DNA of 64,000 bases from NCBI GenBank assembly GCA_963663275.1, contig OY760183.1, positions 3,467,183 through 3,531,182 of the forward strand, given 5' to 3'. Under the pieces are notes generated by a model, which worked only from the letters and a program-made list of their open reading frames with translations, made no database searches and was not told where the DNA came from. Origin of the DNA: Chloroflexota bacterium (GTDB lineage: Bacteria; Chloroflexota; UBA11872; VXOZ01). Both the position numbers and the translations under genes were made by a program. Shown here one piece after another: positions 1-64,000 of the stretch; the first letter of the stretch is position 1, and the number at the start of each line of letters is the position of its first letter.

Positions 1-1274
<1,274 letters not shown>

Positions 1275-1308
1275 GGGGCTAGATGGTATCACCTGCGCGG
1301 CGTTCGCC

Positions 1309-1656
1309 CTATCCCTGCGCTCGCGGCAGCGGGCGCCCCGGCAGGCGCGCCCAGACCTCGTCGCCGCGCACGAACGTCTCGAACGCCGTCGCGTCGTACG
1401 TGTAGCGGTCGAGGCACTCGCCGGTGACGATGTCGAAGATGGCCGAGTGCAGCGGGCAGATGACCTGCCCCGGCTCGACCGTGCCCCAGGAGAGCATCGC
1501 GCCCTGGTGCGGGCAGAAGTTCTCCAGCGTGCCGGTGCGCTCCCCGTCCCAGAAGACGGCTATCTCCCACCTGCTGTACCGGGGGTGCTCGATCTCGATG
1601 GCGAGCACGCCCTTCTCCTGCACCTCGCCCAGCGGGCAGAGGTAATACTCGTTCAC
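1309..1656 (-). CDS. Rieske [2Fe-2S] ferredoxin
   Basis: CPHQG...CPLHSAIFD Rieske motifs; the GTG start overlaps the upstream TGA (GTGA). Confidence 0.85.
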
Positions 1657-2069
1657 TGGATCTCCAGGAGGGGCTGACCGGCCTCGACGGCCTGGTCCTT
1701 CTTGATCTTCACGCCCTTCACGACGCCGCTGCGCGCCATGCGCACGCTCTGCTCCATCTTCATCGACTCCAGCAGGCAGATCTCGTCGCCCGCCTCCAGT
1801 TCCTGCCCCTTCGTGACCGTGACGGAGACGATCTTGCCCGGCAGCGGACAGCGGATGACGCGCTCGTCGCCCTGCGTGATGCCGCGCAGACCGGGCAACT
1901 CCGCCTTGCGGGGCGTCGAGCGCCGCACCGGAACGCCGGCGTCTCCCGGGTTCCCGACCTCGACCGTGTAGCTCTCGCCGTCCACGACGACCTCGACCGG
2001 GTTCTGGAAGAGGTCGGCGATCTCGACGTCGTACCAATCGTCGTTGACTCGCACGCGCATCCGTTTCAC
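1653..2069 (-). CDS. Biotin carboxyl carrier protein
   Basis: PLPGKI...LESMKME biotinylation motif; coupled to the biotin carboxylase stop. Start is GTG 2069 or ATG 2060. Confidence 0.9.
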
Positions 2070-3553
2070 TACAACACTCCGTTGCTGAGGCGGTTCACCA
2101 TGGCCATGCGCCGGCCGTGCATCCGCCACCTGCTGAACTGTATCTGCTGCGGGGACTCCTGTTCCAGCGCCATGGCGACCGCTATCGCGGCGGCGAGCGC
2201 GCTGTTGCGCGCCGGTTCGTTCAGCATCCGCTCCAGGAACGCGTTGTCGAACGCGCCGCTCCTGAAGTCCTTGTGCTCCAGCACGCGCCGGACGAGCGGG
2301 ATGTTCACGACCGGCCCCTCGACGACGTACTGGTCGAGCGCCGCCTGCATGCGGGCGATCGCCTCCTCCCGCGTCTCGCCGTGGACGATGAGCTTCGCCA
2401 TCATCGACTCGTAGTGCGGCGACACCTCGTAGCCCTGGTACAGCGCGCTGTCGACGCGCACGTGCGGCCCCTCCGGCTCGACGAGCACCGAGACCGTGCC
2501 CGCGGTCGGCAGCAGCATCACCGGGTCCTCCGGGTAGATGCGCGCCTCGATGGCCGCCCCGTGCCGGCGCACGTCGCTCTGCGAGAGCGGCAGACGCTCG
2601 CCTGCCGCGACCCGCAGCTGCAGCTCGACGAGGTCCAGCCCAGTGACCATCTCCGTGACGGGATGCTCCACCTGCAGCCGAGTGTTCATCTCCAGGAAGT
2701 AGAACCGCTCCTCCTTCGCGTCGTACAGGTACTCGATGGTGCCTGCGTTCGTGTAGCCGATGCTCTTCACGAGCCGGACCGCGGACTCGAGCAGTGCGCT
2801 CCGCACCTCAGGCGTCAGCTTCGCGCACGGCGTCTCCTCGACCACCTTCTGGTTGCGGCGCTGCACCGAGCAGTCGCGCTCGAACAGGTGCAGCGCCTTG
2901 CCGTGGTGGTCCGCGATGACCTGCACCTCGACGTGCGACGCGTTCTGGATGCGGCGCTCCATGTAGACGCGGCTGCTGCCGAAGGCGTTCAGCGCCTGCG
3001 ACCGGGCGCGCGTCACCGCCTCCTGCACCTCCGAGATGTCGTTCACGACGCGGATGCCCATGCCGCCGCCGCCGTCCGCCGCCTTGATCATCAGCGGGAA
3101 GCCGATGCCCCGGGCGATGGCCACGGCCTGCGCGTCGTCTATCTCGCCCTCCGCGCCCGGGCTGATGGGCACCCCGGCCTCCCGCGCGAGCCGCCGCGCC
3201 ATGATCTTGTCGCCCATCTGCGCGATGACCTTCGACGACGGCCCGATGAACGTGAGCCCTTCCTTCTCGACCGCCTCGACGAACGACGGGTTCTCGGAGA
3301 GGAAGCCGTAGCCGGGGTGGATGGCCTGCGCCTTGACCTTCCTGGCCGCCTTGATGATGTTCTCGCCGTTCAGGTACGACTCCGACGCGGGCGCCCCGCC
3401 GATCTGGACGGCGCGGTCGGCCATGCCGACGTGCTTCGCCTTCGCGTCGGCGGACGAGTACACCGCGACGGCCTCGATGCCGAGACGCTGGCAGGTGCGG
3501 ATGACGCGGCAGGCGATCTCGCCGCGATTGGCGATGAGCACGGTGTCGAACAT
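2069..3553 (-). CDS. accC: Biotin carboxylase subunit of acetyl/acyl-CoA carboxylase
   Basis: IANRGEIA, HPGYGFLSEN, ERDCSVQRRNQK and EMNTRLQVEHPVTE motifs. Confidence 0.93.
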   Translation of the reverse strand: MFDTVLIANRGEIACRVIRTCQRLGIEAVAVYSSADAKAKHVGMADRAVQIGGAPASESYLNGENIIKAARKVKAQAIHPGYGFLSENPSFVEAVEKEGLTFIGPSSKVIAQMGDKIMARRLAREAGVPISPGAEGEIDDAQAVAIARGIGFPLMIKAADGGGGMGIRVVNDISEVQEAVTRARSQALNAFGSSRVYMERRIQNASHVEVQVIADHHGKALHLFERDCSVQRRNQKVVEETPCAKLTPEVRSALLESAVRLVKSIGYTNAGTIEYLYDAKEERFYFLEMNTRLQVEHPVTEMVTGLDLVELQLRVAAGERLPLSQSDVRRHGAAIEARIYPEDPVMLLPTAGTVSVLVEPEGPHVRVDSALYQGYEVSPHYESMMAKLIVHGETREEAIARMQAALDQYVVEGPVVNIPLVRRVLEHKDFRSGAFDNAFLERMLNEPARNSALAAAIAVAMALEQESPQQIQFSRWRMHGRRMAMVNRLSNGVL

Positions 3554-3656
3554 GGGATATCAGTGTAACGGGCGCAGCCGCCCCCGGCCAACCACATCTG
3601 GCCAGGGTGTGCCATTAAGTGCCAAAGTGTGCCATTCCACTCCTGCACCCCGGCCC

Positions 3657-3890
3657 GTCGTTCCTGCGGAGGCAGGAACCTCGTATCCTTCCCGCCCCGC
3701 TCATCCTGAGCCTGTCGAAGGACCGTGGCCGACGGCCCTCCGCCGTCACCGACCAGCGTACGCGCCCCAGCCGCGACCGCGAAAGGGGCGCGTGTCACGA
3801 ATCCTCCCGCCATCCCCGCCCCTTCCGCCATCCCCGTCCCCTTCCGTCATTCCCGCACCCCTCCGTCATTCCCGCGCAGGCGGGAATCCA
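3657..3890. repeat. Cluster of REP-like palindromes plus a partial island-border element
   Basis: GTTCCT-N8-AGGAAC (3660-3679), CCTGAGCCTGTCGAAGG, GCGACCGCGAAAGGGGCGCGTGTCAC (3773-3798) and ATTCCC-N8-GGGAAT (3868-3887). Each recurs elsewhere in the window. Confidence 0.85.
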
Positions 3891-3913
3891 GAGGGGGCGG
3901 GTAGGGTGGTGGG

Positions 3914-4328
3914 CTACAAGCGCACGGGGATCGACGTTTCAAGCCGTTCAGCAAGAACCGCCGGGTTCTTCGTCTCACACTCCCAAACCGTGATGACCGT
4001 CCAGCCCAAGCCCTCCAACTCGCGGCGCTGGCGCTCGTCCCGTTTTCACGTTCTCTTGGAACTTGGCTTCCCAGAATTCACGATTAGTCTTCGGGGTGTA
4101 CGCGAATCGACAGCCAGGATGGCGGTGCCAGTAGCAGCCATGCACGAGGATAACCGTCCGCCTACTGGACATTACGATGTCTGGTCGGGCAGGTAGGTTC
4201 TTCTGGTGTAAACGATACCTGTAGCCCATGCAATGGAGTAGTGAACGCACCAGTCGCTCAGGAGTGGTATTGGAGCCTCTGATGCGCGACATATTCCAAC
4301 TTCGATGTTCAGCAGAGAGGCTGTCCAC
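3914..4328 (-). CDS. vsr: Very short patch repair endonuclease, with an apparent extra base at an A-run (~4045)
   Basis: RSWNMSRIRGSNTTPE, RPDIV, VHGCYWHRH. Removing one A restores ENVKRDERQRRELEGLGWTVITVWECE to the TAG at 3914. Confidence 0.9.
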
Positions 4329-4342
4329 TATGCCACCCTCTC

Positions 4343-5878
4343 TCACGACTCAAAGAGTTCGGCTACCCGCTCCGCAATCTGGCTTGACAGCAGAGGAGGT
4401 ACAGCGTTCCCTACCTGGCGATACTGCTCAGTGCGGTTGCCTTCAAAGAAGTAGTTGTCAGGGAATGTCTGCAATCGGGCCGCTTCCCTCACGGTGAGGC
4501 TTCTGCATTGCGCAGGATCGTAATGGATGTAGTAGTGTCCGTCTTTCTGGATGTGACTCACTACAGTACGAGATGGTGCGTTCTGAGGCACGACACTGAA
4601 CCGGTCAGCGAAATGAATACTCTTCAAGGCGTTGTAGATGTTCTGGTGATTCGGCATCAGGCCTGCGGGAAAATCACTGACCCGGAAAGGGCGCTCCGAA
4701 TTCTCCATGAAACACGATGCAAAGAGATAACGCCAGAGGTCATCGATGCGATGAGCCCTGGCTTCGTGATTCAAGGTTCCCGATAGACGTTCGTCTTCGA
4801 ACCAATCGGGTTCATAGTCGCATTGAGAAGGGACATCCAGGAACCGTAGCGAACCTCGATCGCTGGACGGGACGGTGAGATTCTCAAGCACTTCGATGAT
4901 TCTTTGCTGGAGAGGCTGTGGTATCTGTTGCCACCAGGAATGGTCGAGTATGCTCAGGATGGCCTCAACCCATGCTTCGGGGCTATCCTGAGTCGAAATC
5001 CCACTGCGTACGAAAGGCAGGCCGTCCAAGACCTCCATTGCGCTGACGGATTCACCTGCCCGTAAGAGTGGTTCGGGGTGCTTCTGAATATCATTACGGA
5101 CACCTATAATGATAACCCGGTGGCGCGCTTGAGGAACGCCGTAATGCTCTGCTTTGACAACAAAATCGTTGGGATTGATTGGTTCACATTCTCCATTGAC
5201 AGGCAACCTTCCAGCGGAAATAGGATACAGTTTGTACGTGTAGTTATGCGACATACAGATACCGTCTGGTGCTAGAGCTTGTGCTGGATCGGCCAAGTCA
5301 GCCAGCATGCGATAGAAGATGGACCGGTCACGATACGATGAACTGAGTAAGCCTTTGACATTCTCGAAAACGAAGACACTTGGCCAGTAGCTTCCAATGA
5401 TACCGAGGTACTCGCGATACAACTCGAAACGGACATCGGTATCGGGGTCGTAATGATCGAGCGATTGGTTTTTGACTCGACCAATCGTGGAGTACGCTTG
5501 GCAAGGCGGACCACCTACCAAGACCCAATCATTGCTGCCGCGGATTGCTCTTGCTAGAGAGGCTTTGATGCGAGTATGATCCTGCGTTTTGCTGCCAAGT
5601 TCGACCTGTAGGCACCGCCGAAATGCTTCAGCTGCTTCAATGGGGTATTGCTGACACAGTTCAGCCCGTGTGATTCGGCCTGCCAGGTACGCATAATACT
5701 CATCTGGCATTTCATCTTTGGAGAATTGGTGAAAGAAGCTGCGCAACCAGAGAGTCTTGATAGGCGCATTATCCTTTTCTATTGAGAGGCGTAATTCGAA
5801 CGGAGGCGAACTGAATCCTTCTCCTAATCCGCCGCACCCGGCGAAGACATCCACAACGGGTATGTGGCGAGTCATCAT
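4343..5878 (-). CDS. dcm: DNA (cytosine-5) methyltransferase
   Basis: FAGCGG, GGPPCQ, ENV, QARHR, RSLTVREAARLQTFP and GNAVPP motifs; lower GC than the flanks. Confidence 0.95.
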   Translation of the reverse strand: MMTRHIPVVDVFAGCGGLGEGFSSPPFELRLSIEKDNAPIKTLWLRSFFHQFSKDEMPDEYYAYLAGRITRAELCQQYPIEAAEAFRRCLQVELGSKTQDHTRIKASLARAIRGSNDWVLVGGPPCQAYSTIGRVKNQSLDHYDPDTDVRFELYREYLGIIGSYWPSVFVFENVKGLLSSSYRDRSIFYRMLADLADPAQALAPDGICMSHNYTYKLYPISAGRLPVNGECEPINPNDFVVKAEHYGVPQARHRVIIIGVRNDIQKHPEPLLRAGESVSAMEVLDGLPFVRSGISTQDSPEAWVEAILSILDHSWWQQIPQPLQQRIIEVLENLTVPSSDRGSLRFLDVPSQCDYEPDWFEDERLSGTLNHEARAHRIDDLWRYLFASCFMENSERPFRVSDFPAGLMPNHQNIYNALKSIHFADRFSVVPQNAPSRTVVSHIQKDGHYYIHYDPAQCRSLTVREAARLQTFPDNYFFEGNRTEQYRQVGNAVPPLLSSQIAERVAELFES

Positions 5879-6236
5879 CGGAACGCGTCGACTTCTTCAG
5901 GGAGTAGTCCAAGCAGGCGCTCTCGGGTGACCACGTACATATCCCAAGTGGGGTCTACTTGGTTCAGAACAGCGGCTAGCCAACGTGGGCTGTTAGGCTC
6001 CTGCCCTCTGGTGCACCGTACAAAGGGCGCTTGGGGTCCCGAGCCTGCGGTCAGCACAGGGCGGGTCGCCCCTGCACCCTGCGAGGATAGTGTCCGTGCG
6101 GTTGCCAATACAACGACCTCTACTATAATTTGCCTTGTAAGGCCTCGTGGACAGGTACGCCCTGACCACTCCGGCAGCTTCCTGATGTTATCCCCTCCGG
6201 CCAACACCGGCTAGGTTCGCCTGACGATGGAGATAG

Positions 6237-7715
6237 ATGCGCACCGTTGACCTTCCACCTCATCCTTCGCCGCTCATCGAGAGCATGAGCGACATCGGGT
6301 ATTCACTGAGCACAGCCCTTGCCGACCTTATCGACAACAGCATCACCGCGGGCGCAACGACCATCCATGTACTCGCCGATGACGGAGAGTCCCCGTTGAG
6401 AGTCGGACTGCTGGACGACGGAGCGGGGATGAGCGAGGCGGAACTCTTCGAGGCGATGCGACTGGCGAGTCGCAGTCCACGTGAAGAGCGGGTGCATTCC
6501 GACCTCGGTCGTTTCGGCTTGGGTCTGAAGACTGCTTCATTCTCGCAGTGCCGGATGCTGACCGTTGTTACCAGAACTGAGGGTATGACGGCGTGCGCTC
6601 GCTGGGACCTGGATCGTGTCGCAGTGTCTGGCGGGTGGCTCGTGGAAGTTCCCGATGACTTGGCATCCATCCCATGGACAGAACTGCTCGGGGACACCGG
6701 CACACTCGTCGTCTGGGAGAAACTCCACGCAGATTCGGGTACTGGGGCATCTGATCAGGACGTCGCTGACTTCGTACGTCAGCTGGACGAGGCTCGGTCC
6801 CATCTTGAGCTGGTCTTTCACCGCTTCCTCGAAGGCGGGCCGGGACACGCGAGGATCCGCATCTCGCTGAACCACCGGCCATTGGAGCCGTTCGACCCGT
6901 TCCATTCCAATCATCCCGCGACAATTGCCGGACCCGCGGAGCGGATAAGGGTGGCGCGTGAGTATGTGCTTGTGCAGCCATTCACCCTTCCACACCACGG
7001 GAAGGTCACCCCTGGGGAGTGGGAACACTACGCGGGGCCTGAGGGGTACGTCAAAAACCAGGGCTTCTACGTGTATCGGGAGAGACGGCTGATCATTCAT
7101 GGCACCTGGTTCGGGTTGGCACGACAGACCGAACTCACGAAACTCGCGCGCGTTCGCATCGATATGCCTAACTCGCTTGACGCTGCTTGGAAGATCGACG
7201 TCAAGAAAGCATCGGCGCAACTGCCTCCAGCAGTTCGAGAGCGCCTGAGGCGCATCATTGAGCCCATGGGAGCCGCCTCCAAGCGTGTGTACACGACCCG
7301 GGGACGGAGGCTCATCGAGGAGAACCGGATCCCTGTCTGGACCAGAGTTCAGAACAAGAACCAGATTCTCTACAGAATCAACGATGAGCACCCGATGATT
7401 GTGGGTCTTCTGTCACGACTGCCTGCGGAGGCGCGCGGTGACTTCCTGCGGATCATCGAGGTTGCTGGAGCATCCCTGCCATTGGACGCGCTCTTCGCTG
7501 ACCTCGGCGGCGGGACGGACGCGGTTGTCGGCAGTGCCACCTCCGAGGAGGCTTTGCGTTATGCTGCCCTCACAACGTTTGATCACCTCATGAAGACGGC
7601 GAAATCAAGAGCCGACGCGCTCACCATCATGCAGGCGGCGGAACCGTTCCGCTCGAACTGGCAGCGCACAGCGCAGATGCTCGACACAGCGAATGACGAG
7701 GAAACAAGAGAATGA
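6237..7715 (+). CDS. MORC/MutL-type GHKL ATPase (MzaB-like)
   Basis: GYSLSTALADLIDNSITA, DDGAGM and DLGRFGLGLKTASFSQ GHKL motifs. Confidence 0.9.
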   Translation: MRTVDLPPHPSPLIESMSDIGYSLSTALADLIDNSITAGATTIHVLADDGESPLRVGLLDDGAGMSEAELFEAMRLASRSPREERVHSDLGRFGLGLKTASFSQCRMLTVVTRTEGMTACARWDLDRVAVSGGWLVEVPDDLASIPWTELLGDTGTLVVWEKLHADSGTGASDQDVADFVRQLDEARSHLELVFHRFLEGGPGHARIRISLNHRPLEPFDPFHSNHPATIAGPAERIRVAREYVLVQPFTLPHHGKVTPGEWEHYAGPEGYVKNQGFYVYRERRLIIHGTWFGLARQTELTKLARVRIDMPNSLDAAWKIDVKKASAQLPPAVRERLRRIIEPMGAASKRVYTTRGRRLIEENRIPVWTRVQNKNQILYRINDEHPMIVGLLSRLPAEARGDFLRIIEVAGASLPLDALFADLGGGTDAVVGSATSEEALRYAALTTFDHLMKTAKSRADALTIMQAAEPFRSNWQRTAQMLDTANDEETRE

Positions 7716-10429
7716 CTGATCCCCTCACAAACCTTGAGAGCATGGTGGCTGCGGCTCTCGCCAATCAACGAGAGCCGACCGGAGAGGACATCCGTGAACT
7801 GATCGCCGGCCTCCGTCGATTGCCAATGTTCGAGAGCGTCACCGAGGAAGAGGCCGAGCTGCTCGCGAAGCGATTCGAGGAAAGGGTGAGTGTCACGCAG
7901 CACCTCGGTGCCGTTCTGACCGAACGCGACCACCAGCCTTGGCTGGCCGCCGCCCGAGCACGGATAGAACCGTATTACTGGGACCGCTACAGGCAGCACC
8001 TGATCCGGGAGGGATTTCCCAACGCCGGAATCACTACGTTGGATGAGGTCACTGACCGTGTTCTGGGGTTGATGCAGGATCCCCTGAGGGATGGGCCATG
8101 GGATCGGCGGGGGATGGTCGTCGGACACGTGCAGTCCGGCAAGACAGCCAACTATATAGGACTCATGTGTAAGGCAGCGGACGCTGGATACAAGCTGATC
8201 GTGATTATCGCGGGGATCCATAACAACCTCCGAAGCCAGACACAACGGCGAGTCGACGAGGGCTTCGTAGGTCGGGACAGCGCACGGTTGCTGAGCAAGC
8301 AGGCGGACATGTTTGTGGGGGTTGGTCGATTCGATCAGACGAGACGTCCGGTCACATTCACAAACACCAGCCGAGATTTCAACAAATCGACGGCGACCGG
8401 TGTCGGAATTCCTCTCCAGAATCTCACCGAACCCGCTGTTTTCGTCATCAAGAAGAATAGCAGCACCCTGAAGAACCTGATCGAATGGCTCAGGGAGCAC
8501 AGTTCCAGAGGAGGTTCTCAGAGCATCAACGAGCCGATGTTGTTGGTCGATGATGAAGCCGACAACGCCTCCATCAATATCGCGCATGGGGCCGGAGAGG
8601 TTTCAAGAATCAACGGTCAGATTCGGGAGTTGCTCCACATTTTTGATCGGAGTTGCTATGTCGGGTACACAGCCACTCCTTTCGCTAACATCTTCATCGA
8701 CCCGGACACGGATGACCAGATGCGCGGCGAGGACTTGTTCCCCCGGAGCTTCATCGTGAGCTTGGATCCCCCCTCGAACTACTTCGGAGCCACGACCGTC
8801 TTTCTCGATGACAGCGACCGGTACATCCGCCACATTGAGGACAACGAGGACGTCCTTCCCATCAAACACTCCAAGGAAATCGTCATCACTTCTCTCCCTC
8901 CTTCTTTGGCCGATGCCGTGAGGGCCTTCATCCTTGGTCGAGCCATCCGTCTGGCGAGGGGACATGAAGGACAGCACTGCTCAATGCTGGTGAATGCGTC
9001 GCGCTTCATGAACGTCCAGCGCCAGCTCCGAAACGAAATTCACGCTCTGCTGGACAGCATCCAACGCTCCATCCGAGTGAACGGCGCATTACCACCGGAT
9101 GCCGCACTCGCAGATGTGGAGCTCGGCGCACTCTACAAGGTCTGGAGGCGGGAGTTTCACAATACCGAGTTCGATTGGCCCGAAGTGCAAGAGAGACTTC
9201 ACGCAGCCGCTGCTCCAATCAGGGTGGTTGAGGTCAACAGCCAATCTCCAGGCACGCTGGACTACAGCGCCAATCGACAGGATGGACTCAACGTCATTGC
9301 AGTCGGTGGATTCTCCTTGTCCCGTGGGCTGACGCTCGAAGGACTGATGGTCAGCTACTTCATGCGTAACTCGATGATGTACGACACCCTGATGCAGATG
9401 GGGCGTTGGTTCGGCTACAGGCCCGACTACGAAGACCTCTGCCGTATCTGGATGCCTGAGGCGGCGCAGGGTTGGTACGAGCATGTTGCCGAGTCCATTG
9501 AGGAACTGCGGGGTGAGTTCAGGAGTATGGAGGCGTCCAATGCAACTCCCGAGGAATTCGGCCTCAAGGTCAGGAGCCATCCGGATACACTGATCGTTAC
9601 CGCACGCAACAAGATGGGAACCGGAGCCAGAGTTGTAGTGAGCATTGGTCTGGCGTTCAAGTTGATTGAGACGCACAGGCTTCGCAGGGATGACGAAAGC
9701 CTAGAGATCAACCGCGAGGCCGCACGGACGCTCTCCCAATCGCTCGGCGAAGCAGGATTCCCGATCGAAACCGCCGAGAAGGCGGAGTTTGGGTGGCTCC
9801 TGCGAGGAACTCCAGTGGGCCCCATCCTGAACTTCCTGACTCAATTCCGAAACCACGAGGGTTCACTGTTGACCAATGGCGACCCGGTGAGACGGTATAT
9901 AGAGGAACGCCGAGATGACGAGCTTGCAGAGTGGGACGTCCTTTTCGCAAGCGTGTGGACGGAAGCCAATACGGCGGATACTTCGTTAGGCAGAAGGATT
10001 TTACGTCAGCGAAGAACCGAAGGTGATAGGCGCGACGCCAAGACGCTGTTGATCGGCAGTCGACAGAGGGTGGCGACCAGAGGCATTGAGCGAACAGGGC
10101 TCACCGGTGAGCAACGGGCCCTTGCGGAGAAGGCGTATCGGGAGCAACGGGAGAGAGAGGGCAGGCCATCGGCGGTCGGACGGGTACAATACCCGGACTT
10201 GGTGTACAGAAAAATGAGGACGCGCCCCCTCCTCATGATTCATCTGATCGATATCGACACCGATGCCCATGGCGACCTGCTCTCTCAGCCCGTAGTTGCG
10301 TGGGGCATCAGTTTCCCCGCCACCCATAAAGAAGAGTCACGGGTAGCGTACGTGGTCAACACGACATGGCTCCGCGAGAACTTCCAAGAAGACGTGGACG
10401 AGGACGAGATGCAGGGAGACGATGGCTGA
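7712..10429 (+). CDS. Z1-domain protein with N-terminal SF2 helicase-like region (MzaC-like)
   Basis: GHVQSGKT, DDEADNAS, YVGYTATPFAN, HCSMLVN, LSRGLTLEGL and DTLMQMGRWFGYR motifs. Confidence 0.92.
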   Translation: MTDPLTNLESMVAAALANQREPTGEDIRELIAGLRRLPMFESVTEEEAELLAKRFEERVSVTQHLGAVLTERDHQPWLAAARARIEPYYWDRYRQHLIREGFPNAGITTLDEVTDRVLGLMQDPLRDGPWDRRGMVVGHVQSGKTANYIGLMCKAADAGYKLIVIIAGIHNNLRSQTQRRVDEGFVGRDSARLLSKQADMFVGVGRFDQTRRPVTFTNTSRDFNKSTATGVGIPLQNLTEPAVFVIKKNSSTLKNLIEWLREHSSRGGSQSINEPMLLVDDEADNASINIAHGAGEVSRINGQIRELLHIFDRSCYVGYTATPFANIFIDPDTDDQMRGEDLFPRSFIVSLDPPSNYFGATTVFLDDSDRYIRHIEDNEDVLPIKHSKEIVITSLPPSLADAVRAFILGRAIRLARGHEGQHCSMLVNASRFMNVQRQLRNEIHALLDSIQRSIRVNGALPPDAALADVELGALYKVWRREFHNTEFDWPEVQERLHAAAAPIRVVEVNSQSPGTLDYSANRQDGLNVIAVGGFSLSRGLTLEGLMVSYFMRNSMMYDTLMQMGRWFGYRPDYEDLCRIWMPEAAQGWYEHVAESIEELRGEFRSMEASNATPEEFGLKVRSHPDTLIVTARNKMGTGARVVVSIGLAFKLIETHRLRRDDESLEINREAARTLSQSLGEAGFPIETAEKAEFGWLLRGTPVGPILNFLTQFRNHEGSLLTNGDPVRRYIEERRDDELAEWDVLFASVWTEANTADTSLGRRILRQRRTEGDRRDAKTLLIGSRQRVATRGIERTGLTGEQRALAEKAYREQREREGRPSAVGRVQYPDLVYRKMRTRPLLMIHLIDIDTDAHGDLLSQPVVAWGISFPATHKEESRVAYVVNTTWLRENFQEDVDEDEMQGDDG

Positions 10430-11429
10430 GAACCCTTGGAGAGAAATCGAGCCTCCCAGCACCGCCAGTTCGGTCAAAGCCCGACGGGTCGATGCAGACC
10501 TGCCTTGGAATTTCTTCTGGGGCAAGGGGATGGACAACGCCGTCTTCCTCACGCTCAGCCACGATTCCGAGTCATCGCCGGTCATGCCTCTCCCCCGTCT
10601 GCAGGACATCGAGGTCACCCTTTCGCCTACCGATGAGACCGGCACGCGGATCCTGGCTCTGAAACTGCTGGACGCTGCGCAGCAGGACATATTCCTCACC
10701 CTTTGCCTGGACATCATTGCCAGTACCGCGCATGCAGAGTCCGAAACTGAAGCGGTGTCGCTGGCCCTGACGAGGACGTGGCGATGGCGGCATCTTCTCA
10801 GGGGTGGAAGGAGTCTCCTCCTAACCCCGGAGGAACAGAAAGGGTTGATTGGCGAACTCCTCGTTCTGGAGCGCCTTCTGCTTCCCCAGCTGGGAGCCGC
10901 CGCCGCTGTAGGGGCTTGGCACGGGCCTCTGGATGCGCCCAAGGATTTTGAGGTCGGTCGCGTGGCAATCGAAGCAAAGGCGCATCGTGGTGGAGCTACT
11001 CCTCTTGTCTCAATCACATCGGAGGATCAGTTGGACGAGAGTGGCGTTGACGCTCTCTTCCTCTACGTTGTCGAGCTCAACGAGGTGCCGCAGGAAGCAG
11101 ATGATGGCATGACGGTCACCGATATGGCTGAGCATGTGCGTGAGCGCATCTTCGCACTCGACCCCGGCGCTGCGGGTGCCCTTGAGTCGCTGTTGACTGC
11201 AGCAGGGCTCAGGATGGAGGACGATTACTCGGACTACCACTGGCTGGAGGGAGCCAGCCAGCTTTACCGTGTGGTGGATGGATTCCCCCGCATTGCGAGA
11301 GCCGAGTTGAGGTCGGGGGTCTCGCATGTTCGTTACTCAGTTTCGTTGCCCGAATGTGAGCCCTTCGTCACCACCGAGAGCGACCTGATAGAGATGCTCG
11401 CTCACCTAGGAGGACACAGTGCCGATTGA
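10422..11429 (+). CDS. PD-(D/E)XK motif protein, DUF4420-like (MzaD-like)
   Basis: EEQKGLIGEL, WHGP..APKDF...IEAK and ITSEDQLD; located between Z1 and AIPR. Confidence 0.88.
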   Translation: MAENPWREIEPPSTASSVKARRVDADLPWNFFWGKGMDNAVFLTLSHDSESSPVMPLPRLQDIEVTLSPTDETGTRILALKLLDAAQQDIFLTLCLDIIASTAHAESETEAVSLALTRTWRWRHLLRGGRSLLLTPEEQKGLIGELLVLERLLLPQLGAAAAVGAWHGPLDAPKDFEVGRVAIEAKAHRGGATPLVSITSEDQLDESGVDALFLYVVELNEVPQEADDGMTVTDMAEHVRERIFALDPGAAGALESLLTAAGLRMEDDYSDYHWLEGASQLYRVVDGFPRIARAELRSGVSHVRYSVSLPECEPFVTTESDLIEMLAHLGGHSAD

Positions 11430-13482
11430 AATCGACGAGTATTGCGAAGAACTGTTTCAGGAGGTCCATACCCGGGCGGACGCCGATGGTTGGTTCGTTG
11501 AGGATGTGTTCTTCGATGTCCTCTCGGAAACACTGATCGACGCTGGAGAGATTGAAACGGCAGACCGTGCCCACTACGTCTCTCCGCGGGGTGTCCGGGT
11601 GGACGGGTATGGAGGAGACCCCCTTGATTCAGAGGGAGTCCTCAGCCTGATCATCGCCGATTTCAATCAAAGCCAGGAGGCCGCCACATTGACGGCGACC
11701 GACATGAACGCAACCTTCCGACGCCTCCACAACTTTCTGGAGCGATCATTGAACCCCGATTTCAGGAACAGCTTGGAGGAGTCGGATTCTGCATTTGGAT
11801 TGGCGGACCTTATTGCCACTCGTTGGCCGAGTATCTCGAAAGTGCGGCTGTTCCTTATGAGCAACAGGGTGCTCAGTTCCAGGGTGGACGGGCGCGAGGC
11901 CGGTGAGTTTCAAGGCATACCCGTGACCTACAGCGTTTGGGACTTGGGACGTATCCATCGGTACGTCATGTCAGGACACGAGCGTGAAGACATCGCGGTT
12001 GTGATGGATGAGTTTGGAGGGCCGCTGGTGGTGTTGCCTGCACACACGGGAACGACAGATCACGAGTCGTACTTGGCGGTCGTCCCCGGGATTGAACTCG
12101 CCAGAATCTACGATCGCTGGGGAGCCCGGCTCCTTGAGCAGAATGTCCGCGTATTCTTACAGGCTCGTGGGAAAGTCAATCGAGGCATCCGGAACACTAT
12201 CTCCAATGACCCTGAGATGTTCTTCGCCTACAACAACGGCATCACGGCGACCGCCGAGAGCATTGAAACTGAGGAATCCCCATCCGGTCTTCTCCTTACC
12301 GGCCTGCGCAATTTCCAGATTGTCAACGGGGGTCAGACTACCGCGTCCATACACGAGGCATTACGGAACAAGGAGGCGGACCTTAGCCGTGTCTTCGTTC
12401 AAATGAAGCTGTCCGTTGTCGAACCCCAGCGTGCGTTGCAGGTTGTCCCGAGGATATCCGAGTATGCGAATAGCCAGAACCGAGTGAGCGCAGCCGACTT
12501 CTTCTCCAACCATCCATTTCACGTTCGCATGGAAGAGTTCTCACGCAGGCTCCTCGCGCCATCAAGTGACGGGAGCTTTCGCCAGTCGAAGTGGTTCTAC
12601 GAGCGTGCGCGGGGGCAGTACCAGGACGCCCGTGGGCACCGTACCGCTGCTGAGAGGGCAAGGTTTGATCTTGAGTACCCCAAGAGGCAGGTCTTCACCA
12701 AGACTGACCTCGCCAAGTTCCTCAATGCGTGGCGACAGAAACCGGACACCGTCAGCAAGGGCGCTCAGAAGAACTTCGCCGACTTTGCACAGTTCATCGG
12801 TGAGGAGTGGCGGCGACGGCCCAACGATTTTAACGAGATGTTCTTCAGAGAAGCAGTGGCCAAGGCGATTGTTTTCAGAGCGGTTGAACACCTCGTGGGA
12901 GAGCAGCCTTGGTACCAGGGAGGCTACCGTGCGAACGTTGTTGCCTACACCATCGCGAAGCTCGCCCATGATGTCACACAAGGGGAAGGATCCATCAACT
13001 TCGAGAGAATCTGGCGTGCACAGGAAGTCTCACCCGGACTTCGGGCCGCATTGGCGGTTGGAGCCGAGGCAGTCCATGAAGTAATCATCAATCCTCCAGA
13101 GCGCATGCGGAATGTGACTGAGTGGGCAAAACAGCAGGCATGCTGGCACCGTGTGGAAAGTCTGGACGTGGCATGGCCTGCGTCCTTGTCAGCGGAGTTG
13201 CTTAGCGCAGGAGACCGAAGCGATGCCAAGCGCGCCGCAGTCAAGGATCAGCAGATGCTGAATGGCATAGACGCCCAGACAACGGTTGTGGAAGCAGGTC
13301 CTGAATTCTGGGGTAGTCTCAAGGAGTGGGGAGCGTCAAGAGGACTACTCTCGCCTGACGAGATGGGAATGCTCGATGTCGCCGCTTCTCGCGTTCCGTC
13401 CGAAAGGCAAAGCGTGAGAATCATTGAGACGCTCAGGCGGCTCAACGAGGAAGGATTCTCATCGGGAATCGAGTCAAGCTGA
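11419..13482 (+). CDS. AIPR family protein (MzaE-like)
   Basis: LLEQNVRVFL, FFAYNNGIT, QIVNGGQTTASI, ANSQNRV and WFYERARGQY motifs. Confidence 0.92.
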   Translation: MPIEIDEYCEELFQEVHTRADADGWFVEDVFFDVLSETLIDAGEIETADRAHYVSPRGVRVDGYGGDPLDSEGVLSLIIADFNQSQEAATLTATDMNATFRRLHNFLERSLNPDFRNSLEESDSAFGLADLIATRWPSISKVRLFLMSNRVLSSRVDGREAGEFQGIPVTYSVWDLGRIHRYVMSGHEREDIAVVMDEFGGPLVVLPAHTGTTDHESYLAVVPGIELARIYDRWGARLLEQNVRVFLQARGKVNRGIRNTISNDPEMFFAYNNGITATAESIETEESPSGLLLTGLRNFQIVNGGQTTASIHEALRNKEADLSRVFVQMKLSVVEPQRALQVVPRISEYANSQNRVSAADFFSNHPFHVRMEEFSRRLLAPSSDGSFRQSKWFYERARGQYQDARGHRTAAERARFDLEYPKRQVFTKTDLAKFLNAWRQKPDTVSKGAQKNFADFAQFIGEEWRRRPNDFNEMFFREAVAKAIVFRAVEHLVGEQPWYQGGYRANVVAYTIAKLAHDVTQGEGSINFERIWRAQEVSPGLRAALAVGAEAVHEVIINPPERMRNVTEWAKQQACWHRVESLDVAWPASLSAELLSAGDRSDAKRAAVKDQQMLNGIDAQTTVVEAGPEFWGSLKEWGASRGLLSPDEMGMLDVAASRVPSERQSVRIIETLRRLNEEGFSSGIESS

Positions 13483-13493
13483 TCCCCCAACCA

Positions 13494-13730
13494 CTGACAC
13501 CCGCCCCTATCGCCGTCGAGGGGCGGCCGCGTACGCTGGTTGCATGACCGTCGATCGTGCACGACCCATAGAGAGCGTCTATAGCTCGGGGTCCAGCTAT
13601 AGACAGGACCTATGGCTCCGCGACTATACACACAGCTGCGGTGACGCCTTGACGCCTTACCCCCGGAAGCAGGCCACGGCCTTGTCGATAAAGGCGTCAA
13701 AATGACGCCTTGCGCACCTTGCTCGGAGTG
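13494..13730 (-). repeat. Dispersed ~125-230 bp hairpin-rich element, inverted relative to the 22009 copy
   Basis: The reverse complement matches 22009-22130 and 23920-24042 (GAGCTATAGACGCT...GACGGTCATG..ACCAGCGTACGC...GGGGCG.GTGTCA). GGAAGCAGGCC.CGGCCTTG is also shared with ~21940-21960. Confidence 0.85.
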
Positions 13731-13734
13731 CCCC

Positions 13735-15384
13735 CTAGAGCACGGCCATCATGTGGTGCTGGACGCGGTTGCCGCGCTGGACGCCCATCTTCATCACCTG
13801 CCGCGCCGGGCGGTCGTCCGGGTCCGGGAACATCGCGGCCCATGCGGCGTCGATGGCGGGCAGGTCGGCGTAGTCCTGGATGAGCAGCGTGATGAGGCCG
13901 ACGTTGTCCATCGTGCCGCCGCCCGACTCCACGAGCGAGCGGATGTTGCGGATGCCGTGGCGCGCCTGCCCCTCGATGCCCTTCACCGGCTCCAGCTTGT
14001 CCGGCCCCGCCGTGTCGACGCCGGAGACGCCGCCCGAGCAGAAGAGGTCGCCGATGCGCGCGCCCATCGGGATGGGGTCGTGGTGGCCGTGCCCCTCTAT
14101 CTCGTGGTTCGTCCGCTCGCCGCCTATCCTGCCGATGACCTGCATCTGGATCTGCCCGCCCATGGGGTAGCGGTACGTCTTGCGCGCCGCCTGGTACCGG
14201 CCGATGGGCCACGCCTCCAGGTACACGTCCACCATGTACGGCTGGTAGGCGAAGTCGTTCAGGTACACCCACTGCAGCACCACGTCGTCCACCGTGCCGC
14301 CCGCGTGCTCCATGAACACGCGCATGTTGTCGAAGCACTGGTCGGTCTGCGCGTCCTCGCCGGTGACCGGCAGCGAGGTCGAGAGGTCCCACGGCACGAT
14401 GACGGACGAGAAGACGTAGTCGCCCATCCGCACGCCGTTCGGGAGCGGGTCGCGGTGCGTGAGCCCGGGCACCTCGATGCGCTGCCGCTTCTGCCCGGCG
14501 ACGCCTATCGCGTGCAGCTCGACGCCCTCGCCGGGCGGCAGCGGGTAGGAGGTCGTCTTGCGCGCGGGCCGGTTGTCCGGGTCCGGGAACAGCTCCAGCC
14601 AGCCGGTGTTGATGTGGGGCCGGAAGTCCTGGCTGTCGATGAAGTTCGTGACGATGCCGATGTCGTCGGTCGAGAGCCCGGCGGACTCCACGAGCGTCCG
14701 GAGGTTCCGCCACGCGTTGAGGAACTGCTCCGCGGGATCGTCCGGCATCACGCCGGTCTCGAGGTCGATGCCGCGGATGCCGGAGGTGAAGAACATCCCG
14801 CCGACCTGCACCAGGTCAGGGGCGATGGCGTCCGGTACGCTGAGGCCGGGCAGGCGCGTCGCCGCGCGCTTGTTCGGCCTGCCGGGCGCGCCCTTGTCGC
14901 TCAGCGCGGGGCCGGGCGCGCTGCGGAACTGCGGACGGAGCGATGCGTCGGCCAGCCGGGCGTCGCCCGCGGGCTTGACCATCGCCTCGGCGCCCGCGAG
15001 CGCGAGCCGCTCGTCGCGGTCCTCGTCGCCGGCGCCGCTCACGCCGATGCCGCCGATGACCTCGCTCGCCCGGTGCAGCGTCAGCCCGCCGTGCAGCGTC
15101 GTGACGCCGTCGTTCGACCAGTCGGCGACGGTGCGGCCGTCGTGCGCTATCTGCTGGCGGTAGATGAGCGTGTCGCGCCCGATGAAGGCGGCGGTGTACG
15201 CCTTGCGCTCGGCGTTCCGCACGTCGGTCGCGGACGCGCCGTCGCGGCGCACGGAGTAGACGAGCGCGCCGCTCTCGTCCACGACCGCCAGGGCGAACGG
15301 GCGCTCGTCGGGCCGCGCCGCGGCCATCGCCGCTGCTATCGCGCGCTCGGCGTCTTCCAGGCTGATCGTCTCGCGTGCGGGCAT
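13735..15384 (-). CDS. GlcG/HbpS heme-binding domain fused to three tandem Rid (YjgF/RidA) domains
   Basis: N-terminal AVVDESG...KAYTAA...GGIGVSG, then three ~125-aa repeats each ending in RPAR/QAAR/RPAR. Confidence 0.85.
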   Translation of the reverse strand: MPARETISLEDAERAIAAAMAAARPDERPFALAVVDESGALVYSVRRDGASATDVRNAERKAYTAAFIGRDTLIYRQQIAHDGRTVADWSNDGVTTLHGGLTLHRASEVIGGIGVSGAGDEDRDERLALAGAEAMVKPAGDARLADASLRPQFRSAPGPALSDKGAPGRPNKRAATRLPGLSVPDAIAPDLVQVGGMFFTSGIRGIDLETGVMPDDPAEQFLNAWRNLRTLVESAGLSTDDIGIVTNFIDSQDFRPHINTGWLELFPDPDNRPARKTTSYPLPPGEGVELHAIGVAGQKRQRIEVPGLTHRDPLPNGVRMGDYVFSSVIVPWDLSTSLPVTGEDAQTDQCFDNMRVFMEHAGGTVDDVVLQWVYLNDFAYQPYMVDVYLEAWPIGRYQAARKTYRYPMGGQIQMQVIGRIGGERTNHEIEGHGHHDPIPMGARIGDLFCSGGVSGVDTAGPDKLEPVKGIEGQARHGIRNIRSLVESGGGTMDNVGLITLLIQDYADLPAIDAAWAAMFPDPDDRPARQVMKMGVQRGNRVQHHMMAVL

Positions 15385-15387
15385 GTC

Positions 15388-15675
15388 TCAGACTCCTTCC
15401 ACCGCGATCACGGAGGCCGTCGCGGCCTCCCAGCGGATCCCCACGATGCCCTGGTACGCGCCGGAGTTGTACCAGGCCTGCAGCGTCTCCATGTCCGGGA
15501 ACTCCAGCACGACGACGCGCTTCGGCTGCCACCCGCCCTCGAGCACCTCGCTCGCGCCGCCGCGGACGACGAACCGCCCGCCGAACGGCTCCAGCGTCGC
15601 GGGCACCTGCGCGCCGTACCCCGCGTACGAGTCGGGGTCGTGCACGTCGACGTCGGCTATCAGGTACGCGGGCAT
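15388..15675 (-). CDS. DUF1330 family protein
   Basis: MPAYLIADVDVHD...GGRFVVRGG...VVLEFPD...WYNSGAYQ. Confidence 0.9.
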   Translation of the reverse strand: MPAYLIADVDVHDPDSYAGYGAQVPATLEPFGGRFVVRGGASEVLEGGWQPKRVVVLEFPDMETLQAWYNSGAYQGIVGIRWEAATASVIAVEGV

Positions 15676-16094
15676 CACTTCACCCCCATCGCTTCGAGGC
15701 CGATGCGCGCCAGCGCCTCGTCCCGTATCGTCGAGTTGCCGCTCATCGCTATCCCGCCGACGACCTGCCCGCCGGAGACGATGGCGAGCCCGCCCTGGAG
15801 CGTCGTCAGCTTCGGGTCGCCCCAGTCGTCGAGCGTCCGCCGGTTCGCCTTCACGACGTGGTCGCGGAAGTCGACGGTGTTCATGCCGATGCGCGCGGCG
15901 GTGTACGCCTTCGCCCGGGCGCGCCCCAGCATCCGCGCCGGCGCGCCGTCGACGCGGGCGCAGAGCACCTCCGCGCCGTGGGCGTCCGTGATGCAGAGCG
16001 CGCCGGGATTGTCCGTGCCGTCGGCGAACTCGGCGAATATCGCCTCCTTCGCCTTCAGGGCCTCCTCGAGGCCGATGCTCTTCGTCTCGAACAT
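15675..16094 (-). CDS. GlcG/HbpS family heme-binding protein
   Basis: ITDAHG...RVDGA...AKAYTAA...GGLAI...GGIAMSG. Confidence 0.85.
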   Translation of the reverse strand: MFETKSIGLEEALKAKEAIFAEFADGTDNPGALCITDAHGAEVLCARVDGAPARMLGRARAKAYTAARIGMNTVDFRDHVVKANRRTLDDWGDPKLTTLQGGLAIVSGGQVVGGIAMSGNSTIRDEALARIGLEAMGVK

Positions 16095-16097
16095 GGC

Positions 16098-16868
16098 TTA
16101 CATCTCCCGCAGCAGCCGGCCGAAGCCGGGTATCTTGTCGTCCACTCCGGCGAGGCGCAGCGACTGCCACGCCATCGCCTGCATGCTGCTCACGACCGGC
16201 ACGCCGAACTCCTGCTCCAGCGTCTCGACGACGGCGACGCTCGGCATGAGCGCGCCCGTGATCCAGACGCCGTCGGCGTTGGGCGTCGCGCGGAACAGGT
16301 CCGCCGCCATCCGCCGCACGATGCCGAGGTCCATCGTGGAGACCTCGTACGCGCGCAGCTCGCCGCCCGCCACCTCGCCGACCACCGAGCCCGCGTTCGC
16401 GACCTCGATGTCCGCGTTCGAGACGTACTCCGCGAGCTGCGCGTGCGTCTTGTCGTCGAACGGCGTCAGCATCGCCACTCGGCGCATGCCGAGCGCGTTC
16501 ATCGCCTTGATGCACGAGCCGAGGTCGGTCGCCGCGGGCGTGTCGGTGACGCTGCCGATGCGGGCCAGGATCTCGTCCTCGAACTTCCAGCCGCGCCCGG
16601 CGATGATGGGCACGCCCGCCTGCATGATCGACTGCGGGCGGCGGGTCATGATCTCCTCGGTCGCCGCCGGCAGGCGCTCGATGCCCGCCGCGTACGACCG
16701 CTCGCCCTCCGAGAGGACGACGCCGAGCGAGGTCATGACGATGGTCACGCCCTCCGGCGCGATGAGGTAGAACTCGTACGAGTTGTTCTCGTGCGCGGGC
16801 GACGGGGTGATGAACCCGCACCGTGCGCGCCAGCCGTAGGGGCGGTCTGCGGTCGCGTTCAGCGCCAT
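16098..16868 (-). CDS. Maleate isomerase / Asp-Glu racemase superfamily protein
   Basis: YGWRARCGFITPS, ALGMRRVAMLTPF and LEQEFGVPVVSS motifs. Confidence 0.8.
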   Translation of the reverse strand: MALNATADRPYGWRARCGFITPSPAHENNSYEFYLIAPEGVTIVMTSLGVVLSEGERSYAAGIERLPAATEEIMTRRPQSIMQAGVPIIAGRGWKFEDEILARIGSVTDTPAATDLGSCIKAMNALGMRRVAMLTPFDDKTHAQLAEYVSNADIEVANAGSVVGEVAGGELRAYEVSTMDLGIVRRMAADLFRATPNADGVWITGALMPSVAVVETLEQEFGVPVVSSMQAMAWQSLRLAGVDDKIPGFGRLLREM

Positions 16869-16923
16869 GCGTCCTTCTCCTCTACCGGGGTGGGCGCAGT
16901 CTACCCCCGCGTGGGGTGCAGGG

Positions 16924-17559
16924 CTAGCCGCGGCGCTTGCGCAGCTCCGCCCAGACGTCGTCCGGCGAGAGGCCGGCGTCGGCGAGCAGCACGAGCGCGT
17001 GGTAGAAGAGGTCGGCGACCTCGCCGGGGAGGCTCCCGGTGTCCTGCGTCGCCGCGGAGAGCGCGACCTCCACGCCCTCCTCGCCCACCTTCTGCGCCAT
17101 GCGCGCCGTGCCGCTCTCGAACAGCGACGTGGTGTAGCTGCCCTCCGGGCGCTCCTGCTGTCGCTGGCGTATGACCTGGAAGACCTCCGAGAGCACGCCG
17201 GGCCCCGCGTCGCTGCGCTCGTACTCCGGCGAGTCCGGGAGCGTCGTGAAGAAGCACGAGCGCTTGCCGGTGTGGCACGCCGGGCCGTCCGCCCGCACCT
17301 GGAACAGCAGCACGTCGCCATCGCAGTCGACCTGCGCCGACGAGACGTGCAGGAACGCGCCGGACGTCGCGCCCTTGTGCCAGGGCGCCTGGCGCGAGCG
17401 GCTGTAGAAGTGCATCTCGCCCGACTCCAGCGTGCGCGCGACCGCGTCCGGGTTCATGTACGCGACCATCAGCACCTCGCCGGTGGCCTCGTCCTGGCAT
17501 ATCGCCGGCACGAGCCCCTGGGCGTCCAGCTGTATCCGTGGGTTGTCTGCGGTCGTCAT
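16924..17559 (-). CDS. hisIE: Bifunctional phosphoribosyl-AMP cyclohydrolase / phosphoribosyl-ATP pyrophosphatase
   Basis: GLVPAICQD, YSRSRQ..WHKGATSG, DCDGD, ACHTG..SCF, SYT..LF and KVGEEGVE. Confidence 0.95.
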   Translation of the reverse strand: MTTADNPRIQLDAQGLVPAICQDEATGEVLMVAYMNPDAVARTLESGEMHFYSRSRQAPWHKGATSGAFLHVSSAQVDCDGDVLLFQVRADGPACHTGKRSCFFTTLPDSPEYERSDAGPGVLSEVFQVIRQRQQERPEGSYTTSLFESGTARMAQKVGEEGVEVALSAATQDTGSLPGEVADLFYHALVLLADAGLSPDDVWAELRKRRG

Positions 17560-17585
17560 CGGGTCCCTCCCGCGTTCGCGGCGCG

Positions 17586-18326
17586 TCAGTCCAGCAGCGC
17601 CGGGATCTCGGACAGATCGCTCACGACGTGGTCCGGCGGCAGCAGCGCGCCGTTCTCCGGCGGCGGCGTGCGCCCCGGCGTGTCCTGCGTTCGTTGCACG
17701 AGCACGGTCTGCATGCCGGCCAGCTTCGCCCCGTGCGCGTCGTCGTACGGCGAGTCGCCCACGTAGAGCACCGCTTCCGGCGCGACGTCCATCTCCCGGA
17801 GGAAGCGGGCGAAGATGCGCGGGTCCGGCTTGTAGGCGCACGCCTCCTCCGACGAGAGGACGTAGGAGAAGCAGTCCCAGCCGTTGTGCGCGATCGTCCC
17901 GTGCAGGAAGCGGTCGTCCGCGTTGGAGAGCACGGCGAGCGTGCGCGTCCTCCCCAGCGCTTCGAGCGCGTCGTTCGTCTCGGGGAAGGCGTCCCTGGCG
18001 GCGAGCGCGGTCACGCTGTCGGACGCGGCCTGCTCCGCGTCGCCGGTCAGCCCCATCGCCTCGAACGTCTGCGCGAAGGCGTCGCGCCACGCTTCCCAGT
18101 ACGTCCTGAACGGCGGGCTCGACTCGGGGTCGGCCATGTTCGTGCGCGTCTTGCGGAACTGCACGTCGCGGATGGCCCACTCCTTCCAGAACGCGAGGGC
18201 GTCCACGGGCAGGCGTTGCCCGTCCACGATCGCCTTGTGCGCCATCTGCCATTCCGCCGTGTCGTTCTTCACGAGCGTGCTGAACATGTCGAAGGCGACG
18301 ATTTCGATGTTGCGGAGGTCCGTCAT
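17586..18326 (-). CDS. HAD-superfamily hydrolase
   Basis: FDMFSTL, LSN, YKPDPRIF and YVGDSPYDD..GAKLAGM motifs. Confidence 0.88.
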   Translation of the reverse strand: MTDLRNIEIVAFDMFSTLVKNDTAEWQMAHKAIVDGQRLPVDALAFWKEWAIRDVQFRKTRTNMADPESSPPFRTYWEAWRDAFAQTFEAMGLTGDAEQAASDSVTALAARDAFPETNDALEALGRTRTLAVLSNADDRFLHGTIAHNGWDCFSYVLSSEEACAYKPDPRIFARFLREMDVAPEAVLYVGDSPYDDAHGAKLAGMQTVLVQRTQDTPGRTPPPENGALLPPDHVVSDLSEIPALLD

Positions 18327-18330
18327 CGCC

Positions 18331-19170
18331 TCAGTGGACCTCGCGCGTGGGGATGCCCTGCGCCGCCAGCGAACGCTTCACGTCCGCGATGACGTGCCGG
18401 CCGTAGTGGAAGATGGACGCTGCGAGCGCCGCGTCGGCGTGGCCGTCGGTCACCGCCTGCGCGAGATGCTCGATGCAGCCCGCGCCGCCGCTCGCGATGA
18501 CGGGGACGGGGACGGCGTCGGCCACCGCGCGGGTGAGCTCGAGGTCGTAGCCGTCCTGGTGGCCGTCGGCGTCCATGCTCGTCAGCAGCACCTCGCCCGC
18601 GCCGAGCTCGGCCGTATACTCCGCCCAGCGCACCGCGTCGATGCCCGTCGGCGTGCGTCCGCCGTGGATGTACACCTCCCACTGCGACTCCGGGCCAACG
18701 GCGAGCGCTCCCTTGCCGGGGTGCCCGTCCGCGAGCAGCGACGGGTCCGCCGCCGGACTGTCCGGCGCGATGCGGCGAGCGTCGATCGCGATGACGAGGC
18801 ACTGGTTGCCGAACGCCGCAGTCGCCGCCGCGAACGCGTCGGGGTTCAGCACCGCCGCGGTGTTCATCGACACCTTGTCGGCGCCCGCGTTCAGCAGCTT
18901 CCGCACGTCCTCGACGGTGCGCACGCCCCCGCCGACCGTCAGCGGGATGAACACCTGCTCCGATACGTGCTCGACCACGTCGATGATCGTGTCGCGCCCG
19001 TCCGAGCTGGCGGTGATGTCGAGGAAGACGAGTTCGTCCGCGCCCTCGCGGTCGTAGAAGGCCGCGAGCTCGACCGGGTCTCCGGCGTCGCGCAGGTTGA
19101 CGAACGACGCGCCCTTGACGACGCGCCCGCCGGTGACGTCGAGGCACGGGATGATGCGCTTGGTGAGCAT
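18331..19170 (-). CDS. hisF: Imidazole glycerol phosphate synthase cyclase subunit
   Basis: [34 protein letters not shown] and ALAASIFH. Confidence 0.97.
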
Positions 19171-19212
19171 AGTCCTAACAGGATAACGGACGCGCCCCGA
19201 GAGCGGAGCGGC

Positions 19213-19851
19213 TTACGCTGTCCACTGCACGTTGCCGTGCAGGTCCGCGGGCTGCGGCTTGCTCTTGAAGACGGCGAACTCCGCCTTCGACGCCGCGAGG
19301 GTCGTGTCTGCGCCGTGGCCGGGCAGCACGAGCGAGCCGTCGGGCAGCGTGAGCAGCCGTTCCTCGATGCTCTGTACGACCTGCCGGAGGTCGTCCGGCG
19401 TGTTCGTGCGCCCGGGGCCGCCGGGGAAGAGCGTGTCGCCGGAGACGAGCGTGCCGTCGGCGAAGAGGCAGACCGCGCCGGGCGTGTGCCCCGGCGTGTG
19501 CAGGATGCGGATGCGCGTCGCGCCGACGTGCAGTTCGTCGTTGTGGGCGAGCAGCGCGTCCGGCTCGCCGGGCAGCCTGCGGGCGTCGCTCTCGTGCACC
19601 GAGACGGGGAGGTCGGTGAGCCGCTTGAGGTCGGCGTAGCCCGCGACGTGGTCCGGGTGCGTGTGCGTGACGACGACGCCCTTCACCTGGAAGCCGTCCG
19701 CCTCGCTCAACAGCCGCTCGACCTCCGCCGGCGCGTCGACGAGGTACGCCTCCTTCGTGGCCGGGTCGGCGATGACGTAGCCGTTGTTGTCGTACGGCCC
19801 CATGCCGGCGACCTTGAACACGAGATGCGGGCCATCGTAGACGAGCGTCAT
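19213..19851 (-). CDS. MBL-fold metallo-hydrolase (glyoxalase II-like)
   Basis: THTHPDH, HTPGHTPG, SGDTLFPGGPGR and LPGHG. Confidence 0.9.
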   Translation of the reverse strand: MTLVYDGPHLVFKVAGMGPYDNNGYVIADPATKEAYLVDAPAEVERLLSEADGFQVKGVVVTHTHPDHVAGYADLKRLTDLPVSVHESDARRLPGEPDALLAHNDELHVGATRIRILHTPGHTPGAVCLFADGTLVSGDTLFPGGPGRTNTPDDLRQVVQSIEERLLTLPDGSLVLPGHGADTTLAASKAEFAVFKSKPQPADLHGNVQWTA

Positions 19852-19873
19852 GCGCTGCTCCTCCGTAAACTTC

Positions 19874-20878
19874 CTACCGCAGCGCCGGCAGCACCTCTGC
19901 GGCGGCGAGGCGTATCGCGCCCTCGACGACCTCGCGCGGCGTGCCCGGCCACCCGAAGCGCAGCGACGCGTGCGTAACGCCCACGTCCGCGAAGCGCTGG
20001 AGGTCGGCGGTGACGTCGTCCGGGCTCCCGACGATGAAGCGCCCCGCGGCCAACTCCTCGAACGGCGCGGTGAAGTCCTCCTCGCCGGGGAGCGCCTTGT
20101 CCTGACCCCACGCGGCGTACGCCTTGTACTTGCCTTCGAGGAACGGGCGCGCCGTCGCGATCGCCTCCTCACGTGTTGGCGCGACGAACGTCTCGCGCGA
20201 CATCGGCAGCGTGTCGACGGGCGGGTGGCCGTGCTCGGCGCGCACTGTCTTGTACAGCTCCACCTGCCGCGCCAGCGTGTCGAACGGCGCGTGCGGGTTC
20301 AGGTACCACGTCTCGCCGTTGCGGGCGATGCGGCGCACCATGCCGTCGCCGTTCGCGGCGATCCAGATGCGCGGGTGCGGCTGCTGGATGGGGCGTATGC
20401 CGAGGTGCACGCCGGTGACCTTCGTGAAGCGGCCCTCGAACGTCACCTCGCCGCCGGCCCAGAGCTGCTTGGCGAGGCGCAGGTTCTCGAACATCCGCGC
20501 GATGCGGTCCTCGTGCGTGACGCCGAACGCCTCGTACTCCTCGTCGCGGTAGCCGAGCGCGGCGTTGACGATGACGCGCCCGTTCGTGAGCACGTCGAGC
20601 GTTGCGACGTCCTCGGCCATCTGCACGGGGTTCTGCAGCGGAATGAGGACGGTCGAGAGCATGTCCATGTCGCCGGTCTCGGCGCTGATGCGGGCGAGCG
20701 CGATGAGCGGCTGCAGCATCTGGAACGGGTGCGAGAGGTAGTGCTGCCCGGCGTAGATGTAGTCGAAGCCGAGTTCGCGCCCGACGCGCACGAGGTGGAG
20801 CACGTCGGCGAAGCGCTGCACCATGTCGCCGTCGCCGGAGTGCTGGAGGAGGCCGGAGAGGGAGAGGCCGAACTTCAT
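19874..20878 (-). CDS. LLM-class flavin-dependent oxidoreductase
   Basis: MKFG..., NPVQMAEDVATLDVLTNGR, PIQQPHPRIWIA and IVGSPDDV. Confidence 0.9.
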   Translation of the reverse strand: MKFGLSLSGLLQHSGDGDMVQRFADVLHLVRVGRELGFDYIYAGQHYLSHPFQMLQPLIALARISAETGDMDMLSTVLIPLQNPVQMAEDVATLDVLTNGRVIVNAALGYRDEEYEAFGVTHEDRIARMFENLRLAKQLWAGGEVTFEGRFTKVTGVHLGIRPIQQPHPRIWIAANGDGMVRRIARNGETWYLNPHAPFDTLARQVELYKTVRAEHGHPPVDTLPMSRETFVAPTREEAIATARPFLEGKYKAYAAWGQDKALPGEEDFTAPFEELAAGRFIVGSPDDVTADLQRFADVGVTHASLRFGWPGTPREVVEGAIRLAAAEVLPALR

Positions 20879-20964
20879 GCGGCTAATCCTAGCGCATGCG
20901 CCCGAGCGACGCCCGCTCCCGCTGCTATCATTCCCCGCGCACCCCAGGACGGAGGACGAGACCG

Positions 20965-21789
20965 ATGGACCGCACAGCCCGCATCGCGCAGCGCATCACC
21001 GGAGCGCGGATATTCGAGTACGCCATCATCGCGCTCATCCTCGCGAGCGGCGCGCTGCTCGGACTCGCCACCTCGCCCGACATCGTCGACCAGTACGGCG
21101 ACGCGATCGCGATGGGCAACCGGGTCATCCTCGGCGTGTTCATCGTGGAGGCCGCGCTGAAGATGCTGGCGCTCGCCCCGACTCCCCAGCGCTACTTCCG
21201 CGACGGCTGGAACGTCTTCGACTTCGCCATCATCGTCTTCGCGCTCGTGCCCGCGACCGGCTCGTTCGCGATGGTCGCGCGGCTCGGACGGCTGCTGCGC
21301 GTGCTGCGCCTCATCTCCGCGATCAAGGAGCTGCGGCTCATCGTCGGGGCGCTCGTGCGCTCCATCCCCAGCGTCGCCAACATCATGATGCTCATGAGCA
21401 TCGTCGTGTACATCTACGCCATCGTCGGCTACCACCTCTTCCACGAGGCCGACCCTACCCACTGGCGCACGCTCGGCATATCGCTGCTGTCGCTCTTCCG
21501 CGTCATCACGCTGGAGGACTGGACGGACATCATGTACGCCGCGATGGAGCACAACGGCCTCGCGTGGCTCTACTTCCTCAGCTTCGTGGTCGGCGGCACG
21601 TTCGTCGTGGCGAACCTCTTCATCGCGGTCGTCATCAACAATCTGGACAAGGCGAAGGTCGACCAGCTCAAGACGCTGGAGGAGCCGGTCTCGCGGGAGG
21701 AACTGCTGCGCGAACTCCGCACGACGCAGGAGACGCTCCGCCGCCTGGAGGACCGGCTCGGCGCATACGGAGAGGAGGAGGGGCGGTAG
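20965..21789 (+). CDS. Bacterial voltage-gated Na+/Ca2+ channel (BacNav family)
   Basis: Six TM pattern, YFRDGWNVFDF, S4 RLGRLLRVLRLI, pore TLEDWTD and S6 ANLFIAVVI. Confidence 0.92.
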   Translation: MDRTARIAQRITGARIFEYAIIALILASGALLGLATSPDIVDQYGDAIAMGNRVILGVFIVEAALKMLALAPTPQRYFRDGWNVFDFAIIVFALVPATGSFAMVARLGRLLRVLRLISAIKELRLIVGALVRSIPSVANIMMLMSIVVYIYAIVGYHLFHEADPTHWRTLGISLLSLFRVITLEDWTDIMYAAMEHNGLAWLYFLSFVVGGTFVVANLFIAVVINNLDKAKVDQLKTLEEPVSREELLRELRTTQETLRRLEDRLGAYGEEEGR

Positions 21790-21798
21790 CCCTCTCTC

Positions 21799-21824
21799 GT
21801 CATTCCCGCGCAGGCGGGAATCCA
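21799..21824. repeat. dRS3-like palindrome ATTCCC-N8-GGGAAT
   Basis: GTCATTCCCGCGCAGGCGGGAATCCA, identical to 3865-3890. Confidence 0.9.
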
Positions 21825-22008
21825 GTGGCCCTGGACAAGGTGTGCAACCGGCCTCGGAAGCTGCACATCTTGTTACCGTCGCTACGAGTAAACCAAGGGT
21901 TCCGTTTGAGCATCTTGAGCACCTTGTGTTGCTCTGCGCAAGGCCGCGGCCTGCTTCCCGTGAAAGTTGAACAAGGTGTGCGATGATTTCAAAAGTTTGC
22001 GGCCTGAC

Positions 22009-22158
22009 CCATAGACCAGATCTATGGCTGGGCGCCGAGCTATAGACGCTCTCTATGGCTGCTGTCCGCACGACGGTCATGGAACCAGCGTACGCGGTCA
22101 GAGGGTGACCACGAAAGGGGCGCGTGTCACTGGGGTGATAGCCCGCGCAGGCGGGGGA
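22009..22158 (+). repeat. Dispersed hairpin-rich element, copy 2
   Basis: CCATAGACCAGATCTATGG...GAGCTATAGACGCTCTCTATGG...ACCAGCGTACGC...AAAGGGGCGCGTGTCAC, followed by a degenerate dRS3-like half. Confidence 0.85.
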
Positions 22159-22409
22159 AGCGCGCAGCCCTCTTGTCATTCCTGCCTACCCACTAGCTAG
22201 GCACGAGCTTCGTGTCGGGGTCAAGGCAATCCACAACCACACGCTACCCGCGCCTCGGAGCGCACTTGCCCCGCCTGCGCTTGATGCCTTGTTTACGGCT
22301 ACGATGAGCGCCACTCCATTGACGGGGTTCTACGCGGGTTGGACAATGAAGCGGCTGGAGGTATCAGTTCCTGCCCTTGGCGCAGCCCACCCCTATCAGG
22401 AGGTAAAGC

Positions 22410-22685
22410 ATGGGCAACGATAACCACCACCGGACGCGAGGTTTCTCACAGGAGGAGGTCACGCTCGCCCTGCGCATCCTGCGCTGGGTCGTCGATGCGC
22501 TTGGCCCTTCGCCTGCGATAGAGGCAGTCACTCGCGCCCAGCGCATCTTGCGTTGGATAGCCGACGCGCTCGACCCATTTACAACGCGGGCAGCCGTGCC
22601 GCCTGCGGCTGCTCAGGTGGAGGCACTCGCCGAGAAGCCGTCCCTGACTCCAGACGAGGTGCGCCTGTTCGAGGTGCTGAACTGA
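22410..22685 (+). CDS. Small hypothetical protein
   Basis: AGGAGG RBS upstream; internal repeat RILRWV/IxDAL; no family recognised. Confidence 0.55.
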   Translation: MGNDNHHRTRGFSQEEVTLALRILRWVVDALGPSPAIEAVTRAQRILRWIADALDPFTTRAAVPPAAAQVEALAEKPSLTPDEVRLFEVLN

Positions 22686-22879
22686 TGTCGCCCGAAGGGC
22701 TGTTCGTGCTGCTCAGGGCTGCTGGCGTGCTGCTCATCATCGGCGGCCCAGCGCTGCTCGCCATCGGTGCCTGGGGTGGCGGCAGGTTGACGAGCAAGGA
22801 CTTCGTGGGTGCCGCGTGGCTGGTCGGGTTCGGGTTCGTGCTGATATGGGTGGTCGGAGTGGTGCAAGGCACAGCATGA
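22685..22879 (+). CDS. Small two-TM membrane protein
   Basis: TGATG coupling to the upstream ORF; two hydrophobic stretches. Confidence 0.55.
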   Translation: MSPEGLFVLLRAAGVLLIIGGPALLAIGAWGGGRLTSKDFVGAAWLVGFGFVLIWVVGVVQGTA

Positions 22880-23174
22880 CCCTCCGAAAGCAGGGTCACT
22901 TCCACGCGACGTAGGGCTGGCTTAGCGGGCACGGGGAGGAGCGGTAGGGCGGGTTGTCTCCTCCGTCATTCAAGTGGAATCTGGCATCCCAGCGTGTGGG
23001 TGCGCTCCAGCGTGTAGCACTAAGACAATCTTGGCCTGCGCAATCTCATAGGCCGCTCCAGAGCCCCTCTGATCTGGGAGTACTGCATTACTGGCCTGAG
23101 TATCAGACCAGCGCGTGCTTTGCCTTCGATGCATGCGCTACGAACCGAGTCATGATTTCCCTCCTCCGCATTCG

Positions 23175-23381
23175 CTACAGTTGCTCCATTGCAGCGTTCA
23201 CAACCGCTTCTGGCATTCCATAGTGGTCAACCAGTGTTCGCCGTAAGTCATCCACTGGCAACTCCTGCTGGGGAGACATCAGCACGATCGGCGGTGCGGC
23301 GGAGTTGAGGCGATTCCGATACACCACGAATATGGTGGCCACCTCGTAGCCGAGTTGGTCCATCAGTGCGTCAGGATCCAT
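23175..23381 (-). CDS. HicA-like small protein (divergent)
   Basis: LGYE..., short beta strands and LPVDDLRRTL...G pattern; directly downstream of a HicB-like gene. Confidence 0.45.
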   Translation of the reverse strand: MDPDALMDQLGYEVATIFVVYRNRLNSAAPPIVLMSPQQELPVDDLRRTLVDHYGMPEAVVNAAMEQL

Positions 23382-23390
23382 GGTACTCGT

Positions 23391-23714
23391 TTACTCTACG
23401 CCGGCGAGTGCCAGAGGTACCTCAAAGGTCTGGCTTCCTCCGGTGGGTAGAGGAGCCAGTGGCGACTCATTCGTGAAAGATATGGAGACTTGGCTCCCGC
23501 TCAGGTACGCAACCAACTGCTCCCTGGAACTGAACCCATCGGCCCAGAGAGCCACTGCGACCTGCGCACGCGCGAACAGGGATGCCAAGTCCCTCGCGTA
23601 GACGTACGTACCAATCTGGTCGATCCAACCGGCCAGATATTCCTCGCCCTGCTCGGGAAGGCGGCGCTCCACGGTGATACTGAGATTTGCTCTCATGGTC
23701 TCTGACCTCATCAC
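23391..23714 (-). CDS. HicB-like antitoxin
   Basis: ITVE...EEYLAGWIDQIGTYVYARDLASLFARAQVAVAL resembles the HicB N-terminal fold; GGAG RBS. Confidence 0.55.
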   Translation of the reverse strand: MMRSETMRANLSITVERRLPEQGEEYLAGWIDQIGTYVYARDLASLFARAQVAVALWADGFSSREQLVAYLSGSQVSISFTNESPLAPLPTGGSQTFEVPLALAGVE

Positions 23715-23919
23715 TCGTCTCCTCTTTCTCCTATCTCCTCTGAAGCTAGAGTACCATAGCGGCGCGTCACGGGCGCGTCAACTGCCCGCCGCAGCGGGCT
23801 TCCATGCCTAGTCATGGCAGTGCTCATCCGACGCGGTAGAACTGAATCATCCACGCCGCTGGCTCAGCGCGCAGCCGCGCCCAGCCGAGAGCACCACCTC
23901 GTCCAAGCTCAACGCGGCC

Positions 23920-24078
23920 CCATAGGCTCTGCCTATGGCTGGCCCCCGAGCTATAGACGCTGTCTTATGGCTGCTGTCCGCACGACGGTCATGCGACCAG
24001 CGTACGCAATCGCGCGACGACTGCGTAAGAGGCGCGTGTCACTGATCCGACGGCCCGCGCAGGTGGGAACCTCGCAGC
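23920..24078 (+). repeat. Dispersed hairpin-rich element, copy 3
   Basis: Aligns closely with 22009-22158 over about 120 bp. Confidence 0.85.
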
Positions 24079-24167
24079 AAGGAAGGGACGCAGGGCTATG
24101 GCTTTGATGCAAAACCCCTCCCTGATGCAAAAGGCGGGAGGCTGATGCAAAGCCCCTAACCAGTTGG

Positions 24168-25445
24168 TCAGCAGTAGAACCCTTGGGCACGGTCACCCAT
24201 TGCGGTCATCTCATTGGCCAATGCTAGGAGCGTACTCGGTAGTTGATCGTCCCTGAACTCATAAATCCGCGCCGCCATCCGAGACAGGAACCCATAGTGG
24301 TCTTGGCATGTGGCCGGGACTCCCTGCACCTCAGTGATGCTATCAGCAACAGCGAGCAGTTGAGTCGTCACTTTGCGACGCTGGGGCGAGTTGGGGTCTT
24401 GGAGAATGAAGGTTGAATCGATTTCTTCACCCATAATCCTCGCGAGTTCGAGTGCTATGGGCGTGACCGCATCCAGGTACTCCACAAGGGTGAGTTCTAT
24501 GGGTGTTGGAGTCGGACGTGGTGTCGGTGTTGGGGAGGGAGTCGGCGTGGGCGTGGGCGGTAGTCCCATCAAATTTCCCAGCTCTAGGTCGTTCACAATG
24601 GTGTGAAGCCAGATTGCGATGGTGGTGTCTGGTGGCCACCAGAACCCGAGCTCTTCCATGAACGCCCGGCTTTCCAATGAGGGCGTATCCACTGAGGCCT
24701 CGTAGCCTAGGTGGATACCCGTGAGAATCCCTATGATCTTGTACTCTCCTGCTGTGACCAATGCGCCGCCAGAGTAACCCCTCTCCACCTCCACATCGGA
24801 CCCTATCTCGTTCAGCCCTCGAATGCCGATGATTTCTCCAGATGAAGCGACAACTTGGCCGTTGTCTTCATAAGCGACTGCGTACACTCTGTCCCCTCGC
24901 TGCGGGATGCCTTCCTGTACCAACTCTGCTGCAAGGAACACCGGGGAACAGCAAACAGACAACAAGGCGATGTCCAGCTCAGCGTCATACACCTCGATCT
25001 CCGCTGGGAAGCTCTTGGCACCGTACTTACCTGCAATGCTCACCTCGATACCTTGTGGGGTCTCGTCGACGACATGGTAAGCAGTGAGGATGTAAGCGGC
25101 TCCCCTGGGGTCAGTGCTGATGACGACTCCGGAGCCGCGAAAGCCGATGTCCAAGCCGAGACGCGTGACGATGTTCACCAAGCTCCGGTCGTAGCGATCC
25201 AGTCCGGCCCCGATTGGGTACGGTGTCGGAGTCGCCGTCGGTCGTGGGGTCGGCGTCGGGGTGAACGTGGGTAGGGGCGTTGGAGAAGGCAGAGGCGTGA
25301 GATTGGGGGTGCGGGTTGGGGTCGGGACAGGAGCGTTCGTGGGAGTCGGTGGGACGGGAGTATTGGTTGGCCCAGATGGAGAAGGCTCGACAGCCGTGCA
25401 GGCTACGAGCAGCAGCACTCCCGTGAGGAACAATGAACGTAGCAC
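24168..25445 (-). CDS. Trypsin-like serine protease lipoprotein with Pro/Thr linkers
   Basis: Lipobox LVAC, PT repeats and an intact triad (TAYHVV / LDIALL / GYSGG); GGAGG RBS before the GTG. Confidence 0.82.
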
Positions 25446-25647
25446 GAGGAACCCTCCTGTGGCATAGGCGAAGGTGCTTGCAACAGCGCTTCTGACCCAC
25501 GTGAACCCGACAGGAGGGCGCATGGCCCTCCGTCTATGCTCAGATGGGTTCACGCCCACACTTAGGTGGGCGGGTACATCAAAGCGCTGTTGCACATAGC
25601 ACCATAGCCGAGAGTGGCGATGGGCTGCAAGCAGCGAGAGTTGGGCC

Positions 25648-25711
25648 CGCGCTGCGCAGGAGGCGCTCCGCCGCTTGGAGGATCGGCTCAGGGGGTATGG
25701 TAGGGGCGGTA
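25648..25711 (+). repeat. Diverged direct copy of the ion-channel gene 3' end (21718-21789)
   Basis: CGCAGGAGGCGCTCCGCCGCTTGGAGGATCGGCTC versus CGCAGGAGACGCTCCGCCGCCTGGAGGACCGGCTC; both are followed by GGGGCGGTA. Confidence 0.8.
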
Positions 25712-25730
25712 AGGAGCTACTGAGACTGGA

Positions 25731-26951
25731 CTACTCTGAATCTGACAGTGCATCGGCGGCTTCAAACCCGCTATGCGTAACTCTAAACCACTCTCCTTTA
25801 CCGCTGATATCCTGGACAAACCCTAGGGTCACAAGATTCTGTAGCGCCTGTTCCCATTGGGCCTCAGACCTAGTATTGCCCATCTCAGGGAATTGCTTAC
25901 GATTAGTTTCAAGTATCAATCCGCCGAATACACGGACTTTGTGTATATTGCCGTTAGGGTCTTTAACTGCTTCTGATAGAAGCAGTTTACAATCGTCAGA
26001 AAAGTCCTGCTGCCGCTCAGTGGTAGTATCTGGTTTTGACGATTCTTTTGGCAGGGCTGCAATCACAGCATCGAAGTCACCAGCTTTGTACCAACGCCTT
26101 CCATCCAGCTTAACTGGACATCCGGCCGCCTCCAGGCGCTGCGCGAAGTCTTGACGCTGTTCTGGAGAGCTATCCAATCGGATTGTATGTATTCCTGAAA
26201 TATTGCTGAATGGCCGTAGGTTGCCGAGTTGCACTATAACTGTGCGACTCGGATGGCTAGCCATCGCTGCGCCTGCTTCAAATAGCACATTCTGTCTTGC
26301 CTGTCCGGTTAGGACAGACTCAAAGGAACCATCATCTGGTTTGCGGAGTTGCTCTATAAGCCGCGCTTCGTCATCTGGAGTCAACAGCACTACCACAGCA
26401 TGCGCTTGTGAGAAAGCGGCATTCAATATCTCACCGATATACGGTGCCGGGTTACCTGTTGCTTTTACAGCCTCAGACCACTCTATCGGATGAAGATCAA
26501 TCGATTGAAGGAATTCAAAGACGGCGTCGCGCGCAGCATCATTTCTACCATGAGAGACGAAGACGGCTCGTGCATCTGCTGAGGGTCTGGATTGCTGGTC
26601 ATCGACAACTGAACTCGATTCACTGCCAGGTGGTTTAGTTATCAACATGTTGGTGACGTCTCGCCCTTTATTTGCGATGTCCGAATCAATGGTAGTATCG
26701 GCAAAAACGTTGCCAGATCGTCGCTCCTGCTCTACTTCAAGACGGAGATGACTGGAATCTATCTCAGTTTCAGTAATTCGCAGTTGTTCAATGTCATCGA
26801 CTGATATTGACTGGCCGTTGATTGTGATTGGTTGTCCCGCATGATAAGGGGCAATGATACGTTCTTCTAGTTCTTCCCAGTGCAAATCAAGCCAGACTAC
26901 ATCCCAAGAGCGGTCTGATTTCTTTGTGATGCTTACGTGATAACAAGTCAT
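25731..26951 (-). CDS. TIR-like nucleotide-binding domain protein (Cap12/PycTIR-type TIR) with a C-terminal helical domain
   Basis: VFVSHGR, AVVVLLTPDD, ARQNVLFEAG and PFSNISGI motifs; markedly AT-rich. Confidence 0.85.
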   Translation of the reverse strand: MTCYHVSITKKSDRSWDVVWLDLHWEELEERIIAPYHAGQPITINGQSISVDDIEQLRITETEIDSSHLRLEVEQERRSGNVFADTTIDSDIANKGRDVTNMLITKPPGSESSSVVDDQQSRPSADARAVFVSHGRNDAARDAVFEFLQSIDLHPIEWSEAVKATGNPAPYIGEILNAAFSQAHAVVVLLTPDDEARLIEQLRKPDDGSFESVLTGQARQNVLFEAGAAMASHPSRTVIVQLGNLRPFSNISGIHTIRLDSSPEQRQDFAQRLEAAGCPVKLDGRRWYKAGDFDAVIAALPKESSKPDTTTERQQDFSDDCKLLLSEAVKDPNGNIHKVRVFGGLILETNRKQFPEMGNTRSEAQWEQALQNLVTLGFVQDISGKGEWFRVTHSGFEAADALSDSE

Positions 26952-27038
26952 GTGGTACCCTCAGGAACGTGTTGATTTCGTCTGGGCTGTCAGCCTCGCT
27001 ATGCGGCCTGAGCTGATTCTACTCCACCTGTCAGCTTC

Positions 27039-27195
27039 GTGACACGCGCCCCTTTCGCGGTCGCCCTGCGCACGTGTGGCCTGGCGGTCACGCTGGATTC
27101 CCGTCGGTGCGGGAATGACGAGACTCCTGCATCTCAGGGGCTGCGAGGTTCCTGTCTCCGCAGGAACGACGGGGGGCACAGGAACGACGGGGGTA
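27039..27195. repeat. Island-border motif (inverted) plus dRS3-like and GTTCCT-N8-AGGAAC palindromes
   Basis: GTGACACGCGCCCCTTTCGCGGTCGC is the exact reverse complement of 3773-3798; palindromes lie at 27097-27116 and ~27148-27167. Confidence 0.85.
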
Positions 27196-29529
27196 CGCGG
27201 GAACGATGGGGCCTACCCGCGCGAGGAGCGGCTGCCGCGGCGCGCCGAGGCTTTGCCCTTGCGCCCCCGAGGAGCCACTCCGCGAGGAAGCGCCGTTCCG
27301 CGCAGCGGCCCCGTTGCGAGCGGCTGCGCCGTTCTTGGAGGCGGCCCCGTTGCGCGGGGCGGGGCGGGACGGCGACTTGTGCGCCGTGCGGCTCACGCTG
27401 CGCACGCCGCGCACGCCCTCGATCCGCGTGAACAGCCGCGAGAGCTGCTCGATGCTCGTCACCTGCGTGGTCAGGTGGATGACCACCATCCCGCCCTCGA
27501 CCGGCTCCGTCGTGGAGCCGGCGATGTTCACGTGCTCGGCGGACGTCGCGCCCGTGATGTCGTGCAGCAGCCCCACGCGGTCGAAGCACTCGATGACGAT
27601 GCGGGCGGGGAAGACGTTGCGGCTCTGCCCCCACGTCACCGGCACGATGCGGTCCGTCTCCGACACGCTGCGGACGTTGGGGCAGTCCACCTTGTGGACG
27701 GTGACGCCCCGCGTGCGGGTGATGAAGCCCTCGATCTCGTCGCCCGGCAGCGGGTTGCAGCACTCGCCCATGCGGGTGAGGAGGTCGCCGACGCCGAGGA
27801 CGCTGACGCTGCCGAGCACGGGGGCCTCGGGCGTGTCCGGCGCTTCCCGCGGCAGCGCGCGCTCCGCCGCCGCCTGCGCCGCGGAGAGCCGCCCTGCGAT
27901 CTGCGCTATCGTCACGAGCCCGGAGCCGATCGCCGCGTACAGGTCGTCCGTGTGCTCGTAGTGGAACCAGCGGGCGACCTCGACCTCGTCCACCTGCGCG
28001 GAGAGGCGCTTCAGCTCCTTCTTCAGGATGGCGCGCCCCCGCTCGATGTTCGTGCCGCGCTCCTGGTGCCGGAACCACGAGCGTATCGCCTGCCGCGCGC
28101 TCGCCGTCTTCACGTAGTCCAGGTGCGGGTTCAGCCAGTCCAGGCTCGGCCCGCGCGCCACCTTGCTGGTCAGCACCTCGACGGTGTCGCCGTTCTTCAG
28201 CGGCGTGTTGAGGGCGACGAGCCGCCCGTTCACCTTCGCGCCGATGCACTTGTGGCCGATCTCCGTGTGGATGCGGTAGGCGAAGTCGATGGGCGTCGCG
28301 CCCGCGGGCAGTTCGCGTATCTCGTTCTTCGGGGTGTAGACGAACACCTGGTCGCGGAAGAGGTCGCCGGTGACGTTCTCCAGGAACTCGTCGGTCACGC
28401 TCACGTCGCGCTGCCACTCCAGCAGCTGGCGGAGCCACGTCATCCGCTCCTCGAACTGGCTGCTGCGCGCGCCGCCTTCCTTGTAGCTCCAGTGGGACGC
28501 GACGCCGTACTCGGAGATGCGGTGCATCTCGTGCGTGCGCACCTGCACCTCCACCGGCAGCCCGTCGATGGAGCGCACCGTCGTGTGCAGCGACTGGTAC
28601 ATGTTCTCCTTGGGGCTGGCGATGTAGTCGTCGAACTGGCCGGGAACGGGGCGCCAGAGCGAGTGCACGAGGCCGAGCACGCCGTAGCAGTCCTGCACCG
28701 TGGGGACGAGGACGCGCACCGCGAAGAGGTCGTAGATGTCGCTCATCTGCTTCCCCTGCGCGGCGTACGACTGCGTCTTCCGGAAGATGCTGTAGATGTG
28801 CTTGGGGCGTCCGGTCACCTCGGCGTCGAAGCCGGCGTTGGCGAGCTCGTCCCGCAGCAGGTCGGTCACCTGCTTGATGTACGCCTCCCGCTCCGTGCGC
28901 TTGGTGGAGAGCAGGGTGGAGATGCTCCGGTACTGGTTCGGCTGGATGTAGCGGAAGGCGAGGTCCTCCAGCTGCCACTTGATCTCGCCCATGCCGAGGC
29001 GGTGCGCGAGCGGTGCGTAGATGTCCAGCGTCTCCTGCGCGATGGCGACGCGCCGGTCCGGCGGCAGCGCGCGGAGCGTCTGCATGTTGTGCAGCCGGTC
29101 CGCCAGCTTGATGAGCACGACGCGGATGTCGTTCGCCATTGCGACGAGCATCTTGCGCAGGCTCTCCGCCTCGCTGTCGCTCTTGGCGATGAGCGGCATG
29201 GCGCCGCCGGTGATGGTGTCCATGCGCGTGAGCTTGGTGACGCCGTCGGCCAGTTTCGCCACGTCCTCGCCGAACTCCCTGCGGAGGTCGTCCAGGCACA
29301 CGTCGCAGTCTTCGAGAACGTCGTGGAGGAGCGCCGCGGCGACCGTCGGCGCGTCGAGGTTGAGGTCGGCGAGGTACTCGGCGACGGAGATGGGGTGCTC
29401 GATGTAGTCCTCGCCGGACCTGCGCTTCTGCCCCTCGTGCGCGGCGGCGGCGAAATCGAGCGCCCGTTCGATCATCTCGGCTCGGTCGCCGGGCAGGTAG
29501 CCGCGCACTTTGTCGAGAAGGCTATGCAC
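27088..29529 (-). CDS. relA: Bifunctional (p)ppGpp synthetase/hydrolase, long RSH
   Basis: HEGQKRRSGEDYIEHP, LLHDVLED, IKLADRLHNM, GRPKHIYSI, YQSLHT, TGS (TPIDFAYRIH) and ACT domains. The C-terminal end is uncertain. Confidence 0.93.
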   Translation of the reverse strand: MHSLLDKVRGYLPGDRAEMIERALDFAAAAHEGQKRRSGEDYIEHPISVAEYLADLNLDAPTVAAALLHDVLEDCDVCLDDLRREFGEDVAKLADGVTKLTRMDTITGGAMPLIAKSDSEAESLRKMLVAMANDIRVVLIKLADRLHNMQTLRALPPDRRVAIAQETLDIYAPLAHRLGMGEIKWQLEDLAFRYIQPNQYRSISTLLSTKRTEREAYIKQVTDLLRDELANAGFDAEVTGRPKHIYSIFRKTQSYAAQGKQMSDIYDLFAVRVLVPTVQDCYGVLGLVHSLWRPVPGQFDDYIASPKENMYQSLHTTVRSIDGLPVEVQVRTHEMHRISEYGVASHWSYKEGGARSSQFEERMTWLRQLLEWQRDVSVTDEFLENVTGDLFRDQVFVYTPKNEIRELPAGATPIDFAYRIHTEIGHKCIGAKVNGRLVALNTPLKNGDTVEVLTSKVARGPSLDWLNPHLDYVKTASARQAIRSWFRHQERGTNIERGRAILKKELKRLSAQVDEVEVARWFHYEHTDDLYAAIGSGLVTIAQIAGRLSAAQAAAERALPREAPDTPEAPVLGSVSVLGVGDLLTRMGECCNPLPGDEIEGFITRTRGVTVHKVDCPNVRSVSETDRIVPVTWGQSRNVFPARIVIECFDRVGLLHDITGATSAEHVNIAGSTTEPVEGGMVVIHLTTQVTSIEQLSRLFTRIEGVRGVRSVSRTAHKSPSRPAPRNGAASKNGAAARNGAAARNGASSRSGSSGAQGQSLGAPRQPLLARVGPIVPAYPRRSCAPRRSCGDRNLAAPEMQESRHSRTDGNPA

Positions 29530-29571
29530 GCCCGCATTATACGGCCAACGGCAACTTACTATAATGGGCCG
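29530..29571. promoter_or_regulatory. Back-to-back leaderless promoters for relA and hisS
   Basis: TATAAT at 29560-65 (+), 6 nt before the hisS ATG; TATAAT at 29541-36 (-), 6 nt before the relA GTG; no SD sequence. Confidence 0.75.
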
Positions 29572-30853
29572 ATGCACCAGGCCCCCAGAGGAACAGCCGA
29601 CATCCTGCCCGAGCAGCGGCGGTACTGGTCGTTCGTGTACGGCACGGTCGCCGGGGCCGCAGGGGCGTTCGGCTACGAGCGCATCGACACGCCCGTCTTC
29701 GAGGACACGGCGCTCTTCGCCCGCACGGTCGGCGAGGAGACGGACATCGTCCAGAAGGAGATGTACAGCTTCCAGGACCGGGGCGGACAGGAGATCACGC
29801 TCCGGCCCGAGGGAACGGCCGCCGTCTGCCGCGCGTACCTGGAGCACGGCCTGCACAACCGGCCGCTGCCGGTGCGCCTCTACTACCTCTGCCCGATGTT
29901 CCGCTACGACCGCCCGCAGGCCGGACGCTACCGCCAGTTCCACCAGTTCGGCATCGAGGCGATCGGCGACCCGGACGCGACCGTCGATCTGGAGGTGCTG
30001 CAGCTCGCGATGGAGAGCATGGAGCGGCTCGGCCTCGGCGGCATGACGCTCGTGCTCAACAACATCGGCGACGCCGCCGACAGGCCGCGCTACGTCGAGG
30101 CGCTCCGCGAGCACTTCAGCCCGCATGCCGCCCACATGGGGAAGGACGACCGCCGCCGCCTCGACACCAACCCGCTGCGCCTGCTCGACTCCAAGGAGCT
30201 CGCGGGCGAGTCGTTCATGGCGTCCGCCCCGCGCAGCGTCGACTACCTCGGCGGCGAGGCGCGCGAACACTGGCAGGAGCTGCTCGGCTACCTCGACGCG
30301 CTCGGCATCCCGTACCGGCTCGACCACACACTCGTGCGCGGGCTGGACTACTACACCCGCACCGTCTTCGAGGTGCACCCGTCGCGCGAGGGAGCGCAGA
30401 GCGCGGTATGCGCCGGCGGGCGCTACGACGGCCTCATCGAGCAGTTGGGCGGACGCCCCACGCCGGGCATCGGCTTCGCGGCGGGGATCGAGCGCCTCAT
30501 CCTGAACCTGAGAGAGCAGGGGACGGAGCCGCCCGGCACGGACCCGGCGCCGCTGGTGATGGCCTATCGCGGGGAGCGCGCCAAGGCGGAGGCGGTCCGC
30601 CTCGCCGCGACGCTCCGCTCCGCCTCGGGACGCGGCGGTCGTCGTCGCGCCTCCGCGCAGCCTCAAGGCGCAACTGCGGTACGCGTCGGCGCTCGGCGCG
30701 CGCGGGGTCTTCATCCTGGGCGACGCGGAGCTCGAGAACGGCACGGTGACGTACCGCGACATGGCGACGAGCGAGCAGCGCGAAGTGGCGATGGCGCGGG
30801 CGGCGGAGGCGGCAGCACGCCTGATCCCCTCTCCCTCAAGGGGAGAGGGTTAG
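29572..30853 (+). CDS. hisS: Histidine--tRNA ligase, with an apparent indel at ~30625
   Basis: APRGTADIL, LRPEGTA, RYDRPQAGRYRQFHQ, LVRGLDYY and GGRYDGL. The anticodon domain (SLKAQLRYA...ILGDAEL) lies in a shifted frame. Confidence 0.95.
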
Positions 30854-31000
30854 GGAGAGGGTACTGGGGGGGAGGCGCGGAGCACGGCGTATGCCCCACC
30901 GCCCCCCGCCGGTCCACCCTCATCCCAACCTTCTCCCCTCAAGGGAGAAGGAGCCGGAATCCCCCTCTCCACCCTTCGACAGGCTCAGGGTGAACGGGAC
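30827..31000. repeat. REP-like palindromes CCCTCTCCC-Nx-GGGAGAGGG and TTCGACAGGCTCA
   Basis: The CCCTCTCCC family recurs at ~38654-38730, 58829-58916, 59694-59724 and 62074-62110; the TTCGACAGGCTCA family recurs at ~3705-3721 and 61949-61961. Confidence 0.8.
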
Positions 31001-31017
31001 CCAGACGCGGCACGCTC

Positions 31018-32243
31018 TCAGAACACGAGGTCGAGGAAGTGGATGGGGTTGGTTCTGCGGACGATCTCGGCTGTGGTGAGCGACTGCCCGGCGTTCACCC
31101 AGAACTCGACGACCCGCTCCGACGTAGCGCGAGACGTCGAGCGCTACCGGCAGCTCGTACCCGCCGGCGGTCACGACCTCCCTGGTGAACCAGAGGGTGT
31201 CCCGTCCTTCCCTGCTCACCTTCGCGTACAGCCGCGTGCCGACCGGGGCAGGCTCGCCGTCGACGGTGATGTCGCCCAGGAACACGATGGGGATGGGACG
31301 GCGGCGCGCCGGGCGGGCCGGAGGCGTCGGGCACGGGCGGCGCGATCTGCGTGTGTCCGGTGCGCAATAGCGGGATGAGGACGCCCTTGAACGCGTCGGT
31401 GGACGCCGCGTAGACCTCCCCGCCCTGGCCGACGCCCCTCCGGCTGAGCCAGGCAGCGGGCATCCGCAGGCCCTGGAGTTCGCCCTTGTCGTTGATGAGC
31501 GCAGCGCCGTCGAACGCGGAGCTCTCCCCGATGTGCAGCTGGATGTAGCCGTAACCGATCGGGGAGAAGATGAACCCCCGCGCAGTCACCGGGCGCGGGC
31601 TGAGCGTCTCCTCGTCCGGGTCGTACTGCATCAGCGCCATCTGCTCACCGATGCCGGGAGCCCTGGTGGAGAGCGGGAGGAAGTCGTAGACGCGAGGCTC
31701 GCCGGTGGGAGTGAGCAGCGCGAGCCCCTGCTCGTCGCTCCTGCCTGTCACCCACGCGACGCCCTCCGTGCCGTCGGCCAGGGTGAACGTCACCTGCGGG
31801 GCGTTCCCCAGCGGGCCGGACACGGTGAGTATCTCGCCGTTCTCGCTGACGACCGCGCCGGTCCAGACGTTCTCGCCGAGCGTGAGCTTGACCACCGCGC
31901 TCGCCGCCTGGGCCGCGGCCTCTTGCGGCGTGAGCACGGGCTCAGGCGTGGGAGTGGCGGTCGGCTCCGGCGCCGGGGTAGGCGTTGGCGTGGCCGTCGG
32001 CGCCGGGGTGGGGGTGGACGTTGGGGTAGGCGTTGGTGTGGCCGTCGGCACCGGGGTGGGGGTGGACGTTGGGGTAGGCGTGGGGGAGGGCGTCGGCGTT
32101 GCCGTGGGCGGGGCCTGGGTTGGCGTGGGGGTGGGCGCCGGCGCGGGCTCTTCTTCCTGCGAAGCGTCGAATGCGAAAACGAGCGCCAGCACGAAGACGG
32201 CTGCAAGGACGATCAGGATTGGTATGCGCAGGGATTTCCGCAT
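31018..32243 (-). CDS. Secreted PT-rich trypsin-fold protein lacking the catalytic triad (apparent indels at ~31295 and ~31115)
   Basis: Signal anchor, PT repeats, [14 protein letters not shown]; the C-terminal [12 protein letters not shown]...VEFWVN...DLVF is pieced together across frames. Paralogue of the next gene. Confidence 0.7.
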
Positions 32244-32304
32244 GGCTTATAGGTTCATCGCAGGGACGGCGGACGTGCTCCGCCCCCACTTCATGCAGGT
32301 TCAG

Positions 32305-33513
32305 TTAGAACGCGAGATCCAGTTCCTCTTGTTGGAATGCATGTCCCTGCCCTGTGTAGGTTGCTCCCCTGTCAGCCCTCTTACCGTTGATCCAGAACTC
32401 TATGCTGCCCCCGTTGTAGTTACTGGTTGGGGCAGAGATGTTGAGAATGACGAACCCCGTCTCTGTAGTCGTTTCCGAGTCCCAGTAATCGGGTTGACCG
32501 GACTTCTGGAGTTTGGCGTACACCCGGGTTCCCACCGGCGCAGCCGCTCCGTCTATGGTTACGTTGCACACGAAGATGGCGGGTATGGACGGCGGGCTTG
32601 TACCCGGCCCATCCTGTGTTGGCGCAGGAGGGGCTATTTGTATGACGCCGGTCCGCAGGGTGGGGATGGCGGTCGTTCCGATCTGTGCCGCATCGACGGC
32701 GCAGACCTCGCCCGGGGCGCATGCCTGGCGCTGCAGCAGCCAGAGTTCAGGCATGCGGATGCCCTGGATCTTCCCCTCGGGGTTGATCAGCATCGCTCCA
32801 TCCGCTGTGGACCCGGTTGCCTGGAACTTGATGTAGCTGTATCCCAGAGGTGAGGCGTTATAACCGTTCACGCGGGTGACCCGCTGGTCCAACGTTGGCG
32901 AGAAGCTGGAGTGCTGGAGCAGCCCGAGCTGGTCTCCTATCGTGGGAGGGGTCGCCGAGAGCGCGATGGTGTCGTACGGGGGCGAGGGGTTGATGGGGCT
33001 GAGCAGGGCCAGCCCTGAACCAGTATCGTCCCTGCCGATCACCCATGCCTGCCCCTGGTTGCCGTTCTCCAGGATGAAGTCGGCGACGGGTGCGCTTCCC
33101 AGCGCGGCGGAGGTCGTCAATATCTCGCCGCTCTCGTTGATGACGGCGCCCGTCCAGACGGTCTCGTTCGCCAGCAGCCTGACCATCGCCTTGCTGGAGA
33201 AGTCGACGACTTCTTCCTGCGTGGGCGTGGGCGTTGCGGTCGGCGTTGCGGTGGGCGTGGGCGTGTGGGTGGCCGTGGGCGTCGGCGTCGGGGTGAGGGT
33301 TGCCGTGGGCGTAGGCGTTACGGTGGGGGTGGCCGTTGCGGTAGGCGTTGGGGTGGGCGTCGCCGTTGGGGTGGGCGTCGCCGTGGGCAGCGCGGTCGGC
33401 GTCGCGGCGACGGGCACGACCGCAGGCTGCGGGTCCGCGCAGGCGACGGTCATCGTCATCGCAAGCGCGACGGCGAGGATGGCAGACAGAGGGGCAGCCG
33501 CAGATATCCGCAT
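32305..33513 (-). CDS. PT-rich trypsin-fold lipoprotein lacking the catalytic triad
   Basis: Lipobox TVAC, PT repeats, WTGAVINESGEILTTS, GLALL, TADGAMLIN and C-terminal VTIDGAAAPVGT...IEFWING...DLAF. Confidence 0.75.
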   Translation of the reverse strand: MRISAAAPLSAILAVALAMTMTVACADPQPAVVPVAATPTALPTATPTPTATPTPTPTATATPTVTPTPTATLTPTPTPTATHTPTPTATPTATPTPTQEEVVDFSSKAMVRLLANETVWTGAVINESGEILTTSAALGSAPVADFILENGNQGQAWVIGRDDTGSGLALLSPINPSPPYDTIALSATPPTIGDQLGLLQHSSFSPTLDQRVTRVNGYNASPLGYSYIKFQATGSTADGAMLINPEGKIQGIRMPELWLLQRQACAPGEVCAVDAAQIGTTAIPTLRTGVIQIAPPAPTQDGPGTSPPSIPAIFVCNVTIDGAAAPVGTRVYAKLQKSGQPDYWDSETTTETGFVILNISAPTSNYNGGSIEFWINGKRADRGATYTGQGHAFQQEELDLAF

Positions 33514-33645
33514 AGGCCTCATTCGGGGTAGCAAGTTATGTCGTCCACGGCGGGGACAATGGAGCGATTCTATGCTGCCGGGAGGGGCGTCTCCAATGAG
33601 TTTGGGATGCCTGTTTGACCCTGTGCTATGCTGAAACGCCCTGCC

Positions 33646-34719
33646 ATGTTCGAACGGCTCGATAATCTGCTGAAGCGTCGTGAGGAGATAGACACGCTCC
33701 TCGCTTCGCCGGAAGTCGTTGCCGATCCGGCGCAGCTCACGAGGCTGGGCAGGGAGCGTGCCGCCCTGCTGCCGGTGGTGACCGCGTGGGAGCGGCTCCA
33801 GACCGCCCGGAACGAACTCGATGAAGCGAAAGAGCTCGCTTCGGATGCCGACCCGGAAGTCGCGGCGCTGGCCGTGGAGGAGGCCGAGAGCCTCGATGCC
33901 GAGGTGGAGCGGCTGAACGGGGAGCTGCGCGAGGCCCTGCTCCCGAAAGACCCGAACGACAGCAAGAACGTGATCATGGAGATCCGCGGCGGGGCCGGGG
34001 GAGACGAGGCTGCGCTGTTCGCGGGCGATCTGTTCCGCATGTACCAGCGGTACGCGCAACGGCACGGGTTGCGCGTGGACATCGTCAACACGAGCGAGAC
34101 CGAACAGGGCGGGTTGAAAGAGGTGGTCTGCGAGATCGAGGGAGCGGACGCCTACCGTCTCCTGAAGCATGAGAGCGGTGTGCATCGCGTGCAGCGCGTT
34201 CCCGTGACCGAGGCGCAGGGGCGCATACACACCTCGACCGCCACCGTCGCCGTGTTGCCCGAGGCGGACGAAGTGGACGTGGACATCAGACCCGAGGACC
34301 TGCGGGTGGACATCTTCCACTCCGGCGGCCCCGGCGGGCAGAACGTGAACAAGGTCGCCACCGCCGTGCGCGTCGTGCACAACCCCACGGGCATCATGGT
34401 CGTCTCGCAGGACGAACGGTCGCAGCTGCGGAACAAGACGAAGGCGATGGCCGTGCTCCGCTCACGCCTCTACGAGCAGCAGCTGCGCGAGCAGCAGGCC
34501 GCTACGTCGGCGGCGCGGCGCTCCCAGGTGGGCGCGGGCGACCGCTCGGAGAAGGTGCGCACCTACAACTTCCCGCAGGACCGCCTCACGGACCATCGCA
34601 TCGGCATGTCGGTCCACGGTCTGCAGGAGATCATGGCCGGTCAGATCGACGCGGTGGTCGATGCGTTGCTGCGGGACGAGCAGGCCCGGTTGCTGGAGGA
34701 GGCGGAGGCAGCCGTCTGA
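33646..34719 (+). CDS. prfA: Peptide chain release factor 1
   Basis: EIRGGAGGDEAALF, HRVQRVPVTE (PxT motif), GGQ and RTYNFPQDR. Confidence 0.97.
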   Translation: MFERLDNLLKRREEIDTLLASPEVVADPAQLTRLGRERAALLPVVTAWERLQTARNELDEAKELASDADPEVAALAVEEAESLDAEVERLNGELREALLPKDPNDSKNVIMEIRGGAGGDEAALFAGDLFRMYQRYAQRHGLRVDIVNTSETEQGGLKEVVCEIEGADAYRLLKHESGVHRVQRVPVTEAQGRIHTSTATVAVLPEADEVDVDIRPEDLRVDIFHSGGPGGQNVNKVATAVRVVHNPTGIMVVSQDERSQLRNKTKAMAVLRSRLYEQQLREQQAATSAARRSQVGAGDRSEKVRTYNFPQDRLTDHRIGMSVHGLQEIMAGQIDAVVDALLRDEQARLLEEAEAAV

Positions 34720-34782
34720 CGAGGTGTCATTCCGAGCGGAGCGCAGCGAAGTCGAGGAATCTCTCGGGCAACGGTCTGCCGC

Positions 34783-35247
34783 TCACGGACGCTCCGTGAG
34801 GGATGCTTCGGCTCCGCTCAGCATGACGAGTTCGCTTGCGTCGGAAGCCGAAGCAGCGGGGAGCGTCTCGTCCCACTCCATGCCTCCGCGCTTCCACTCG
34901 TAGGCCCAGCCCGCGACCATCACGGCGGTGAAGAACAGGATGGCCCCGAACGCGGACCAGCCCATGACGCCTGCCTGGGACGCCCACGGGAAGAGGAAGA
35001 CGACCTCCACGTCGAACAGGAGGAAGAGGAGCGCGAAGCGGTAGTAGCGCACGTTGAAGCGCTCCCAGCGCCCGCGCTCCGGCTCCATGCCGCACTCGTA
35101 CGGGGTGTACTTGATGGGGTTGGGCCGGAACGGCCGGGCCTTGATCCGGGTGGCAACCTGGGAGAGCACGAGCACGCTTGCGGGTATGACGACCGCAACA
35201 GCGGAGAGCATCAGGACGAGCCCGTACTGCCGGAGATAGTCTTCCAT
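34783..35247 (-). CDS. nuoA: NADH-quinone oxidoreductase subunit A
   Basis: KYTPYECG, YY.FALLFLLFDVE..FLFPW and YEWKRG. Confidence 0.92.
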   Translation of the reverse strand: MEDYLRQYGLVLMLSAVAVVIPASVLVLSQVATRIKARPFRPNPIKYTPYECGMEPERGRWERFNVRYYRFALLFLLFDVEVVFLFPWASQAGVMGWSAFGAILFFTAVMVAGWAYEWKRGGMEWDETLPAASASDASELVMLSGAEASLTERP

Positions 35248-35335
35248 GGCCTCATGCTATGGACGCCGGGACGCGGGCGTCAAGCCGGGGAGTCGAGGGC
35301 TTTGTCATGTTGAGCGGAGCTCGGAATGACAATCC

Positions 35336-35435
35336 TTGCATCACGAGCGACTCAGGTGCTAGCATGCGCTATTGTGTCCGCTTGTTCCGCAGGGAACTCC
35401 GCAAGCGGTACTTTCCGGAAAGGGGGGCTGCTTGA
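35336..35435 (+). promoter_or_regulatory. Putative promoter and structured 5' leader of speD-speE
   Basis: TTGCAT-18nt-TAGCAT with a TG extension; stems CCGCTTG/CAAGCGG and TTCC/GGAA, plus a CTTTCCGGAAAG palindrome over the SD. Confidence 0.5.
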
Positions 35436-35811
35436 TTGGAAGCGCTGGGTCGCCACGTTCTGCTGGAGCTCCGCTCCTGTAATCCCGCATCGCTCGATGA
35501 CCTTCCCCCTGCTGGAAGGCATGATGCTGCGCGCCGCCGAGGAAACCGGCGCGACCGTTATAGACAAGATCTTCCACCAGTTCAGTCCCCAGGGCGTCAC
35601 CGGCGTCATCGCGATCGCCGAATCCCATCTGTGCATCCATACCTGGCCCGAGTTCTCGTACGCCGCGGTAGACATCTTCACCTGCGGCGAGAACTTCGAT
35701 CCCACCGAGGCGGCCAGGCTCATCATCGCAGGCCTCGAATCGGCTGACTCGGAGATAAGGGAGATCGAACGCGGTGTCGATATCCTCTCCTCCGTCGCCG
35801 CCCCCGCCTGA
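35436..35811 (+). CDS. speD: S-adenosylmethionine decarboxylase proenzyme (apparent extra C at ~35507)
   Basis: LGRHVLLEL, then FHQFSPQGVTG..IAESHLCIHTWPE..YAAVDIFTCG; the two halves are in different frames. Confidence 0.92.
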
Positions 35812-35812
35812 C

Positions 35813-36743
35813 ATGAACGGACTCTCCCCCCCGGACGCTCTGGTACATGGAGTACCTGACGCCTGACCTCGTGCAGGCATCCAGCGTCCGGCAGGTCATC
35901 TACGAAGGCGACACTCCCTATCAGCACGTGCAGGTGCTCGAGACCGGCCCCTTCGGCAGGATGCTGGTGCTGGACGGCAAGACGCAGTCCTCCGAGTCCG
36001 ACGAATGGGTCTACCATGAGGCGCTCGTCCAGCCGGTGATGCTTGCGCACGCGGACCCCCGGCGCGTCATGGTCGCCGGCGGCGGCGAGGGCGCGACCAT
36101 CCGGGAGGTGCTGCGGCACGGCTCGGTCGAGGAGGTCGTCATGGTCGATCTCGACAAGGCCGTGGTCGACCTCTGCAAGGAGCATCTCCCTGAGCACCAT
36201 CGCGGGGCGTTCGACGACCCGCGCGTAACCCTGCTGCACGAGGACGCGCTGGCGTACCTCGAACAGCGGGAGACGCCGTTCGACGTCATCGTCATCGACG
36301 TGCCGGACCCGCTGGAGGGCGGGCCTGCGTACCTGCTCTTCACGGTGGAGTTCTACGAACTCGTGCGGGCGCGGCTCGCGCCGGACGGGCTGATGGTCGC
36401 GCAGTCCGGCCCCACAGGGCCCACGAACGTGCGCGAGGTCTTCACGGCGATCGCTCAGACGATGGGGCGGGTGTTCGACCACGCGTCCGGCTATCACGCG
36501 CACATCCCCAGTTTCGGGATGACGTGGGGGTTCATCGCCTGCGGCGGCGCGGACGCCCCCGACCCCGGCGCGATGAGCGATGCGGAGGTGGACGCGCGCG
36601 TGCGCGAGCGCGTCGCATCGCCGCTGCGCTTCTACGACGGCGCGGCGCACCGGGGGATGTTCGGCCTGCCGAAGTACGTGCGCGAGGCGGTCGCCGCGGA
36701 GACGCGCGTCATCACGCGCGACAACCCCATCTACGCGGTCTAG
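35813..36743 (+). CDS. speE: Polyamine aminopropyltransferase (spermidine synthase)
   Basis: TPYQ, LVLDGKTQS, YHEALV, GGGEGATIRE and FDVIVID. The start is likely ATG 35813 with an extra C in the C7 run, otherwise ATG 35847. Confidence 0.93.
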
Positions 36744-36888
36744 GCGCACCCGCCGGAGGTCGCCACAGACGCGGAGAAGGGGCGCAGCGCGCCCCTTCTC
36801 TACTCGCGGCCAGTTGCTCTCGCTTCAGGCGGGAGAGCCCGGGGAGGATCGGGCTCCCCCGCCACGGCTAGGAGCCGCCCTTCTTGCT

Positions 36889-37353
36889 TCAGGAAGCGAC
36901 CGAGTCCGATGACGTTTCACCGGAGTCTCCGCCTCTGTCCTTCCAGCCGTACCCCCAGGACCCGCCGCGCTTGCCGCCGTGGTGGCCCCGTCCGAAGCCG
37001 AACTTCTTGCCCCGTCCGTCCCCGGGGCCCAGCTCGGGCGTGCCCAGGTAGCGATCGAGGTACGCGTCCGCCTGCTCCTGCGTGATCTTGCCTTCCTCGA
37101 CCATCGCCGCGAGCTTGTCGCGCAGCTGCTGCTCCCAGGCTGCCTTCCGCTCTGCCTGCAGTTCCTCTCTGGTCTCGTCCACCGCGGTCTGGAGCTCCTC
37201 CTGCCCGATGCCGAGCTTGCCCGCGAGTATCTCCACGAAGCGCGACACGGTGGAATCGTCGTCCGACTCGCTCTGGGCGAACGCTGTTCCTGCGATGGCT
37301 CCGGTCAGGAGCAGGGCTGTGAGGGCCGAAATGACTATCCACTTTCTGCGCAT
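36889..37353 (-). CDS. Hypothetical secreted protein
   Basis: Signal peptide (AFA), helical core with VEEGKITQEQAD, Gly-rich tail; GAGGAGG RBS. Confidence 0.75.
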   Translation of the reverse strand: MRRKWIVISALTALLLTGAIAGTAFAQSESDDDSTVSRFVEILAGKLGIGQEELQTAVDETREELQAERKAAWEQQLRDKLAAMVEEGKITQEQADAYLDRYLGTPELGPGDGRGKKFGFGRGHHGGKRGGSWGYGWKDRGGDSGETSSDSVAS

Positions 37354-37516
37354 GGAATGCTGCCTCCTCGATTTGCGATTGCTGTTGTTCCGTAACGCGC
37401 GCTACCAGACACTACGCGCCGGGCCTCCGTGCGGATTCATCGTACCGGGCGGGTTCCCCGAAGCGCGCAGCGCTACCTCGTTGAAGGCGCAGTGCGGCGG
37501 GTGCATAGTTGACGGG

Positions 37517-38026
37517 ATGAACCCGATAGACCTGCTCATCCTCGTGCTGGTGGTCGGCGGCGGTTTCCTCGGCTGGGTGAACGGCGTCGTGAAATGGCTG
37601 TTCACCTTCCTGGGGCTCATCGTCGGCGTCTTCGTCGCCAGCAGGCTCTACGGGACGCTCGACTGGGCCATCCCGCTGGTCGACAGCGACGGCCTGCGGC
37701 AGTTCATCGTGTTCATCCTCATCGTCGCCGCCGCGTCGATAGGGGGGTGGATGCTGGGACGAGCGGTCAAGAAGGCGTTGAGCATCCTGCTGATGGGGTG
37801 GGTCGACAGAGGCGCGGGAATGGCTCTGGGCCTGCTCGTGGGCCTGCTTGCCGGGTCTGCCGTCGCCCTGGCCGCGAGCACCGTGCCGTCCGATGGGGTG
37901 CGGCAGGCGGTCGAGGAGTCGCTTCTGGCGGCCACGCTCCTGGATGCGACCTCGTTCCTGCGCGGGCTCATGCCGTCCGAGTTCGACGTGAAGATTTCGT
38001 TGTTCGGCGGCGCCGGCCGCGCATAG
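37517..38026 (+). CDS. CvpA family (colicin V production) membrane protein
   Basis: MNPIDLLIL...GWVNG, WVDRGAGMALG and ESLLA. Confidence 0.85.
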   Translation: MNPIDLLILVLVVGGGFLGWVNGVVKWLFTFLGLIVGVFVASRLYGTLDWAIPLVDSDGLRQFIVFILIVAAASIGGWMLGRAVKKALSILLMGWVDRGAGMALGLLVGLLAGSAVALAASTVPSDGVRQAVEESLLAATLLDATSFLRGLMPSEFDVKISLFGGAGRA

Positions 38027-38123
38027 CCCTGTGGCCGGTTAACGGACAGAGGTTGCCGTATGCTCCGCCGCGCTCTTATGATTTGAGCGTGCGGGCCTCT
38101 GAACGGACGGTGGGCCCGCTGGG

Positions 38124-38666
38124 GTGGACGCTCTGAGCGAGGCTGTTCTCATCCTGAACCAGAACTACGAGCCGTTGAACGTCTGCGGCGTGAGGCGGGC
38201 GCTGCTCCTTGTCCTGGGGCAGAAGGCGCAGCCCCTCGAGTTGGGTACCGGCGCGTACCACTCCGTGTCGCAGAACTTCCCCATCCCCTCGGTCATACGC
38301 CTGCTGTACATGGTGAAGCGGCCGCTCTTCACGCGCCGCCTCTCCCGCCGCGAGGTGTTCTGGCGGGACCAGTTCTCGTGCCAGTACTGCGGCAGGCAGA
38401 CGCGGGAGCTGACGCTCGACCACGTCGTGCCCCGCGTGCTGAACGGCCCGCACACGTGGGAGAACGTCGTGGCGGCCTGCGTGCCGTGCAACCATCGCAA
38501 GGCGGGGCGCACGCCCGCGCAGGCGAACATGCGCCTGCTGCGCGAGCCGTCGCCGCCGAGGGCGAACCCGTACTACCACCTGATGCACCGCAGCCTGCCC
38601 GACGAGTGGAGCATGTACCTCCCGTGGATGGCGCAGCCGCGCCGACCCTTATCCCCTCTCCCTTGA
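38124..38666 (+). CDS. HNH endonuclease (McrA-like)
   Basis: VLILNQNYEPL, RD.FSCQYCG, LTLDHVVP and WENVVAACVPCNHRK. Confidence 0.92.
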   Translation: MDALSEAVLILNQNYEPLNVCGVRRALLLVLGQKAQPLELGTGAYHSVSQNFPIPSVIRLLYMVKRPLFTRRLSRREVFWRDQFSCQYCGRQTRELTLDHVVPRVLNGPHTWENVVAACVPCNHRKAGRTPAQANMRLLREPSPPRANPYYHLMHRSLPDEWSMYLPWMAQPRRPLSPLP

Positions 38667-39710
38667 GGGGAGAGGGTCAGGGTGAGGGTGAACCAGCGAG
38701 GGGAGAGGGTCAGGGTGAGGGTGAACCAGCAGCGGCGCTTCCAGCATGAACACGTCCAGCGCGAGGCGGACGTTGGCGTTGCGCTCCAGCGCCTCGATGG
38801 TGCGGGTGACGTTCTGCGCCCACCGGACGACGCCGGCCGGTTGCAGGGCGCCCGCGTGCCGTTCCAGCACCTCCCGCCAGGAGAGGTTGGTGATGCTTGC
38901 GCCGTGCCCCTGCTGGATGAGCATGACGTCCCGCAGCCAGCGCAGCCAGAGGAAGAGCTCCTCCCGGCCCGCGCCGCGGTCGCGGTCGATGCGCCGTGCG
39001 AGTTCGCCCGCGTAGGTGAACCGCTCCTCCAGCCCGCCATCGATGGCGTCCACGATCTGCTCCATCCGCTGGTGCACCGACGCGTAGAGCGTATCGTCTC
39101 CGGTTGCGGCGATGGCCCAGCCGATGCAGCCGCGCGAGAGGCGGGCGAGCACCTGCGCCTGCTCTGCGCTCACGCCGTGCTCCTCCTGCAGGACGCGCGC
39201 GACCTCATCCACCGGCAGGGGGCGGAAGTAGAGGGTCTGGCAGCGGGAGCGGACCGTCGGCAACTGGTTGTCCGCGCTCGTGCCGACGAGGATGAGCACC
39301 ACGTCGTCCGGCGGCTCCTCCAGCACCTTGAGCAGGGCGTTGGCGGCGTCGCGGGTGAGGAGGTCGGCCTCGGTGATGACGAACACGCGGGTGCGTCCTT
39401 CGTAGGGGCGCAGGTGGGCGGAGTTGATGAGGTCGCGCACCGCGTCGATGCCGATGGACGCGGCATTCCCGCCGAGGTCGATGAGGCGCACGTCGGCGTG
39501 GTTGCCCTCGGCGATGCGGGTGCAGCTCGGGCAGACGCCGCACGGGGGCGTATCCGCGTCGCAGTTCAGGGCCTGTGCGAACTGGACGGCGAGGGTCGCC
39601 TTGCCCAGGTGCGCGGGGCCGGTGAAGAGGTAGGCGTGGTGGAGGCGGCTCTCCGCCAGTGAGCGTTCCAGGGTCTGAACGGGGAGCTGCTGGCCGTGCA
39701 GACGGAGCAT
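38649..39710 (-). CDS. holB: DNA polymerase III delta' subunit
   Basis: HAYLFTGP..LGK, CxxC zinc motifs, AANALLKVLEEPP and LPTVRSRC. Confidence 0.92.
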   Translation of the reverse strand: MLRLHGQQLPVQTLERSLAESRLHHAYLFTGPAHLGKATLAVQFAQALNCDADTPPCGVCPSCTRIAEGNHADVRLIDLGGNAASIGIDAVRDLINSAHLRPYEGRTRVFVITEADLLTRDAANALLKVLEEPPDDVVLILVGTSADNQLPTVRSRCQTLYFRPLPVDEVARVLQEEHGVSAEQAQVLARLSRGCIGWAIAATGDDTLYASVHQRMEQIVDAIDGGLEERFTYAGELARRIDRDRGAGREELFLWLRWLRDVMLIQQGHGASITNLSWREVLERHAGALQPAGVVRWAQNVTRTIEALERNANVRLALDVFMLEAPLLVHPHPDPLPSLVHPHPDPLPSRERG

Positions 39711-39713
39711 GGG

Positions 39714-41030
39714 TCAGACGACGTCCTGCGCGATGAGGTCCTCGTACGATTCGCGGCGCCGCATCAGGGTCGCCGCGCCCTCCGACGCCATGACGATGGC
39801 GGGGCGGCCGTTCATGTTGTAGACGCTGGCCATGGAGGGGGCGTACGCGCCGGACGCGGGGATGGCGATGATGTCGTTCGCGCGCACGGGAGCGAGGGAG
39901 GCGTCGTGGATCAGTACGTCGCCGGACTCGCAGTACTTCCCGGCGATGGTGACGGTCTCCGTGGCTTCGTCGCCGGCGCGGTTGGCGACGTTGGCGATGT
40001 AGCGCGAGCCGTAGAGCGCGGGGCGGATGTTGTCGCCCATGCCGCCGTCCACGGAGACGTAGGTGCGGACGCCGGGCACCTCCTTGATGGCGCCGACGGT
40101 GTAGACGGCGACCCCGGCAGGGCCGGCGAGCGAGCGTCCGGGCTCGATGGTCAGCTCGGGCCGGGGCAGCCCGTTGGCCGTGCAGCCGTCCGTGAGCGCG
40201 CCGACGATGGCCTCGGCGTAGTCGTCTATCGCGGGGGGCTCGTCGTCCTCTGTGTAGGCGATGGCGAAGCCGCCGCCGGGACTGAAGCGGCGCATGTCGA
40301 GGCCGTATTCGCCCATGCGCGCCGCGAACCGCAGCACCCGCTCGATCGCCTCGGTGTACGGCTCCAGTTCGAAGATGGGCGAGCCGAGGTGGAAGTGGAT
40401 GCCCTGCATGTCCAGGTTGGGCGCGGCCATCACCTGCCGGACCGCCTCCTCGGCGTCGCCGGTCTCGATGGGGAAGCCGAACTTGCTGTCGAGCACACCT
40501 GTGGTGGTGAGGCGGTGGGTGTGCGGGTCGATGGAGGGCGAGACCCTGATGAGGACGGGCTGCCTGCGTCCGACCGCGCCAGCCGCTTCGTTCAGCAGGC
40601 GCAGTTCGTGGAAGCTGTCTATCACGAAGGTCCCAACGCCCCAGGCGACTCCCTGTGCGATCTCCTCGGGCGTCTTGTTGTTGCCGTGGAAGTCGACGGC
40701 GGCGAGGTTGACGCCCGCGGCGCGGAGCACGGCGACCTCGCCGCCCGACACCACGTCGAAACCGAGTCCGAGGCCCGCGAGGTAGCGCGCGAGCGGGACG
40801 TTGATGAACGCCTTGCAGGCGTAGACGACGCGGCTCTCGGGGTAGCGCGAGCGGAAGGCGTCCAGGAAGCCCTCCGCCTGGTTGCGGAGCGTCGCCTCGT
40901 CGAACACGTAGAGGGGCGTGCCGAACTCGCGGGCGAGCGCGGTGACGTCGCAGCCGCCGACCTCGAGGTGGCCGTCATCGTTGACGGCGGTGGTGATGGG
41001 GAAGACTTTCGATTGCAGGGGGACGGACAT
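39714..41030 (-). CDS. lysA: Diaminopimelate decarboxylase
   Basis: GTPLYV, YACKAF, DVVSGGE, HGNNK, EPGRS and GKYCESGD. Confidence 0.95.
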   Translation of the reverse strand: MSVPLQSKVFPITTAVNDDGHLEVGGCDVTALAREFGTPLYVFDEATLRNQAEGFLDAFRSRYPESRVVYACKAFINVPLARYLAGLGLGFDVVSGGEVAVLRAAGVNLAAVDFHGNNKTPEEIAQGVAWGVGTFVIDSFHELRLLNEAAGAVGRRQPVLIRVSPSIDPHTHRLTTTGVLDSKFGFPIETGDAEEAVRQVMAAPNLDMQGIHFHLGSPIFELEPYTEAIERVLRFAARMGEYGLDMRRFSPGGGFAIAYTEDDEPPAIDDYAEAIVGALTDGCTANGLPRPELTIEPGRSLAGPAGVAVYTVGAIKEVPGVRTYVSVDGGMGDNIRPALYGSRYIANVANRAGDEATETVTIAGKYCESGDVLIHDASLAPVRANDIIAIPASGAYAPSMASVYNMNGRPAIVMASEGAATLMRRRESYEDLIAQDVV

Positions 41031-41179
41031 GGGGTTCTCCTGTGAGTGGTCGCGGGTTAAGTATGCCGCCTCGCGCCGCCGCGCGCCATCGGCGGGAGGG
41101 GTCCTCACCGCTCATGGCGACCCGTCGACTATCCCCCGCGCCCTTCGTCTCGACACACAGTGCAACCCCGGGACCGGGC

Positions 41180-42229
41180 TTAGTCGCCCATGGCCCCGCC
41201 GATGTCCCTGCGCTTGAATATCCAGGAAGTCGCTGCAACGAAGAAGACGGTATATGCGAGGACGGTCACGAAGGCCTCGCTCGTTTCCGAAGAACCTTCG
41301 CCGACCGGCGTGGCTGTCCAGGCGCGGAAGCCCTGAATCAGAAGCCGGTCCGCGGCATTGGCAAGCGTGTCGCTGAGGTTGAGAAGCGGCGCGGCGATGG
41401 ATTCGACGATGAAATACCCGACTGAGAGCGCTATCCCCAGACCGCGAGAAGACGTAAGCACGGTGGCGAAGGCGCTGAGCGCTATGAATGGCAGGAATCC
41501 ATAGATGCTCTTGAACGAGATGATGGCCACGTCGGACCACTTACCGGCATCGACGAGCCCTCCCGTCTCGTCCGGGGAGAGCAGACCGGCTGCCAGGCTG
41601 GACGCAACGGATACCGCTGCGATGACGGTGAGTACGCCGGCGCATAGGCACAGGAGCAGAAGGAGTTTCGCGGAGAGGAATCTCCACCGTCCGATGCCTC
41701 CGGCGAGGACCGTCCGCAGGGTGCCCCACCCGTATTCAGATCCCACGAGGGAAGCCGTGAGGATCATGATGAGCAGGAGGCCTATCGCAACGGGGCCCAG
41801 TGAAGAAAACCCGGAGATGCTTGCGGTCATGCTGTTCGGCAGTGTGAAACCCCTGCGAAGCTCCTCGGCGGATTGGAAGTTGTCGCATGTCCCGTCGGCA
41901 AGCCATTCGTCCACATTCTTCCAGTACTCCTGCAGCCGCTCTTCAGGGATCTGATCAAGGCCTGTTGGGACTCGGCCCCTCACCGCATCCGCGCAGGTCA
42001 TCGTCACCGAGACCTCCCGGCCTTCCTCTTCCCATGAGACGCTGTAAGAAGCGAAGGCGCCGGTGACGACCTGTTGCACCGTGTCGTTGTGGTAGGCCAG
42101 ATAGTTGGTCCAGATGCCCATTTGCGAGATCAGCACGGCTACCGCGAGCAGGACCCACGGCATCCGGAGCCGCCGGAGCTTGAACCACTCCCATCTTGTG
42201 AGACGGAGGACTTCCTGTATCGGCATCAT
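41180..42229 (-). CDS. ABC-2 type permease
   Basis: WEWFKL, GSEYGWGTLR and FLSAK; multiple TM segments. Confidence 0.85.
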   Translation of the reverse strand: MMPIQEVLRLTRWEWFKLRRLRMPWVLLAVAVLISQMGIWTNYLAYHNDTVQQVVTGAFASYSVSWEEEGREVSVTMTCADAVRGRVPTGLDQIPEERLQEYWKNVDEWLADGTCDNFQSAEELRRGFTLPNSMTASISGFSSLGPVAIGLLLIMILTASLVGSEYGWGTLRTVLAGGIGRWRFLSAKLLLLLCLCAGVLTVIAAVSVASSLAAGLLSPDETGGLVDAGKWSDVAIISFKSIYGFLPFIALSAFATVLTSSRGLGIALSVGYFIVESIAAPLLNLSDTLANAADRLLIQGFRAWTATPVGEGSSETSEAFVTVLAYTVFFVAATSWIFKRRDIGGAMGD

Positions 42230-43380
42230 GCGTTCTCCGGTCTTTCTTCCCGGGCGTTGGTGACTTCGAGGAAGTATCGTTCCAGGGCGCCGCGACCCGG
42301 GTTTGCCTCGATCACGTAGACGCCCGAGCGTCCGAGGGCCGTGGAGACCAGCGCTGACCTGTCGCTTGGAGCGGATACGACGATTACGCCGTTCTCCGTC
42401 TGCACGTCTTCGATCCAGTCCAGCTCGGAGAGGATTGCCACGGCCTTCTCGTCGTCGGTGGTACTGAGCCGGATCTGATTTCCAGATTGGAGGATCTCTG
42501 AAACGCCCCCTTGGGCGATGAGCGTTCCCTTGGACATGATGGCCACGCTGTCGCACACCTGCTCGACCTCATTGAGCAGGTGACTCGCCATGAGCACCGT
42601 TCTCCCGTCTGCACAGAGTTCGCGGATCAGGTGGCGGACTTCGGCCATGCCCGCAGGGTCCATGCCATTCGTGGGTTCATCGAGGAAGAGCACCTCAGGG
42701 CCGCCGAGAAGGGCAAAGGCAAGGCCCAGGCGCTGCTTCATGCCGAGCGAGTACGTGCTGAAGCGTTTGTCCCCGCTGTCTGCGAGCCCGACCCTGTCGA
42801 GCAAGCCGTCGATGTCTTCCGGTGCGCCCCGTTCGAAGATGCCTTGGAAGTAGAGAAGGTTCTCTCGACCGGTGAGGTAGGGGTAGAAGGATGGATACTC
42901 GATGATCGCGCCCACGCGGCGCAGGGACTCTTCGAGCCCGGCGGTAGAGCCGAAGAGGCTGAAGGTGCCGGAGGTCGGCCGCACCAACCCAAGCAGCATC
43001 CCCATCGTGGTTGTCTTCCCTGATCCATTCGGACCAAGCAGCGCGAAGGCGTGGCCGTGCGGGACGGACATTGAGAGGCCGTCCACAGCCGCGATACTCC
43101 CGTAGACCTTGGTAAGCGCCTCGGTCTCTATGATGGGCCTGTCCTTGCTCATGCCGAACCCTCCTGCGTGTTCCCTGATAGCAGAAGCCGCAAGGTCGAA
43201 GAGCAACTGCGTCCATATGACCAGCCTTCGCAGACCTCTGCCGTCGCAACGCATCCTGTCGCGGAAGAACTGCAGCATCAGCTCTCCGTACTCTCGCCGG
43301 AATTCCCTCGGGTACACCACGAGGAGCACCCGGTACACGCCTTCAGAGAACATGTCGGATCCCTCGCCTCCGGACGACAT
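42226..43380 (-). CDS. ABC transporter ATP-binding protein with an N-terminal YPxxFR extension
   Basis: GPNGSGKTT, YSLGMKQRL and LDEPTNG; the ATPase core starts at ~43152. Confidence 0.88.
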   Translation of the reverse strand: MSSGGEGSDMFSEGVYRVLLVVYPREFRREYGELMLQFFRDRMRCDGRGLRRLVIWTQLLFDLAASAIREHAGGFGMSKDRPIIETEALTKVYGSIAAVDGLSMSVPHGHAFALLGPNGSGKTTTMGMLLGLVRPTSGTFSLFGSTAGLEESLRRVGAIIEYPSFYPYLTGRENLLYFQGIFERGAPEDIDGLLDRVGLADSGDKRFSTYSLGMKQRLGLAFALLGGPEVLFLDEPTNGMDPAGMAEVRHLIRELCADGRTVLMASHLLNEVEQVCDSVAIMSKGTLIAQGGVSEILQSGNQIRLSTTDDEKAVAILSELDWIEDVQTENGVIVVSAPSDRSALVSTALGRSGVYVIEANPGRGALERYFLEVTNAREERPENA

Positions 43381-43726
43381 TCGCCTGCCTTGTCCTTGCA
43401 GTGCGGGCGAGTTGCTCTAAACGGACCACCTCGGCATCGAGGACGCGGGCGCCCAAGTCGGTCAGGCGGTAGTAACGTCGACGTTCGTCGTCTAATGCGG
43501 GGTCTGGCCGTTCGGAGCTCTCTTCGATCAGCCCGGCCTTCAGCATCTGCTTGACGGCCCCGTACAGCGTGCCCGGACCCATGGTGACCGCGCCGCCGGT
43601 GAACGCTTCGATCTCCTTCATGATGGCGTAGCCGTGATTGTCCCCGGTGGCCAGGGCGAGCAGGATGTGCAACTGAGAGGTCGGCAAGGGGAGCATCTCA
43701 GGGGTCAGTCGAGTCGGCGTTGTCAC
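43343..43726 (-). CDS. PadR family transcriptional regulator
   Basis: ILLAL...HGYAIMKE...GPGTLY...RRRYYRLTDLG. Confidence 0.92.
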   Translation of the reverse strand: MTTPTRLTPEMLPLPTSQLHILLALATGDNHGYAIMKEIEAFTGGAVTMGPGTLYGAVKQMLKAGLIEESSERPDPALDDERRRYYRLTDLGARVLDAEVVRLEQLARTARTRQANVVRRRGIRHVL

Positions 43727-43782
43727 TGTGGTCCTGCCAGGAGTTCCCGTTCGTTCACTGCAACGAAGTATAACGTCTGCCG

Positions 43783-43820
43783 CTATACCGTCTATCGATA
43801 TAGCATACACCGATATATAT
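43783..43820. promoter_or_regulatory. Candidate PadR operator palindrome
   Basis: CTATAcCG-N5-CGaTATAG imperfect inverted repeat upstream of padR, followed by a second CGATATA half-site. Confidence 0.5.
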
Positions 43821-43878
43821 GTCAATGCCCTCCTCATGGAGGGATAATGCCCCCGACAAGTTGCCGCCAGGAGAAGCC

Positions 43879-44427
43879 ATGCCACGCATCGAGATGATTA
43901 CCGACAAGGGCCAGATCCCCGAGGACCGGCACGCCGAGTTCGACGCGATCGTCGAAACGCTTCACGGGGTGCGCGGGCCTTTCGCCGTCCTCATGCACAG
44001 CCCCGGCCTCGCCCGGAAAGTCATGGAGGCCGGCGCGCAGGTCCGGTTGGGCTCGACGCTCAGCCCGGTCGAGCGCGAACTGGCCATCATCGCCGTCGCC
44101 AGGGAGAAGGACGCGACCTACGAGTGGGCCGCGCACGTGAGAGCCGGACGCGCCGCCGGCATGCGGGAAGAGGCCATCGAAGCCGTCAGGCACAGGCAGG
44201 ACACCGGCGGCCTTGAAGAGGACGAGCGTGACATCATCGAGTTCGTACGGCAACTCCTGCGGAACAACAAGGTCGAGCAAGACCTCTTCGACGCGCTGGA
44301 GGGCCGCAAGGGCGTCCGATGGCTCGTCGAACTCGCTGCCACCGTCGGTCAGTACCAGTACATCTCGGCGATCAATACCGCGTTCGGCGTCGTTGCGGCC
44401 CCGGACGCGGACCAGCTCCCCGTCTGA
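43879..44427 (+). CDS. Carboxymuconolactone decarboxylase / AhpD-like protein
   Basis: GPF..LMHSP, RELAI, YEWAAH...GR.AG. Confidence 0.85.
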   Translation: MPRIEMITDKGQIPEDRHAEFDAIVETLHGVRGPFAVLMHSPGLARKVMEAGAQVRLGSTLSPVERELAIIAVAREKDATYEWAAHVRAGRAAGMREEAIEAVRHRQDTGGLEEDERDIIEFVRQLLRNNKVEQDLFDALEGRKGVRWLVELAATVGQYQYISAINTAFGVVAAPDADQLPV

Positions 44428-44522
44428 GGCGCTCCGGCCCCGCTCAACATGACATGACTCGTCATGCGGCGCCGTGCTGCGTTGCGCTAGAATCCCGCCA
44501 TCCGTTCGAGGGAGGAACGAAC

Positions 44523-45581
44523 ATGAAGGCAGCGGTGATGCAGGGCGTCGACTGGGACCTCGTGATCGAGGACTTCGAGACGCCGGACGTTGACGACGAC
44601 GACGTGCTGCTCGAAGTGACGGCGTGCGGCGTCTGCCACACGGACCTGAAGGTGCAGGACGGATCGATACCCACTTCGCTGCCCGCCGTGCTGGGGCACG
44701 AAGTCTCCGGCGTGGTCGTGGGCACGGGCAAGAACCAGCGGGACCACTTCAAGGACGGCGACAGCGTGACGGTGGGCATGCGCTTCCGCTGCGGGCGCTG
44801 CGAATACTGCATGACCGGGCTGTCGAACCTCTGCCAGCAGATGCCGCTCGGCTCGCCGTACCGCAGGGCGGGCGGGGAGACGGTGACGCGCTGGAACGTC
44901 GGCGGCTTCACGCAGCTGCTGTCGGTGCCGGCGTACATGGTGTTCCACCTGCCGGACGGCGTGGGGCTGGAGGAGTCGTGCATCGTGGGCTGCCGGGTGA
45001 CGACCGCCTACAACGCGGTGAAGAACGGCGCGCACCTCGCGCCGGGCGAGTCGGCGATGGTCATCGGGTGCGGCGGCGTGGGGCTGAACATCATCCAGAT
45101 GCTGCGGCTGTTCGGCGCGTACCCCATCGTCGCGGTGGACGTGGTCGGCAGCAAGCTGGAGGCGGCGATCTCCTACGGCGCGTCCCACATCGTGAACGCG
45201 GCCTCCGACGACCCGGTGGAGGCGACGAAGGAGATCACGAAGGGCGGCGCGCGCAAGACGTTCGAGGCGATCGGCAACCCGGTGACCGCCGACCAGATCG
45301 TGCGGGCGACGCGCCCGACGGGCACGGCCACCATCGTCGGCGCGATGCCGCCGGGCCCCATCACCATCAACGACTCGCGCTTCCCGTTCAAGGAGATCAA
45401 GGTGACGGGCGTGGCGATGCGCCGGACGAGCGACGTGACCGAGGTGCTCGACCTCGTGTCGCAGGGTCGCATCGAGCTCGGCTCGTTCATCACGAAGAGG
45501 TACGGGTTCGAGCAGATCAACGAGGCGATCGAGGACGTGCACCACGGCAACGTGCTGATGGGCATCACGCTGTGGAATTAA
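44523..45581 (+). CDS. Zn-dependent alcohol dehydrogenase
   Basis: CGVCHTD, LGHE, CGRCEYC...C and GCGGVG. Confidence 0.93.
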   Translation: MKAAVMQGVDWDLVIEDFETPDVDDDDVLLEVTACGVCHTDLKVQDGSIPTSLPAVLGHEVSGVVVGTGKNQRDHFKDGDSVTVGMRFRCGRCEYCMTGLSNLCQQMPLGSPYRRAGGETVTRWNVGGFTQLLSVPAYMVFHLPDGVGLEESCIVGCRVTTAYNAVKNGAHLAPGESAMVIGCGGVGLNIIQMLRLFGAYPIVAVDVVGSKLEAAISYGASHIVNAASDDPVEATKEITKGGARKTFEAIGNPVTADQIVRATRPTGTATIVGAMPPGPITINDSRFPFKEIKVTGVAMRRTSDVTEVLDLVSQGRIELGSFITKRYGFEQINEAIEDVHHGNVLMGITLWN

Positions 45582-45656
45582 GACCAGGGCCAGGGCTGCG
45601 GGATTCCCGCCTGCGCGGGAATGACGGGTAAGATTGAACGGCGAAAGGAGGGCGGC

Positions 45657-46454
45657 ATGACACAGGCGTTCGGAGCGTACGGGCTAGGCACGGCGAAAGG
45701 CATCGGGGAGCACCTCGCCTTCCTGGAGCCGACGCCCAAGCGGATCCGCGCGACGTTCGGCGGCGAGACGATCGTCGACAGCAGGCACGCGGTCCTCATG
45801 TACGAGACGCGGCACCAGCCGGTCTACTACTTCCCGATGGCCGACGTGCGGATGGACCTGCTGGAGGAGACCGACAAGAGCACCTTCTGACCGATCAAGG
45901 GAGACGCTCAGTACTGGAGCGTCAAGGTCGGCGACCGGGTGGAGGAGAACGCGGTCTGGGCATACCAGGAGCCGTTGGAAGGCTGCCTGGACGCGCGGGA
46001 CTACGTGGCGTTCTACTGGAACAGGATGGACGGCTGGTTCGAGGAGGAGGAAGAGGTCTTCATCGGCCCGAAGGACCCGTACACGCGCGTCGACTGCCTG
46101 CGAAGTTCGCGCCACGTGCGCGTGGAGTTGAACGGCGTCACCGTCGCGGAGACGGACAGCCCCGTGATGCTGCTGGAGACCGGGCTGCCGCACCGCTACT
46201 ACATCCCCGGCAAGGACGTGCGGAAGGAGCTGCTGCGCCCGAGCGAGCGCGTGCTGGGCTCCACGTACAAGGGGCTGGCGGGCTACTTCCACGCGGACGT
46301 GGGCGGCGAGACGTTCGAGGACGTGGCGTGGACGTACCGCGACCCGACCGCGGAGTGCGCGAAGATCACGGGGTACGTCTGCTTCCCGCAGGGCAAGGCG
46401 GACGTGTACGTGGACGGCGAACTGGAGCCGAAGCCCAACACGAGGTGGGATTAG
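45657..46454 (+). CDS. Double-DUF427 protein with in-frame UGA (putative selenocysteine) at 45888-45890
   Basis: YET...PVYYFP..DV...T.F-TGA-PIKGDAQYW (family motif T.CP.KG.A.Y). The frame continues to 46454, a hairpin follows the TGA, and there is a GAAAGGAGG RBS. Confidence 0.85.
45891..45931 (+). promoter_or_regulatory. Putative bacterial SECIS element
   Basis: Lower stem CCGATC/GGTCGG, upper stem GACGCTC/GAGCGTC, and a small G-first apical loop (GTAC) 20 nt after the UGA. Confidence 0.72.
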
Positions 46455-46460
46455 CGGGCC

Positions 46461-47312
46461 CTACTCCTCGAACTCGCCGCGCAGTTCGCGGTAGAGGCGG
46501 GACATGAGCGGCGGGAGGCGGTCCTCCTGCCGTCCCCACCCGGAGAACGGGCCGAGGTCGAGCGACGCCAGCGCCTCCTCCTCGGAGTGGCCCTGCGCGA
46601 AACTGCGCTTGCCCTGCTCCGTGATGCGCAGCAGGCACTCGCGCATCTCGGCCATGTCGGCGCGCGTCCCCAGCGGCCCGTGCCCCGGCACCACGACGTC
46701 GCACTCGACCTGCGCCGCACGGTCGGCGGTGTCCGCCCACGCGAGCGGGAAGCCGTCGCGCGCGTTCGGGATGTACCGGTGGAAGGAGAGGTCGCCCGCG
46801 AACAGCACGCCCTCCGTCGGCAGGTAGACGGCGATGTCGCCGCGCGTGTGCGCTCTGCCGAAGAAGCGCAGCTCGACGGGCCGCTCGCCGAGATGGAGCG
46901 TGAGGGTGTCGCTGAACGTGAGGTTGGGGGGCGTCTGCGGCAGGTCGCGCCACTCCTCGTAGAGCGCGGGGTAGAGGTCGCGCAGGAACGCGCGGTGCGT
47001 ATCCCACTCGGCGGCGAGGTCGTCGCGGCAGGTGTCGTGTGCGACGATGGGCGCCTGCGGCATGAGCGCGTTGCCGAAGAGGTGGTCGCCGTGCCAGTGC
47101 GTGTTCACGACGTAGCGCACGGGTTTGTCGGTCACGCGGCGCGCCTCGGCGAGCAGCCGCTCCGCGAGCGCGGGCGTCATGAGCGTGTCGATGATGACGA
47201 CGCCCTCCTCCTCGACGAGGAAGCCCGCGTCCGTCGCGCCGCCCGCCTGGATGAATGCGTACGCGCCGGGGGCGACCTCGATGGCGCCGGTCTGGTAATC
47301 GCCCTGCGTCAT
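46461..47312 (-). CDS. MBL-fold metallo-hydrolase (cyclase-like)
   Basis: NTHWHGDHLFGN, AHTRGD, FAGDL and VPGHG. Confidence 0.88.
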   Translation of the reverse strand: MTQGDYQTGAIEVAPGAYAFIQAGGATDAGFLVEEEGVVIIDTLMTPALAERLLAEARRVTDKPVRYVVNTHWHGDHLFGNALMPQAPIVAHDTCRDDLAAEWDTHRAFLRDLYPALYEEWRDLPQTPPNLTFSDTLTLHLGERPVELRFFGRAHTRGDIAVYLPTEGVLFAGDLSFHRYIPNARDGFPLAWADTADRAAQVECDVVVPGHGPLGTRADMAEMRECLLRITEQGKRSFAQGHSEEEALASLDLGPFSGWGRQEDRLPPLMSRLYRELRGEFEE

Positions 47313-48250
47313 GCCCGCAACTCCGGCACGACCTTGGCGCTCAGCAGGTCGACGGTGCGCTGTACGTCGGCGAGGCTTCGCGCCTGCGGGAGGAAGACGA
47401 AGTGGCTCACGCCCGCCTCCGCGTACTCCGCGAGCGTCGCTGCGATCTGCTGCGGCTCGCCGGTGAGCGCGCCGCGCTTCTCCGCACCCGCGAGGTCCGG
47501 CTCGCTCCGCAGGTCGACGAGCACCCGGAGCGAGAGCGCGACCGCGTTGTCGCCGCGTCCGTGGGCCGCCGCCTCCTCGTTCATGGCGCGGTGCGCCTCC
47601 GCGAGCGCCTGGGGCGTCGTGGCGAACAGCGGCGGGAACCAGGCGTCGCCGTACTTCGCGGCGCGGCGCATCACCGGTTTGCTGTGGCCGCCGACCCAGA
47701 TGGGCGGGTGGGGCGTCTGCGCGGGGTGCGGGTAGGACTCGACGCCCTGCACGTCGAAGAAACGCCCCTCGAAGCGCACCTCCGGCTCCGTCCAAGCCGC
47801 GCGCACGAGGCGGAGGCTCTCGTCGAGCACAGCGCCGCGCCGGTCGAAGTCGAGGCCGAGCGCGTCGAACTCCTCGCGGAGCCAGCCCGCCGCGACGCCG
47901 AGGATGCTCCGTCCGCCGGAGAGCACGTCCAGCGTCGCCGTCGTCTTGGCCGCCGCGAGGGGGTGGCGCAGGGGGAGCAGCGTGACCGCCGTGCCGAGCT
48001 TCACCCGCGACGTGAACCCCGCCACCCAGGCGAGCGTCGTGAACTGGTCGAGGAAGGGCAGCCCGGGCGCGATGAGGAACTCGCCGTCGGCGCTGTAGGG
48101 ATAGGTGGAGGTGTGGCTGGTCGGGAGCACGACGTGGTCGGCTGCCCAGACGGAGTCGAGGCCGGACGCCTCGGCCTGCCCGGCGACGAGCCGCACGGCT
48201 GAGGGGTCGTCCATGCCGATGGTGGGGAGCGACACGCCGAACTCAATCAT
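47309..48250 (-). CDS. LLM-class (probably F420-dependent) oxidoreductase
   Basis: SVWAADHVVLP....YPY, ATLDVLSGGR, GWLREEF and PPIWVGG. Confidence 0.88.
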   Translation of the reverse strand: MIEFGVSLPTIGMDDPSAVRLVAGQAEASGLDSVWAADHVVLPTSHTSTYPYSADGEFLIAPGLPFLDQFTTLAWVAGFTSRVKLGTAVTLLPLRHPLAAAKTTATLDVLSGGRSILGVAAGWLREEFDALGLDFDRRGAVLDESLRLVRAAWTEPEVRFEGRFFDVQGVESYPHPAQTPHPPIWVGGHSKPVMRRAAKYGDAWFPPLFATTPQALAEAHRAMNEEAAAHGRGDNAVALSLRVLVDLRSEPDLAGAEKRGALTGEPQQIAATLAEYAEAGVSHFVFLPQARSLADVQRTVDLLSAKVVPELRA

Positions 48251-48324
48251 GGGGTGCATGGTACAGGACGAGGCGTCGCCCGCGTATACTTGCGCGGCAT
48301 CCTTGACCGTACGGAGGCGCACCG

Positions 48325-49056
48325 ATGGCGCTCGACCCGAGAGACTTTCTCGCCGAGATGCAGCAGTTGCAGGAGCGGAAGCACAGCCGCAAGCACCCGC
48401 TGTTCGACATGATCGAGGAGGGCAGGCTCACGCGCCCGCAGCTCAACGGCTTCATCAAGCAGTTCTACCTGCTCTTCCCCAAGCCGTTCCCGAAGCCGAT
48501 CGCGGCGATGTTCGCCCGCGCTCCGCAGGACACGGAACTCGAGCGCATGTGGTTCGAGAACCTCTCGGAGGAGGCCGAGGGCGGCGAGACCGGCACCGCG
48601 GGCCACAAGGAGCTGTACATCCGCTTCGCCGAGGCCGCCGGCATCCCTCGCGACGAACTCAACGCGACCCAGCCGCTGCCGGAGACGCGGGGCCTGCTCA
48701 ACTGGCGCGAGTTGCTCATCGGCCAGCGCTCGTGGCTGGAGCTGTACGCGTCGCAGGGGTTGGCGCTGGAGGGCACGGCCAGCGGTCGGATGCACCGCGT
48801 GGTCAACGGCCTCGTCGACCACTACGGCTTCGAGCGCGACAGCGACGACATCCTGTACTGGACGCTGCACATGTCGGTCGACGAGGAGCACATGAAGGTG
48901 GGCCCGTACGTCATTGAGAAGTACGCGGTGAGCGACTTGGAACAGCAGTCGGTGCGGGAGTCGCTGAACGCGACGCTCGACATCTTCTGGCTGGTCTACG
49001 ACGGCATCGTGCGCGCCTTCGTGGACGAGGACCCGCTGTACGAGGAGTGGCGGTAG
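48325..49056 (+). CDS. PqqC/TenA/CADD-like (heme-oxygenase-like) redox protein
   Basis: HPLF, ENLSEE...H.ELY, E...YWTLH...DEEH putative metal ligands. Confidence 0.82.
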   Translation: MALDPRDFLAEMQQLQERKHSRKHPLFDMIEEGRLTRPQLNGFIKQFYLLFPKPFPKPIAAMFARAPQDTELERMWFENLSEEAEGGETGTAGHKELYIRFAEAAGIPRDELNATQPLPETRGLLNWRELLIGQRSWLELYASQGLALEGTASGRMHRVVNGLVDHYGFERDSDDILYWTLHMSVDEEHMKVGPYVIEKYAVSDLEQQSVRESLNATLDIFWLVYDGIVRAFVDEDPLYEEWR

Positions 49057-49067
49057 GGGGTACCCCC

Positions 49068-50250
49068 TTACGTTCGGGTGGGGGCGGCGCCGGGGGCGGT
49101 CCAGCGGTGGGTGGGCTGCTTCTGCCAGACGTCCTCGTCGATGTTGGTGTCGACGATGGGGTGGTCCGGGTCGCGGATGACGCCCAGCGGGTCCTCGCCG
49201 TGCGCGACACGCTCCATCTGCTCGAACATCGTGCGGCGCAGCAGGACGACGCCCCGGTCGGAGTACGAGAGGTGCTCGACGGAGCGGTCGGTGACGGGGC
49301 CCTGCGTCTCCCATGCCATGTGATCCTGCGAGAGCACGGAGCGGCGGTCGTACCACGCCTCCGGGTGGCTCTTGTCCGCAGGCTCCTTGTACGTCTCGAT
49401 GTACTCGACGGGTGGGTCCCACGTCGTCTCGTCCGGCTGGCCGTCCTCGTTCAGCCAGAAGTTGATGTGGACGTGCCAGGTGTGGGTGTCGTCAATCGGC
49501 GTGCGGAACTGCGTGCTCGGCCCCTGGCGGAGGATGGACGGGAAGAGGACGGGGTGCTCGTCCACGACGCCGTTGGTGTAGGTGCGCTTCTTCATCAAGC
49601 CGTAGCCGGTGAGGTAGAACTCGAACGAGTCCACGTCGTCGGTGAAGCCGCGCGTCGTGTTGACGGGCTCGCGCTGGCCGCGCGCGTAGTACTCCTGGTG
49701 GAGTATCTGGAGGTGCGCCGGGTCCATGGAGTTCTCCATGGCCTGGAACCAGTTGCAGTCCAGCACGGGGTGGGACGTTTATCTTGCGGCGTCCGTCCTC
49801 CCGCACGAGCGTGTCGAACGGGGTGAAGACGGGCGCGGGCCTCGGGCCCATGTACGCCCAGACGACGCCGAGGTAGACCTTGCAGTCGTAGGCGGGCTGC
49901 TTGACGGAGCGCATAATCGCCTCGTTCTTCTCGGGCGGCGTTTCGAGGATGTTGCCCTCGGTGTCGTAGAGCCAGCCGTGGTAGGCGCAGGCGATGCCGC
50001 GCTCCTCGACGCGCCCGTAGACGAGCGACGCGCTGCGGTGCGCGCAGTGGTCGGCGAGCAGCCCCCAGCGCCCGGACTTGTCGCGGAAGATGACGAGGTC
50101 CTCGCCGAGGATGCGGACAGCCTTCGTCGGGCGCTCGTCCGTGACCTCGGACGCGATGGCGATGGGGTGCCAGTAGCGCCGGAGCAGTTCGCCCGCGGGC
50201 GTGCCGGGGCCGACGCGCGTGAGTTTCTCGTTGTCCGCTTTCGTCAGCAT
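49068..50250 (-). CDS. Rieske non-heme iron oxygenase alpha subunit (phthalate dioxygenase-like; apparent extra C at ~49772)
   Basis: RRYWHP, CAHR...CAYHGW, then CNWFQAMENSMDPAH..ILH and QD..AWETQG in a shifted frame. Confidence 0.88.
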
Positions 50251-50273
50251 GACGCTCTTCCTCCCGTGCCGGG

Positions 50274-51644
50274 CTAGACGTTCTGGCCCACCATCTTGCG
50301 GCGCTCGATGGAGTCCGCGCCGCCCTCGATGCCGCGCTGGGTCAGGATCGGGCTGTACTTGCTCGCCATGCCCTGGCGCCGGATGCCCTTCTGTCCCTCC
50401 CCGCGCTCCTCGTACTGCTCGTTCCGGCGAGACTTGTGCTCCGTGTCCATGCCGAGGTAGACGTTGGACGCCGGGTCGCGGAACGTGTTGATGGGGTCGC
50501 CGCCGTCCTCGACGATGCGGATGTTCTCCTCCAGCATGCGGCGGAACATGATGATGCCCTTGTCCGAGCGCCCGAGCGACTCCTTGGTGCGGTCGGCTAT
50601 CGCGCCCTGCGTTATCCACGCGGCGACGTCCTGCGCGGAGTTGGAGTCGAGTATCTCGAAGCGGACACGCCCGTCCTCGGCGAGTTGGATGAGCGGCGGG
50701 AAGAAGAGCGGCACGTCCTCGTCGCGCTGCTCGGGGTCGTCCGCCGACAGCTTCGGGTGGCACATCACCCACCAGTGGCCGGTGTGCGTGTCGTCCAGCG
50801 GCACGCGGATCTGGAACGACGGGCCGACGCCTGCGCCCATGCCGCCCCCGCGCCTGCCGTCCCACGTGTCGATCGCGGTGCCGCTGCCGCCCTGGCGGAG
50901 GAAGTAGGGGAAGACGATGGGGTGGCCCTGCGCCCACTCGCCGTCCTCGTAGCTGCCGCCCTTGACGAGCCTGCGCTTGTAGATGCCGTACTGGAACTTG
51001 TCGAAGCCGATGCGCTCGTTCTCGTAGCGCTTGCGGACCTTGTCGCCCTCGCCGCGCATCTCCAGGATGTAGTTCGCCCACTCGCCGTGCAGCCACTCGG
51101 AGTGGACGGGGTCGAGTGAGTTCTCCTGGCACTGGAGCCAGTTGCTCGGCAGTTCCGTGTATCCGATGTCCCGCACGACGTTGTCGAGCGCGAACACGTC
51201 CCAGTTGGGGAGGAGCGGCACGGGGGCCGGGCCGAGGTAGGCGAAGATGAGGCCGGCCTTCACCTCCAGCGGGTACGCCTTGATGCGCACCTTGTCCTTG
51301 AAGCGGTTGTCCGGGGCCTCGGTCTCCTCGTAGGGCTGTTCGAGGCAGCGGCCCGTCTCGTCGAACATCCAGCCGTGGTAGGGGCAGCGGATGCCGTCGT
51401 CGGTGGGAATGCCGTAGACCATGCCCATGCGGCGGTGGGGGCAGTAGTTGTCCACGAGGCCGAAGACGCCCTGGTTGCTCTTGTAGAGGATGAGGTCCTC
51501 GCCGAGCAGTTTGATGGGCTTGGTCGAACGGTCATTCATCATGGCGACGGCGGCGATGGGGTGCCAGTAGCGGCGCATCAGTTCGCCGGTCGGCGTGCCG
51601 GGACCTACTCTCGTCAGGCGGTCGTTCTGTTCAGCGGTCAGCAT
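50274..51644 (-). CDS. Rieske non-heme iron oxygenase alpha subunit (paralogue)
   Basis: CPHR...CPYHGW, NWLQCQENSLDPVHSEWLH and QDVAAWITQG. Confidence 0.92.
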   Translation of the reverse strand: MLTAEQNDRLTRVGPGTPTGELMRRYWHPIAAVAMMNDRSTKPIKLLGEDLILYKSNQGVFGLVDNYCPHRRMGMVYGIPTDDGIRCPYHGWMFDETGRCLEQPYEETEAPDNRFKDKVRIKAYPLEVKAGLIFAYLGPAPVPLLPNWDVFALDNVVRDIGYTELPSNWLQCQENSLDPVHSEWLHGEWANYILEMRGEGDKVRKRYENERIGFDKFQYGIYKRRLVKGGSYEDGEWAQGHPIVFPYFLRQGGSGTAIDTWDGRRGGGMGAGVGPSFQIRVPLDDTHTGHWWVMCHPKLSADDPEQRDEDVPLFFPPLIQLAEDGRVRFEILDSNSAQDVAAWITQGAIADRTKESLGRSDKGIIMFRRMLEENIRIVEDGGDPINTFRDPASNVYLGMDTEHKSRRNEQYEERGEGQKGIRRQGMASKYSPILTQRGIEGGADSIERRKMVGQNV

Positions 51645-51677
51645 CAGCGTTCCTCCCTCGGGTTGCTGTCTTTCTGC

Positions 51678-52772
51678 TTATCCTGCGGTACCGGCGAGAA
51701 CGGGGGACTCCACGGTGATGCCGTAGAAGTCCAGGGCGTTCTGCCCCATGATGTCGTCGATCACGTTCGGCGCGAGGCCGCCCTCCTCCTTGATGATGCG
51801 CATCGCCTCGATCTCGCTCGACTGGTCCTGGTGGCCGTAGTCGGTGCCGATGAGGATGTGGCGGTGGTTCACGTACTTGAGCACGTCGGGGAGGTTGTCG
51901 TCGGTCTGGGCGGTGACCCAGATGTTGTACGCGCCGAGCACATCCTCCTCCAACTCGCGGCCCCGCGTCTCCAGCCTGCGGCGCAGGTCGTGGATGGCGT
52001 AGGGCAGCCACTGGCTGCTCGCCTCGATGTAGCCCCAGCGCAGGTCCGGGAACTTCTTGGGCGTGGCGGTGGTGACGAGCTGGTGGAAGCTGGCGACGGA
52101 CATGAGGCGCAGACCGCCGAACGTGCCGCCGATGCCGTCCTTCGCCATGAGGCCGCGGATGTAGGCGTTGGAGTTGCCGATGTGGATGGCGATGGGCTGG
52201 TTCAGCCGCGAGGCCTCCTCGTAGACGGGGTAGAAGTACTCGTCTATCAGCAGCCGCTCGTCCTCGATGGTGCGCATCGTGACGCCGCAGGCGCCGTGCT
52301 CCGCAGACCAGCGCAACTGCTCCAGCGCCTCGTCCATCGTGGCGAGCGGGAGGATGGACGTCCACCGGAGGCGCCCGTTGCTCTGCTGCCAGATGTCGGC
52401 GAGCCAGCGGTTGTAGCTCTTGGCGAGGGCGACCTCGGTGTCCGGGTTCTCGCACATGCGCCCGATGTACATGGTGGGGTAGAGCACCTGCACGTCTATG
52501 CCGAGTTCGTCCATGTGGGCGACGCGTCCGGGGATGTCCTCCATGTAGCGCTTGGAGTCGTCCGTCACCATGTTGCGCTTCACCTTGTCGGAGAGGCCGA
52601 AAGCGGCGACGGGCCCGCGCGCGCGGCCGCGTATCTCGCCGTCTATCTTCCAGAACTTGGCGCCGGTGCCGTCGTCCACCACCTGCGGGCGGTGCTTCTC
52701 ATCGCCGGGGTCCATGTAGTCCCAGGTCTGCTCCGTCTCGACCACGTGCGCGTCAGAGTCGATAACCGGCAT
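51678..52772 (-). CDS. Amidohydrolase_2 family protein
   Basis: IDSDAHVVE, GIDVQVLYPT, YNRWLAD and GTDYGH. Confidence 0.9.
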   Translation of the reverse strand: MPVIDSDAHVVETEQTWDYMDPGDEKHRPQVVDDGTGAKFWKIDGEIRGRARGPVAAFGLSDKVKRNMVTDDSKRYMEDIPGRVAHMDELGIDVQVLYPTMYIGRMCENPDTEVALAKSYNRWLADIWQQSNGRLRWTSILPLATMDEALEQLRWSAEHGACGVTMRTIEDERLLIDEYFYPVYEEASRLNQPIAIHIGNSNAYIRGLMAKDGIGGTFGGLRLMSVASFHQLVTTATPKKFPDLRWGYIEASSQWLPYAIHDLRRRLETRGRELEEDVLGAYNIWVTAQTDDNLPDVLKYVNHRHILIGTDYGHQDQSSEIEAMRIIKEEGGLAPNVIDDIMGQNALDFYGITVESPVLAGTAG

Positions 52773-52940
52773 GGCTGCCCTCCTTGCCGCTCCCGTTTCC
52801 GGCGTCCGCTCCGGAGCGGATGCGCATAGTTCGACAAGTGGGACGCTAGCACCGCGCGGACTGAGTGTCAAAGCGTTGCATGCGTACGCGCGGGCGCTTC
52901 GGCCTACAATGCGCGCATCAGCGACACGGGAGGCTACGCC

Positions 52941-53528
52941 ATGCTCGAACTGCCCGCACGGGAGACGCTTGCTTACGTCTGCCACGACATGCAGAACGAC
53001 TACCTGAAGGAGGGAGGGCGGACGCCCGAGGCGGGCCGCAATCCCCGCGCGCCGCAGCTCATCGAGAACCACGTCCGCCTGCTGGCGGCGGCGCGCGCCG
53101 CCGGGCTGCCGGTGTTCTTCACCGGCCACTTCCTCCGCGAGGACTACCTGGACGCCGCAAGGCACGGGCGCGCCCGTTCGCTCGGCTCGCTGCGGGACGG
53201 CACGTGGGGCGCGGACGTGATCGACGAACTCGCGCCGCTGCCCGGCGAGTTCCTCATCCGCAAGGGCGGCGGGATGAGCGCGTTCACGGGCACGGCGCTG
53301 GAGAAGTGGCTGCGGCGCCTCGGCGTGTCGACGCTCATCGTCGCGGGCATCGCCACGCAGGCGGGCGTCGAGAGCACGGTGCGGGACGCCCGGGAGCGGG
53401 ACTTCGACAACATCGTCGTGGGCGACGCGTGCGACGGGCGCACGGAGAACCACGAGGCGTCGCTGCTCAACATGGGCACGTTCTCGCAGGTGGTCTCGAC
53501 GGAGGATGTTGTGGCGGCGCTGGCCTGA
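52941..53528 (+). CDS. Isochorismatase-family hydrolase
   Basis: DMQND, GTWGA, K...SAF.GT and GIATQAGVESTVRDA. Confidence 0.88.
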   Translation: MLELPARETLAYVCHDMQNDYLKEGGRTPEAGRNPRAPQLIENHVRLLAAARAAGLPVFFTGHFLREDYLDAARHGRARSLGSLRDGTWGADVIDELAPLPGEFLIRKGGGMSAFTGTALEKWLRRLGVSTLIVAGIATQAGVESTVRDARERDFDNIVVGDACDGRTENHEASLLNMGTFSQVVSTEDVVAALA

Positions 53529-53532
53529 GCCG

Positions 53533-54936
53533 TCACTCTTCGAGGCGGTTGATCCCGTTCAGCGCCGCCGTCACGTACGCCTCGGCCAGCGTCGGGTAGT
53601 TGATGACGGCCTCGATGAAGTAGTTGATCGTCCCGCCGAGCGCGACGACCGCCTGCCCGATCTGCACCAACTCCGCTGCGCCCTCGCCGGCGACGTGGAC
53701 GCCGAGCAGCACCTTCGTCTCGACGTGGAAGAGCAGCTTCAGCAGGCCGGTGTCGTCGCCCTGCATCACACCGCTTGCGATCTCCCGGTAGTGCGCCTTC
53801 CCGGTCTCGTAGGGGACGCCCTCTTCCGTGAGTTGCGACTCCGTCTTGCCCACCATCGCGACCTCGGGGATCGTCTTGACCGCGTAGGGGAAGAGGCCGG
53901 GGAAGCTGTTGGTGGGGACGCCGAACGCGTGGCACGCGGCCAGGCGGCCCTGCATCTGGGACGTGGCCACGAGGTCGGGAAAGCCGATGACGCCTCCCAC
54001 CGCGTAGATGCTCTCCACGCTCGTCCGGTAGTGCTCGTCCACGCTCAGGCGGCCCCGGCTGTCCGCCTGCAGCCCGGCGGCCTCCAGGTTGAGCGACTCC
54101 GTAGCGCCGGTGCGCCCGACGCAGTACATCACCGCGTCGCTCAGCAGTTGCGCGCCGCTCTTCAGGAGGACGCGCACGTGGTCGCCGCGCTCGCCGCGCA
54201 GGTACTCGATGTCGAACACGTCCTCGTTCATGCGGAACGTCACGCCGTTCTGCTCCATCTGGCGGACGAGGGTGTCCACGATCTCGTCGTCCGCGAACGG
54301 GAGCAGACGCCCGCTCCTGTCCACGAGCGTGACCTGCACGCCCAGCGCGGCGAAGGTGCAGGAGTACTCAAGGCCGATCGCGCCGCCGCCCACGATGGTC
54401 AGCGTGTCCGGCAGGGACGGCAGGTCCAGCACGTCGTCGCTCACGAAGATCAGCCGCCCGTCCGTGTGGATCGTGGGAGGTTCCGTGGAGTAGGTCCCCA
54501 CCGCGATGACGACCGTTCCGGCGGTGATCGCGCCGCCGGGGGCGCCGTCGCCGTAGCGCAGGTTCAGCGTGTGCCGGTCGGCGAAGGACGCTTCCGCGTT
54601 GACGATCTCCGCCCCGTTCCGGGTGAGTTGGTCGCGGAGCACGTCCGCCTGCTGGCGCATCACGTGGCCGGTGCTCACCATGAGGTCGCTCATGGTGACG
54701 CGCTCCTTGACGGTGTAGCCCTCGCCGTAGAGGCTGCGCTCCCTGAAACCGGTCAGGTCCAGCGCCGCCTCCCGCACCGCCTTGCTCGCCGTTCCCGTGG
54801 TCACGTTGATTCCGCCGACGTGCGGCAGGCGTTCGACGACGGCCACGCGCTTCCCCAGCTTCGCAGCCTGGATCGCAGCCCGGTGGCCCGCCGGTCCCGA
54901 CCCGATGACCACCATGTCGTAGTCGTAGTCAGTCAT
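53533..54936 (-). CDS. sthA: Soluble pyridine nucleotide transhydrogenase
   Basis: GSGPAG..AAIQAAKLGK, GGGAIGLEY and NYPTLAEAY..AALN. Confidence 0.85.
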   Translation of the reverse strand: MTDYDYDMVVIGSGPAGHRAAIQAAKLGKRVAVVERLPHVGGINVTTGTASKAVREAALDLTGFRERSLYGEGYTVKERVTMSDLMVSTGHVMRQQADVLRDQLTRNGAEIVNAEASFADRHTLNLRYGDGAPGGAITAGTVVIAVGTYSTEPPTIHTDGRLIFVSDDVLDLPSLPDTLTIVGGGAIGLEYSCTFAALGVQVTLVDRSGRLLPFADDEIVDTLVRQMEQNGVTFRMNEDVFDIEYLRGERGDHVRVLLKSGAQLLSDAVMYCVGRTGATESLNLEAAGLQADSRGRLSVDEHYRTSVESIYAVGGVIGFPDLVATSQMQGRLAACHAFGVPTNSFPGLFPYAVKTIPEVAMVGKTESQLTEEGVPYETGKAHYREIASGVMQGDDTGLLKLLFHVETKVLLGVHVAGEGAAELVQIGQAVVALGGTINYFIEAVINYPTLAEAYVTAALNGINRLEE

Positions 54937-54968
54937 TGCGGCAATCGTGTATCAGCACACGGGTTGCG

Positions 54969-56189
54969 TCAAGCGCGCTCCCCGAACGTACGCTCCTCGC
55001 CGGGGACGAACCAGCGGTAGAGCATGGGGAACAGCACGCCTGCGAACAGGAAGACCGTCCCCGCGGCCCACAGGCTCGCCTGGAGACTCACCGCGCCTGC
55101 CAGCGCACCGAACCCGACCGGGACGACGAGCTGGGCCGTTCCCCAGTACAACCCCACGTACGCCATCGCCATCCCGCGCTGGGTCGCGGCGCTGTGGTCG
55201 GAGCCCGATATGGGATAGAGGATGCTGAGCGACGCCCTGAACAGTCCGTAGAGCAGCATGAGCGGCACGAGCGTTGCGTACATGCCGGCGCCCACCGACA
55301 GGGCGAGCACGGTCAGCCCCGACATCAGCATCGCTGCCGTGTACGTCCAGCGCCGCCCCAGCCGCCCCAGGACGTAGCCGAACACGATGCCGATGGCGAT
55401 GCTGCTCCCGACGCTGACTGCCTGCATCCCGCCGGTTACCGCCTCGCTGTAGTCGAGTTCGCGGAGGTACGGGATGAAGAGGACGCTCGGCAGGATCATG
55501 GCGGTCGAGGCGGCGAACGCCGCGAACCCGGCGAGGCCCATGCCGCGGTGCCGGGCGATGCCGGGGATCTGGCCGAGCGGCTCGCGGAAGCCGCGCCGCG
55601 CGGGCCGGGCAGTGAGCGGCGGCAGCGCGAGGCTGCCCAGGAACCCGGCGAGGGCTATCGCGCCCGTGATGCTGAACGCCGCGCCGTAGCCCAGCGTCGC
55701 TACGAGCACGCCGCTGAGGAACGCGCCGATGAGCCCGCCCGCGTTGCCGGAGCCGTTGAGGCGCCCGTAGACCTCGCCGGAGCGCTCGGGATTGATGCGG
55801 CTCACGTACGACTGCGTCGCCGTCCAGTACGTCGCCCGCGAGTAGCCGACGAACGACTGCGCGAGGATGAGCATCCAGAAGACGCCGGAGAGGACGAAGA
55901 GGACCATGCCGGCGACCATCGTCACGAAGCTCGCCCAGAGGACCCATCGCTCGCCGAACTGGTCGGCTATCGCGCCCGCGAACAATCGCAGCATCAGCCC
56001 GAACACGGCCTGCGACGCCACGATGACGCCGAGCAGCGTGAGGTCGTAGCCGAGGTGCAGCGCGTACAGCGGCACGAGCACCTGGATGAGCCCCAGCGTC
56101 AACTGGTAGGAGAAGGCGGCGGTGTAGATCAGCAGGATGGCGCGGAACTCGGTGCGCTGGTCCAGCTGCCCCTGCCCCTGGGCGCTCAT
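54969..56189 (-). CDS. MFS transporter
   Basis: GAIADQFGER motif A; about 12 TM segments. Confidence 0.9.
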   Translation of the reverse strand: MSAQGQGQLDQRTEFRAILLIYTAAFSYQLTLGLIQVLVPLYALHLGYDLTLLGVIVASQAVFGLMLRLFAGAIADQFGERWVLWASFVTMVAGMVLFVLSGVFWMLILAQSFVGYSRATYWTATQSYVSRINPERSGEVYGRLNGSGNAGGLIGAFLSGVLVATLGYGAAFSITGAIALAGFLGSLALPPLTARPARRGFREPLGQIPGIARHRGMGLAGFAAFAASTAMILPSVLFIPYLRELDYSEAVTGGMQAVSVGSSIAIGIVFGYVLGRLGRRWTYTAAMLMSGLTVLALSVGAGMYATLVPLMLLYGLFRASLSILYPISGSDHSAATQRGMAMAYVGLYWGTAQLVVPVGFGALAGAVSLQASLWAAGTVFLFAGVLFPMLYRWFVPGEERTFGERA

Positions 56190-57322
56190 GCGGAGAAGCG
56201 GCCCGGCGCGTGAGGCGCGAGGTCGAGCGCGGCCCCGCCTCCGGTGATGAGGTCCGCCGTCGCCTTGCCCATGCCCGGCCCCATCATGATGCCCTGGCGC
56301 TCGCCGCCGGTGGCGACGTACGCGCCGTCCGTGCCCGGGACCGGGCCGAGCGTGACCGCGCCGTCCGGCGTGACGGGGCGCAGGCAGGCCGTCTGCAGCA
56401 CGAGTTCCGCGTCCTCCAGCGAGGGCAGCATCCGCAGCGTGGACTCGATGACGGCGTCGCGCGCCTCGGTCGTGCGGGACTCGTCGAAACCGGCGTGCTC
56501 CTCCGTGGTGCCGCACCAGACGAGGCCGTCCGACGGCTTGGTCATGGCGTAGTTGCCGAGGTGGCCGATGCTCAGCGCGTAGGGCGCGCCGCCGGCCCGC
56601 AGGCGGATGATCTGCCCCTTGAGCGGATGCACCGGAAGGGGCACGCCGAACCACTCCGACGCTCGCTCGGTCCACGGCCCCATCGCGACGACGACCGTGT
56701 CGCAGGCGATGCGCTCCGCGTTCCCCGCGCCGGTCGCGATGCTGACGCCCTCGACGCGCCCGCCGCTCGCGTGGACGGCGGTGACCTCGCCTGTGCGGAG
56801 CGTCGCCCCGCGCTGCTCGGCGGCCTGCCCCAGCGCCAGCGTCAGCCGGTACGGCTCGATGTCCGACGAGCCTTCGACGTGGAGCGCGCCGACGGTCTCC
56901 GGCGAGATGCGCGGCTCCAGCGCGCGTGCCTCGTCAGGCGTCAGCCACTCAACGGCGTAGCCCGGCAGCGTCCGTTGCCAGTCGAGGTGCTGCGTGAGCG
57001 CGGCGGCCTCGTCGTCGGAGAGGGCGAGCCGCAGCAGCGGGCGCGGCTGGTACTGGATGTCGACGTCCGTCTCCGTGCCGAGCGCCTCGGCGAGGGCGGG
57101 GTAGAGGCCCATGCTGTACTCGATGAGCGGCGTATTGACGTGCGGGCCGCTCGTGACGCCGCCGGAGAGCCCGCCGTAGGCGAACCCGGATGCGTGGCTC
57201 GCGATGCCGTCTCGCTCGATGACCGTGCTCCGCACGCCCATCGCCGCCAGGTAGTACGCCGTCGCGATGCCGGCGATCCCCCCGCCTACGATGACGACGT
57301 TCCGCTCTCCCGTGGTGGTCAT
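56186..57322 (-). CDS. FAD-dependent amino acid oxidase (ThiO/DAO family)
   Basis: GGGIAG..TAYYLA, P.KGQ, LRPVTPDG and ATG. Confidence 0.88.
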   Translation of the reverse strand: MTTTGERNVVIVGGGIAGIATAYYLAAMGVRSTVIERDGIASHASGFAYGGLSGGVTSGPHVNTPLIEYSMGLYPALAEALGTETDVDIQYQPRPLLRLALSDDEAAALTQHLDWQRTLPGYAVEWLTPDEARALEPRISPETVGALHVEGSSDIEPYRLTLALGQAAEQRGATLRTGEVTAVHASGGRVEGVSIATGAGNAERIACDTVVVAMGPWTERASEWFGVPLPVHPLKGQIIRLRAGGAPYALSIGHLGNYAMTKPSDGLVWCGTTEEHAGFDESRTTEARDAVIESTLRMLPSLEDAELVLQTACLRPVTPDGAVTLGPVPGTDGAYVATGGERQGIMMGPGMGKATADLITGGGAALDLAPHAPGRFSA

Positions 57323-57399
57323 AGATGCCTCTCTCCCGTCATCCCGTGCCCTTCCCGTCGTTCCCGCGCAGGCGGGAATCGCGCAGCCTGGGGGTGAGG

Positions 57400-58014
57400 C
57401 TACGGAGTGAGCGATGCGGCGATGCGTCCGAGTCCTTCCTCGAACTGTTCCTTACCGCTGTGCATCGGATGCCGGATGGCCTCGTGGTGCAGGCCCAGGT
57501 CCTTGCAGGCCTCCTCAGCGCTCTTCCCTACGGCGACCACCAGCGCGTCAGGGTATATGTCGATCAACCTGAGCACCCATTCGCGCCCGTACCTGCGCTC
57601 CGCGACGCGAGGAGCCTTGTTTCCCCGCGGCCAGAACGGGACCTCGTTCCACGTCATGGGCAGAGGATGGTCCCCCATCCGGCGGGCCACCACTTCCCAG
57701 ACCATGGTCGCGGCGGGTTCCGGCGAGACCCGCATTCCTCGATACCCCGCACGCATGCCGAACGCGCGCCACGGGTCGCCGCCCTTAGGCCCCCTCATCA
57801 GGACGTCAGGCGAGACAAACGGCACCCCGGTGAGGGCGGCGCCATGGCTCCCCGGGGCTTCGCCCAGCAGCAGCACGGAAGGGGGTGCATGATCGGGACG
57901 CTGCAACCAGCGAGTGAGGTTCTCACGCTTGGCCGGATACTGGTAGATGTTGATCAGGCCACCCTGCGGCTGGGCACGCGCCAGCGAATCGACGAACTGT
58001 TTGATCTTGTCCAA
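57400..58014 (-). CDS. Uracil-DNA glycosylase superfamily protein
   Basis: LLLGEAPG..G...TGVPF, WN..PF and IRHP. Confidence 0.82.
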   Translation of the reverse strand: MDKIKQFVDSLARAQPQGGLINIYQYPAKRENLTRWLQRPDHAPPSVLLLGEAPGSHGAALTGVPFVSPDVLMRGPKGGDPWRAFGMRAGYRGMRVSPEPAATMVWEVVARRMGDHPLPMTWNEVPFWPRGNKAPRVAERRYGREWVLRLIDIYPDALVVAVGKSAEEACKDLGLHHEAIRHPMHSGKEQFEEGLGRIAASLTP

Positions 58015-58017
58015 TGT

Positions 58018-58767
58018 TCACACCTTATAGCCGCCCACGAGGGCGAGAGTCAGGTTCTTCCAGAAGCACTCCACGTGGGTGAAGCCGGCGGCGCGCAGCC
58101 ACTCGAGGTGACGCGCGAGCGTGGCGTTGCGGTGGTGGTGCATCGCGTCGTGGGCGATCTGCTCCTGCGTGCGGCGCTCCTCGCGGGGCGGACGGTCCTC
58201 GTCGCGCTTGCGCGCCCCGCGCATGGCGTTGCGCAGGAAGTCGGACTCCGGCGACGCGGTGTCGAGGTTGAAGAACGCGCCGCCCGGGTTGAGCGCGCCG
58301 TGGACGCTCGCGTAGAGGCTCGCCATCAGCTCGGCGGGCAGGTGATGGATGGCGCGCGCCGAGACGACGAGGTCGTACGGCCCGGACTCGACGACGTCCG
58401 GCGGCAGGACACCGTCGGCGAAGTCGCCGTGCACGTAGGCGAAGCGCTCGCCGAACCGGGCCATGCGCGGCCTGCCCGCCTCCATCATCGCCTCCGACAC
58501 GTCGAGGCCGACCGCCGTGGCGTTCGGGAAGGCGTCGAGGCACGCCGTCGCGACGGGGCCGTAGCCCGTGCCGACGTCGAGGATGCGGAGCGGCGCGTCC
58601 GGCTCGGCCTGCACGAGGCGCGTCAGCAGGTCGAAGACGGGCTGCCGCTCGTCCTGCTGTTCGTCCATGCGCTCGACGTAGTCGGCGACGCGGTCCTCCT
58701 CGCGCCACGAGTGGCCCCACCGGAGTTCCTCGTGCTCGCCGTGACCGCGGTGCTCTTGTGTCGTCAT
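58018..58767 (-). CDS. Class I SAM-dependent methyltransferase
   Basis: ILDVGTGYG, GLDVSEAM, YDLVVS..AIHHL and LNPGG. Confidence 0.9.
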   Translation of the reverse strand: MTTQEHRGHGEHEELRWGHSWREEDRVADYVERMDEQQDERQPVFDLLTRLVQAEPDAPLRILDVGTGYGPVATACLDAFPNATAVGLDVSEAMMEAGRPRMARFGERFAYVHGDFADGVLPPDVVESGPYDLVVSARAIHHLPAELMASLYASVHGALNPGGAFFNLDTASPESDFLRNAMRGARKRDEDRPPREERRTQEQIAHDAMHHHRNATLARHLEWLRAAGFTHVECFWKNLTLALVGGYKV

Positions 58768-58916
58768 GGCGTCTCCTTCCCCGGGCGCCCACGAGGGGCA
58801 CCCCTACATTCCACTCCAGTTATGCGGGCCCCTCACCCGCCGCTGCGCGGCGACCTTTCCCACAGGGAGAGGTTTGTTTGTCCCCTCTCCCCCTGGGAGA
58901 GGGTTAGGGTGAGGGG

Positions 58917-59669
58917 TTAGCCGGACTGGCGCATGGCGAGGTTGCCGCCGTCGACCGGCAGGTCCGCGCCGGTGATGAAGTCCGCGTTGTCGGAGACGAG
59001 GAAGAGCACGGCCTGCGCCTGGTCGCGGGGTCTGCCCCAGCGTCCGCGCGGCACGCTCGCGGGCACCTCGTCGTCAGGGCGCGCGGGCTTGCCGCCCACC
59101 GGCATGCCGGTCTGCGTGGGCGTGAGGGAGTTGACGCGGATGTTGTGCGGCGCGAGCTCCATCGCGCAGGCGCGCGTGAAGTTGAGGATGCCGGCCTTGG
59201 CCGACTGGTACGCGATCGCGCCGCTCTTGCCCCGGTGGCCGGAGGTGGAGGCGACGTTGACGATCGCGCCGCCGGTGCCCTGCGCCACCATCTGCCGCGC
59301 GACGTGCTGCGTGCAGTTGAACGTCCCCGCCAGGATCACGTCCACGATCTTGCGGAACGTGCCGAGGTCCTCGTCGAGCAGGCCGGGCGTGCTCGTGATG
59401 GCCGCGTTGTTCACGAGGATGTCCACGTGGCCGTAGGCCGCGAGCGCCTGGGCAACGAGGTTCTCCATGTCCTCCGGCTTCGTGATGTCGCCGTCGACGG
59501 CGATGGCCTCGTAGCCCCGGTCGACGACCTCGCGCGCGGTGGCCTCGGCAGCATCGCGCCGTATGTCCAGGCAGACGACGCTCGCGCCGTTGGCGGCGAG
59601 CGTCCCCGCTATCTCGCGTCCGATGTTCGGGCCCGCGCCCGATACGATGGCAACCTTTCCTTCCAGCAT
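58917..59669 (-). CDS. SDR family oxidoreductase
   Basis: SGAGPNIG, NNA, YQSAK and VDGG. Confidence 0.92.
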   Translation of the reverse strand: MLEGKVAIVSGAGPNIGREIAGTLAANGASVVCLDIRRDAAEATAREVVDRGYEAIAVDGDITKPEDMENLVAQALAAYGHVDILVNNAAITSTPGLLDEDLGTFRKIVDVILAGTFNCTQHVARQMVAQGTGGAIVNVASTSGHRGKSGAIAYQSAKAGILNFTRACAMELAPHNIRVNSLTPTQTGMPVGGKPARPDDEVPASVPRGRWGRPRDQAQAVLFLVSDNADFITGADLPVDGGNLAMRQSG

Positions 59670-60047
59670 CTGCGCCCTCCTTGAGTGAACCATCACCCCA
59701 GCCCTCTCCCGAGGGGAGAGGGGGCGGAGTCTCATCCCGCAGTCCGCGAGACTATGACGGGGCAGGCAGCGTGTCAACCGCGCGGGAATCTACGCGGGTG
59801 GACAGGATCGGTACGGGATGAGCGGCGAACGAGCGCAGCCTGCTCGCGTTCGAGCGCGGCTGGCGCCGAATGAGCATGCCGTTCCACTCGCGGGGACGGC
59901 CCCGGCAGGAGTAACCGCCGGAAAAAAGTGTCTCATTTCTTCTCATTCCGTCTCATTTCACCTCTGACAGCGCTGCCCGCTACCGGCGAGCCATCACGCA
60001 TGGCGGCGGAGGACTCCGCCGCCGGAATCATGGTAGAGCAGACGAGG

Positions 60048-60073
60048 GCGACCGCGTAAGGGGCGGGTGTCAC
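60048..60073 (+). repeat. Island-border motif copy
   Basis: GCGACCGCGTAAGGGGCGGGTGTCAC, 2 mismatches to 3773-3798 and 11 bp from the REase stop. Confidence 0.8.
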
Positions 60074-60084
60074 ACGGGGGGAGG

Positions 60085-60954
60085 CTAGAGCGGCTCCAGC
60101 TTCGACCGGAGGGTCTGCTCGAAGGTCTCGCGGCGGACGGTGGAGGCCGCCAGGAGTTTCTCATGCGAGGCTTCGAGAGTCAGGACCTCCCAGTGTCCAC
60201 GCGACAGCCGGTAGAGTCCGTCGTTTTCGACGAGTTCAGGGACCAGCCAGATGATGTCTCCGTCGTTCAGGTCCTGGCTGGGAGCCGGGCTGGGGCCTCC
60301 GACCGATTCGAAGAAAGGGCGGTCCACCGCGACGGCAATCTTGGACCCCCATCGTCTGAGGGTCGGTGCTTTTATCTGTAACTGGGGCATCAGCCTCTTG
60401 GCGCTGGACGAGCGCCAGTCCGGACGACGGTTGCCCGTTGGGAACGGAGGCGTCCCGGAAGTATCGTCAAGCAGGGCTGCGAACTCGGCATCCATGCCCG
60501 GCCCTGAGAAGTAGACTGCCTGTATCTCCAGACCGTGCCAGAGGATGCCGCCGTTAGAAGTTCTGGCCACGACGAGATCGATCTTCCCCGCCGGTTTCTT
60601 CGTTCTCGTTCCTTGCATGAACGGGACCTCGCGGGCTACCAGTGCATCTGCAGGCGCGAATCCCACAATCTCAGCCAGCCAGAGTACGAGAAGACGTTCC
60701 TCCTCGAACCTTGCAGGGCAAACGATGACAGGTTCGCCCACGGGTCCGCCGAGCCGCTTGTCCTCGCTCTGCGTGTAGCGCTGTAGTGAACACACGCCGC
60801 CCTGCTTGTTGCAGGGCGGATGGCCCTGCTGGAAGGGACACGGCGGAGTCTCGCCGCCCCCGGAGGCCGTCAGGGCCAAGTCTCGACGCCGGGAAGGCGA
60901 GAGATGGAGCATCCGTTGCCCATACCACTCAGCTATGCCGTAACGTTCAGGCAA
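60085..60954 (-). CDS. NotI-family restriction endonuclease
   Basis: IAEWYG, Cys4 site (CPF...CNKQGGVC...CPARF), ID, LEIQAVYFSG and RPDWRSS..KRLMPQL. Confidence 0.88.
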   Translation of the reverse strand: MPERYGIAEWYGQRMLHLSPSRRRDLALTASGGGETPPCPFQQGHPPCNKQGGVCSLQRYTQSEDKRLGGPVGEPVIVCPARFEEERLLVLWLAEIVGFAPADALVAREVPFMQGTRTKKPAGKIDLVVARTSNGGILWHGLEIQAVYFSGPGMDAEFAALLDDTSGTPPFPTGNRRPDWRSSSAKRLMPQLQIKAPTLRRWGSKIAVAVDRPFFESVGGPSPAPSQDLNDGDIIWLVPELVENDGLYRLSRGHWEVLTLEASHEKLLAASTVRRETFEQTLRSKLEPL

Positions 60955-61828
60955 GGGTCGCGTCTCGTTGGAAGACCGGACGTGGCGTGATGACCAGTTC
61001 CGGCATCAGCGCGTGGTGCCCGTTCTTCATAAGGACTTGCACTGCGTGGAAGCGGTGGCGCCGGATCAGAGATTCGATCTCGGACGAGCAGTCGTAAGTC
61101 ATCAGGAAGTCCGCCCCGCTTTCATCGAGTATCGAGAAGAGACGGGGATGGTCGACCTCATTGTGCGCGTACAGGCGTCTCCCTGCCCGTTTCCCTCCGT
61201 CCCCGGTGTATGGCGGGTCGACGAACAGCGCCACGTCGCCGGTTGGCTGGCCGAGGAGAGAGGAGAGCAGCCTCATGCCGTCGGTCTCGTAGAAACTGAT
61301 GCGGTGTGCGTACTCGCTGATCGCGCATAACCGCCGGATGAGGGTGTCGGGATACCAGCGCGACGCGAGTCCCGCACCGTTCTCTCCGTTGCGCGTGAGC
61401 GACGCGCCGTGCGCAAGAACGCCCCCGCGCCTTGTCCGGTTCAGAACGAGCGTGCGGAAACCGTGCTCTACGACATTCGCGGGGTGCAGACGGGAGAGCT
61501 GTTCGACCGACTCGCGCGTCGGCGTGAACCCGCGCACACGCTCGACCAACTCCCGGCTGTGGTAGAGGGCAGCCTTCCACAAGGCCGCTACGTCCTCGTC
61601 GAGCTCTGCCATCAGGCACTTGTCTGCGAGGTCTTCCATGACCGCAGTGAGCGAGACGATGCCGCCGCCTGCGAACGGCTCGATCAGCATACGGGGCCGG
61701 TCCATGGCATGGAGCCACGCGCGTACGTGGGGAATGAGCCAGGTCTTCCCTCCCGGGTATCGGAAGGGGCTGCGCTGTGGCACCGCAGCTACGTTCACAG
61801 CAGGGATCGGAGACGATGCGATTACCAT
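60947..61828 (-). CDS. Amino-DNA methyltransferase (D12/Dam-like), cognate to the NotI-like REase
   Basis: SPFRYPGGKTWL, EPFAGGG and FVDPPY; overlaps the REase start. Confidence 0.9.
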   Translation of the reverse strand: MVIASSPIPAVNVAAVPQRSPFRYPGGKTWLIPHVRAWLHAMDRPRMLIEPFAGGGIVSLTAVMEDLADKCLMAELDEDVAALWKAALYHSRELVERVRGFTPTRESVEQLSRLHPANVVEHGFRTLVLNRTRRGGVLAHGASLTRNGENGAGLASRWYPDTLIRRLCAISEYAHRISFYETDGMRLLSSLLGQPTGDVALFVDPPYTGDGGKRAGRRLYAHNEVDHPRLFSILDESGADFLMTYDCSSEIESLIRRHRFHAVQVLMKNGHHALMPELVITPRPVFQRDATLA

Positions 61829-62129
61829 CGGACGCTTGCTGCCATGAAGGTTCTCTCCTTGCTCCCCAACCCTACCCCAAGCACAGGGGCAGAATGCAAG
61901 GGGCGGGTGTCGGGGTAAACGCGGCGCAGGAACGACGGGCGGGCGTGGTTCGACAGGCTCACCATGAACGGCCAGGCTCACCGTGAACGGTCTGACGTGG
62001 CACACCGCGAACGGTCTGACGTGGCACACCGCATCTTGACCCCTTGCGCCGTATCCCATAGGTTGCGGGGGAACCCTCACCCCCGGCCTTTCTCCCGGAG
62101 GGCGAGGGGCGTATGAAGGAGGCGCGAAG

Positions 62130-62868
62130 ATGCTGAAGGACAAGTCCGTGGTCATCACGGGTTCCGCGAAGGGGATAGGACGCTACATCGCCCACGGGTT
62201 CGCCCAAGAGGGGGGCGAAGGTGGCGATAGCCGACGTCGACGAGACCCGCCTGCAGCAGACGCTGGGCGAGTTGGGCGAACTCGGCGCGGAGGCGATGGC
62301 CGTTCCCACCGACGTCACGAACGAGGACTCGGTCGCGTCGCTCATGGCGCAGGTGAACGAGCGCTTCGGCGGCATCGACGTGCTCGTCAACGACGCCGCG
62401 ATCGTGCCGCACTTCAACTGGAACGACAAGCCGCGCTGGCCGAAGATCCAGGACATGGAGAAGACGTGGTTCTGGGACACGGTGATGGGCGTGGCGCTGC
62501 TAGGCTCGTTCCTGGCGTCCAAGCACGCGGTGCCGTACATGGAGGCGGGCGGCGGCGGTCACATCGTGAACCTGCACGGCGGCGGGGGGCTCACTCCGCC
62601 CGGCGCGCTCGCGTACGCGACGGCGAAGGACTCGCTCGTCACGTTCACGAAGTTCCACGCGGAAGAGGTGCGCGACTCGAACATCTGCGTCGTCATCATC
62701 TCGCCCGGCGCAGCGATAGCGACGGAGGACGCGCCTGAGGAGGCGCGCAACCGTATGCCGGGGCCGGACTACGCGGGAGAGCGCTTCCTGCTGTGCGCGG
62801 AGGCGTCGATGGAGCTGTCGGGCCACCTGCTCGACCTGCAGGACGGCCAACTGGTGGTGCTGCGGTAG
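62130..62868 (+). CDS. SDR family oxidoreductase (apparent extra G in the G-run at ~62212)
   Basis: ITGSAKGIG in one frame; VAIADV...LVNDA...YATAK in the next. Confidence 0.85.
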
Positions 62869-62870
62869 CG

Positions 62871-63158
62871 ATGCTGACGGTCACGGACGCGGCGCGGGCC
62901 GAGTTGCGGAAGGTGGCGGACGCGCGGGCGCTGGAGCCGGGGAGGCTGCTGCGCCTCGCGGTGCCGCCGGTGTGGACGGGCCAGGGCGACTGGGGCATCG
63001 TGATCGACCAGCGCGGCGCGGCGGACGTCGCCTACGCCCACGACGGAGGGACGGTGCTCGTCGTCGAGCAGGTGGTTGCCGACGGGCTCGCGAACGCGGT
63101 GCTGGACTACAAGACGAGCGGGGTGCCGAGCCCCCGGTTCACGTTGGATATCTATTAG
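62871..63158 (+). CDS. HesB/IscA-like small protein without Cys
   Basis: MLTVTDAA...LRL...D......G..VLVV...LDY pattern. Confidence 0.6.
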   Translation: MLTVTDAARAELRKVADARALEPGRLLRLAVPPVWTGQGDWGIVIDQRGAADVAYAHDGGTVLVVEQVVADGLANAVLDYKTSGVPSPRFTLDIY

Positions 63159-63250
63159 GGGGCAAGCAAGGCTGCGAGGTTCCTGCCTCCGCAGGAACGA
63201 CGGTGCTTACGCCTCTCGCTAGATTCCAGCTTCCGCTGGAATGACGAGCC

Positions 63251-63637
63251 TTAGTCGACGACGGCGACGACCTCGATCTGGACCTTCATGCCGCCGGGGG
63301 GCGGCTCGTACTTGGAGGTGTGGCGCGCGGGGCGGTCGTTCTCGTCGGGGAAGAGTTCGAGCCACGGCTCGTTGAGCGCCTGCCGGTCGCCGAGGTCGGC
63401 GAGGAAGCAGGTGAGCCGCACGACGTCGTCAGGGGTCGTGCCCGCGTGCTCGAGGAAGGTGCGCATGTTGCGGAAGCACTGCCTAGCCTGCTCGTAGACA
63501 TCCTCCGGGAGTTCGCCGGTATCGGCGTTGATGCCCTGTATCGCGGAGCTGTAGACGACGTTGCCGACGCGCGCTCCGTAGGGGATGGGGGCGTTGTGCT
63601 GCACGCCGGGGATGTGGATGGTCTGCCGTCTGCCCAT
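63251..63637 (-). CDS. RidA/YjgF family protein
   Basis: H.APIP.GARVGN, QCF.N, N..W...FPD..DRPAR and VQIEVVA. Confidence 0.9.
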   Translation of the reverse strand: MGRRQTIHIPGVQHNAPIPYGARVGNVVYSSAIQGINADTGELPEDVYEQARQCFRNMRTFLEHAGTTPDDVVRLTCFLADLGDRQALNEPWLELFPDENDRPARHTSKYEPPPGGMKVQIEVVAVVD

Positions 63638-63710
63638 GGCTTCGTCTCCTGCCGCAGGTGCGGCGGTTTAGTGTCGCGGGGGATGGTACGACAGCGCGGC
63701 GCGGCGTGCG

Positions 63711-64000
63711 CTACCCGCCTTGGAGGCCGAACTCGCGGGCGACGAGTTCGTAGGAGCGGATGCGGTCTTCGAGGCGGTAGGTGATGGTGACGACGCCGAC
63801 GTCGGTTGTCTCGTAGCGCTCGGCCATCGCGATCAGCGCCTCCTTCACCTGCGCGGGGTCGCCGTCGACGTAGCCCTCGGTGAACTGCGCGACGTACTCC
63901 GTCGCCGTGGGGCCGAGGTCGACCTGCGACGCCTCCTCCGGCGGAACGAGGCCCTGCATCGGCTCGCCGCCCTGCGCCTGGATGGCTCGCCGCGCGCGGT
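63711..64000 (-). CDS. LLM-class oxidoreductase, 3' part (starts beyond the window)
   Basis: G.P.QVKE.L...RIRSYELVA C-terminal luciferase-like pattern. Confidence 0.75.
   Translation of the reverse strand, partial: RARRAIQAQGGEPMQGLVPPEEASQVDLGPTATEYVAQFTEGYVDGDPAQVKEALIAMAERYETTDVGVVTITYRLEDRIRSYELVAREFGLQGG

What the first reader, a model, noticed from the sequence alone, without database searches (positions are those of the whole stretch)
45657..46454. Hidden selenoprotein: double-DUF427 gene with UGA at the conserved Cys and a SECIS-like hairpin
Seen: the ORF track splits this gene (45621-45890 and 45939-46454), but both pieces are in one frame separated only by TGA 45888-90, reading KSTF-*-PIKGDAQYW. 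A two-stem hairpin starts immediately 3' (CCGATC/GGTCGG, GACGCTC/GAGCGTC) with a small G-first GTAC loop 20 nt from the UGA. Known: DUF427 has a conserved T-x-C-P-x-K-G-x-A-x-Y motif, and bacterial SECIS elements sit directly after the UGA with a G at the start of a small apical loop. Unlike the indels elsewhere in the window, this keeps the frame and hits exactly the Cys. The second domain has GSTYKG (no Cys), so there would be one Sec site. Inference: a Sec-dependent redox or nucleophilic DUF427 enzyme encoded just downstream of an AhpD-like protein and a Zn-ADH. I do not know DUF427 as an established selenoprotein family.
Basis: partly seen in the sequence, partly recalled or inferred. Interest (0 to 1): 0.9.

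Follow-up and report, generated by a model that had tools for sequence, protein, structure and literature searches.

The report
New selenoprotein family: tandem DUF427
A gene that annotation pipelines cut in two at a TGA is almost certainly one protein that carries selenocysteine at the one invariant cysteine position of the uncharacterised DUF427 domain, which points to that residue as the catalytic centre of a widespread protein family.

Summary
TGA 45888-45890 lies in frame inside a 265-codon tandem-DUF427 gene (45657-46454).

The selenocysteine reading is strongly supported.
- Of 80 homologous loci from species-representative genomes, 37 carry TGA at this column, 42 carry TGC/TGT and 1 has a gap.
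- The TGA forms, with the window, make one clade (SH-aLRT 98). A separate Nitrospinota case also carries TGA.
- Both sides of the TGA are under purifying selection (dN/dS 0.11-0.24).
- The hairpin after the UGA meets the published bacterial SECIS criteria in 21 of 22 distinct TGA forms but only 8 of 41 Cys forms.
- It sits on the gene's strongest synonymous-site constraint.
- TGA-form genomes hold tRNA-Sec (37/37), selA (36/37) and selB (36/37).

Neither DUF427 nor PF04248 appears in a 2026 inventory of 119 prokaryotic selenoprotein families. NCBIfam has no model for it.

Caveat: the window is the compositionally foreign last ~125 kb of its contig. The contig's own Sec genes may therefore belong to another organism.

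Function is unknown; a Sec/Cys redox or nucleophilic enzyme is inferred.

The parts
45657..46454 (+). Full-length tandem-DUF427 selenoprotein gene (265 codons plus TAG stop); Sec is residue 78 of this protein, residue 90 in the P0001 numbering that starts at 45621
   Evidence: One frame interrupted only by TGA. Two PF04248 domains. ATG and M-T-Q conserved in 35 of 37 TGA-form loci. dN/dS 0.24 / 0.11 / 0.18 for the N-terminal part, the 16 codons after the UGA and the C-terminal part.
45645..45651 (+). Shine-Dalgarno-like AAGGAGG, 5 nt before the ATG
   Evidence: Read. A similar purine-rich GGAG/GAGG stretch stands before the ATG in most TGA-form loci.
45888..45890 (+). In-frame TGA, proposed Sec codon, at the invariant Cys column of DUF427 domain 1
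   Evidence: TGA in 37, TGC/TGT in 42 and a gap in 1 of 80 homologous loci. Aligned to the Cys of 'TACPLKG' in PDB 3DJM.
45891..45931 (+). SECIS-like hairpin within the coding sequence: lower stem 45891-45896 with 45926-45931, internal loop, upper stem and apical loop
   Evidence: MFE structure of the 48 nt from the UGA. 92-95% of cells paired across 26 distinct sequences. The lower stem is weaker: pair 6-42 is broken in 8 of 26.
45903..45923 (+). Upper stem (7-8 bp) with apical loop AGUACUG, or GUAC closed by A-U with a bulged A; loop at 45910-45916
   Evidence: 98.1% of cells paired. One compensatory C-G to U-A change (L062). One-sided U-G to C-G in 10 and A-U to G-U in 8 of 26. Spacing 19-20 nt, G in the first two loop positions and MFE below -7.5, so it fits the bSECIS model quoted.
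45744..46019 (+). DUF427 domain 1 (carries Sec)
   Evidence: Pfam PF04248 positions 1-92 of 93.
46116..46388 (+). DUF427 domain 2 (motif Cys replaced by Ser)
   Evidence: Pfam PF04248 positions 1-91. Motif GSTYKG.
46260..46262 (+). TCC Ser codon at the domain-2 equivalent of the Sec column
   Evidence: Cys in 42 of 42 Cys forms. Ser in 36 of 38 Sec forms; only L062 and L066 keep Cys.
46095..46097 (+). TGC Cys specific to the Sec clade (candidate resolving Cys; inference only)
   Evidence: Cys in 33 of 38 Sec forms and 0 of 42 Cys forms. In the first strand of domain 2 in the model. Distance to Sec could not be measured.
44523..45581 (+). Zn-dependent alcohol dehydrogenase directly upstream on the same strand (possible operon partner)
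   Evidence: PF08240 and PF00107. Conserved in this position in 20 of 37 TGA-form loci and 0 of 42 Cys-form loci. Nearest NCBIfam models are all far below cut-off.

Best explanation
The gene 45657-46454 encodes one 265-residue protein made of two DUF427 (beta-tent fold) domains. UGA 45888-90 is decoded as selenocysteine by SelB and Sec-tRNA(Sec), directed by a SECIS hairpin that starts right after the UGA inside the coding sequence. Sec replaces the single invariant Cys of the T-x-C-P-x-K-G-x-A-x-Y-W motif, which the model places at the tip of a beta-hairpin. This marks the residue as the catalytic redox or nucleophilic centre of DUF427. Shown here: the Cys/UGA pairing, its conservation, the hairpin and the Sec machinery. 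Inferred: that Sec is really inserted, and what chemistry it performs. In this clade only domain 1 keeps the reactive residue, because domain 2 has Ser.
For: (1) TGA stands at the Cys column in 37 of 80 homologous loci from different species, at 55-96% protein identity to the window; 42 have Cys and 1 has a gap. Eight of the 120 best database proteins are 171-aa C-terminal halves at 77-92% identity, that is, other pipelines made the same split. (2) The 36 Dehalococcoidia/SAR202-type TGA forms plus the window form one clade (SH-aLRT 98) beside Cys-form Dehalococcoidia. A Nitrospinota MAG (L066) has TGA independently, so two changes are needed on the tree (quick tree). (3) Purifying selection acts on both sides of the UGA: dN/dS 0.24 upstream, 0.11 for the 16 codons between the UGA and the annotated GTG, 0.18 downstream. 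That GTG is not conserved; the codon reads GTC, GTT, GAG, ATC or ACG elsewhere. (4) The hairpin fits the published bSECIS model (loop 3-9 nt, stem 4-16 bp, G in the first two loop positions, spacing 16-37 nt, MFE at or below -7.5; PMC13188914 Fig. 2 legend). It does so in 21 of 22 distinct TGA-form sequences against 8 of 41 Cys-form sequences. (5) The five 14-codon windows with the least synonymous variation, of 255 along the gene, all start at -2 to +2 from the UGA in Sec forms (0.20 against 0.34 elsewhere). Cys forms show 0.40 against 0.46. (6) TGA-form genomes hold tRNA-Sec in 37 of 37, selA in 36 of 37 and selB in 36 of 37; the G041 tRNA has anticodon UCA. (7) TGA is an ordinary stop in the same DNA, closing 35 of 79 long frames in the terminal 124 kb. 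(8) Contigs of an independent sponge metagenome and of RNA libraries from three studies bridge the site, with no listed difference at 45888-90. One 50-nt RNA-library contig equals UGA plus hairpin exactly.
Against: There is no direct evidence that selenium is inserted. Covariation in the hairpin is not significant: 1-2 pairs change on both sides, reached by 41-67 of 500 shuffles. Its support is therefore conservation and specificity, and part of that conservation is forced by the conserved peptide PIKGDAQYWSV. The lower stem is poorly kept; pair 6-42 is broken in 8 of 26. Raw folding energy does not differ between Sec and Cys forms. The Nitrospinota case has no model-conforming hairpin within 48 nt; its best hairpin has spacing 41 nt. 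No Rfam family matches. The Sec genes of the window's own contig lie in compositionally different DNA and may belong to another organism. One search used contigs, 70 difference rows were not shown, and RNA libraries can hold DNA.
Confidence: 0.88

Rival explanations
1. The UGA is read through, but another residue is inserted (Cys, Trp or Arg by a near-cognate or suppressor tRNA), not selenocysteine.
For: UGA is followed by C in all 38 sequences. I recall, from no call, that this is a weak termination context. No selenium evidence exists.
Against: This would not explain a conserved SECIS-type hairpin specific to the TGA forms. Nor would it explain the presence of tRNA-Sec, selA and selB in 36-37 of 37 carriers. 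The second tRNA-Sec-like hits in these genomes are ordinary tRNA-Ser with anticodons GCU or UGA, not UGA readers (4 of 4 checked). TGA is a frequent normal stop.
Confidence: 0.06
2. The UGA is a true stop that has been kept. The locus makes a 77-residue N-terminal fragment and a separately started C-terminal protein, which may reassemble.
For: Gene callers annotate a 171-aa ORF from GTG 45939.
Against: That start codon is not conserved. The 16 codons between the UGA and the GTG are the most constrained part of the gene (dN/dS 0.11). They encode the conserved motif and two strands of domain 1 (residues 94-114 in the model). No TGA-form locus has a frame shift between the parts (single HSPs spanning the site).
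Confidence: 0.04
3. A nonsense mutation, pseudogene or sequencing error in this assembly.
For: The contig is of doubtful integrity at this end.
Against: The same TGA is found in 37 independently assembled genomes of different species and in contigs of other runs, under purifying selection.
Confidence: 0.01

Closest known systems
Cys-form tandem DUF427 proteins (about 274 aa; for example the protein that NCBI names 'DUF427 domain-containing protein [Rubrobacter tropicus]', P0038, 54% identity)
   Same: Same two-domain architecture, same length and the same T-x-C-P-x-K-G-x-A-x-Y-W motif in domain 1.
   Different: They have Cys in both domains (42 of 42). The window's clade has Sec in domain 1 and Ser in domain 2 (36 of 38), plus a clade-specific Cys at 46095-46097.
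PDB 3DJM, single-domain DUF427 protein of Rhodobacter sphaeroides (function unknown)
   Same: Sequence match E 2.6e-13, with its Cys aligned to the Sec column. Fold match TM 0.87-0.91, rmsd 1.4 A.
   Different: It has a single domain with Cys. No function or ligand is known, so it gives no chemistry.
Known bacterial selenoprotein genes with Cys homologues and an intragenic SECIS (119 families/subfamilies in PMC13188914, Table 1)
   Same: In-frame UGA at a Cys column, a hairpin that fits the consensus bSECIS model, and carriers that are Sec-utilising genomes.
   Different: DUF427/PF04248 is not in that table's text. No NCBIfam model matches, including the NF-numbered selenoprotein models. There is no CxxU or UxxC redox motif; the motif is T-x-U-P-x-K-G.
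Beta-tent fold proteins (MsrB, GFA, Mss4, TCTP, Yippee/Mis18, CULT; PMC4287342)
   Same: That paper places DUF427 in this fold. The model here hits Mis18/Yippee domains with Foldseek probability 0.98-0.99. I recall, from no call, that mammalian MsrB1 uses Sec in this fold.
   Different: There is no significant sequence similarity, and DUF427 has no zinc site. MsrB and GFA were not among the 50 Foldseek rows shown. Whether the reactive residues are equivalent was not tested.

Membership tests
Bacterial selenoprotein gene (Sec-UGA with intragenic SECIS) | In-frame UGA aligned with Cys in homologues | tested here: met
   37 TGA, 42 Cys and 1 gap of 80 loci at the column.
Bacterial selenoprotein gene (Sec-UGA with intragenic SECIS) | UGA kept across species, with coding constraint on both sides | tested here: met
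   One clade of 37 plus one independent case. dN/dS 0.24 / 0.11 / 0.18.
Bacterial selenoprotein gene (Sec-UGA with intragenic SECIS) | Hairpin meeting the bSECIS model: loop 3-9 nt, stem 4-16 bp, G in the first two loop positions, spacing 16-37 nt, MFE at or below -7.5 | tested here: met
   Criteria quoted from PMC13188914. Window: stem 7 bp, loop AGUACUG, spacing 19 nt, -17.9 kcal/mol. 21 of 22 Sec forms against 8 of 41 Cys forms. bSECISearch itself was not run.
Bacterial selenoprotein gene (Sec-UGA with intragenic SECIS) | selA, selB and tRNA-Sec in the same genome | tested here: met
   Carriers: tRNA-Sec 37/37, selA 36/37, selB 36/37. The window's own contig also has them, and selD too, but in compositionally different DNA.
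Bacterial selenoprotein gene (Sec-UGA with intragenic SECIS) | Selenium actually incorporated at the UGA | not testable with these tools
   Needs 75Se labelling or mass spectrometry.
DUF427 / PF04248 | Match to the Pfam model above the gathering score | tested here: met
   215.2 bits against 22.1, two domains; 109.9 and 103.9 bits per domain.
DUF427 / PF04248 | Fold of the solved member 3DJM | tested here: met
   Model pLDDT 88.5. Foldseek E 3.6e-09, TM 0.87-0.91.
Listed prokaryotic selenoprotein families (PMC13188914 Table 1; NCBIfam selenoprotein models) | Family or domain accession present in the inventory, or a match to an NCBIfam model | tested here: not met
   'PF04248' occurs 0 times and '427' only in a grant number in the main text. 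0 NCBIfam families match. The supplementary family lists of BSepDB and deep-Sep could not be read.
MsrB / GFA-type beta-tent enzymes | Sequence membership (Pfam SelR or GFA models) and a zinc-binding CxxC pair | tested here: not met
   The Pfam scan returns only PF04248. DUF427 lacks the zinc site according to PMC4287342. Fold kinship is shown only through Mis18/Yippee hits.

The most novel reading that the evidence does not exclude
DUF427 is an unrecognised family of Cys/Sec-dependent enzymes of the beta-tent fold. The hairpin-tip Cys/Sec does MsrB-like chemistry, either reducing an oxidised S or Se substrate through a sulfenic/selenenic intermediate or forming a thio- or seleno-hemiacetal that hands an aldehyde to the adjacent Zn-ADH, as GFA is thought to do for formaldehyde dehydrogenase. 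On this reading, gaining Sec in domain 1 made the second active site dispensable (Cys to Ser) and recruited a new resolving Cys.
Probability: 0.2. Interest if true: 0.75.

Novelty: new member of a known kind. Interest (0 to 1): 0.6.

Why it matters
It adds a selenoprotein family that current inventories and annotation models do not contain. The gene is therefore cut in two in dozens of public genomes of marine and sponge-associated SAR202-type Chloroflexota. A Sec/Cys exchange is one of the few purely genomic signals that identify a catalytic residue. Here it points to the invariant Cys of DUF427, a domain found in thousands of bacterial and fungal proteins with a solved structure but no known function. 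This makes the function directly testable. The order of events is also of interest for how Sec changes the economics of an active site: Sec is gained in domain 1, with Cys still in domain 2 in the basal L062, and the domain-2 Cys is then lost in the rest of the clade.

Tried and rejected
**Relatives search.** A search of 40 'relatives' genomes with the protein found nothing. A scan of all 97 other genomes of the contig's class with PF04248 also found nothing. This led to the chimera observation, not to orthologues.

**Covariation.** Counts on three registers of the hairpin gave no significant covariation.

**Folding energy.** MFE does not discriminate Sec forms from Cys forms, and a 61-nt fold with flanks had z -0.51.

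**Comparison with selD.** The SECIS of selD on the same contig has a different hairpin with no shared loop motif. That gene lies in the bulk DNA, which may be another organism, so nothing follows from it.

**Rfam.** Only two chance snoRNA rows came up, at E 0.87 and 6.9.

**Neighbourhood tally.** I took 111 flanking ORFs from 59 loci and left out the 21 loci that share the window's neighbourhood. There is no recurrent partner: AMP-binding in 10 and acyl-CoA dehydrogenase in 7 of 111. No EgtB-type synthase appeared among the 25 families shown, so the co-occurrence of COG2343/DUF427 with sulfoxide synthases reported in PMC13674229 (5.7%) was not seen for this subfamily.

**The ADH.** It could not be typed; all NCBIfam hits are far below cut-off.

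**Tree.** The careful tree did not finish, so the quick IQ-TREE tree was used.

**Reads.** The parts without cover, and the small-share runs that I did not lay, are not used as evidence.

**Complexes.** Complex prediction was not used.

**Literature.** No paper in the library linked DUF427, PF04248 or COG2343 to selenoproteins. Many 'DUF427' word-start hits were DUF4276-8. What I saw of each paper:
- PMC13188914: passages and part 1 of 3 of section 7.
- PMC12013277, PMC13326102, PMC4287342, PMC13674229 and PMC5897793: passages only.
- Supplements are closed. The family lists of BSepDB (its Table S2) and deep-Sep (its Table S2) could bear on the novelty claim.

**Recalled, from no call.** Sec and a resolving Cys in MsrB1; gfa lying next to formaldehyde dehydrogenase; UGA-C as a weak stop context.

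**Unpublished genomes.** G086 (L072), G104 (L090), G106 (L092) and G107 (L093) are unpublished. All four are Cys forms.
- They are 4 of the 42 Cys rows.
- They are 4 of the 30 selA-positive rows.
- They supplied 7 of the 111 neighbouring ORFs.
- No conclusion depends on them.

Full report
**Observation.**
- The window holds a TGA at 45888-45890. It is the only interruption of one reading frame from ATG 45657 to TAG 46452-46454.
- Table-11 ORF finding splits the frame into 45621-45890 and 45939-46454.
- Read through, the product is two DUF427 (PF04248) domains, at E 7.5e-65. Per domain the scores are 109.9 and 103.9 bits.
- The TGA falls in ...DKSTF-U-PIKGDAQYW.... This is the position of the Cys in 'TACPLKGEASYY' of the solved DUF427 protein 3DJM.
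ATG 45657 follows AAGGAGG, and M-T-Q is shared by 35 of 37 TGA-form loci.
- The upstream ATG 45621 lies in a palindromic repeat.

**Is the TGA a recurrent feature?**
- I fetched 80 homologous loci from a collection with one genome per species and read the codon at the aligned column. The result was TGA in 37, TGC in 33, TGT in 9 and a gap in 1 (L101).
- The TGA forms range from 96% down to 55% protein identity to the window.
- In the large protein database, 8 of the 120 best hits are 171-residue C-terminal halves at 77-92% identity. Other pipelines therefore made the same split.
- On a quick IQ-TREE tree (the careful search did not finish), the window and 36 Dehalococcoidia/SAR202-type TGA forms make one clade (SH-aLRT 98). 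It lies beside Cys-form Dehalococcoidia.
- A Nitrospinota MAG (L066) carries TGA separately, so the tree needs two changes.

**Is the whole frame translated?**
- Within the Sec group, dN/dS is 0.24 before the UGA. It is 0.11 for the 16 codons between the UGA and the annotated GTG, and 0.18 after it (338-351 random pairs each).
- The annotated GTG is not conserved as a start codon (columns 52-54).
- In the model (pLDDT 88.5, pTM 0.83), those 16 codons belong to strands 94-103 and 106-114 of domain 1. A C-terminal protein started separately would lack part of its fold.
- TGA is a normal stop in this DNA. It closes 35 of 79 long high-GC3 frames in the terminal 124 kb and 1394 of 3288 in the whole contig.

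**The RNA element.**
- From the UGA, 48 nt fold as a two-stem hairpin (-17.9 kcal/mol, z -2.68).
- The upper stem has 7 bp and a loop AGUACUG. In the variant with C at column 21 it has 8 bp, a bulged A and a GUAC tetraloop. The loop starts 19-20 nt after the UGA.
- This meets the four constraints of the consensus bacterial SECIS model as quoted in PMC13188914.
- With a one-nucleotide bulge allowed, the MFE structure meets them in 21 of 22 distinct TGA-form sequences and in 8 of 41 Cys-form sequences. With a strictly contiguous stem the figures are 13 of 22 and 6 of 41.
- Covariation is too sparse to be significant. There is one C-G to U-A double change (L062) and several one-sided changes that keep pairing.
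- The lower stem is poorly kept.
- The better evidence is synonymous constraint. Of 255 sliding 14-codon windows, the five with the least synonymous variation in the Sec group start at -2 to +2 from the UGA (0.20 against 0.34 elsewhere). The Cys group shows little dip (0.40 against 0.46).
- No Rfam family matches.
- L066 has no conforming hairpin within 48 nt. Its strong hairpin has a GGAC loop 41 nt after the UGA.

**Sec machinery, and a caveat about the contig.**
- The window's contig has tRNA-Sec (UCA), selA, selB, and a selD with its own in-frame TGA at the canonical site.
- The window, however, is the end of that contig, and this end is not like the rest.
- None of the 97 other genomes of the contig's class has any DUF427 domain.
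- Five same-genus genomes match window 36000-54000 only at about 70% DNA identity, in one gene and some short repeats.
- Five TGA-form MAGs match window 1-20000 at 90-96% DNA identity in long syntenic blocks. They match the contig's selA region at only 67-68%.
- Tetranucleotide composition changes near 3.403-3.407 Mb. Only the last six of 176 20-kb bins resemble the window.
- The last ~125 kb is therefore either a mis-join or a very recent large insertion from a SAR202-type organism.
- For this reason I tested the Sec trait in the genomes that really carry the TGA form. They hold tRNA-Sec in 37 of 37, selA in 36 of 37 (missing in G075) and selB in 36 of 37 (missing in G044).
- Among the 43 Cys- or gap-form genomes, selA is over cut-off in 30. 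Sec users can thus keep Cys forms, but no TGA form was found in a genome without Sec genes.
- The second tRNA-Sec-like hits in these genomes are ordinary tRNA-Ser.

**Reads.**
- A contig of an independent sponge metagenome run (X2, record 25) bridges 45888-90. So do contigs of RNA libraries from three studies (X15 record 6, X16 record 13, X18 records 18-21).
- No difference is listed at these three places. X18 record 19 equals 45885-45934 exactly.
- These are contigs and 70 difference rows were not shown. RNA libraries can contain DNA. This shows presence of the TGA form, not translation.

**What the protein may do.**
- The column is Cys or Sec in 79 of 80 loci.
- It sits at the end of strand 81-90, before the P-x-K-G turn. 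Many invariant polar residues lie in the same domain: E62, Y69, Y70 and D75, and nearly invariant R41, R43, D53, R77, D79, K93 and Y98. This looks like an enzyme site.
- PMC4287342 places DUF427 in the beta-tent fold with MsrB, GFA, Mss4, TCTP and Yippee, without the zinc site.
- After 3DJM, the model here hits Mis18/Yippee domains with Foldseek probability 0.98-0.99.
- Cys forms have the motif Cys in both domains (42 of 42). Sec forms have Ser in domain 2 (36 of 38). Only basal L062 and independent L066 keep Cys.
- Sec forms also carry a Cys at 46095-46097 that no Cys form has (33 of 38 against 0 of 42).
- I infer that Sec is a catalytic redox or nucleophilic residue, that its gain made the second site dispensable, and that the new Cys may be a resolving residue. 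None of this is shown.
- A Zn-ADH stands directly upstream on the same strand in 20 of 37 TGA-form loci. The AhpD-like gene is present in 13 of 37 and on either strand. Other neighbourhoods are heterogeneous.

**Novelty.**
- Seven full-text searches found no paper linking DUF427, PF04248 or COG2343 to selenoproteins.
- The 2026 inventory of 119 prokaryotic selenoprotein families does not contain PF04248 or DUF427 in its main text.
- NCBIfam release 20 has no model for the protein.
- BSepDB searched only previously reported families, and its list is in a supplement I could not read.
- This is therefore a new family within a well-known kind of system.

**Verdict.** I put the confidence that this is a genuine Sec codon at 0.88. 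The function remains inferred.

Noticed in passing
G000 contig C1, about 3,403,000-3,531,182 (includes the whole window): The last ~125 kb of the one-contig assembly differs in tetranucleotide composition from the other 3.4 Mb. It matches SAR202-type MAGs at 90-96% DNA identity, while the contig's selA region matches them at 67-68%. No other genome of the contig's class has DUF427. This is either a mis-join in the assembly or a very recent large insertion.
   Followed up: partly
window 45603-45622 (also 3868 and 21802): A palindromic repeat, ATTCCCGC-N4-GCGGGAAT, lies between the ADH stop and the DUF427 ribosome-binding site. The contig holds 25 copies of the core, 6 of them in the last 128 kb. 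Related copies occur in same-genus genomes and in several TGA-form loci. Contig depth spikes to 3282 in a sponge metagenome and 841 in an RNA library at 45600-45630. It looks like a REP-like element common in sponge symbionts.
   Followed up: partly
window 46260-46262 and 46095-46097: In the Sec clade the domain-2 motif Cys is Ser (36 of 38), and a new Cys appears that no Cys form has (33 of 38 against 0 of 42). Basal L062 and independent L066 still have Cys in domain 2. This suggests the order: Sec gain first, then loss of the second site.
   Followed up: partly
L066:3199-3262: A Nitrospinota MAG has an independent TGA at the same column. Its best hairpin (7 bp, GGAC loop) starts 41 nt after the UGA, outside the 16-37 nt range of the consensus model.
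   Followed up: partly
G000:C1:3051010-3051993 (-), locus L022: The selD of the contig's bulk DNA is itself a selenoprotein gene, with an in-frame TGA in ...DCAG-U-AGK... followed by a hairpin.
   Followed up: partly
G041:C5:104230-104320 and similar places in most TGA-form genomes: Second hits to Rfam tRNA-Sec just over the cut-off (about 50 bits) are ordinary long-arm tRNA-Ser with anticodons GCU or UGA. They are not a second UGA reader (4 of 4 checked).
   Followed up: yes
window 4001-12000: G+C falls to 0.57-0.58 here, against 0.64-0.71 in most of the window. I did not look into this.
   Followed up: no
window 46461-47270 (-), 47309-48322 (-), 48325-49056 (+): Three downstream genes travel with the DUF427 gene in 10-16 of 37 TGA-form loci. 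They are an MBL-fold hydrolase (nearest to SoxH-related metallohydrolase models, far below cut-off), an F420-dependent LLM oxidoreductase (TIGR03619, over cut-off) and a haem-oxygenase-like/TENA protein.
   Followed up: partly
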